Part shown: positions 1 through 37,278 of the stretch, piece after piece | How positions within the stretch are numbered: position 1 is the first letter of the stretch | Layout of the letters: each line of letters opens with the position of its first letter | IMG/VR virus record: IMGVR_UViG_3300020294_000012 | Coordinates: 1 to 37,278 of that record | Direction: 5' to 3' (one strand) | Length of the DNA: 37,278 bases | Source of the DNA: a virus | Lineage: Duplodnaviria; Caudoviricetes | Notes under the pieces: model-generated | Database searches by the model: none | What the model saw: the letters and a program-made list of their open reading frames with translations, nothing else | Told to the model about the DNA's origin: nothing | Translations under genes and position numbers: made by a program

Positions 1-110
1 GTAATATCGGTCATTGTGTCCTTTCTTCGGACACAACCACCTTCGTTAACTTTCTGAACTTCTATTTCAGTGTTAAAGGTTTCATTTAAATCGTCATAAT
101 TATCTTTCAT
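1..110 (-). CDS. gp16: 5' part of probable terminase small subunit (gp16), truncated by window edge
   Basis: Hand-translated from ATG at 110: MKDNYDDLNETFNTEIEVQKVNEGGCVRRKDTMTDI..., open to the window edge. Position after gp13-gp14-gp15 matches T4 gene order, and the acidic N-terminus is typical of cyanophage gp16. Confidence 0.6.
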   Translation of the reverse strand, partial: MKDNYDDLNETFNTEIEVQKVNEGGCVRRKDTMTDI

Positions 111-114
111 AGTA

Positions 115-618
115 TTAACAATCCCAAGCCCTTAAGGACTTATTAATTCTTGAATCAGGATCTCTTGCTGTTTTGGCAGAAGTAAGTTTCTTCTTCATAC
201 CTTTCATACGAGCACAGAAAGACTTTCTACGCTTGTTGCCTTTTTTCTTACTTGGTGCTTTTAGATCTGAACCAGGATTTTCACGTTCATAGGACTTACG
301 ACCCTTTTCATTTAAACCACCTTTTTCATTTTTACCTGATTTTTTTGTCCAAGCAGCACCTTCTTCAACATTTAATGTTTTTGGATAATCTTTATCACCT
401 GGTTTTGCTGGTTTTTCACCACGCTTTCTTTTAGCATGGATATTATCCCAAAGACCCTTTTTCTTACCTTTTTTCTTACCTTCCTTTACACAATTAGGAA
501 CTTCCTTACCATCCTTATTCTTAGTTCCTTTTGCCTTATAACCATCCCAACATTTATCAGCACCAACATTTTTACGTGCTTGTTTTAGTCCTTCGGAAAA
601 TTCGTTGAATGTTTTCAT
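115..618 (-). CDS. Highly basic modular phage protein, probable capsid-internal protein (C-terminal part resembles DUF6321)
   Basis: 167 aa, very Lys-rich. N-terminus MKTFNEFSE resembles the T4 capsid-targeting leader MKTYQEFIAE. Modules: CWDGYKAKGTK..PNCVK, GLWDNIHAKRKRGE, and AWTKKSGKNEKGGLN...RRKSFCARM...SLRAWDC. Start overlaps the gp15 stop. Confidence 0.7.
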   Translation of the reverse strand: MKTFNEFSEGLKQARKNVGADKCWDGYKAKGTKNKDGKEVPNCVKEGKKKGKKKGLWDNIHAKRKRGEKPAKPGDKDYPKTLNVEEGAAWTKKSGKNEKGGLNEKGRKSYERENPGSDLKAPSKKKGNKRRKSFCARMKGMKKKLTSAKTARDPDSRINKSLRAWDC

Positions 619-1460
619 TAGATGTCTACTTTACGGGTGGGGCTGTAATCTTTAGAATTGTCGAAGAATTCTCTACTTTCGGTAAAACCGAAATCATCAC
701 CTGGTTCTATTAGCATGTTGTCAGCAGCATCAATAACCTGGTCATCATTGTAATCTTTTTTAGCAGTTGATTCTACTCTATACCGCATTTCACGATTAGC
801 AGTTCTCGTGTTAGTATCTGAATAGTAATCAACTTGAACCTTACGTATAAGTCCATCTGTAGTATCTGCGATAGGACCAAACATGTAGGTCTTTGCAGTA
901 AAACTTAACGTATATATTAAGGATCTTCTAGTATCAAAATTACCTTCATAGTCATCAGAATACTCTATACCATTTAAAATTAAAGGAATATCTCTCCTTT
1001 CTCCAATAGAATTAACTAGATCTACTGTTAATGTAAATCCTGGTTGAAAAAATGGTAATATTTGTTCTAATATCTGTAAGGAATCATCTTGTAATTTTGT
1101 AAGTATATTTAATTCAAACCCAATATTATAAGGAACGGGCATAAAAACTTTTTTAAATTTCTTACCGTCCTGTGCTTTAAATGTTTGAGTTATTCCAGAT
1201 TTTCTTGAAGGGTCATATGTAATTGATGACATTTCAAAAGACATTCTAGGCAAACTTATAGCAACTGCTTTATTAAGTTCTGGTTGTTGTTGTAGTCTTG
1301 CTAGAAATTTTTGTCTAGGACCATAAGCAATAGGAACCTTAGTATCAACAAGATCCTTGCCTTCATTATCCTGATGACGAACATGTATATCATTAAATAC
1401 TGTTCCAAAAGATATAACAGTTTTTCTCAGTATTTCGTGATAAAAATATGTACCAAACAT
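618..1460 (-). CDS. gp15: Tail sheath stabiliser / tail terminator protein gp15
   Basis: MFGTYFYHEILRKTVISFGTVFNDI, VPIAYGPRQKFLARL, LPRMSFEM and PVPYNIGFEL...QILEQILPFFQP are T4 gp15 family motifs. Follows gp14. Confidence 0.93.
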   Translation of the reverse strand: MFGTYFYHEILRKTVISFGTVFNDIHVRHQDNEGKDLVDTKVPIAYGPRQKFLARLQQQPELNKAVAISLPRMSFEMSSITYDPSRKSGITQTFKAQDGKKFKKVFMPVPYNIGFELNILTKLQDDSLQILEQILPFFQPGFTLTVDLVNSIGERRDIPLILNGIEYSDDYEGNFDTRRSLIYTLSFTAKTYMFGPIADTTDGLIRKVQVDYYSDTNTRTANREMRYRVESTAKKDYNDDQVIDAADNMLIEPGDDFGFTESREFFDNSKDYSPTRKVDI

Positions 1461-2869
1461 TAAACTACACCAAAGGGATTAGATTCTGTAAAATCAATGA
1501 TTTGATCAGCTTGAAATTCAAACTCACCACCATCACTATATTTATCATTAGCATCATCAGAATTATATGAAGCAGTCGCATATTTTGCTCCAGATATCTG
1601 ACCCACAATTTCTTCACCACCAAAGAATCCTGCTACAGTCGATCCAATTCCAACATTTGTAACCAAAAGTACCTTAGTATCAACATCCCAAGACCTAACA
1701 GTTGCAGTTGTTCCTGATCTAGAACCCTTGACAATTTCATTGTATTGATATGTCCCTACACCAACCATAGATTCTGGATCAGCAATAGTCACTGTTGGTG
1801 ATGAAGTATATCCTTTACCTGGATTATCTACATAAACAAATTTAACAACTCTATTCTGACCACTAACTCCAACCGATGTTATACCAGTTGCTCTGGTTCC
1901 AGATCCAGGTGCTTCAACAGTAACTGTAGGTGCTGTTCCATATCCAACACCACCATCTATAACATTAATTCTAACAACTCCATTAAATCCAGGTTGAATA
2001 GAACAAGTTGCTGCTGCCCCAGTTCCACCACCACCACTAAAACTAATAGTAGGTGGAGTAACATAACCAGAACCAGCATTTAATACTAAAATCTTTTCTA
2101 TAGAAGTGACATTTGCTCTGGTTGTCATGATACCAATTGCTTTAGTGGTATCATTAGCAGGTGAATCACTAAAGGTTATAGTTGGTGCTGAAGTAAATCC
2201 TGATCCATCATTATTCAAGAATATTTCACTAACGTAACCACTACCTAATGATGCGGTTGCTAATGCAGTCCGACCCAAACCAACTAATTTTAATGTTGTT
2301 ATATAACCTTCATCCTTAACTTGAGTATCAATTGCTTCTATAGAAGTATCAATAACTTCATCTTCAAGTTCAAAGAGTTCACATTTAAGTTGATAAACAT
2401 AATTCTTACCTAATTGGTAAAATGGATCTTCATGTTCTACAAACTTTATTTCAAATAATCTTTGACCTAAAGGAAAATAAACTAAATCACCTTCTCTTGG
2501 TCTGGATGATAATATTATCTCACTCTCATCAGTTCCATCATCCAAACCTGCCATAAATGGTGAGATAAAATCCTCAAATCTTTCTTTAGATATTGTAAGT
2601 GTGACTTCATCACGAATATTCATACCAAATTTAGTTAATACATCACCAGCACCAGAATAACCTTCATACGTATTTACATATGCTTCTATACTAAAATTAT
2701 CATCATACTTGGAAGATTCTATTTCATTCCAAACATTATCAGTACCTATAACTTTTCTTGGAATATAAGTTACTTCAACACCATACATCTTAAGGTGTTC
2801 GTTTATTAAATCTTGTGTTAGTCTCTGCTCAGAAGAAGCACCTTGTAAAAAGAATGGATTTAATGCCAT
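1460..2869 (-). CDS. gp14: Neck protein gp14 with Gly-rich repeat insertion
   Basis: N-terminal gp14 motifs EQRLTQDLINEHLKMYGVEVTYIPR and RPREGDLVYFPLGQRLFEIKFVEHEDPFYQLGK, and C-terminal DFTESNPFG. Lies between gp13 and gp15. Confidence 0.92.
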   Translation of the reverse strand: MALNPFFLQGASSEQRLTQDLINEHLKMYGVEVTYIPRKVIGTDNVWNEIESSKYDDNFSIEAYVNTYEGYSGAGDVLTKFGMNIRDEVTLTISKERFEDFISPFMAGLDDGTDESEIILSSRPREGDLVYFPLGQRLFEIKFVEHEDPFYQLGKNYVYQLKCELFELEDEVIDTSIEAIDTQVKDEGYITTLKLVGLGRTALATASLGSGYVSEIFLNNDGSGFTSAPTITFSDSPANDTTKAIGIMTTRANVTSIEKILVLNAGSGYVTPPTISFSGGGGTGAAATCSIQPGFNGVVRINVIDGGVGYGTAPTVTVEAPGSGTRATGITSVGVSGQNRVVKFVYVDNPGKGYTSSPTVTIADPESMVGVGTYQYNEIVKGSRSGTTATVRSWDVDTKVLLVTNVGIGSTVAGFFGGEEIVGQISGAKYATASYNSDDANDKYSDGGEFEFQADQIIDFTESNPFGVV

Positions 2870-2875
2870 GTTTCA

Positions 2876-3721
2876 TTAACCCACAAAGTCATATGGTGGC
2901 AATTCATATTCATTAGCCATTCTTGATCTGAGAGATTCTATCTCCCTTTCAGCATCATCATAAATCTCCCTACCGTTCATTTCTATTCCACCTGGTAACT
3001 TAACTCCTTTAAATTTAATTAAATTTTGCCCCCATTGTCTCTTTATTAGAGCAGTGAGATACAATTTGAGAAAAGGATCATTATAAACTTGAGTAAATGA
3101 TGTTGGATCTAATGCTCTATAACAATCAAGAACTAACCAATTACCAACAGTTTCAGCACCCCAGTCAATATCCAAATATAATCTATCTTGTCTCTTATTA
3201 AATCTTACTTGCTTATCAGTTGTAAGTAAAAAATCAATATCCTCAAGATATGATTTAGTCATTGCATACTGTAATAAGTTAACAGAATTAAACTGATAAA
3301 GATCATTTAAAAATAACTGATATTTGATACTAAACATTCCACCTGATATGGTGCTACTATCAAACTTAAATATCTTTTCTATTCCAACTACAGAATCAGG
3401 AACCTGTAAAAAATTAGATGTTTCGTACCAGTTATTTGTTGTAGTTCCATATCCACTAATACTTGTAGAAGTAGCAGATGTGGTTACAATACCAACTCCA
3501 TCAGTATTTTTTGCTTGACCACGATCAAGATCTTCTTGAGTAAGTTTATACTTAAGATACATTCTTTCAACACCGTCAAAATGACGTTCGTTGAATAATT
3601 GAATAGCATCATCAACTAAATCATCTATTTGGTCATCAGCAACGTTAATTTCCAATACAGGAGCACCTAGCTTTCTCAAGCAATAATCAATAAGTCCTTG
3701 TCTGGTTGATGGTTTCGCCAT
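2876..3721 (-). CDS. gp13: Neck protein gp13
   Basis: LIDYCLRKLGAPVLEINVADDQIDD...HFDG and ALIKRQWGQNLIKFKGVKLPGGIEMNG are T4 gp13 signatures. Confidence 0.95.
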   Translation of the reverse strand: MAKPSTRQGLIDYCLRKLGAPVLEINVADDQIDDLVDDAIQLFNERHFDGVERMYLKYKLTQEDLDRGQAKNTDGVGIVTTSATSTSISGYGTTTNNWYETSNFLQVPDSVVGIEKIFKFDSSTISGGMFSIKYQLFLNDLYQFNSVNLLQYAMTKSYLEDIDFLLTTDKQVRFNKRQDRLYLDIDWGAETVGNWLVLDCYRALDPTSFTQVYNDPFLKLYLTALIKRQWGQNLIKFKGVKLPGGIEMNGREIYDDAEREIESLRSRMANEYELPPYDFVG

Positions 3722-3973
3722 TTATCTTGATGCTATATTGCCTGTGGGTTTTGGTTTCGTAATTTTTTCAGTTTTATTTTTATTACTAACCTGTTCTTTC
3801 AATTCTAATATTTGCTGTAGCAAATCCATTTTGTCTTTTTCAAAATCATTTTTCATTGTTTCAATTTTTGCTTCTAAAAGAACATTTTGATTTAATGTAT
3901 TAGAAAGTCTTTGATGATATAAATTCACTAAAACATTAACGTCAACGTCACTTCCATTATTTGGTTGTTGCAT
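3722..3973 (-). CDS. Small coiled-coil hypothetical protein
   Basis: 83 aa with heptad-like LSNTLNQNVLLEAKIETMK..LLQQILELKEQV. Tightly packed between the fibre gene and gp13. Confidence 0.7.
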   Translation of the reverse strand: MQQPNNGSDVDVNVLVNLYHQRLSNTLNQNVLLEAKIETMKNDFEKDKMDLLQQILELKEQVSNKNKTEKITKPKPTGNIASR

Positions 3974-3981
3974 AATTTAAC

Positions 3982-5553
3982 TCAGAATGTACCCCCGTCT
4001 AGTGTTGAAGTCCAACTAGGCTTATTAGTATATATCACATTAACAGCAGATGCTGTTACGGATAAGTTTTCAACTGCACCATTATTACCTTCTCTTCTTA
4101 AATTGTTAGTAGTATCGAATGTACCTTCAACACCAATTAAACTTATTAAACCTCCAGTTCCACCAGCTTCAACAACACCATAAGCCGCAGTGCTATCTTG
4201 TCTAATAACATCACCAGCAGTAACAGTTATACTGCCAGATAAAGAAAGAGTATTTTTAGTAATAGCAGTTAATATTTGTTTTGATGTATTAACTGGAGAT
4301 GCTACAGCATTAGTTGATGTCTGTAATCCATCTTCATCAAAATATACAACACCATGAGTATTGTAATCACCAGTTTGATAGTAGATACCTTTAATATCAA
4401 GGAATCCTCTAGTTCCAGTTACTAAAGCATTGGCAGTACTAGCGTCAGGAATATAAGTCCATGCTCTTGATGTAGCACTACTATTTGGATTAGTTTGGTC
4501 AATATAACCAAAGAATCCTAACTTATTATTACCAGCACCACTACTTGTATTATATCCGAAAGAAATACCACGATCAGTATTTGTATCGTATGCGTGAGTA
4601 ATAGTTAATTGTGTAGTGGTAGTAATACCTGGAGCACCAATAGTTTGATCAACAGTAATAATTCTCTTTGATTCGTCATATGAAGTAACAGTTGCTACGC
4701 CAGATGCTGATAAAGCAGAACTTGATCCAACAACATCACCCGTATTAATACCAATAACAGAATCTAGAGTAATTGTACTAATACCAGCAACAACAGGTTG
4801 CATTACTGTTCTTTCACTGGTTAAATCACCCAAGTGTAAAATTGGATCATTTAATGTTGATGTTGTAGAGTTTACAGATGTTGTTGTTCCATCTACTTGT
4901 AAACTACCTTTAATAACAACAGTACCTTCATTACTTAATCCATCTGGATATGGGTCAATAAACAGAAGATCTCCACATCCTGCTTCAGTTTCAATAACAT
5001 TAGAACTTATCCCAACACATCCAAACTTACCTTTACCAGTAACTTTAACACTAGTATCAAACTCCCATGAAGCACCAGTTACCTTTACACTATCATCCCC
5101 ATTCTCATCATATTCTATTTTGGCATCTTTATCAGTACCAAATGATAAGAAAGTATCATCTACAACATTAACATGACCATTACCATTAGTATCGAATATA
5201 ACATCACCATCCACATTAGTAGATGATATTGTATTCAGATCCAGTCTAAGATTATCTACATTCCACTGGTCAACCTTTCTTTGGTTGTCCATGACGGCAA
5301 CTATACCACCATCACTATTTCTTGTATTCTGAACACCAGCAACAGAACCTGCTGCATGTTCCATCATAGAGGTGTAAAACTGACCACCTATTGAATGTAC
5401 ATTATTACCATCATCGCCAATGTATATTCTATCTTTATACTGATTTATACCACCGTAACTACCAATACCTGTCACATAGGCCATTTCACCCCAATTGAGG
5501 CTGGCAGGTTTATCGGTTCCAGAGGATCGTTTGATCCTGATAATACTAGCCAT
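3982..5553 (-). CDS. Virion fibre-like structural protein in the position of T4 wac (fibritin)
   Basis: 523 aa. N-terminus MASIIRIKRSSGT...LNWGEMAY is typical of phage fibre N-termini. Gly/Thr/Val-rich beta-type body with GSLQVDGTTTSVNST. C-terminal LDGGTF. Upstream of the neck genes. Confidence 0.7.
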   Translation of the reverse strand: MASIIRIKRSSGTDKPASLNWGEMAYVTGIGSYGGINQYKDRIYIGDDGNNVHSIGGQFYTSMMEHAAGSVAGVQNTRNSDGGIVAVMDNQRKVDQWNVDNLRLDLNTISSTNVDGDVIFDTNGNGHVNVVDDTFLSFGTDKDAKIEYDENGDDSVKVTGASWEFDTSVKVTGKGKFGCVGISSNVIETEAGCGDLLFIDPYPDGLSNEGTVVIKGSLQVDGTTTSVNSTTSTLNDPILHLGDLTSERTVMQPVVAGISTITLDSVIGINTGDVVGSSSALSASGVATVTSYDESKRIITVDQTIGAPGITTTTQLTITHAYDTNTDRGISFGYNTSSGAGNNKLGFFGYIDQTNPNSSATSRAWTYIPDASTANALVTGTRGFLDIKGIYYQTGDYNTHGVVYFDEDGLQTSTNAVASPVNTSKQILTAITKNTLSLSGSITVTAGDVIRQDSTAAYGVVEAGGTGGLISLIGVEGTFDTTNNLRREGNNGAVENLSVTASAVNVIYTNKPSWTSTLDGGTF

Positions 5554-5781
5554 TTAGAAATTTCCCCCGTTAATGTTTAAATTTTGTTCCGTTCCAGGTG
5601 TTAATTCATTAGTAGCATCCCATTTTTGAGTTGCAGCATTATAAACTAAGACCATTCCATTTAACAGAGTCGAAGCACTGACATCGCTGAGTTCAGCAAG
5701 AGATAATCCCTGAGCACCAGCAAGTGAGGAAACAACCTTCACAGCATTATGTTGCCCAACTCTTACCTTGATGTCTGCCAT
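5554..5781 (-). CDS. Small virion/fibre-associated protein
   Basis: 75 aa, LSDV...NGMVLVYNAATQKW fibre-type repeat and C-terminal INGGNF. Preceded by a late promoter. Confidence 0.65.
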   Translation of the reverse strand: MADIKVRVGQHNAVKVVSSLAGAQGLSLAELSDVSASTLLNGMVLVYNAATQKWDATNELTPGTEQNLNINGGNF

Positions 5782-5810
5782 TTATGTAACCAATTCAGAA
5801 TCTATATATT

Positions 5811-5818
5811 TATTTATA
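5811..5818 (-). promoter_or_regulatory. T4-type late promoter TATAAATA
   Basis: Plus strand TATTTATA at 5811-5818 reads TATAAATA on the minus strand, about 30 bp upstream of the ATG at 5781. Confidence 0.75.
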
Positions 5819-5823
5819 TGTTT

Positions 5824-6024
5824 CTATGTTATCTGCTTAGTTAAATTTTTAAGTAGTTGTTTGATTTCATTAATATCTTCCTTCATTTTATCCAATTCTG
5901 CTCGTTCATCACTCTTTTTATTTCTAGCAGAAACATAAGAACTATAAGCATTATTATCAACGCTTAATATAGCACCTGTATTTTCATCACGAAATAGGTT
6001 TTTATGACCTTCAACTGGTATCAT
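5824..6024 (-). CDS. Conserved small phage protein with C-terminal coiled coil
   Basis: 66 aa, MIPVEGHKNLFRDENTGAIL...ELDKMKEDINEIKQLL. ATGA overlap with the upstream stop. Confidence 0.75.
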   Translation of the reverse strand: MIPVEGHKNLFRDENTGAILSVDNNAYSSYVSARNKKSDERAELDKMKEDINEIKQLLKNLTKQIT

Positions 6025-6287
6025 ACTTTTGGTTCTTTAGATTTAACTGGATTTGTTATCTTTTTATATTCGCCATTTATCTTACCGTTATATTTATTGA
6101 GATCAGATTTCTTCAAATCTCCATTATATTTTGACTTTTTAAATAATTCTCTTGTCGTTTTAAAATACCATTCACCACTAGAATCAGTATACCCACCTTT
6201 ACCTTTAAGTCTAGTTGCCCATCCACTATCACCTAACTTTTTTATAGCATTAGCAGCTTCGTTTAAAAAATTTTTAAATGACTTCAA
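6021..6287 (-). CDS. Basic hypothetical protein with capsid-targeting-like leader
   Basis: 88 aa, MKSFKNFLNEA leader, Lys-rich, own late-promoter-like ATAAATA at 6315-6321. Confidence 0.6.
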   Translation of the reverse strand: MKSFKNFLNEAANAIKKLGDSGWATRLKGKGGYTDSSGEWYFKTTRELFKKSKYNGDLKKSDLNKYNGKINGEYKKITNPVKSKEPKV

Positions 6288-6314
6288 GATATACCTATAA
6301 GCAATACTTATAAG

Positions 6315-6321
6315 TATTTAT
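6315..6321 (-). promoter_or_regulatory. Late-promoter-like ATAAATA
   Basis: Plus strand TATTTAT at 6315-6321, in the 40-bp gap upstream of the ORF starting at 6287. Confidence 0.55.
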
Positions 6322-6327
6322 CAATTG

Positions 6328-9300
6328 TTACGCTAAAGCAATTGCTCTAAAGTCTTTAAGTCTAATAGGAACACATTCGTTAGTAGATGTCATTACAATC
6401 TTAATTGTAAATCCACTAAACTGTTCTAAATCATTAGCAGTAAATTGATATTCAGAAAAATCATCTTGACCATTCTTTTTAACTAAAGCATCTGACCTAC
6501 CATCATTTAATCCAAGATCAATAATTTGATCACCATAACCATCACCATCAGTATCAATTAGATTTTTATATCCAGGAAATGCTCTGTATGTTGATGATAC
6601 TTCACTTGAATCCGCAGTAAATAATCTATAATAAACTCTGAAATCTGCTTGTGGTCTAACATTGGCAGCAACAAATACCTTAATTGAAGTTGCTGGTTGC
6701 TTTAAGTTAACTTTCTTAGAAATAAACATTGAACCATGTGGATCTCCAATTATTCCATTTGTTTGATCATCAGAGGCATAGTTATCTGCACCTATTGGAT
6801 CATTTATCTTATTTCTTCCTAAAACAAACGTAGCATTTTGTACATCTAACACAGGAGATAAATTTTTATCATTTGAAGTCATATCAACTTTCAATGAAAG
6901 AGATTTACTCTTAGGTAAAGTTTCTAATCTTTCAGATTCATTAATTTTAGAAGCAGATAATCTAGGAGTTGGGAAGAATGTAGTTTCATTTAAAATTGTA
7001 GGTTCAAATCCTTGATCAATAAATGATACCTCATTTCCATTAGCACTTGTTCCACTTACTGTTCTAAAGGAAGAATTAACACGAGTTATACCAGGTGTAA
7101 TCACATTAAACTTAGCAGAAGCATTACTAAACTGATGGTTTTGTGATATACCAACATTAGGTCCACCAACTGCTTTTTCATCAGTAAAGTTTAATTGATT
7201 TTTTCCTGCTAGTCGATTACCAGTACCTCTACTGATTTCTAAGAAATAATTATCAATATTAGTACTATTTCTTAAAGTCTGATTTGATGGTATATCGTGA
7301 GTAGTATTAATCTTAACCAAAGGCATACCATTAATTTCATATGTCTGAATACTATCTCCATCTGAATGAGAAAGAGCAGTTGATCCTTCAGCACCTCTAG
7401 CAGAGAAACTTAATTTATCAACACCGATAAGATAAGAAACAATTTCTCCATTTATAAGTGCTTCGCCTCTATCTGTAGTAATACCAGCAAATTTAGAGAA
7501 TGATGAGGTACTAGCAACGGCAACTTCTGTACCAGTTGCTGATAAATCCGCAGTAATAGTTGTCTTAACAGTATCGGGTTCAACATTTGTAATTCTAACT
7601 TTATTATTAGAACCATGATGACCATGATTGTACTGGATAACTTCTATTACATTTCCTGAGTTAATATCATCTGTGACAACAGAATCAGATGTAACTTTAG
7701 CACTATTTCCTAAAAGTGTTCTAGTATCATTCGCTGCCCCATAATGAATAATAGTGTCATTAGTAACAAATTTTTCACCTTGTACATCTGTAAGGAATAG
7801 TGTGTCAAGATCATCCTTAATATCTGTTACTACAAATCTAGCACCATTTCCTTTTTCCAGTGATTGACCAGCAGATAGAACATTATCAACAGTTAATATT
7901 TCACCAACAACAAATCCAGATCCACCAGCAGTTACAACACTAACTGCTGTAACTTTTCCAGTTGTATTATTTACAGCAAAAGTTGCTCTAGCACCAGTTC
8001 CGCTACCAGTGACTGAAGTTAAATATCCTGCAGTAATATTACCAGTACCACCATCTCTAAAATAACCAGATCCACCAGATAATAATTTTAATCCTATAGG
8101 GCTGGCCATAATTGGAGCACCTCTATCTTCAATTACACCTGTGATACTATTATCTTCCTCGTCAGTAATTAAACCACTACTAATTTTTCTACCTATTGGT
8201 AAAAGTGCTGATTCGGTTTCAGTAATATTTCCAACACCAAATTTTAATTTTCTTGGTAAAGTTCTAATAGGATTGGTATGTAAACTAGAAGTATTAATAT
8301 TACCAGGTTCAATTGGTGTGTTATAAAATGTTGTAGTTCCTGATGGTACAAATTCTGCTTTTCTAAGAGTAAACTTAAGGTCTTGATATTGGCTTGGTGT
8401 CCAAATTGTACCATTTTGAGATTTGAATAAACTACCACCAATATATTGTTTAGTAACAACACCAAACTGAGAATCACTTGTACTTGCAGGTAATCCACTA
8501 GGAGGAGTAACACTCTTTTGACCCATAGTAGCAACCCACATCTCATATTCATCAGATCCAGGTGATAAGAATACAAGAGCATATTCCTTACCAGATTCTA
8601 AGTAAACTGGTGATGGGAATTTAACAGTAGTTGCTACAGTAGCATCAACTGAAGTATTAATATTATTTGGATTTAATGAAGTCTGAGCAAAATCTTGAAC
8701 AAGGAAACTTGTAGGTGTTCCTAATTCAACTTCTCTAAGTTCAATAAAAACTTTAGCATTTGGGTCTTTCTTAAAGAAATAAACGTCAAATGAAGTTAAG
8801 AATGCCCCAGTTTCATCCACAGTAAATGTCTGTGCCAAAGGATCCCTGTAAGGTGCTTCTACTCTTACTGTAGATGATTCCTGGTTTATGTTAATAGTAG
8901 TTGTAGTTTCATTTGGTTTCTGTGCTGGTGGGGGTGGATTTCTAACTCCAACTGTACTTGTGGTCTGAGTTAAAATAGTACCTGTTCCACTAAATGTTCC
9001 TGTAGCATCACTAGCAAGAGCAGTACTTCCTGGTGGTACAAATTCCCCAGTAGTATTAGCAGTTATTCTAAATGTCTTTCTTCCAGTATAGAATAATACA
9101 GATGGTGGTGGTGTTACATGTGGATCTCTAAAGAAGAATGCTCCTAAAACATCACCCCAATTATCAGACATTAAATCTACATTGGTTACAGTAGCTTCAG
9201 TTCCAGTCTCTTCTCCAATTAATTTTGCACCCTTAACAACATAACCAAAATAATTTGATCCATTTGCCAAAGCACTAACATCACAGTTAAACAATAATGA

Positions 9301-12300
9301 TGTTGATGAATATGTCTCAGCAGGTCCAATTCTAGATTTATCAAAAGGATCTACTGTATATTTTTCAACGACTACTGAAGGTGATCCCAATCCAGCAGCA
9401 AATTCTGGTCTACTAGTATCTCCAAATTTATGATTAGGTGCTTGTGCCTTAACATACCCTATTTGGGTAGTTCCATTCATAACCTTAACATTTTCACCAA
9501 CTTTGAAACCTTGAGTTCCTGCTATGGTTGAAATTTCAATTATCTTAGGGAAGATATCAGGTACACCACTATCTAACTTGTGAATATGCTTTGTAAATGG
9601 TTTTAAACCATTAGCAGCAAAATATACATTTCTAGATCTCATGAAAGTATCACTCTCTCCAGAAATCTTCACACTTTCAACATAATCAAACTCTTGATTA
9701 TCACCAGTCATTTGATTGGTGAAACTAGTTTCTACTGTTTGTGTTGTAGTTGTAGTAGTTGTTGTGGTGGTATCAATATGATTACCATCAAACTGTCCAT
9801 GTGTTGCAGGATCATCTTCTCCAGGATCAATCTCTTCACTAGTTACAGTGACATCTGTTGATGTTACTGTGTTATCAGAAACAACATTAGATATTGTATT
9901 CCAAGTATTACCAGTTGATTCTACCCTATTATTATCAATATAAATTGTTCTTGTCCAGTTATCTGATGGTGGATCTAATTGAATAGCACCAACATATGTA
10001 ATAACATTAAATGGGTTAATATTTTCAACACCAGATGCCTGTGGTTGATTGATCCATTCTACTTCATCATATTTAAGTGTTATTAGATCACCAGTCTTTT
10101 GGCAATTTGGATCTAAAAGATTCAAATTGGATGACATATCAGCAGTATCAACATTAATTCCAGGATTAAGTCCCAATTCTGCCTTCATTGACCAGAAATC
10201 AACCGCACTAATTAATTCATTGTTAACTATATCTACATCACATCTAGATACATCTTCAGTTTTACTAGTAAATCTAATAAAATCTCTATTTTTAAAGTCA
10301 TTAGCAACAAAACCAGTCTTAAATCTATCAATACCATCAGCATCCTTAACTTGAAGTGATTTTGTATCTAATTCTAGAGCAGTTAATGAAGTCATTACTT
10401 CAAGGTTGGAAATCCTCTTTTCAAGTTTTCCAATATCCCTCATAGTAAATCTTCTATTATCATATAATTTAATCTTAGGTCCTTTAATAGGATCATAAAG
10501 ATATGGTGGATATGTTATTTGAGCGATCTCCATAGAGTCACCAACTTCAGTTGGAGGTGCTGGTTTATCAGCAGAAACACCCTTTATTAATTTTACTTGC
10601 TCATTTTTATTAATTACTAATTTATCAATTCTAGGTAAGTAGTAACTATATCCAACAACAGAACTCTCATCAGGAGTGATTATGTATCTAGTTGTTGTAT
10701 CAAATATTCTATGACTATACGCAAACGGTGATTTTGCATTTCCTGCAGGAAAATCTGCTGGATCAAATTTTTTAACCCTTGGTCTGAAGTCAAGGACATC
10801 GCTTGCCCTATTTCCAGCTATTGCTGGCATATCATTCGTATATCTATCCTTATTATAAGAGTTTACAGTGAAGAAATCACCACTACTATTATCAGCAACT
10901 TCATAATTATCAAAAATAATCAATAATCTCTTAGATGGTTTTGTAGAATTACCTGTTCTAACAATTCTAGAATAATCTGAGAATTGTTTTCTATGTCCCT
11001 TATCTAAATTGTAGTTTGAAGTTCTATCAACATAACTACCAGGAATTATCTTCTGTGCTACAGAACTTATATTTGAATCTTTAAATGTTACTGTTTCACC
11101 CTTTACAAAGTTATTATCATTTAGATAAACATACTCTACAACTGTACCAGACTTTCTATTAACTATCTGACCAATTGCTCTACTTGTTTCACCTACAATT
11201 TGTTCTCCAACAAAACTTTTAGTATCTAAATCTAAACCAGAAACAAATTCCAAACCATCCAAAGTTGGAGTTAGTTTATTAGTAGATTCGTAAATACCAA
11301 GAACTTTAGCAACATCAGGAACATTTAATGATATTTCTTTATCCTCAACACGTAATCCATAAGCATTACTTTGAGTTAGTCCTGAATTTTCTGTGGATAC
11401 AGAAATAGTATTTGTTACTTCAATCTGACTACTTCTAATATAATTTTTTGTTCTACTAGCAAGACCTAATTTCTTTAAAGTAACATTAACATCTGCCTTT
11501 GTATTTTGAGCTTTTGTTAACCCAGTAAAGGTAATATTAGCACCACCATTAGTGATAGTTACTTGATCTGATTTTAAAGTTTCTATAGAACCATCATCAT
11601 AATGAATCGAATATCTTTCAGCATCAAATGGTTCAAAATATGCTGTAGTAATTCCTAATCCACCACCTTCACCAGAAGATTCTATTGCTGCTTGAGCACT
11701 AATTGTTATTGCTTTAGATGCATTAACTGTAAGACCTTTTACTTGACGACCAACAACTAAAGTAGAATTGGCAAGATCGAGTGTAGATATATTTTTCTTA
11801 GGTAACTTACTGTATAAACCAGAACGATTTAAATTTATTATCTTAGGAGACATTACAGAAAATGTCGATTCAGCTTTTGCTCCACCACTTAATACAGTAC
11901 CAGAACATAAATCTGAAATGTCCTCTTCAGCAGATAAAGTTAACTGTACACCATCTGCTGCTATAGTAGAAACTCTATTAAACTTTGGATCATCAGTACC
12001 AGCTACTGAATATGATATTATACTATCTGTTTTTATACCAACTTGACCAGAAAATCTTCTGTTCGCACATTTAGCAGTATTATCCTCAACATTAAGTTGA
12101 TCAGTTTTAGAAAAATTAGGTAAAGTTCTTGGATATAAAACAGAATCAGCACTAAATGCTGTTTCTAAAGCACCAATATCCTTTGGTTGATGCACAGATT
12201 TTATATCATCTAATGTGTAAGTAGTAACTTTTTCAACAGAAGCTGTTGATGTATTAACACCCACAGTACTGGTTTTCTCATTAAATACTATAGTTTCACC

Positions 12301-13917
12301 ATCTACAAATTGTCCAGTAGTTTGTATAACATTTATTTCATTTGTATTTGGATGATCTTCAACATAACCTATAGCACCACTACTCATACCTCTTACTCTA
12401 GATCCAGAAGGTGCTAAAGTTTCTGATTGGTATGTTAAACCACCTTGCCCAGATTTTATTTGAAGAACAGTATATGTTTGAACATCATATAAGAAAAGAT
12501 CCCATTCAGTTGTATCACCCTTATAGGTATCGTCTGTAGGAGCATAAGAATAAACTCTACCCTGTCCGACTACTGCAGCACCCACATCAGTTCTTGGTTC
12601 AAGAGCAGCGTTACTCCCCTTTCTCCTACTATAAAATGTAACAGTATTACCTACACCAACAGCACCAACTTTACCACCTAAACTAATATATGGAGTACCA
12701 TAGGTATTATTAACTCTTAAAAGACTTCCCATTCTAAATGGAACTGTCTCTGCTTTTATATTTTTAGCATCTCTTGGTTTATCAACATCAAGAACTGTAG
12801 TACCAGGTAGAGGAACATCAAATCCTCTAACATATGCTTTACCTGGAGACAATTTTACACATATTTTATCTTCTGATGGATAATTACCTTCATCCGTCTT
12901 TTCATTAGATAAGAATAGTCCATTTGAACCAATCTCATCATTTAATGAATCTTGAACAGTAACATTAAATGGATCTATAGCATAGTTACCAGATTCATCA
13001 TAAGTTCTCTTTGCAAGATACTTTCTTATTTCAGAATACTGAGTAGAGTTCTGTATCTTTTTAACTTCACCTTTTTTAACTCTAACTAATTCAACAAAAT
13101 TGATATCATCAAAATCATCAAGTGCTTTTTTAGTTAACTTTGTGCTAATTTTAAATCTATCAGCACCAGGAGCAGCATAGTTTGTAAATCCTTTAGCATT
13201 ATCATTTAATGTACTATCATCACTAGATGATATTACTTCTTCAACTATTTCAAATCCAACTCTATATGATGGTTTGTTTGAGTATGGTTCTAAAATAACT
13301 GTTGATTTTGGTACATCAACAAATGTGCCTCTTAGAAAATATACACCCTGATCAACACCAACAGCAGATCCAGTAGCTACTGGATTATCTGCAACTAATG
13401 TTAATACAGTATCTCCTGAATTTAATGTTGTATTTCCATAAGTAATGTTCTCTTCAAGTATCAATATTTCATTACTTGGAAAGAAATTACTTACACCATT
13501 AGAATCAGACTCAGTATATTTTACAAATATTGTAATTTCATCAACACCCTCTTTTGGTGGTAAAATATAATTTATAACTTTACCAACTATTTGTGAAGTT
13601 TGACCCTTTATTCTAGTTCCACCATTTGCTATTAAAGCATCAAGATATATGCTAACATCTATTCCCAAATGATCTGGGTTTACTTTACATGAAAAATAGG
13701 TATTATCATAAGTAACAGATCCAGGTATAACCATAGATCCTTCTTTAAATATATGATTACCAAACTGTTCTACTTGATTCTGTAGAATTGACTGTAATCC
13801 TGATAATTCTCTTGCTTGAACTGGGTATCCAGGTTTAAACAAAACCTTATAATAGTTCTTCGCCTTATCAAAATCATCGTAATAAGGACTTATATTTAAA
13901 TTAGTCTTTTGGGGCAT
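6328..13917 (-). CDS. Large virion structural protein, VrlC-like / DUF4815 family
   Basis: 2529 aa. N-terminus MPQKTNLNISPYYDDFD...KVLFKPGYPVQARELSGLQSILQNQ, plus NYAAPGADRFKI, LAKRTYDESGNY, YYLPRIDKL, NRRFTMRDIGKLEKRI, DPLAQTF and GSLFKSQNGTIWTPSQYQDLKFTL. Follows gp8 as in cyanomyoviruses. Confidence 0.85.
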   Translation of the reverse strand: MPQKTNLNISPYYDDFDKAKNYYKVLFKPGYPVQARELSGLQSILQNQVEQFGNHIFKEGSMVIPGSVTYDNTYFSCKVNPDHLGIDVSIYLDALIANGGTRIKGQTSQIVGKVINYILPPKEGVDEITIFVKYTESDSNGVSNFFPSNEILILEENITYGNTTLNSGDTVLTLVADNPVATGSAVGVDQGVYFLRGTFVDVPKSTVILEPYSNKPSYRVGFEIVEEVISSSDDSTLNDNAKGFTNYAAPGADRFKISTKLTKKALDDFDDINFVELVRVKKGEVKKIQNSTQYSEIRKYLAKRTYDESGNYAIDPFNVTVQDSLNDEIGSNGLFLSNEKTDEGNYPSEDKICVKLSPGKAYVRGFDVPLPGTTVLDVDKPRDAKNIKAETVPFRMGSLLRVNNTYGTPYISLGGKVGAVGVGNTVTFYSRRKGSNAALEPRTDVGAAVVGQGRVYSYAPTDDTYKGDTTEWDLFLYDVQTYTVLQIKSGQGGLTYQSETLAPSGSRVRGMSSGAIGYVEDHPNTNEINVIQTTGQFVDGETIVFNEKTSTVGVNTSTASVEKVTTYTLDDIKSVHQPKDIGALETAFSADSVLYPRTLPNFSKTDQLNVEDNTAKCANRRFSGQVGIKTDSIISYSVAGTDDPKFNRVSTIAADGVQLTLSAEEDISDLCSGTVLSGGAKAESTFSVMSPKIINLNRSGLYSKLPKKNISTLDLANSTLVVGRQVKGLTVNASKAITISAQAAIESSGEGGGLGITTAYFEPFDAERYSIHYDDGSIETLKSDQVTITNGGANITFTGLTKAQNTKADVNVTLKKLGLASRTKNYIRSSQIEVTNTISVSTENSGLTQSNAYGLRVEDKEISLNVPDVAKVLGIYESTNKLTPTLDGLEFVSGLDLDTKSFVGEQIVGETSRAIGQIVNRKSGTVVEYVYLNDNNFVKGETVTFKDSNISSVAQKIIPGSYVDRTSNYNLDKGHRKQFSDYSRIVRTGNSTKPSKRLLIIFDNYEVADNSSGDFFTVNSYNKDRYTNDMPAIAGNRASDVLDFRPRVKKFDPADFPAGNAKSPFAYSHRIFDTTTRYIITPDESSVVGYSYYLPRIDKLVINKNEQVKLIKGVSADKPAPPTEVGDSMEIAQITYPPYLYDPIKGPKIKLYDNRRFTMRDIGKLEKRISNLEVMTSLTALELDTKSLQVKDADGIDRFKTGFVANDFKNRDFIRFTSKTEDVSRCDVDIVNNELISAVDFWSMKAELGLNPGINVDTADMSSNLNLLDPNCQKTGDLITLKYDEVEWINQPQASGVENINPFNVITYVGAIQLDPPSDNWTRTIYIDNNRVESTGNTWNTISNVVSDNTVTSTDVTVTSEEIDPGEDDPATHGQFDGNHIDTTTTTTTTTTQTVETSFTNQMTGDNQEFDYVESVKISGESDTFMRSRNVYFAANGLKPFTKHIHKLDSGVPDIFPKIIEISTIAGTQGFKVGENVKVMNGTTQIGYVKAQAPNHKFGDTSRPEFAAGLGSPSVVVEKYTVDPFDKSRIGPAETYSSTSLLFNCDVSALANGSNYFGYVVKGAKLIGEETGTEATVTNVDLMSDNWGDVLGAFFFRDPHVTPPPSVLFYTGRKTFRITANTTGEFVPPGSTALASDATGTFSGTGTILTQTTSTVGVRNPPPPAQKPNETTTTININQESSTVRVEAPYRDPLAQTFTVDETGAFLTSFDVYFFKKDPNAKVFIELREVELGTPTSFLVQDFAQTSLNPNNINTSVDATVATTVKFPSPVYLESGKEYALVFLSPGSDEYEMWVATMGQKSVTPPSGLPASTSDSQFGVVTKQYIGGSLFKSQNGTIWTPSQYQDLKFTLRKAEFVPSGTTTFYNTPIEPGNINTSSLHTNPIRTLPRKLKFGVGNITETESALLPIGRKISSGLITDEEDNSITGVIEDRGAPIMASPIGLKLLSGGSGYFRDGGTGNITAGYLTSVTGSGTGARATFAVNNTTGKVTAVSVVTAGGSGFVVGEILTVDNVLSAGQSLEKGNGARFVVTDIKDDLDTLFLTDVQGEKFVTNDTIIHYGAANDTRTLLGNSAKVTSDSVVTDDINSGNVIEVIQYNHGHHGSNNKVRITNVEPDTVKTTITADLSATGTEVAVASTSSFSKFAGITTDRGEALINGEIVSYLIGVDKLSFSARGAEGSTALSHSDGDSIQTYEINGMPLVKINTTHDIPSNQTLRNSTNIDNYFLEISRGTGNRLAGKNQLNFTDEKAVGGPNVGISQNHQFSNASAKFNVITPGITRVNSSFRTVSGTSANGNEVSFIDQGFEPTILNETTFFPTPRLSASKINESERLETLPKSKSLSLKVDMTSNDKNLSPVLDVQNATFVLGRNKINDPIGADNYASDDQTNGIIGDPHGSMFISKKVNLKQPATSIKVFVAANVRPQADFRVYYRLFTADSSEVSSTYRAFPGYKNLIDTDGDGYGDQIIDLGLNDGRSDALVKKNGQDDFSEYQFTANDLEQFSGFTIKIVMTSTNECVPIRLKDFRAIALA

Positions 13918-13923
13918 TTTACT

Positions 13924-15531
13924 TTAGAATTCCAGGATGATTTTAACGTCTTCTTTTTGTCGTAAATTACGAGCAATCAAAGGTCTATGGTCAATATAAA
14001 CCAAATCCCCTGATCCTTTATTTATCTCTGATTGTGCGAACCCATCTACAAAGTTGGATCCCAGATCAATTTGCTTATTTCCAGTAGGATTAGTTGTAAT
14101 CCCTGAATAAACATTATTAACATATGCCTTAAATCCAGAAGCTTGTCCTTCAATAACAGGACCAGACTCAAAATCATAAAAACGACCAGAAGTTGATACT
14201 CCAATATAATCGGTTTGATCTTGAGTTGAACTATAATTTAAGGATCTATCAGTAAAATACTTTAGTACTTTTGTTGTGCTATCATAAGAAGCAACATATG
14301 CCTTTGCTATTTTAAGATCAGATCTTTTTTGTTCAATAATTTCACCAACTACAGGAGTTCCAGTAACTTTTTCAGTTGCTTGACTACTAGTTGGATTATC
14401 TTTAAAGATAATTGCCTTTAATGATGAAAATTGAGTTTGTGTAAATGGTGTAACACCATCAATTTGAGTTGGATTTTTTACTATACCAACTACAGCAAAT
14501 TTAGTATCTGTTGGAAAATCTTTAGTTGAATCATCAAATCTTGCATAAATTAAAATCTTATCAGTTCCCAATTCTTGATAGATATCATATCCATGACCTC
14601 TGCTTGGGGGAATAATTGGAATTAATTTTGCCGATGATCCTGCTGCAGTATTATTAACAGAATCTAGATCAACCATTCCATAACTATATCCACTTCCACC
14701 TGAAGTAACAGTTACATTTGATATTTGACCAGCAGCATTTATATCAAGTCTTGCTTTAGCACCAGATCCGTCGCCAACAATATTGACTTCTTGATCTGTT
14801 AATGTTGAATAAGAACTACCTGCGTTATCAATGTAAACATGCTTAATTTGATTACTATTTACAGTAGAATCTCCATTTTCTCTAACTGCTCTTATTTGCG
14901 GTTCTGTTGTTGTATCCCAGTCGCTAGGAACGGCTATGTACTCAGTAGAATCAAATTTTATAATATCACTTGGAGAAACTGTAAATAAGTACTTCCAAAT
15001 ATATCCATCACCACTACTACCAGCTTTTGAAGGTTCTAAATCAGTGAACGTTGGTTCGTCTAAAGAAACGTTACCTTTTGGATTTGTGCCTGTTGAACCA
15101 TTACTGATACAAATATAGACTTTATAATCCTCATTCATTACATAATAATCAGCACCATATAATTTACTAGAGCTTTTTATAGGACTTGGATTCTCTATAG
15201 TATAATCATCCCTATAAATTTCATACCTATTACCAGACTTCCAATCAATCCGTCTAATAACTCTTCTTATATTCTTTGCTTGGATTTTTTTACCAAACAT
15301 CATAACATCCCCGACATGGGAGTTACTAGAAAAACTGTCAAGGGGTACTGGAGTTTTACTCACATCATCCCAATTAGCATTTCTACCATATGCAGAGCTT
15401 ACACCACCACCTATAGAGGCTGGTGTTGGATTCGGTAGACCAATAAAAACATAGTAGTTATTGTTTGCAACTGAATCTACAAAATTACTAGCATTAAGAA
15501 TCCTAAATTGGTTTGTTACAATTGCTGGCAT
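13924..15531 (-). CDS. gp8: Baseplate wedge subunit gp8
   Basis: 535 aa, MPAIVTNQFRILNASNFV, RRVIRRIDW, YYVMNEDYKVYICISN, DGYIWKYLFTV, and C-terminal RNLRQKEDVKIILEF. Directly downstream of the gp7-like gene. Confidence 0.88.
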   Translation of the reverse strand: MPAIVTNQFRILNASNFVDSVANNNYYVFIGLPNPTPASIGGGVSSAYGRNANWDDVSKTPVPLDSFSSNSHVGDVMMFGKKIQAKNIRRVIRRIDWKSGNRYEIYRDDYTIENPSPIKSSSKLYGADYYVMNEDYKVYICISNGSTGTNPKGNVSLDEPTFTDLEPSKAGSSGDGYIWKYLFTVSPSDIIKFDSTEYIAVPSDWDTTTEPQIRAVRENGDSTVNSNQIKHVYIDNAGSSYSTLTDQEVNIVGDGSGAKARLDINAAGQISNVTVTSGGSGYSYGMVDLDSVNNTAAGSSAKLIPIIPPSRGHGYDIYQELGTDKILIYARFDDSTKDFPTDTKFAVVGIVKNPTQIDGVTPFTQTQFSSLKAIIFKDNPTSSQATEKVTGTPVVGEIIEQKRSDLKIAKAYVASYDSTTKVLKYFTDRSLNYSSTQDQTDYIGVSTSGRFYDFESGPVIEGQASGFKAYVNNVYSGITTNPTGNKQIDLGSNFVDGFAQSEINKGSGDLVYIDHRPLIARNLRQKEDVKIILEF

Positions 15532-15552
15532 CTTAAATATACTTTTTTTCTT

Positions 15553-15560
15553 TATTTATA
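15553..15560 (-). promoter_or_regulatory. T4-type late promoter TATAAATA
   Basis: Plus strand TATTTATA at 15553-15560 in the gp7-gp8 gap. Confidence 0.75.
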
Positions 15561-15564
15561 GACA

Positions 15565-18500
15565 TTATATTACTTGAATTCTAAGAGCACCTGTATTACG
15601 CAATCCTTTAACAGAACCTTGTACATTATTTCTCCTTTGAATAGTTGGGAATGTGGACAATCCAGCATCAATTGTTAGACCAGTAACACCAATAGAAATT
15701 GGATTTGCTTCTCTAGTTGTTGCGTCACCATACAATCTACCCCAAGTAATTTTACCTAAAGAAGTTGTTACGCCAGTATTAGAAGGTAAATATTGACCAG
15801 TAGATGCTAATCCAACAACACTTGTTGTACTTAATATATTACATCTAATTTTAGCAATCTTATCACCAGCAACAGTGATTGAATGTACTTTGTAAATATT
15901 GTCCAAGAATGTTGTACCAATACCAACAAGAGAAGTATCGTGACTATCTACTGATGTAACACCATCACCTATTGATGTATCCTTAATTAAAATTGGATAT
16001 CCAGACTGGAGTAAACTTGCTTGCTTACCATCAGTAACATTAAAGAAGAATTCAAGAGCAAGTGGATGTCCACCAGTTCCAACAGCAGTTCCTATACCAG
16101 TAATAATTCCAGTAAAACCTTGACCAAACTTAATTAAGTTAATATCTTCAGTCTTATAAGAAGGAGTCTCAATTATAATTTGAGGTGCTACATCGTATCC
16201 TTGACCAGAATTGGTAATTGTTATTCCCGAAACTGATCCATTTGTAATTACTGCTTCAGCAGTAGCAGTTACCCCTATACTAACAGTAGTAATTCCAGGA
16301 CTTGATACTTTAACAGAAGGTATACTTGTATATCCTTTACCACCATTAGCAATATTGAAGGTTGTAACTTCTGAATTAGCAGTACCAACATTATTACCTA
16401 ATCCTAGAGTAACATCAGCAGGAGCAAAATCTGGTTCTGCTGGCATCATAATAGTATCAACTGCGTCAACAGTAATGTTATATCTCTGATGACTAGGAAG
16501 GCGAAGTGGTCCTTCCTCATAGAAGAAGATTTCAGCATCATCTACAAATATACCATCCTGTACACCAAGACCTATACCTGAAGTAGAACTAACATCAGAT
16601 ATAATTTTTGCTGTAGGATATACACAAGGTTCGATGGACTCTCTATCTTTATTGATTATCTCACCCTGAATAATCTTATCATCTTTTTGTCTAGACCAAT
16701 CAACAGGTTTAAAGTCAATTTCATTAACACCTGGTCCAGTATAAATGTCAGTTTCAACTAAATCTGATGATAAAATCTCCTTGACTGTTCTATCTCTATT
16801 TTGAGATACTGTGTCTAATTCATTATGCAGTCTTATTCTTAAATCATCACCTGGTTTGATTGTTTCTTGAATATCAACTATTTCAACATCAATCCCTCTT
16901 TGACCAAGATAGAAGAATATATCAACCTGATCACCAGTATCTGGTGGTTCAGTAAATGTAAATGTAGCACCACCAGTAAATTGATAAGCAATACCAGGTG
17001 TTTGTAATACACCATTAACAAAGATTACCAATACGGAATTTAAATCAATATCGGCAGATAATACATCAGTCTCATCTTTTTCAAAACTCAATAATTGTCC
17101 ATTAAAGAATAGTGGGAATCTCTTTCTAACATTATTTTGAAGATTTCTTATAGTATCAATGAAATCTATTTCACCGAATTGCCATGCTGAGAAGTAATCA
17201 TTGAATATTTGAACAACTTCCAATTCAAATTCAGTTAAAGGTTCTTGTAACTCAGCAGATGTTACTAGATTAATTGGTTTGAATCTATCACCCACTTTAA
17301 ATGAATGACCCTCTCTTGCTACTTTAAACTCTGAAATTTCAAATAAAGTGGAACCTATACCAACAGTGGTTTTAGCAGAACCTACATTTAAGTTAAGTAG
17401 TAAATTTTCACCAGTATCTGTAGTTTTTCCAATACCCAATCTAGAAACACCAGTAACAGGCATATTTTCATAAACAGGTTGTGAAACTATAATTTCTGGG
17501 TTAATATATCCAGAACCACCATTTTCAATAGTAAATTCTAAAGCACCACCAGTACCTGCAGGTGATTTACCAACATTTACAGTAAATTTCTTAGTTGTAA
17601 GAATACTTTCTACTCCAATAAATTCATTGTAAGTAGGATCAGTTGTTCTTGGATACAAATGATTAGTTGAATATTGATCCTTATTACACTGGAATACTAA
17701 AGATCCAATATCAAACTTAACTCTATTATTCGCCTTTTGAATATTATTAGGTAAAGATGATTCAAATGTATGTGAGGATATATTTGTAGATGGTACAGAA
17801 CTTAGAACTTGTATATCAAATTTATCAGTGGTAGTATTTGATATTTGAACCCACTTATAATTAATAGGATCCTTCCTTCTAGGGTAACTATGCTTAGAGT
17901 TATATGAATCTTGTTCACAAGTAAAGACTATAGAATCTTGATCAATTTTTACATAATCTCCATCACTAAATCCATGAGCAGTAGTTGTAGTAACTGTCAT
18001 AATACCAACTTGAGGATTATATACAGCACTCAAGGTTGATTTAACCTCAGAAGCAGTAAATCCGTGAGCAGCAGATGTAGTAACTGTCATGATTCCTGTC
18101 TTAGGATCATAATCTGCTACATTTGTTGTAAATGGACCACCAACATCAGCAGTTAGATTTTCATACTGTGGAGGAATACCAACATCACATGTTATTTTTT
18201 GAGCAGTTACTGCAGTAATTGCTAAAGCAGTATTATATGCTGGATCAGTTGATCTTGGATAAGAATGATTAGATCCATGATTATCAGCATCACATGTAAA
18301 TGTTAAAGCTTTAGGAGCAATAGTTACTGTATCACTAGTAGTGAAACTATGATTACCTATTGTTAATGTCAATAATCCAGTACCTGGAACATAAACAGCA
18401 TTGTTAACATCTCTCTTAACACCACCCACATCAATAGCATTGCTTATAGCATCGACGAAAGTATGAGTACCAATAGAATTGATAAACTTATGTCTATTTG

Positions 18501-21500
18501 GAGCAACTATAGCAGTAACTACAGCACCTGTTCCACCACCACCGCCAGGACCAACATTAGTCAATAGGGTGTTTTGTGAGGCTGAAATTATAGGTAAGAA
18601 TGTATCATATGCTGGATCAGTTGCTCTTGGATATGGATGAGTACCAATAAAATTATCTTTTGAACACTTGAATATTAAAGAATTCTCTTCAATCTTCAAT
18701 GATTTAGTAGCAGTTACCGCATTTGGTATAGAAGATGCGTAAGTGTGAGTATATCCACCACCAGACTTAACAGCATTTGCTGTAGCACTAACAAATGTGT
18801 GAGCATCTGTGTTTGTTGAAGGTACAGTAGTTAATACCTGTAAAGTAATTGTAGTTGCAGTTACTGATTGTATTGGAATGGCAGTATTGTAATAAGGATC
18901 ATTACCATTTGATCTTGGATATGCCTTTTCAGCAGCAGCACCAGTAGCACCATTATATCCACAACTAAAGGTAATTGACTCTTCTTCTAACCTAACACTT
19001 GTACCAGCCTTTAAACTATGAGCACCAATTTCAAGAACCATCAATCCTGTAGTAGGATCATATGTTGTACCAGTAGTTGGTGTATGTCCAACTAATGGAC
19101 TTGTACCAACATTAACTTCAAACTGAGTAGCAGTAGCATTAGAAACTAATAGGAATTTACCTCTAGCTGGATCTGTAGATCTTGGATATACATGATCTGT
19201 ACTATTATTATCCATAGTACACCTAAATGTAATCGCATTATCAGCAAATTTAACTTGCTCATTATTAATGAATACTCTTGGAGCAAATACTGCTCCAGCA
19301 GTAGCACTAACAAATGTATGAGGATCAGTATTTGTAGAAGGAGTTGTTGACAATACCTTTACAGTAATTGTTTTTTCGACTAAATCTACAGCAATAATAT
19401 CTAAGAATGTATCATATGCTGGATCAGCACCTCCACCAGGATTACCTGTTCCAGATGATCTAGGATATGATTTTTGGGCAGCAGCACCAGTAGCACCACC
19501 AAATCCACAACTAAATGTGATTGAATTTGGTGCTAACTTAATTTTATCGTTGGTAGTCAATGTATGAGTACCAATCGTCAAAACCATATTACCTGTTGTT
19601 GGGTTATATGTAGCATCACTAACATCGTAATTTGAACCAGCACTAACAGTTAAAACACCTGTAGTAGCATTGTAAGAAGCAGTATTAATGTTTAAATCTT
19701 TTGCTGTTTCTATACCATGCTCTTCTGTTGTCAATAATAAATCTCCAGTTTCAGAATTATAATCTGCCTTCAAAGGTGTTAAATTCTGTCCCATAAATCC
19801 ACCAGTGTATGCTGTAATAGCATCTGTACTAGCACTTATAAACTTATGAAGATAATTAATATCAGTAACACCAATAGAAACTGGTTCACGATATCCAGAT
19901 CCTGGTGTCAATTCATCATAGAATGCGTATACATCACCGCCCTTCAGATAAGTATGAGGAATACTATTAATACCAACATTAACTTGGAAACTTCTTTCTG
20001 AAGATACACCAACTAATGGAAGAGATCTTTCATGATCTTGGAATATTGAAGTAGTAACTCCAACATAATTTAAACTAAGAACAGCATTTGGAGTAGCAGA
20101 TACGAATGTATGTGCGTCTGTATTGGTCGGTGTTACACCAAACAATACATTTACCTTAAAGGTATTTGTAGTAACGTCAGAGACGTACATATACCTATCA
20201 TAAGCAGGATCAGTCTTTCTAGGATATGCCTTTTCAGCAGCAGCACCAGTAGCACCATTATATCCACAACTAAAGGTAATTGACTCTTCTTCTAACTTAA
20301 TTGCATCGCCATTATTAAGTCCATGATTAGCAATTGTTATTACCATATCACCTGTCGATGGATTGTATGTTGTACCAGTAGTAGGAGTACCAATCGCATA
20401 GGTTGGGCAGGTAAAGTGTAAACCTTCCAACTTAACAGTTTCTGGACTTTCTAGAGCAAATCCATGAACTTTATTAGTGGTAACAGTTATGATACCAGTT
20501 ACAGCATCATAATGAGCAGTCTCAATACCAGATCCAATAGGACCTATCGAAGAAGCGATACTAACAACACTATCAATAACACCATTAGTTGAATTAGCTA
20601 AAAGTCTAGCACCAACTAAAGGAGCATATCCAACACCAGGAGTTGATCCCATAGAAACTATTAGACCACCTCTTGGTAATTGATTTTGATTAATATCAAA
20701 TTCGGATTGTATTAACTGTCCGTTCTCAGAACTAATACCAGTAAAAGTAACGCTAGAAATTCCTGTAGTATCATTTGCTTCAATTTCATAATTATTACCT
20801 AAATTATTCAATGTTAATGGTGTTTGGAAAACTCCGTTAATGAATACAATTCCATTTCCAACACTAACTCCACTGGAAGTATTAGCACCACCAACAGTCA
20901 ATGTATATGTTCTTCCTATTCCAGTAAATGAATCTGAAATATCATCAAATACCATATTGGTATCATAATTTGATCTTAAGAAAGTTCTTCCGTTATATTC
21001 TGCCTTAACATAAGGTATGTTTGTAGCATTTCTTCTTGCTCTTGTATTACCTTTAGGTGGACTTAAGAACCAAGCAGTACTATCAATAATGTTAAATGAT
21101 CCCCTAAAGATTCTTACTTCAGCATTAGCAGCATGAGATACTTTTGCAGAACCTAAAGATCCTCTTGCTACTAGTACTTCAGGTATATCACCATCAGTTG
21201 AATTTATTGCAGAGAATGGAGTAGCACCTGTTAATGTTGTAAATCCAACTTGCTCCACTTTCATATATTCATTATCAATTTTAATTACATCTAAAGGTTG
21301 TACTGAACTAATACCACTTATAGCAAATTGATCTTTATCGAATGTATTTCCAATACCAATATTATTAGTTAAACTATGCTTTATAGAAGTATACGTAATT
21401 GGTTGCTGAACAATTCCATCAAGTCCAATGACAGTCTTACTCAAAACCTTAGTCATATTAAGTTTATGAGCATTACCAGATCCACTACTGGTTATCTCAA

Positions 21501-24500
21501 TAGGAGTACCATTCTCAATATATTCTTTTCTACTAAAGAGTTGGAAAGAATCAGAATCCTTAACTTTAACAAATACTTTAGATGGCATTGTAGTAACTAA
21601 GTTACTATCAGCATCCAATGTAGCAGCAATACCTACAGAAACTGCTGGTACACCAATGAATGTAGATCCTGCAGCATATTCTATTTCTTCATTGGTATTA
21701 AAGAAATGATTTGGTATACTAAACGTAGTACCAGCACCAGCACTTGAAATAATTCGAGTACTATCTGAGGGATTAAACTTCTTACTGTATACTGGAATTC
21801 CTTGATATGTTAGATTGAAATTAACTTTATTACCTCTTGTACCGTTTATTCCATCGTAAGATGATAATAAAAGATCTGAAGTTACTGGACCAAACTGTAA
21901 TGGAGTTGGTTCATTGACAAAATCGTTAAATGTATATAATACTTCATTGAATGATTGAACTTCTACTAAACCAGTAACAGAGGAATCTGGATAAAATATT
22001 AGATTTATATCATTGGATGTAGTTTCTGATCCAAATGTTCCTAATCCAGTCTGACTTCCAACATGTGGGTATTGAACAGTAACTGCATCATTATTTTGAT
22101 CATGTAAAAGAATTGGTTGATGTATAGCAAATTCTGATCCATAACTAACTTTTACAATTGAACGTACAGTACTGTCAATATCCCTGTCTATAGACGCTAC
22201 AGTTACCCCTACACCAAGTGTAGTTGAATTATATGTTGATTCATATCTAGCACTTCTTTCTGCCCCTGCTGGTTGTCCTTCTAGGTTAAATCTGTATGTA
22301 CCGATACCTGCTGTAGTGGTTCCTAAACCAACAATATTAGCACTTACTATTAAATCAGAATTTCTTTCATTAATACAATCAAACTTAATTACTCCACTAT
22401 CATAACTAGCGGTCAAGAGTCCAACAGTTCCTTTATCAACTTGACTGAATGATACTTGAGATAAATCAGCATATAATTGTGATATTGATACCTCTTGTCC
22501 TTGAACATTAACTAATGCCTCAGTATAATCCAATTCTCCAGTAACATTATCCTTTGAAACAACATTTGCGTAAAAAGCATTACAATCAGTTTCAGAAAAT
22601 TCTCTAATAGTTGTAGTAGTAACTCCAATAGGAATAGCAGGTCTTCCTATTTCACTACCAACAAATCCAAGTTGATCAGTACTTGCTAATGTTTGAACTT
22701 GAATTGGAGCAAGAGTTGGTTGATTTGTAGGACTAGTAGGATCTACGATTCTAAGTTTAGCAGTACTTGCATCAACAACATTTAGAATTTCAGTCCTATC
22801 AGCAACACCTGGTCCTGATAATGTAGTTCCTGCCCCAATAATAGGGATGGTATTGCCATTAATATCTTTAATTTCAATACCATTTACTCTCTTCTTAGAT
22901 GTTAGGTCAAAATCATTAGTTGTTAAAGTATCTCCAGAAATACTACCACTAAATGTGGTTCTACCTACAGCAACAGAAACATTTGTACCAACTAACTCAA
23001 CAGATCCAATATCTTTGACACCAGTTGAAGCAACATCAGTATTGAATGAGGTTTTTATTATTTTAATATCATGATCCTTATTAAATGCCTCAGTTGGAGT
23101 AAATTGTAGAGTCTTTCTATTAAAGAAATCTACATCTGCTTCAAAGTTTCCTAATCTAATACCAGTAAAGTCGGTTGTTTTTTCTAATAAGTAAGCATTA
23201 TCAGTTGATGATAAAACAATTAGATCACTAACCTGAACATCAAAACTATCTGGATCAACTATCTGTACAAAATAACGAGCATAATTCGCATTTATTTCTT
23301 CAATTTCAGTAAATAAATCCTGACTTCCCTTACTAGAGAATCTACCACTAATATCATCATGTAATAGTACTCTATTAGTTTTACACTTAGTATAATCAGT
23401 TAATTTTACATTTTGGAAATCAATAGTTTTAGAATTTCTACCTCTAGGATAAAAATCAATACCAAGATCAAAATTATTAACAGTATCAACTCTTCTCTCA
23501 TTTACAACATCAAGAACCAAAGTTGGTGTTGTAAAGAATGTACTACCGATACCAACATTTATATTTGTTGTTAAAACAGTATCAGCAAAGTTTTTAAGAC
23601 CTGAAGGATGTACTAACCTATTAACTGGATCTACAAAATCTTCCCAAGTCTTTTCACTCTGAATTGAATATGAAAGGTTTTGGAAATAGTCATTGTTTGG
23701 TATTACTTGGAAATCTTCACTTAACTTACCAATATTATCATTCCATCCAAGATTTTGTATACTTGAGAAATCTACGTTAAATTTTGCAGGACTTGAAATT
23801 ACATCAATAACAGTAGCAGATGTTCCAGAACTTTCTCCTGTTATTCTGTCACCAGTAGTTAAACTATCAAGACCTTGTATTTTAATAAAATCTTCTCTAG
23901 ATTCTTTTACAATAATATCTTTGATTACGAATGAATTTGCCTCTTTTACAAGAAGATTTTCACCTAAAGCAAAATCAGATCTCTTTTGGTTTGTTTCAAA
24001 TGTAGGATAGTTATTACGATTTACAACATTTGCATAACCAGATTGATATGTCTTAGCAATTCCTGGATTTGTGGTTAATCCTACCAAATCAAATTCTAGA
24101 ACATCTGGGTTTGCTGATGAATAAGAAGTAACTTTAAAGAACCTATAATCATAATTTGATGAATTATAACCATCACCAGAAATAGTAGTAACTCCAACAG
24201 AAGATGATTGCTGCGTTCCAATGCCAGCAGGATCCTCTCCAAAGAGTTGAATGCCTTCAACAAATATTTCATCATTAACATCAAATGGAGGTGTTACATA
24301 CCCATTAATAGGGGTTTCCATAACACATCTGACAAGAGTGCCATTAGTCGTCATTGAAACGATACCAATTCCATTTGAATTGTTAATAGCAATTACCCTA
24401 TGATTTACAGAATTTAATCCTTTAATAGGTGCTATAACATTTACATCAGATATTGATTGATAAGGAGCAAAACATTCTAATGAAGTGGTATCAACAACTT

Positions 24501-27500
24501 CTTTACTTTCTGGATTAAACAGTATTAAATCTGGTGGATTTAGATAGTCTGTGCCACCATCAATAATAGTAATATTCTCAATTACATCCAAATCATCAAC
24601 TCTAACGATTGGTGGTATATAAGCTTCTGGTCTTAATGTCTTATCAGAAGAATACTCAAACCCAATATCAATTATTCTAAGATTATTAACTCTTCCTATA
24701 GAAGTTGATAAAGCAACAATATTAGCATTTTCACCATCAACACTAGTAACTGAAGTAAATCCAGGTACACTCTTATAACTAAATCCTTCAGAGATTAATT
24801 TAACACTCTTTATAGCACCGCTTACTGTTTTAGATTTACTAGAATATTCTAATACATCACACTGATCAGATTCATATGTTAAAACTTCTGGTACAGATCT
24901 AGGGGAAATTTTAAATGTTTCATTATCAACATCAAAAACTCTAAATTCTCCAGAATATGAACTATCAACAAAGGTAATTTCTGAGTAATTAAGAACATCA
25001 GTATCTGCTGTGCTGATATATCCACCCTTTTCTAAAGCATAGTATAATTTAGATGGAACTGCTGTAGAGAATCCAATTGATACTGCAGCACCAACATTTG
25101 GACTCGATAAAAATGTTCCTACACCAACTGTTCCTACACCACTAATTGTGAATGAACCTGCTATATTTTCTGATGGATCATATTTTGTAGCATTTTTAAA
25201 TTCGTTTTTAAATTCTTTATCATAGAAGAATTTGAGTTCATATCCAGGTAAAGAAGTTGAACCCATACCAAAGGTTAAATTAGCATTCTTAACTACTCTT
25301 ATTGGTGGATTAATTAATGATATACTATGCCCAGATCCAGCAGAATCAAATTTAACTATTTGAGGAGCGTCTGATAGAGAATCATTTAAAGTTTCACATA
25401 GATTAATTTTATTTGAATCAATTACATTAACATAATAAGAACTAGTTACTCCAGTAATAGGATCAGAACTTTCATAGAAAACTTTATCTCCAGTTTTTAA
25501 TCCATGATCAGATATTGTTATTTGATTCTTTATAATATCAACATCAGATCCTTCAAATCCAAGTGAATTTATCAACAATTTAGCATGTGTTTCATTAACA
25601 CTGACTGTTAGTGGGGCAGTTGATCCTAATCCAACTACAGTATTTGGATTTACTTCCAAATCAATAATGTCACCAACATGTAGTCCATGTGTTGTAGTAT
25701 TTGCTAATCCTATTTGAGTAGTAACAGTTGATATTATCCTATCAATATTACCAGTCAACTTAGTATAATCAGACTTAATCAAATATTGATAATTATCATC
25801 AGCATTACCATAGAAGAATAAACCACTCTCACTTTTTGCAGCACCTACATTAGTAGCAAATCCAATATTATTTGGACCTTTATCAATAACATATAGTTCA
25901 GAAACAGCACTTGATTGATCTGGAATATAGAATTGGTTTGATGCGTCATCATCCCTACTTACCAATAAAGAAGTAGCAGCTAATGGTTTTGAAAACTTAA
26001 CTCGTTGTCCTGATGTAAATGGGTGATTTGGTAAGTAAATACTTTGTTGAGCAATATTTACAGACTTTGTTGTTTCACCTACAACATAATCAACAACAGA
26101 TCCACTAGTAGTACCCAATCCAACTGCTTGTCTTGTATTGAGGTAAACTAAATCATCTAATCTAGATTCAAAATAATCAGAATTGACTGGGATACTAATA
26201 CGATTATTCAATACATCTATACTTGATCCAAATGTATGAGCTATACCAGTATTAAATCTTTGAACTCTTATTATCTTTTCTACTTCATATAAGTTTAATA
26301 CTTTAAGAACTTCATCACCAACTCTTAAAGATCCTCCAATAGCAACTGTATTTGGTATCTTATTAACATAAATGTCCTCAGTTACTCCACCTGAATTATT
26401 ATTCAGAGTCATTGATTTTGCTAATCCAATCCTATCAGTGCTAACACCAACTTTAAATGAATTGTTAAGTTCATAATTTGATGTACTTAACCCTGAAACT
26501 AATACAGTATCCTGATCATTTAATTCTATTTTTGGAATATAATGTGCTGTTACTTCATTAGCACTATTCCAAATAAATGTAGCATTTTCAAATGTAGTTA
26601 ATTGGGTCTTAATATTGGAAACACCAATACCAATTATTCTATCAACTTGTCCTCTAGCACCACTACCGTTAGTACCATCATTATTAAATGTAGTGAAATC
26701 TCCTACCTTATAACCTTTACCACCATCTAAAACTTGGAAACTATCAACAATACCTTTAGTTACAGACTCTACAACAGATTTTTGACTAATAATTTCATTT
26801 GATTCTACTATAAAATCATTATCCGCAAATCTATCATTAACTTTATATGGTAAAGTATTTCTAGAAAGAGTTGAACTATTAAAGTCAAAAGATTGATTTA
26901 AGTAATCATTTTCTGAAATAAATGGTAAACGATAAGATTTTCCAATGAAATATGGATATATTGGATTATTAATAGTATCTAAGGTAGCAAAGTACGCATA
27001 AACACCATTAGGAAATTCAGGAGTTTTACCGAATCTACCATTATACTCATCTAAATCACCACTACCGTCAAATACATAATCTTTAATAAAGAAACCACTT
27101 TCTTCATTTGGTCTATCAAACCAATTAGTATCAATACTATATCCAGATTCTAATCGTTTTACTTGACTAATATCATCAGGATCAGAATATCCAAACCCAC
27201 CATATATTGGATTTCCATCATATGCCCATCCAATCAAAGGAGAATGAGTTCCTATTCCAGTAGTTGCGTCTACACCAGAATCGTTAAAAGATTCTCTCAA
27301 CTTCTGATAGTAACTATTAACACCATAATATAAGTCGTTATCACCTACTGGTTCTAAATGTACATCATTTTCTCTCTTAATATTGTCAATTTCCAATTCT
27401 CTTACTCTAGCGTTTAGTAAACCATTTTTTCCTCTAGGTTCTACGTAAACATTAGTTCCTGTACTAGAATATCCTATTCCTGGATTAATAACAATAATAT

Positions 27501-30500
27501 CCTGCAATCTACCATCAGATATTATTGGTTTTAATATAGCACCACTACCTTCTGTAGCATCTATTTTTAGAATAGGTAGTGAATTATATTGATCACCTTT
27601 ATTTTTGACTATAACATCTATTAATCTTCCACGTTCTACTACAGTATCTACTTCAGCATCTTTACCATTTTGAATATCAACAGATGGTGAAGACTTATGG
27701 TTAATGATAGTAGATCCATAATTACATCCTTGATCATAAGTATAGGTTCCAATAATCTCACCAGTAACTATAGGAGTAAGTTTACCATCAAATGATCCAC
27801 CAATTTCATTATCAAAAATAGCATTTACTGTTATTTCAATATCAGGATACTTAAATATCTGATATCCAGATCCTTGAGATATTAAATTAATATATTTTCC
27901 TCTTTGAATATCAACTTTTGTTGTTGCTCCAATTCCAGCATTTGTTAACCTGAAAGAATCATTATCAATTTTTAACGCATGATAGAAATTTGTGGTTGAT
28001 GTTATACCTGTGGATACAGTTAAACCTTCAATTGAGGTTCCATCAGTCAAATATTCAACAATATCACCAGTTCTGAACCCATGATTCTTAAAGTTTATAG
28101 TATCAAAAGAAGTTGAAATACCTGAAGATGGTACTGGTAATTTCCTATATTGAAAATCTTGACCAGGATTCAATACTTTAACCGATCTTAAAGTATTCTT
28201 GGATTCTGTTCTAAATTTATGGAAACCAGCAGCAGTGGTTGCTGTAGAAAATCCTATTGTATTAATACCAGTTACACCAAATAAGGCATCATCAGGTCTT
28301 TTGAATAGATAAATTCTAGTTGGATTAATAACTCTAACAAAATATGGTGCTCCATTTACAAGATATTCTGTTACATTTGTACTTGCTTCTTTAAATGCAG
28401 TTATTCCAATTGGATTTTGTCCATTATTGTTGTAATATACCTTTTGACCATTTACAAAATTATGTTTACCTGTAAATGTAATAGTCTCTTCTTGTATATC
28501 CAATCCACCATTGAAGAATATATCTCTACTATTAAACTCAACTTCTCTAAATCTAGGTCCAGTAACAGGTTCTAAGAAACAATCTCTACCATTACCACCT
28601 GTTAGTGTTACTGATAATACTTTAGAAACATCAAAATCCTGTTCCTCTACTAATATTTCTTCTACAGAACCCTTAATAATTGGTTCAACTAAAGCAGTTG
28701 TACCTATACCAACAATTCCTTCAACTACAACTTTTGGTGGGTTGGCAATATCATACCCAGTTCCCGAATTATATACCTCAGTTTGTTCAATTGTACCGTA
28801 AGAAACGGTATCTACTGAAGTATTAGTTCTTATTTGAGTACCATCTATTAATAATCCAATATTTTTTGCTGGTTTTTCATTCTTTGTTGTAATCTTTAAA
28901 TCCTGACTAAGAGGAAACTTTCTTAAAATTGGATTTTTTACGATTTTTTTATTATATTGATCTGCAATAGTAAAGGTATGTGTTGCTATTATCGCAGCAG
29001 ATGGTTGTGCCTGTTGAGTAGGTGAACTGATAAGTATTGACTGATCTGTTTCTATAGCATTAATACTAGAATATAATTTTATTGACTTCTTATCATCCAA
29101 TACTCTAACAAAATATGATTCACCTTCTGTTAAACCACTAAATGCCTTTGAAGAGTCTGATGTTGTATAAACTACAGAATCTCCAGTAAAGAATTTAGTT
29201 TCAGCAGCAAATTTAACTGTAGATATGCCAGCAATTGTATCTGCTGAAAGACCTGTTCCTTGCTGTGAAGAACTAACAGGTTCTACATCAATTTGTGTGC
29301 TTGGTAATGAGTTTGAAGCAACATAACCAAACTTATCACCATCAACATATACGTTTAAAATATCAGATAAAACATTTCCAGTTCCATCTACATTCTGATA
29401 ACTATCAGATAAAGCAATTCCAACTTGATTGGCAGAATTATAAGTTGTTTTCTGTAGATTTCTCCTTATATCATAATCACCAAGAGGACTTGGTTCATTG
29501 GGTATAAAGTTAATACCATCAGCAGTAAATGAATAATCAGTATCTATTCTCTTAACTATACCACCACCAACTCTTTTATTTGATTTTCTACGTGTTATAT
29601 CAAAACTATCACCAATTTTTAAACTAGACCTATCAATCTTACTTAATAAGACAAAAGTGTTATTAGAAACACTACCAGACACTTGATATCTAGAACTAGT
29701 ATTATAAATCCAAGAGTTTGTAAAAATTTGCTTATATGTTTGAGTTGTTTCTGGATTTGATACAATCTCTCCAACATTTTTTACTAATATTTCCTGACCT
29801 TCGGTGACAAGTGAAACATCTCCATCTGGAACAAATTTTGAAATTACACCAGTAATCCTTAAATCAACCCTCTTAGATAAATCACCATCTTCATAACCAA
29901 ATATAGTTTCATTTGATCTTACATCTGTAGCAATTCCTATATTATTGGTTATACCACTACAACCAAAGAATTGATTAACTGTCTTAGATTCATAAGCAAC
30001 TGTTTGTTTATTTGAATCTACATCCTCTACAATAAAAGTACCACTTTGATCAAATCCAATAGTTGTATCAACTGGAACTATTGTAGAGTCTTTTTCAACT
30101 TCTTCTAATACCTTTGATTTACCTGGTATAGTAAAGATACCTTGTATAAGATCTCTATCACTAAATCCTACAAATAATGAGACTTTATAGTATGTTTTAT
30201 TATCTCTTGTTATAATTTCTACTTCCGATACTGAAGCATTGGTTTCTAAATCTGTCGATTTAAATATTGTTTGACCAACTAACTTAGAAGGATCACCACT
30301 GATACCTTCTGCTACAATAACTTCCCTACGAATATATTCAGCACTTGATGGTTTTATTAAACGTTCTTCTAAATCTATTACATTTGCTTCTACACCAAAT
30401 AATACTTTAAATAAAATCTTTATAGATTCTGCAATTCCCTTTGATTGATAGAATGATCTAGCAGTTTTAATAAAGTTACCAACATCTAAACCTTCTGCAA

Positions 30501-31068
30501 AAGTATTATCTTCTAGTCCAGGTAGGAAAGTTTTCTTTAATTTTTTATAAAATTCCTGTAAGAATAGAACACTTAAGTTAGTAACTGTAGATGCAGTTGT
30601 ATGAGAAGCAGCATTAGTATCTTCAAATAATAAATTTTCTCTATTTACAGAATCAAGTGAAGTTGATATACCAACTCTATATCCAGTTATACCACTAAAC
30701 CCACGAATACATCCTGTAAATGTAGTATCAGTCTTTCCAGTATATGTGATAATTTCATTATCAATCTTTATAAGACCATATGAAGCAGGAAATCCTTTAG
30801 TAGAATCTACGGTAATTGTAGTTTCTGTAATTGAAACATCAGAAGTTAATGTAGTTTTACCTGTAATAACTTCTGGAACTAAATTATCAACCTTGATATA
30901 ACGATCAAGATTACTTAATAGGTCTTGACTAGATCCTTGATATTCTTGAGAAATATAATACTGTCTAAAAAACTCAACAGCTTGAGGGAAATCAGCAACC
31001 AGATACTCTGGTAACTGACTTTCTATGATCTTATTGACCTGAACTCTCTTCTCGAATTCTAAACTCAT
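15565..31068 (-). CDS. gp7: Giant baseplate wedge initiator gp7-like protein with many accessory repeat domains
   Basis: 5167-aa uninterrupted ORF between gp6 and gp8. N-terminal IIESQLPEYL...FFRQYYISQE and FYQSKGIAESIKILFKVLFG, and central DYFQNLSYSIQSE..W...VNRLVHPSGLKNF are wedge-protein motifs. Also repeated HG(F/L)xTGDxVxY modules and a YHYH-like segment. Confidence 0.82.
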   Translation of the reverse strand: MSLEFEKRVQVNKIIESQLPEYLVADFPQAVEFFRQYYISQEYQGSSQDLLSNLDRYIKVDNLVPEVITGKTTLTSDVSITETTITVDSTKGFPASYGLIKIDNEIITYTGKTDTTFTGCIRGFSGITGYRVGISTSLDSVNRENLLFEDTNAASHTTASTVTNLSVLFLQEFYKKLKKTFLPGLEDNTFAEGLDVGNFIKTARSFYQSKGIAESIKILFKVLFGVEANVIDLEERLIKPSSAEYIRREVIVAEGISGDPSKLVGQTIFKSTDLETNASVSEVEIITRDNKTYYKVSLFVGFSDRDLIQGIFTIPGKSKVLEEVEKDSTIVPVDTTIGFDQSGTFIVEDVDSNKQTVAYESKTVNQFFGCSGITNNIGIATDVRSNETIFGYEDGDLSKRVDLRITGVISKFVPDGDVSLVTEGQEILVKNVGEIVSNPETTQTYKQIFTNSWIYNTSSRYQVSGSVSNNTFVLLSKIDRSSLKIGDSFDITRRKSNKRVGGGIVKRIDTDYSFTADGINFIPNEPSPLGDYDIRRNLQKTTYNSANQVGIALSDSYQNVDGTGNVLSDILNVYVDGDKFGYVASNSLPSTQIDVEPVSSSQQGTGLSADTIAGISTVKFAAETKFFTGDSVVYTTSDSSKAFSGLTEGESYFVRVLDDKKSIKLYSSINAIETDQSILISSPTQQAQPSAAIIATHTFTIADQYNKKIVKNPILRKFPLSQDLKITTKNEKPAKNIGLLIDGTQIRTNTSVDTVSYGTIEQTEVYNSGTGYDIANPPKVVVEGIVGIGTTALVEPIIKGSVEEILVEEQDFDVSKVLSVTLTGGNGRDCFLEPVTGPRFREVEFNSRDIFFNGGLDIQEETITFTGKHNFVNGQKVYYNNNGQNPIGITAFKEASTNVTEYLVNGAPYFVRVINPTRIYLFKRPDDALFGVTGINTIGFSTATTAAGFHKFRTESKNTLRSVKVLNPGQDFQYRKLPVPSSGISTSFDTINFKNHGFRTGDIVEYLTDGTSIEGLTVSTGITSTTNFYHALKIDNDSFRLTNAGIGATTKVDIQRGKYINLISQGSGYQIFKYPDIEITVNAIFDNEIGGSFDGKLTPIVTGEIIGTYTYDQGCNYGSTIINHKSSPSVDIQNGKDAEVDTVVERGRLIDVIVKNKGDQYNSLPILKIDATEGSGAILKPIISDGRLQDIIVINPGIGYSSTGTNVYVEPRGKNGLLNARVRELEIDNIKRENDVHLEPVGDNDLYYGVNSYYQKLRESFNDSGVDATTGIGTHSPLIGWAYDGNPIYGGFGYSDPDDISQVKRLESGYSIDTNWFDRPNEESGFFIKDYVFDGSGDLDEYNGRFGKTPEFPNGVYAYFATLDTINNPIYPYFIGKSYRLPFISENDYLNQSFDFNSSTLSRNTLPYKVNDRFADNDFIVESNEIISQKSVVESVTKGIVDSFQVLDGGKGYKVGDFTTFNNDGTNGSGARGQVDRIIGIGVSNIKTQLTTFENATFIWNSANEVTAHYIPKIELNDQDTVLVSGLSTSNYELNNSFKVGVSTDRIGLAKSMTLNNNSGGVTEDIYVNKIPNTVAIGGSLRVGDEVLKVLNLYEVEKIIRVQRFNTGIAHTFGSSIDVLNNRISIPVNSDYFESRLDDLVYLNTRQAVGLGTTSGSVVDYVVGETTKSVNIAQQSIYLPNHPFTSGQRVKFSKPLAATSLLVSRDDDASNQFYIPDQSSAVSELYVIDKGPNNIGFATNVGAAKSESGLFFYGNADDNYQYLIKSDYTKLTGNIDRIISTVTTQIGLANTTTHGLHVGDIIDLEVNPNTVVGLGSTAPLTVSVNETHAKLLINSLGFEGSDVDIIKNQITISDHGLKTGDKVFYESSDPITGVTSSYYVNVIDSNKINLCETLNDSLSDAPQIVKFDSAGSGHSISLINPPIRVVKNANLTFGMGSTSLPGYELKFFYDKEFKNEFKNATKYDPSENIAGSFTISGVGTVGVGTFLSSPNVGAAVSIGFSTAVPSKLYYALEKGGYISTADTDVLNYSEITFVDSSYSGEFRVFDVDNETFKISPRSVPEVLTYESDQCDVLEYSSKSKTVSGAIKSVKLISEGFSYKSVPGFTSVTSVDGENANIVALSTSIGRVNNLRIIDIGFEYSSDKTLRPEAYIPPIVRVDDLDVIENITIIDGGTDYLNPPDLILFNPESKEVVDTTSLECFAPYQSISDVNVIAPIKGLNSVNHRVIAINNSNGIGIVSMTTNGTLVRCVMETPINGYVTPPFDVNDEIFVEGIQLFGEDPAGIGTQQSSSVGVTTISGDGYNSSNYDYRFFKVTSYSSANPDVLEFDLVGLTTNPGIAKTYQSGYANVVNRNNYPTFETNQKRSDFALGENLLVKEANSFVIKDIIVKESREDFIKIQGLDSLTTGDRITGESSGTSATVIDVISSPAKFNVDFSSIQNLGWNDNIGKLSEDFQVIPNNDYFQNLSYSIQSEKTWEDFVDPVNRLVHPSGLKNFADTVLTTNINVGIGSTFFTTPTLVLDVVNERRVDTVNNFDLGIDFYPRGRNSKTIDFQNVKLTDYTKCKTNRVLLHDDISGRFSSKGSQDLFTEIEEINANYARYFVQIVDPDSFDVQVSDLIVLSSTDNAYLLEKTTDFTGIRLGNFEADVDFFNRKTLQFTPTEAFNKDHDIKIIKTSFNTDVASTGVKDIGSVELVGTNVSVAVGRTTFSGSISGDTLTTNDFDLTSKKRVNGIEIKDINGNTIPIIGAGTTLSGPGVADRTEILNVVDASTAKLRIVDPTSPTNQPTLAPIQVQTLASTDQLGFVGSEIGRPAIPIGVTTTTIREFSETDCNAFYANVVSKDNVTGELDYTEALVNVQGQEVSISQLYADLSQVSFSQVDKGTVGLLTASYDSGVIKFDCINERNSDLIVSANIVGLGTTTAGIGTYRFNLEGQPAGAERSARYESTYNSTTLGVGVTVASIDRDIDSTVRSIVKVSYGSEFAIHQPILLHDQNNDAVTVQYPHVGSQTGLGTFGSETTSNDINLIFYPDSSVTGLVEVQSFNEVLYTFNDFVNEPTPLQFGPVTSDLLLSSYDGINGTRGNKVNFNLTYQGIPVYSKKFNPSDSTRIISSAGAGTTFSIPNHFFNTNEEIEYAAGSTFIGVPAVSVGIAATLDADSNLVTTMPSKVFVKVKDSDSFQLFSRKEYIENGTPIEITSSGSGNAHKLNMTKVLSKTVIGLDGIVQQPITYTSIKHSLTNNIGIGNTFDKDQFAISGISSVQPLDVIKIDNEYMKVEQVGFTTLTGATPFSAINSTDGDIPEVLVARGSLGSAKVSHAANAEVRIFRGSFNIIDSTAWFLSPPKGNTRARRNATNIPYVKAEYNGRTFLRSNYDTNMVFDDISDSFTGIGRTYTLTVGGANTSSGVSVGNGIVFINGVFQTPLTLNNLGNNYEIEANDTTGISSVTFTGISSENGQLIQSEFDINQNQLPRGGLIVSMGSTPGVGYAPLVGARLLANSTNGVIDSVVSIASSIGPIGSGIETAHYDAVTGIITVTTNKVHGFALESPETVKLEGLHFTCPTYAIGTPTTGTTYNPSTGDMVITIANHGLNNGDAIKLEEESITFSCGYNGATGAAAEKAYPRKTDPAYDRYMYVSDVTTNTFKVNVLFGVTPTNTDAHTFVSATPNAVLSLNYVGVTTSIFQDHERSLPLVGVSSERSFQVNVGINSIPHTYLKGGDVYAFYDELTPGSGYREPVSIGVTDINYLHKFISASTDAITAYTGGFMGQNLTPLKADYNSETGDLLLTTEEHGIETAKDLNINTASYNATTGVLTVSAGSNYDVSDATYNPTTGNMVLTIGTHTLTTNDKIKLAPNSITFSCGFGGATGAAAQKSYPRSSGTGNPGGGADPAYDTFLDIIAVDLVEKTITVKVLSTTPSTNTDPHTFVSATAGAVFAPRVFINNEQVKFADNAITFRCTMDNNSTDHVYPRSTDPARGKFLLVSNATATQFEVNVGTSPLVGHTPTTGTTYDPTTGLMVLEIGAHSLKAGTSVRLEEESITFSCGYNGATGAAAEKAYPRSNGNDPYYNTAIPIQSVTATTITLQVLTTVPSTNTDAHTFVSATANAVKSGGGYTHTYASSIPNAVTATKSLKIEENSLIFKCSKDNFIGTHPYPRATDPAYDTFLPIISASQNTLLTNVGPGGGGGTGAVVTAIVAPNRHKFINSIGTHTFVDAISNAIDVGGVKRDVNNAVYVPGTGLLTLTIGNHSFTTSDTVTIAPKALTFTCDADNHGSNHSYPRSTDPAYNTALAITAVTAQKITCDVGIPPQYENLTADVGGPFTTNVADYDPKTGIMTVTTSAAHGFTASEVKSTLSAVYNPQVGIMTVTTTTAHGFSDGDYVKIDQDSIVFTCEQDSYNSKHSYPRRKDPINYKWVQISNTTTDKFDIQVLSSVPSTNISSHTFESSLPNNIQKANNRVKFDIGSLVFQCNKDQYSTNHLYPRTTDPTYNEFIGVESILTTKKFTVNVGKSPAGTGGALEFTIENGGSGYINPEIIVSQPVYENMPVTGVSRLGIGKTTDTGENLLLNLNVGSAKTTVGIGSTLFEISEFKVAREGHSFKVGDRFKPINLVTSAELQEPLTEFELEVVQIFNDYFSAWQFGEIDFIDTIRNLQNNVRKRFPLFFNGQLLSFEKDETDVLSADIDLNSVLVIFVNGVLQTPGIAYQFTGGATFTFTEPPDTGDQVDIFFYLGQRGIDVEIVDIQETIKPGDDLRIRLHNELDTVSQNRDRTVKEILSSDLVETDIYTGPGVNEIDFKPVDWSRQKDDKIIQGEIINKDRESIEPCVYPTAKIISDVSSTSGIGLGVQDGIFVDDAEIFFYEEGPLRLPSHQRYNITVDAVDTIMMPAEPDFAPADVTLGLGNNVGTANSEVTTFNIANGGKGYTSIPSVKVSSPGITTVSIGVTATAEAVITNGSVSGITITNSGQGYDVAPQIIIETPSYKTEDINLIKFGQGFTGIITGIGTAVGTGGHPLALEFFFNVTDGKQASLLQSGYPILIKDTSIGDGVTSVDSHDTSLVGIGTTFLDNIYKVHSITVAGDKIAKIRCNILSTTSVVGLASTGQYLPSNTGVTTSLGKITWGRLYGDATTREANPISIGVTGLTIDAGLSTFPTIQRRNNVQGSVKGLRNTGALRIQVI
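18917..18991. repeat. Perfect 75-bp direct repeat, copy 1 (copy 2 at 20222-20296)
   Basis: GGATATGCCTTTTCAGCAGCAGCACCAGTAGCACCATTATATCCACAACTAAAGGTAATTGACTCTTCTTCTAAC read identically at both sites. Encodes LEEESITFSCGYNGATGAAAEKAYP. Confidence 0.92.
20222..20296. repeat. Perfect 75-bp direct repeat, copy 2
   Basis: Identical to 18917-18991. A degenerate third copy lies near 19463-19525. Confidence 0.92.
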
Positions 31069-31070
31069 AT

Positions 31071-33005
31071 CTATTTCCTTTCTAGATCTCCATTAGAATA
31101 ACTTGAACTGTAATAATCTCTTGTGAACACAACACCTGAAACATCTTCACCCGAAGCAATTACGTCTTTGAACATATTTATCGAACTATTTGAAACGTCA
31201 AAACTTAGGTATAAATCCTTTAACCCAACAACATCATTAGATTCAGGGAATGCCTGTATCTCAATTAAGTTATTGGCAGCTACTGTAGATGTAATATTAA
31301 TTGTATTGATGATTATTTCACCTTTGGTATAATCAACTGTACCAACATCTTTTGCTACAATCTTCAATTCCTCCTTATCATCTTTAGAAACAATACAAAT
31401 AACACCTTTTCCACTTGAATCCAATTTACCTTTATCGTCTGTATTTGGTATATCAGTAAAATATACCAATTTTGACCAACCAGATATTTTAAATCCAGTA
31501 CTCTTTATATTATACCCTGCCTGATTGATATGGAATTGATTACCAAAACATAACTCATATTGTGCAAATTGATTTAAAAGTGCCTTTAAATCTCTTCTAA
31601 TTTTTACTTTCGTTATATTAGAAGTTATTGCTTCATTAACTCTATCTATTAATTGGTTTATTTTACTAAATTTAAACCTACCACCAAACTTATTAATATC
31701 AACTGTATTAGAATATGATAGTAATGAACTTAGAATAGTAGTCTTCAAACCAGTAACATCACTAATTGCTGATGTGTTGTAGTAAACATTTGAATCAATT
31801 TCCACATATAGTATCTTAAGGTCAACAATATCAGAATCAATACCAGCAATAGAGTAATTCTTTAATTTATTTTTTATTTGTTGTTTATCAAAATCAGATA
31901 CAAATGTTCCATTTTTTGGTTTAATACTAATCTTAACCTTTCCAAATTGTGGTGGATCTAATTCTTCACCACCAACAACAGCAATTGACTCTGTTGAAGG
32001 ATAAATTGACTTTATTATAGCCTCATAATCTCTGGGTGTAACCGCCCTGTACTGTGCGGAATATAGTCTAGGAGCCAAATACTTAATAGACGATAAATCT
32101 TCGATCTCCGTGCCACTTGAGGCACTCTGAGTGGTTGTTACGTTAACAACTGTGGATGGTCTAACTAATCCACCATTATCAGTTCTACTAAATGTTCCTT
32201 GGAAATCGAAGGAAGAAGCACCATTACTTTCTGACCCATTAGTAATCAAATATTCTATAGTAATTTTTTGCCCAGTTTCTATGGGTTTTCCAAAATAACC
32301 ATCACCAAATAATACCTCAACTCTTTCATCTTGAACTTCCTGTATTAAAAAGATCTTAGAATCTTTGTTCAAATTGAGTATATTATCAACTTTTGAATAT
32401 TCTGATCCAAGAGTATTATTACTATCAGATACATTAACAATAATTGTTGAAGTATCGATGCTTGAATTATCTAATATGTATTTTGAATCAACTGAAGTAT
32501 TTGCTACAAAACTATTTTTAACATATGTACCTTGAAAAACCTCTAAATCAAAGTCTGCCACTCTATCACCAGCAGAATTAGTGTAAACTCTCTGTGTCAA
32601 TGGTCTTAAAGTGGAAAATCTATAAGAAGTATCGTTTGCAGTACCTATACAGACCAATCCAGCATTTAAAGTTATTTGAGATATTTCAGCATTGGTATCT
32701 ACAATTTTAACTTGGAAATTTATTCTTGCCTTTGCTGCAGTTTTTGATCTTGGAACGTACCCAATGTTCCTTGCCAGCGAAACTACGTTTTCTCTTATGG
32801 TTGCTGAGTCTAAAAATACCTCATTTGTTGCCAAATTAGCGTTAAATGAGTTAATATACGTATTATATGCTAAAGTATCGATTAAAACCGAAAAATTAGA
32901 CCCTTCAAAGTCAAAATCAGTGAAATTAGAGTTTGATCTAAGGTATTTTTTAATTTCTGCCTTAATTTGAGTGAAATCAAGACTTGTAAATTGGGTATAT
33001 GGCAT
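31071..33005 (-). CDS. gp6: Baseplate wedge subunit gp6
   Basis: LDFTQIKAEIKKYLRSNSNFTDFDFEGSNFSVLIDTLAYNTYINSF, EVFLDSATIRENVVSLARNIGYVPRS, FGDG.FG and APRLYSAQYRAVTPRDY are T4 gp6 signatures. 644 aa. Confidence 0.95.
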   Translation of the reverse strand: MPYTQFTSLDFTQIKAEIKKYLRSNSNFTDFDFEGSNFSVLIDTLAYNTYINSFNANLATNEVFLDSATIRENVVSLARNIGYVPRSKTAAKARINFQVKIVDTNAEISQITLNAGLVCIGTANDTSYRFSTLRPLTQRVYTNSAGDRVADFDLEVFQGTYVKNSFVANTSVDSKYILDNSSIDTSTIIVNVSDSNNTLGSEYSKVDNILNLNKDSKIFLIQEVQDERVEVLFGDGYFGKPIETGQKITIEYLITNGSESNGASSFDFQGTFSRTDNGGLVRPSTVVNVTTTQSASSGTEIEDLSSIKYLAPRLYSAQYRAVTPRDYEAIIKSIYPSTESIAVVGGEELDPPQFGKVKISIKPKNGTFVSDFDKQQIKNKLKNYSIAGIDSDIVDLKILYVEIDSNVYYNTSAISDVTGLKTTILSSLLSYSNTVDINKFGGRFKFSKINQLIDRVNEAITSNITKVKIRRDLKALLNQFAQYELCFGNQFHINQAGYNIKSTGFKISGWSKLVYFTDIPNTDDKGKLDSSGKGVICIVSKDDKEELKIVAKDVGTVDYTKGEIIINTINITSTVAANNLIEIQAFPESNDVVGLKDLYLSFDVSNSSINMFKDVIASGEDVSGVVFTRDYYSSSYSNGDLERK

Positions 33006-33009
33006 TATT

Positions 33010-33411
33010 TTACCTAGTTGGTTCTAATAAAAAGGAAAATGATATTTTTGGTAGTCCTAAACCTACTATGTCAAAGAAAACTGTAACTTCAAATGTGTTT
33101 GAATCGGGTAATCCTTTAACATCACAAGCAACATTCTCTACTCTGGGTTCAAAGTTGTTAATTGAGGTCTTAATTTGGTCTCTAATTACCGTTACAGTGG
33201 TATTTGTATAGTTCTCAAACAAAGAATCACGCACATCAGTCCCAAAAATAGGATTAAAATACTTTTCGGTAGGTATTGTCTCTACTATATTCCTAACTGA
33301 CCTTACAATTGCACGTTCATTAATCAAAACAGGCAAATCCTTCGTCACTGGATGAGGAACGAAGGAAAAACTTATATCTTTAAATGATCTAGACTTACGT
33401 TTAACGGCCAT
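33010..33411 (-). CDS. gp25: Baseplate wedge subunit gp25 (GPW/gp25 family)
   Basis: FKDISFSFVPHPVTKDL..L.NERAIVRSVRNIVET.PTEK.FNP.FG...LFE...I.NFEPRV. 133 aa, upstream of gp6. Confidence 0.92.
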   Translation of the reverse strand: MAVKRKSRSFKDISFSFVPHPVTKDLPVLINERAIVRSVRNIVETIPTEKYFNPIFGTDVRDSLFENYTNTTVTVIRDQIKTSINNFEPRVENVACDVKGLPDSNTFEVTVFFDIVGLGLPKISFSFLLEPTR

Positions 33412-33421
33412 CTAAATGGTT

Positions 33422-33449
33422 TATTTAGTATTATCTCTCTTTATTTATA
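33422..33449 (-). promoter_or_regulatory. Late promoter(s) at the head of the baseplate operon
   Basis: Minus-strand TATAAATA at 33442-33449 and variant CTAAATA at 33422-33428, just upstream of gp25. Confidence 0.72.
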
Positions 33450-33450
33450 C

Positions 33451-34065
33451 CTATTCTTTAAAACTATGTGAATTTAGTGGAAATTCCTCAACCCAAGAGG
33501 TAATTATGTATTTTGAACCGCCAATTGGAGGGTTTCCACGATGTGTCCAAGGCCAACTACAAGGAAAAATCAAGAATTTTCCCCTTTTTGGGGTAATTTT
33601 TTCTTGTTGGTACAAAAATTCTGTCTCACCACCTTCAAAATTATCATTTAGATATATCATTACTACTAATTGCCTAAAAGAAGAGTATGAATCTTTACCA
33701 TCACCATCATAATGCCATTGGTGAAACCCTTCAGATGGATTAGTTTTTTGTATCTTACATGTTTTATGCTCAAACTCCCTTGTTTTTAGCACATCATACT
33801 TAGACATATAATGTTGCAGTGCTTCACATGATAGACGATTCCAATCATTATATACTTGGAACATGATATTATCATGAATATGGTTATGAACATAGACTGA
33901 GCTATCTTTCATCTGTAGGGGATTCAATCTAGGTTGTACTAAACCCCCAGTTTCAGTCATTTGTTCAAAGTAATCAATATATTGCTCACAATCTATATTA
34001 CATTGATACTCGGATATAAAATTACCATGATCCGTATGAGCATTAATAAAGGGAGATTGATTCAT
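33451..34065 (-). CDS. 2OG-Fe(II) oxygenase (prolyl-4-hydroxylase-like)
   Basis: HxD motif (WHYD), LVVMIYLND..EGGETEF, distal His (WTHRG) and KYIITSW: double-stranded beta-helix oxygenase pattern. Confidence 0.88.
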   Translation of the reverse strand: MNQSPFINAHTDHGNFISEYQCNIDCEQYIDYFEQMTETGGLVQPRLNPLQMKDSSVYVHNHIHDNIMFQVYNDWNRLSCEALQHYMSKYDVLKTREFEHKTCKIQKTNPSEGFHQWHYDGDGKDSYSSFRQLVVMIYLNDNFEGGETEFLYQQEKITPKRGKFLIFPCSWPWTHRGNPPIGGSKYIITSWVEEFPLNSHSFKE

Positions 34066-34205
34066 CTCCCTTGCCCTCTAGTCCTTTTCTTTGCTTTATT
34101 TCGTGAAGTAGCGGAATACTTTGTATGTTTACCTTGTCCTTGACGAGACTTTTTCGGTATTGCCTCTACGAATACATTTCCGTTGATACCAGTTCTTGTT
34201 GCCAT
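34062..34205 (-). CDS. Small highly basic hypothetical protein (47 aa; not in ORF track)
   Basis: Hand-translated: MATRTGINGNVFVEAIPKKSRQGQGKHTKYSATSRNKAKKRTRGQGR*. Its stop overlaps the next ATG (ATGA) and it fills the gap exactly. Confidence 0.75.
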   Translation of the reverse strand: MATRTGINGNVFVEAIPKKSRQGQGKHTKYSATSRNKAKKRTRGQGR

Positions 34206-34207
34206 AA

Positions 34208-34363
34208 TTAATCTTCAATAAATTGCGTTGTAATTGAGGTAGGATCTGGCATACCATCGATATAAAAATCTTGTGCCAAATCCTCTATCTTGTTAAAATA
34301 ATCATCTTGAGAAAGGTTCTCGTGGATTACCTTACCATCAATTAGAATATTATAACGAGTCAT
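34208..34363 (-). CDS. Small acidic hypothetical protein (51 aa; not in ORF track)
   Basis: Hand-translated: MTRYNILIDGKVIHENLSQDDYFNKIEDLAQDFYIDGMPDPTSITTQFIED*. Start overlaps the upstream stop (TAATG). Confidence 0.75.
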   Translation of the reverse strand: MTRYNILIDGKVIHENLSQDDYFNKIEDLAQDFYIDGMPDPTSITTQFIED

Positions 34364-35118
34364 TAGATCACCCTAGTCTTCTCATGACCTACACGAACAC
34401 GAGGATCACACCAGATCTCAAACCCTGCCTCCTTCGCATCTAGGCAGAATGAAACATCCTCTCCACACATATCTTGTACTTCACCCGATTCAAAGACTTG
34501 CATCTTTGGAGCGAACCAAGGATAAGGCATTTCTTTATGTTCAAATACACCATGCTTAATAAGTAACCATCCAAAACCAGTGTAATCTACGGTGAATGGT
34601 TTCTTTCTTTTCGAGATGCTTTCGATGGTTTCGTGATTCATCACTCCTCCATTTGTTCTGAAGTCATCTTCTTCAAGCCAATGTGCTACCGAGGTGGTTT
34701 TGCCGTCTTCTGTACAATACCAACCAGCAGCTAAGTCCTTATCCATTAGAACGATCTGCCAAAACTTCTCAGTGTTGAATACAATGTCACTATCGATCCA
34801 TAACTGATAGTCATATGGTAACTTACCGTCCCAAGGTAATTGGTCTGGTCCTCTTAATACATTTGCTCCGAGACACTTGCACCGAGCGAAGTTGACCATT
34901 GACGAATAATCTTGGGAGATCTGTATCGAAGCCTGTGCTTGGACAAGATCAAAGCATAACTGTACAAAACTTTTCAAAAATGTGTATGATACTCCACGAC
35001 CTGGTAGACAGAATACTATTGTCTTTCCTTTAACGAGTTCTCTTGCTGCATCGTAATCCCACTCTGGTTCTTTCTGTACCACTGGGGATTTCGCTTTAAC
35101 TGTAAATCCTTTTGCCAT
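34363..35118 (-). CDS. GT-A fold glycosyltransferase-like protein
   Basis: DxD motif (WIDSDIVF), TGFGWLLIK and MCGEDVSFC..A...GFEIWCDPRVRVGH: GT2-like pattern common in cyanophages. Confidence 0.78.
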   Translation of the reverse strand: MAKGFTVKAKSPVVQKEPEWDYDAARELVKGKTIVFCLPGRGVSYTFLKSFVQLCFDLVQAQASIQISQDYSSMVNFARCKCLGANVLRGPDQLPWDGKLPYDYQLWIDSDIVFNTEKFWQIVLMDKDLAAGWYCTEDGKTTSVAHWLEEDDFRTNGGVMNHETIESISKRKKPFTVDYTGFGWLLIKHGVFEHKEMPYPWFAPKMQVFESGEVQDMCGEDVSFCLDAKEAGFEIWCDPRVRVGHEKTRVI

Positions 35119-35141
35119 AACCTACGTAATGTTATAATAAT

Positions 35142-35170
35142 ATTATATCTCATTATGTAGGAGAAGTCAA
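35142..35170 (-). promoter_or_regulatory. Sigma70-type promoter for the glycosyltransferase operon
   Basis: Minus strand TTGACT (35170-35165), 17 bp spacer, TATAAT (35147-35142), about 24 bp upstream of the ATG at 35118. Confidence 0.75.
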
Positions 35171-35171
35171 C

Positions 35172-35663
35172 TTAAATATACGTTACGGATAACAGTAACC
35201 TTTCCTTGGTATTAGTGGGTGTTGAGCTACTGTGAGGAATTGACCCATCAAAAAGCAACAACCGATTTTTCACACTTTCAACTCTTTCACCTGTTTCAAA
35301 ATCAGTAAACCCATCATTAGTATTCATATAGATTAATGCTGTCTTACAGTTAGTTGTATGATCTACGTGTCTATCATGTATATACTGTTCTCCCTGATTG
35401 ACAAACATCAATACCCTTGCCCTATGTAAAAACTGTACATTCAAAGATTGAAACAGATACAGGAAGTCATCATAGAGGGGGCTTTCTATTTTATTCTGAA
35501 AAAATAAACTATGTACAAAATAATAATGATTTAAATCTTCTTCAGGATCTTCTTCTATATTTGCTACTCTCTTCTGAAACATCCAAGGAAACTGTGTAGA
35601 TGTTATTATCTCATTTAAATGATCGTAATACTCTTCTTGTAAAAAATCTTCAGTAACTTGCAT
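35172..35663 (-). CDS. 2OG-Fe(II) oxygenase-like protein
   Basis: HVD motif, TALIYMNTNDGFT, NRLLLFDGSIPHSSSTPT (distal His) and terminal R in ERLLLSVTY. Confidence 0.75.
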   Translation of the reverse strand: MQVTEDFLQEEYYDHLNEIITSTQFPWMFQKRVANIEEDPEEDLNHYYFVHSLFFQNKIESPLYDDFLYLFQSLNVQFLHRARVLMFVNQGEQYIHDRHVDHTTNCKTALIYMNTNDGFTDFETGERVESVKNRLLLFDGSIPHSSSTPTNTKERLLLSVTYI

Positions 35664-35847
35664 CTTCTGCTATACCATTATCAAGTTCAATTTGTTCATA
35701 AGTTAATTCATCTCTAAAATATGACTGATATATTCTTCCCCATATAATATTAAATTCATACTCATCAAGATCTTTGAAGAGACACTCTCCTCTTAAGTAT
35801 ATGTGATAGGTACTAGTTGTATTCTGTAATGATAAGTTCATCGCCAT
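35650..35847 (-). CDS. Small acidic hypothetical protein (start uncertain, 35847 or 35841)
   Basis: TYHIYLRGECLFKDLDEYEFNIIWGRIY... fills the operon gap and overlaps both neighbours. Confidence 0.6.
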   Translation of the reverse strand: MAMNLSLQNTTSTYHIYLRGECLFKDLDEYEFNIIWGRIYQSYFRDELTYEQIELDNGIAEDASY

Positions 35848-35983
35848 CAGTCTTAAAGGTTAGTTCCGTGTCTTCGTACCATCCTTGGTCATTCACAACC
35901 CATTCTGGTATTCTTATAAGATATTCACCAGTTACTGTATCAACTTCTACGGGGCGTATTTCATGTGCGGGATTTTTTTGCAT
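35813..35983 (-). CDS. AbrB/MazE/SpoVT-like small DNA-binding protein (56 aa; not in ORF track)
   Basis: Hand-translated: MQKNPAHEIRPVEVDTVTGEYLIRIPEWVVNDQGWYEDTELTFKTDGDELIITEYN*. The I-x-I-P..(helix)..GW...L.F...G..L-I-I pattern fits the swapped-hairpin fold. Good promoter directly upstream. Confidence 0.65.
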   Translation of the reverse strand: MQKNPAHEIRPVEVDTVTGEYLIRIPEWVVNDQGWYEDTELTFKTDGDELIITEYN

Positions 35984-36003
35984 TATGTGGTATTCTTTTT
36001 TCC

Positions 36004-36036
36004 ATTATATATCACTTTTGAATAATTAGCAAGTGA
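36004..36036 (-). promoter_or_regulatory. Sigma70-type promoter with overlapping inverted repeat
   Basis: Minus strand TTGCTA (36032-36027), 17 bp spacer, TATAAT (36009-36004). Inverted repeat TCACTT (36012-36017) / AAGTGA (36031-36036) overlaps it. Confidence 0.7.
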
Positions 36037-36156
36037 CCCTGTGGGCGTTTTTTAACAGCGAAAAAAAATTTGAGTTTCATTGTAATATTGTTCTCGCTTC
36101 CGTAACACTTTGTAGGTTAGGGTAGTTAGGCGTTTTTAGGGCGACGGGGGGGCGAA

Positions 36157-36170
36157 CCGCCCGAAGGCGG
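36157..36170 (-). other. GC-rich C(UUCG)G tetraloop hairpin
   Basis: Minus strand CCGCC-TTCG-GGCGG. No U-run follows it, so it is not a canonical intrinsic terminator. Confidence 0.6.
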
Positions 36171-36274
36171 GACACTGCCAAAACTGGCATACGTCTACTA
36201 AGTGGTAGTCGTTGGGGGTTGACACGCCTGACCATTAAGGCACTCCGCTAACTGTTATCCCCCAATACGTCTAC

Positions 36275-36592
36275 CTAATGGAAGGCGTTGCCATACTTTA
36301 GGTAGTTGTATCTGATCTTAATACCTCTGAAGGTACGCACCGCCCAGTCCTGTGGTGTCTCTTGGATCTCAGCAATTAAGGCATCCATCTCCTCAAGGTT
36401 TGCCTCTCCCCAGTCTGCCCCGTCTTGGGTTGCGTCGTTCTCCATGCCTACCATGTAGAGAACTTCGTGAAGGAATTCTTTATAGTCTACGCACTCTTTT
36501 GCGATGTCGTATAACCATTGATCATTGTTGATCCATAAGGCACAGTTCCATGTAGTCCAGTCTGCCCATCCGTTGTAAGTTTGATCAGTCAT
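36275..36592 (-). CDS. Small acidic early-type hypothetical protein
   Basis: 105 aa, YNGWADWTTWNCALWINND motif. RBS AAAGGA and a promoter upstream. Confidence 0.78.
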   Translation of the reverse strand: MTDQTYNGWADWTTWNCALWINNDQWLYDIAKECVDYKEFLHEVLYMVGMENDATQDGADWGEANLEEMDALIAEIQETPQDWAVRTFRGIKIRYNYLKYGNAFH

Positions 36593-36622
36593 GATGCTGG
36601 TTCCTTTGTTTGGTATGTACTT

Positions 36623-36657
36623 ATTGTATAGGATAAGGGGGGAAAATGTAACCCCCC
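36623..36657 (-). promoter_or_regulatory. Early (sigma70-like) promoter with G6/C6 inverted repeat around the -35
   Basis: Minus strand GGGGGG-TTACAT-TTT-CCCCCC-TTATCCTA-TACAAT: -35-like TTACAT, 17 bp spacer, -10 TACAAT. Confidence 0.55.
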
Positions 36658-36684
36658 AAATCTGTAGAAATGATTAAAACCGTG

Positions 36685-36990
36685 TTAGTAAGACCTCCCT
36701 TCGCTCTGACGCTGTGCCAAACGCTCACGCCTGTCTATCTCATTTTCGTCTGTGCCTTTAATCTTCTCAAGTGTTAGAAGTGCTTGGCGAATTCCTTCTA
36801 CTTGCTCCTTGGCGTTGTAGCATGGTGGATATCCTAACCACTCATCGTCTATCATGTCCCAGTCACACACAGGCAACTCACAGTCCCAGTCATGACCGCC
36901 CAACTTATAGGTAGGGGCAGACATAAATTCACCATCGAAGTCTATCCAAAAGGTGTATCCTAATAGACCTGATTCAATACGGTTGATCAT
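36685..36990 (-). CDS. Hypothetical early-type protein
   Basis: 101-aa ORF co-oriented with its neighbours. Possible extended -10 (TGGTATATT, 37027-37019) upstream. Confidence 0.62.
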   Translation of the reverse strand: MINRIESGLLGYTFWIDFDGEFMSAPTYKLGGHDWDCELPVCDWDMIDDEWLGYPPCYNAKEQVEGIRQALLTLEKIKGTDENEIDRRERLAQRQSEGRSY

Positions 36991-37093
36991 TTTTCAAGAT
37001 CAGATTCAGTACTCATTTAATATACCATAAAAGGACGACTCAAACATTAAGAAAATAAGGAAAGGTCAAATGTTAAATGATTGTTAATTGCAG

Positions 37094-37121
37094 TTGCGTG
37101 TTGGTGGTGCGGATGTATAAT
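37094..37121 (+). promoter_or_regulatory. Possible plus-strand sigma70-like promoter
   Basis: TTGCGT (37094-37099), 16 bp spacer, TATAAT (37116-37121). No ATG-initiated ORF follows before the A tract. Confidence 0.45.
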
Positions 37122-37185
37122 AAGAATAACAAGAGGAAGGTAGCAGCAAAGTCGCTGCTTGATCAACGCTCGTCACTCACCCTGC

Positions 37186-37252
<67 letters not shown>

Positions 37253-37278
37253 ATTACATCCTCCCTGACCTGACATTC

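Follow-up and report, generated by a model that had tools for sequence, protein, structure and literature searches.

The giant gp7 baseplate protein encoded in the window, by which we mean the whole stretch of 37,278 nucleotides analysed, carries copies of a small domain inserted into one another. We consider it probable that nine modules, each predicted to be a barrel, are nested in an optional part of gp7, that alleles gain and lose them by recombination at conserved motifs, and that they form a candidate host-contacting, branched appendage.

The gp7 gene is a single ORF of 5167 aa (15565..31068, (-) strand), and both gp7 halves match phrog_2885 (baseplate wedge subunit, E 0). It is flanked by the baseplate wedge genes gp6 (31071..33005, (-); PF21379, phrog_219) and gp8 (13924..15531, (-); PF09215, E 1.4e-12, phrog_438), a gene order shared with P-SSM2. 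By profile match and gene order, it is a member of the T4-like cyanophage gp7 baseplate wedge initiators, and its source is a marine P-SSM2-like cyanomyovirus. P-SSM2 gp7 (orf111) and P-SSM4 orf080 are members of this gene family. For orf111, Sullivan 2005 described repeat motifs 15-51 aa long and regarded giant genes of this kind as fibre-like fusions to gp7 (PMC1079782); nesting and module indels are absent from that section of the paper.

Nested module copies in gp7

The original prediction had counted nine Y..TG hairpin motifs, nine F-x-C motifs and eight YPR motifs, all of which we recovered between gp7 residues 3520 and 4472 (about 20511-17655). Position-specific scores placed the hairpin and F-x-C segments of the nine copies cleanly above background. 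The module measures about 105 aa (guests 102-118 aa) and consists of five segments, which occur in two circularly permuted orders. Written as a string of these five tokens, the window has two nested parses and zero tandem-only parses, in line with the bracket-like pairing proposed earlier. None of 20000 shuffled window token strings parsed at all, with token profiles trained on the parsed regions themselves and tokens filtered by hand-set rules. A simple tandem array of modules was rejected, since the string had no tandem-only parse.

Because orthologues such as L045 have module C intact, we chose the parse A[B]A, C[D[E]D[F]D]C, H[G]H[I]H. The predicted brackets A[B]A, C[D[E]D[F]D]C and H[I]H were correct, but G had been read as free-standing. 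At residue 4193, ahead of G, lies an H-x-F strand that belongs to H and that the first reading overlooked; G is therefore nested in H. G is circularly permuted as proposed, although it is not the sole permuted copy: C and H also have the permuted form. E does lie at depth three, with E and F within D and D within C.

All module pieces lie on the (-) strand. Module A is a divergent base copy with an N-part at 20404..20541 (residues 3510-3555) and a C-part at 19921..20067; the complete module B (20068..20403; HMM 4-101/102) sits in it after F-x-C. Module C, of the permuted form, is split into an N-part (19702..19860) and a C-part (18553..18708). Inside it, at depth 2, D is present as a first piece (19633..19701), a second piece (19096..19278) and a last strand (18709..18759), separated by the complete copies E (19279..19632) and F (18760..19095; found by HMM), both at depth 3. 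Module H has a first strand (18475..18501), placed by segment scores, parse and HMM, followed by a second piece (18052..18168) and a C-part (17563..17733). It is interrupted by G (18169..18474), a complete permuted copy (permuted HMM 2-103/104), and by the complete I (17734..18051; HMM 6-101/102).

As predicted, excision restored the hosts. On module HMMs trained on 97 and 50 uninterrupted copies taken from other loci, rejoined A covered 3-97/102 and rejoined D 2-101/102, and on the permuted HMM rejoined C covered 1-101/104 and rejoined H 3-104/104; as all halves are homologous, these matches do not distinguish pairing partners. Within C, module D carries both E and F, and in other alleles B and J host K. 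By sequence, the gp7 nest is a case of recursive insertion, in which a discontinuous host is whole without its guest and a guest is also a host. Other H-G-L repeats of gp7 showed a weakly supported kinship to the module (18 columns, probability 69%).

Short-read assemblies break at 75-nt repeats, and misassembly of the repeat region could in principle produce such a nest. We regard this as extremely improbable: positions 17500-20600 are 100%, 99.97% and 98.9% identical in three other assemblies (L086, L087 and L085), and the single-cell record AG-345-F15 matches the arrangement over the part that it covers. A related, deeper nest is present in the cultured isolate P-SSM2, and gp7 is one open frame. 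The other assemblies and the P-SSM2 nest refute misassembly.

Module variation and DNA mosaics among gp7 alleles

Region length spans 149-1222 aa (129 orthologous regions, 165 loci) and rises with module count at a slope of 106.4 aa (r 0.997, 61 regions). A token-error-free parse was obtained in only 54 of the 114 distinct regions, and the automatic parser assigns wrong labels in some; the flank tree is a quick tree of 90 of the 114 regions, whose length-based labels include errors, e.g. L113. In each of 13 hand-picked pairs, the two alleles are one or two module lengths apart, and in 12 of the pairs they are 84-95% identical. These whole-module gaps among mostly 84-95% identical pairs are the clean module-sized indels that had been expected of orthologues. 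Module B corresponds to a gap of 110-111 aa in L018, L045 and L109, E to a 117-aa gap in L091, and G is missing (102-103 aa) from L020 and L018, while C is contiguous in natural alleles (L045). Across orthologues, guests were found between each pair of neighbouring segments.

Even A, C and H, the outermost modules, are optional inserts that occupy loops of a GxGY scaffold. The gp7 proteins of S-SRM01, Bellamy and S-CAM9 have zero modules between the anchors, and others contain A alone, C alone, or C plus H[I]. Module number at this site ranges from 0 to 11 and flips among close relatives, and nests are three levels deep in the window and four in P-SSM2-type alleles. The direction of change, gain or loss, is fixed for few of the allele pairs. 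Among the contigs of four runs, no clean module-skipping joint was found; the joints listed were short-sided and likely derive from other phages.

Mosaics at the DNA level bear on how modules spread. In L125, cassette K sits in host B, whose halves are 94-100% DNA-identical to the empty B of L126/L130 and 42-61% identical to host J. The K of L125 is 84% identical to the K found in J of P-SSM2, L101 and L105, and identity switches at the F-x-C and YPR codons. It is 93% identical to the K of L118, whose host halves share 81-84% identity with L126/L130. Cassette K has the same junctions in its two non-orthologous hosts, B and J. Within the window, sequence comparison revealed a 75-nt tract in F (18917..18991, (-)) identical to one in B (20222..20296, (-)), with flanks about 47-76% identical. 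Identity between the two tracts is 100%, whereas in 12 other loci the orthologous tract reaches 76-92%, and the tract formed a separate collapsed unitig in run X3. Gene conversion likely explains it.

The shared K cassette and the B/F tract suggest that ectopic recombination at conserved motifs is how modules spread. Homology-driven insertion into loops, as first proposed, is thus borne out for the spread of an existing junction but not for its first origin. In the module tree, copies mostly cluster by slot, so that descent is mainly vertical and hops are infrequent; the clear hop is a single case, one cassette (K) in two hosts. Slot-specific clades, and the grouping of guests of one loop type (D, I, J), would also be expected if the nest had grown solely by duplication and deletion of host-plus-guest branches, with no guest transferred alone, and in L034-type alleles H[G] reuses both D[F] linkers in permuted order. 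We find this unlikely, as L125 and L118 have a B-type host on both sides, with only the guest and a few linker codons being of the J[K] type, and the 75-nt tract records an exchange between non-orthologous copies. Branch duplication and guest-alone transfer are not mutually exclusive routes.

For recombination between motifs, we propose the following course. Both segment orders would fold as one barrel with its ends close together, so that host halves could re-pair around a guest in a loop. A new junction type would first appear through a rare, homology-independent event. If two crossovers then fell in the conserved motifs flanking a filled loop, guest and linkers would be copied into the corresponding loop of another copy, as the DNA mosaics support; recursion would follow if the recipient copy were already a guest, and exchange with an empty allele would remove the guest. 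Unbalanced products may misfold and be purged, leaving balanced brackets. P-SSM2 contains uvsX and uvsY (PMC1079782).

More speculatively, and on balance doubtfully, the module may be an enzyme-free self-homing cassette that uses phage recombination, with populations making tree-shaped receptor-binding appendages whose branching tunes host range. Among the Pfam matches listed (25 of 27) for 51 copies, there was no nuclease, splicing or transposase family indicative of a homing endonuclease, intein or transposon.

Predicted fold, pairing of halves and candidate role

Guests in recursive insertion are described as 50-200 aa long, with termini 10-15 Å apart (PMC13114784). The gp7 guest is compact by this size range and is predicted to fold alone, as module F modelled by itself reached a pLDDT of 95.6 and a pTM of 0.87. 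The predicted fold is a small beta-barrel with a weak resemblance to the endosialidase barrel and the E1 FCCH domain. The best VIA match was weak (4hiz 258-336, endosialidase barrel; Z 6.3, rmsd 2.4 over 74 residues); UBA1 218-293 (FCCH) had Z 6.0, and there were no VIA matches with a Z of at least 8. Foldseek found nothing in the PDB at E <= 0.001, with 4hiz ranked first (best E 0.12), and a sequence search with module F found nothing matching among solved structures (best E 0.38). PF12195 (End_beta_barrel) weakly matched five of 51 copies (best E 9e-4; gathering score 35) and PF16190 (E1_FCCH) six of 51 (best E 2.2e-6), with window stretches scoring 14.8-17.1 bits against a gathering score of 29.5. 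In the atlas, the neighbouring clusters had no names, and the nearest named cluster was E1_FCCH (0.92).

The endosialidase barrel (PF12195; phi92, K1F) and E1 FCCH are thus the best structural matches, at below family-level scores. Both are inserted domains themselves, and the endosialidase barrel binds sialic acid. The module is longer, at about 105 residues versus 75-80, and differs in its near-invariant Cys, His and Y-P-R positions. With regard to the HABAS/sandwich-barrel hybrid motif, its top matches were endosialidase, FCCH and reductase-type barrels. These fold matches are weak and indicate no function.

In a 1072-aa model, the split pieces of C and D had pLDDT values of about 82-86, the A halves about 60-64 and the first strand of H about 58 (pTM 0.43). 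Foldseek of this model against viral models returned cyanophage gp7 and fibre proteins at low TM-scores, which are uninformative on pairing. The halves presumably pair in a nested rather than swapped manner in three dimensions. In Si3, elements are in places swapped between recursively inserted HABAS domains (PMC11515920), and with homologous halves throughout, the HMM test would accommodate other pairings as well; the sequence history could thus be nested while the protein is partly domain-swapped or interdigitated, its halves pairing with nearer neighbours like parts of Si3. This seems improbable to us, given that guests are gained and lost as whole units while hosts are conserved, that module F alone is predicted to fold with high confidence, and that C is unbroken in natural alleles.

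As a candidate role of nested barrels, they may bind surface sugars or lengthen the reach of the baseplate. They could instead be tolerated passengers without a role in host binding, shuffled by recombination under selection for folding only. The flipping counts would agree with this, no ligand site was identified in the module, and the loss seen in entire lineages would be expected of a neutral passenger no less than of an adhesin. Conversely, about 3 kb of open frame is kept, and Cys, His, Pro, Gly and Tyr positions are 93-100% conserved (248 distinct copies, with hits chosen by profile). The best fold match, though weak, is a phage receptor-degrading tailspike domain. We consider the passenger explanation possible but the less likely one.

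With empty and filled alleles 5-16% apart and DNA breakpoints at hand, the origin and spread of nested proteins become testable in nature, and the cultured phage P-SSM2 also suits such tests. Module gain and loss account for part of the size variation in giant cyanophage virion proteins. A small barrel with room for a guest in each inter-segment loop, in either of two permuted forms, could be of use in protein design, and the nested gp7 is a hard case for domain annotation.

Comparison with known systems

Deep recursive insertion, with the pattern A1-B1-C-B2-A2, has been called rare, its worked case being RNA polymerase Si3 (PMC13114784). In Si3 of cyanobacterial RNA polymerase beta' (RpoC2), a small beta domain lies inside its own copies as in gp7, and both proteins have hosts with more than one guest (PMC13114784, PMC11515920). 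Si3 is six levels deep, versus three for the window gp7 and four for P-SSM2-type alleles. Unlike Si3, the gp7 nest belongs to a virion protein, has two circular permutants, is polymorphic at 84-95% identity and displays DNA mosaics. We suggest that it resembles Si3 by architecture and not by assigned membership of the HABAS fold. The architecture had been put forward as possibly undescribed for cyanophage gp7. In keeping with this, the listings of open-access paper searches contained no description of the gp7 nest, but recursive self-insertion has a published precedent in Si3; what is new in gp7 is allele-level evidence on how a nest changes.

The T-even tail-fibre loci, reportedly shown to be mosaic by Tetart in 1998, are said to recombine at conserved motifs. 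Their segments are swapped in linear order. As in gp7, gene fragments of attachment proteins are exchanged there at conserved motifs (PMC1079782). Gp7 differs from these fibre loci in placing a whole domain within another copy, which yields a tree.

Module order in gp7

The window covers a cluster of late structural genes from a T4-like cyanophage, in which gp7 (15565-31068, minus strand; a 5167-aa ORF with a phrog_2885 match) lies between gp6 and gp8, as does the gp7 of P-SSM2. The module was confined to one region of this gene among the ORFs over 300 aa that we examined. This region matched 371 of 50,697 phage records (tblastn). Each of them bears the name Synechococcus, Cyanophage, Prochlorococcus or Marine, and the top match is the single-cell record AG-345-F15 (70%). 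A YHYH domain (PF14240, E 6.6e-22) also lies within gp7 (about 27250-26980, residues 1274-1364). The small genes upstream of gp6 (33451-35663) may encode two 2OG-Fe(II) oxygenase-like proteins and one glycosyltransferase-like protein, judging from motifs read by eye.

We described each module by five segments: an H-x-F strand (a), a Y..TG hairpin (b), an F-x-C strand (c), YPR (d) and closing strands (e). Segments b and c each occurred nine times, and the motif positions of the original prediction were confirmed in the gp7 translation. The token string of the window could be parsed in two ways, both nested and neither tandem, whereas none of 20,000 shuffles could be parsed. Alleles with an uninterrupted C selected the parse A[B]A, C[D[E]D[F]D]C, H[G]H[I]H, where brackets enclose a guest inside its host. 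Segments were ordered b-c-d-e-a in modules A, B, D, E, F and I, and a-b-c-d-e (permuted) in C, G and H. From this parse and these orders, H hosts G, which is one of three permuted copies. The original observation holds overall, including the permuted form of G, but G had been placed outside the brackets and taken as the only permuted copy, both of which are corrected here.

For the module HMMs we used 97 and 50 unbroken copies, all taken from loci other than the window and the orthologous locus L007; the permuted HMM takes in orthologous intact C and G copies. Once guests were excised, the rejoined hosts gave near full-length matches (A 3-97/102, D 2-101/102, C 1-101/104, H 3-104/104), although the HMMs are blind to which halves pair. 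Without excision, matches to all four were fragmented. Together with the parsing and the shuffles, these matches make a nested rather than tandem order of halves almost certain at the sequence level.

A profile of 51 copies matched 741 representative proteins (E <= 0.001). Among the best 150 of these matches, 141 had at least one out-of-cycle junction, a count that token noise may inflate, and six were pure tandem arrays. Other nests were found in gp7-like proteins of P-SSM4, P-SSM3 and P-RSM6, and in a fibre protein of MED4-213. The giant gp7-like proteins of P-RSM6 (L168) and P-SSM4 (L004) contain four to five consecutive closing H-x-F strands, suggesting from sequence nests deeper than that of the window.

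Gain and loss among orthologous alleles

Both anchors, the flanks bounding the module region, were present in 129 of 165 loci, representing 114 distinct regions. The 129 regions ranged from 149 to 1222 aa, and 106.4 aa were added per module in the first 61 (r 0.997). The module-sized indels expected at loop sites were found. B is missing in L018, L045 and L109 (a 110-111 aa gap directly after F-x-C), E in L091 (117 aa) and G in L020 and L018 (102-103 aa). In all 13 hand-picked allele pairs, 12 of them at 84-95% identity, the length difference corresponded to one or two modules. P-SSM2 and AG-345-E02, at 95% identity, are set apart by a two-level cassette of 215 aa. Nests reached four levels in P-SSM2-type alleles, and guests occupied all five junctions (a/b, b/c, c/d, d/e and e/a) across orthologues, parsed with zero token errors in 54 of the 114 regions and with 1-6 in the remainder.

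The outer modules A, C and H are optional too. Read by eye, gp7 of S-SRM01, Bellamy and S-CAM9 contains only the GxGY scaffold, a stretch of beta-repeats, and no module, while in other proteins only A, only C, or C together with H[I] is present. Since A, C and H are optional, we infer that the nest is an accessory appendage, distinct from the wedge core.

A, C and H occupy three loops of the GxGY scaffold (window about 20600-17450; L173:3001-4800), which are empty in S-SRM01; counting the scaffold as a host adds one level of nesting. By eye, gp7 of S-T4 (L170) and ACG-2014f (L169) has several A-type barrels without YPR at the same site, apparently nested in S-T4. In L034, L035 and L041, H[G] carries both D[F] linkers with roles reversed, which looks like circular permutation of a two-module cassette, and a guest also lies between d and e.

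Probable routes of module spread

The proposed homology-driven spread would account for the copying of existing junctions, not for their first origin. Because tandem unequal crossover cannot produce nested-order junctions, each junction type would first have arisen independently of homology. From an existing junction, a double crossover in the conserved motifs around a filled loop would copy the guest and its linkers into the matching loop of any copy. The guest cassette K follows F-x-C in host J, a further module (P-SSM2, L101, L105), and in host B (L118, L120, L125), flanked by the same linkers. In L125, DNA identity of the host halves is 94-100% with the unfilled B of L126 and L130 but 42-61% with J, while the K of L125 shares 84% identity with the K found in J; the L101 guest in B is unrelated (42-69%). 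In the module tree, the four K copies form a single clade (support 0.989).

Across c-d, window modules B and F have a 75-nt stretch in common without a mismatch, and identity in its flanks is about 47-76%. Given equal residues, the chance of this synonymous-codon match is 10^-6.7, and the orthologous tract is 76-92% identical in 12 other loci. The tract is a single collapsed unitig in run X3 (depth 914 versus 89-528 nearby). Exact internal repeats of at least 30 nt occurred in 14 of 64 long regions, a count with no null for comparison. The D[F] linkers reappear in host B of L142, albeit at moderate DNA identity. K in two hosts, the B/F tract and the L142 linkers fit copying by crossover in conserved motifs. 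Conversely, the majority of the 142 modules in the tree (20 regions) group by slot, which counts against frequent hopping. Overall, spread via ectopic recombination is probable, and whole-branch duplication likely acts too. A 4764-aa protein from the profile search (P0001) repeats an entire four-module nest six times, alternating with helical C-x-R-D repeats; this is whole-branch duplication.

Predicted fold and precedents

Module F was predicted to be almost entirely beta (pLDDT 95.6). Its top structural match was phi92 endosialidase (residues 258-336; Z 6.3, rmsd 2.4, 74 aligned), also ranked first by Foldseek (E 0.12), followed by a head-tail chain of phage FCWL1, the UBA1 FCCH domain (Z 6.0) and then reductase-type barrels. 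These scores suggest a fold rather than family membership. A 1072-aa model had a mean pLDDT of 76.4 and a pTM of 0.43, with block means of about 82-86 for the split pieces of C and D and about 60-64 for those of A. The C and D scores are compatible with re-paired halves, whichever the partners may be. Overall, a nested fold is quite likely. Virion position, variability and the weak endosialidase match point tentatively to a putative role in host-surface binding, about as likely as not.

Among profile positions 10, 15, 24, 43, 55, 59 and 92 (in F, about 18766-19089), one near-invariant Cys, two His, one Pro and one Asp are spread over four segments; over 248 copies, conservation was about 100% for Cys, 99% for the last His, 93% for the first and 85% for Asp. 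These residues could form a candidate metal site or cross-link that would close only once split halves re-pair.

Our search of the open-access literature found no description of the gp7 nest. Short repeats in P-SSM2 orf111 were noted by Sullivan 2005, without nesting in the portion consulted (PMC1079782). The value of our finding lies in the allele-level evidence, not in nest depth, and recursive self-insertion itself is already known from Si3, an insertion of cyanobacterial RNA polymerase beta'. Si3 is in part domain-swapped (PMC11515920) and self-inserts recursively to six levels (PMC13114784), compared with four in P-SSM2-type gp7 alleles.
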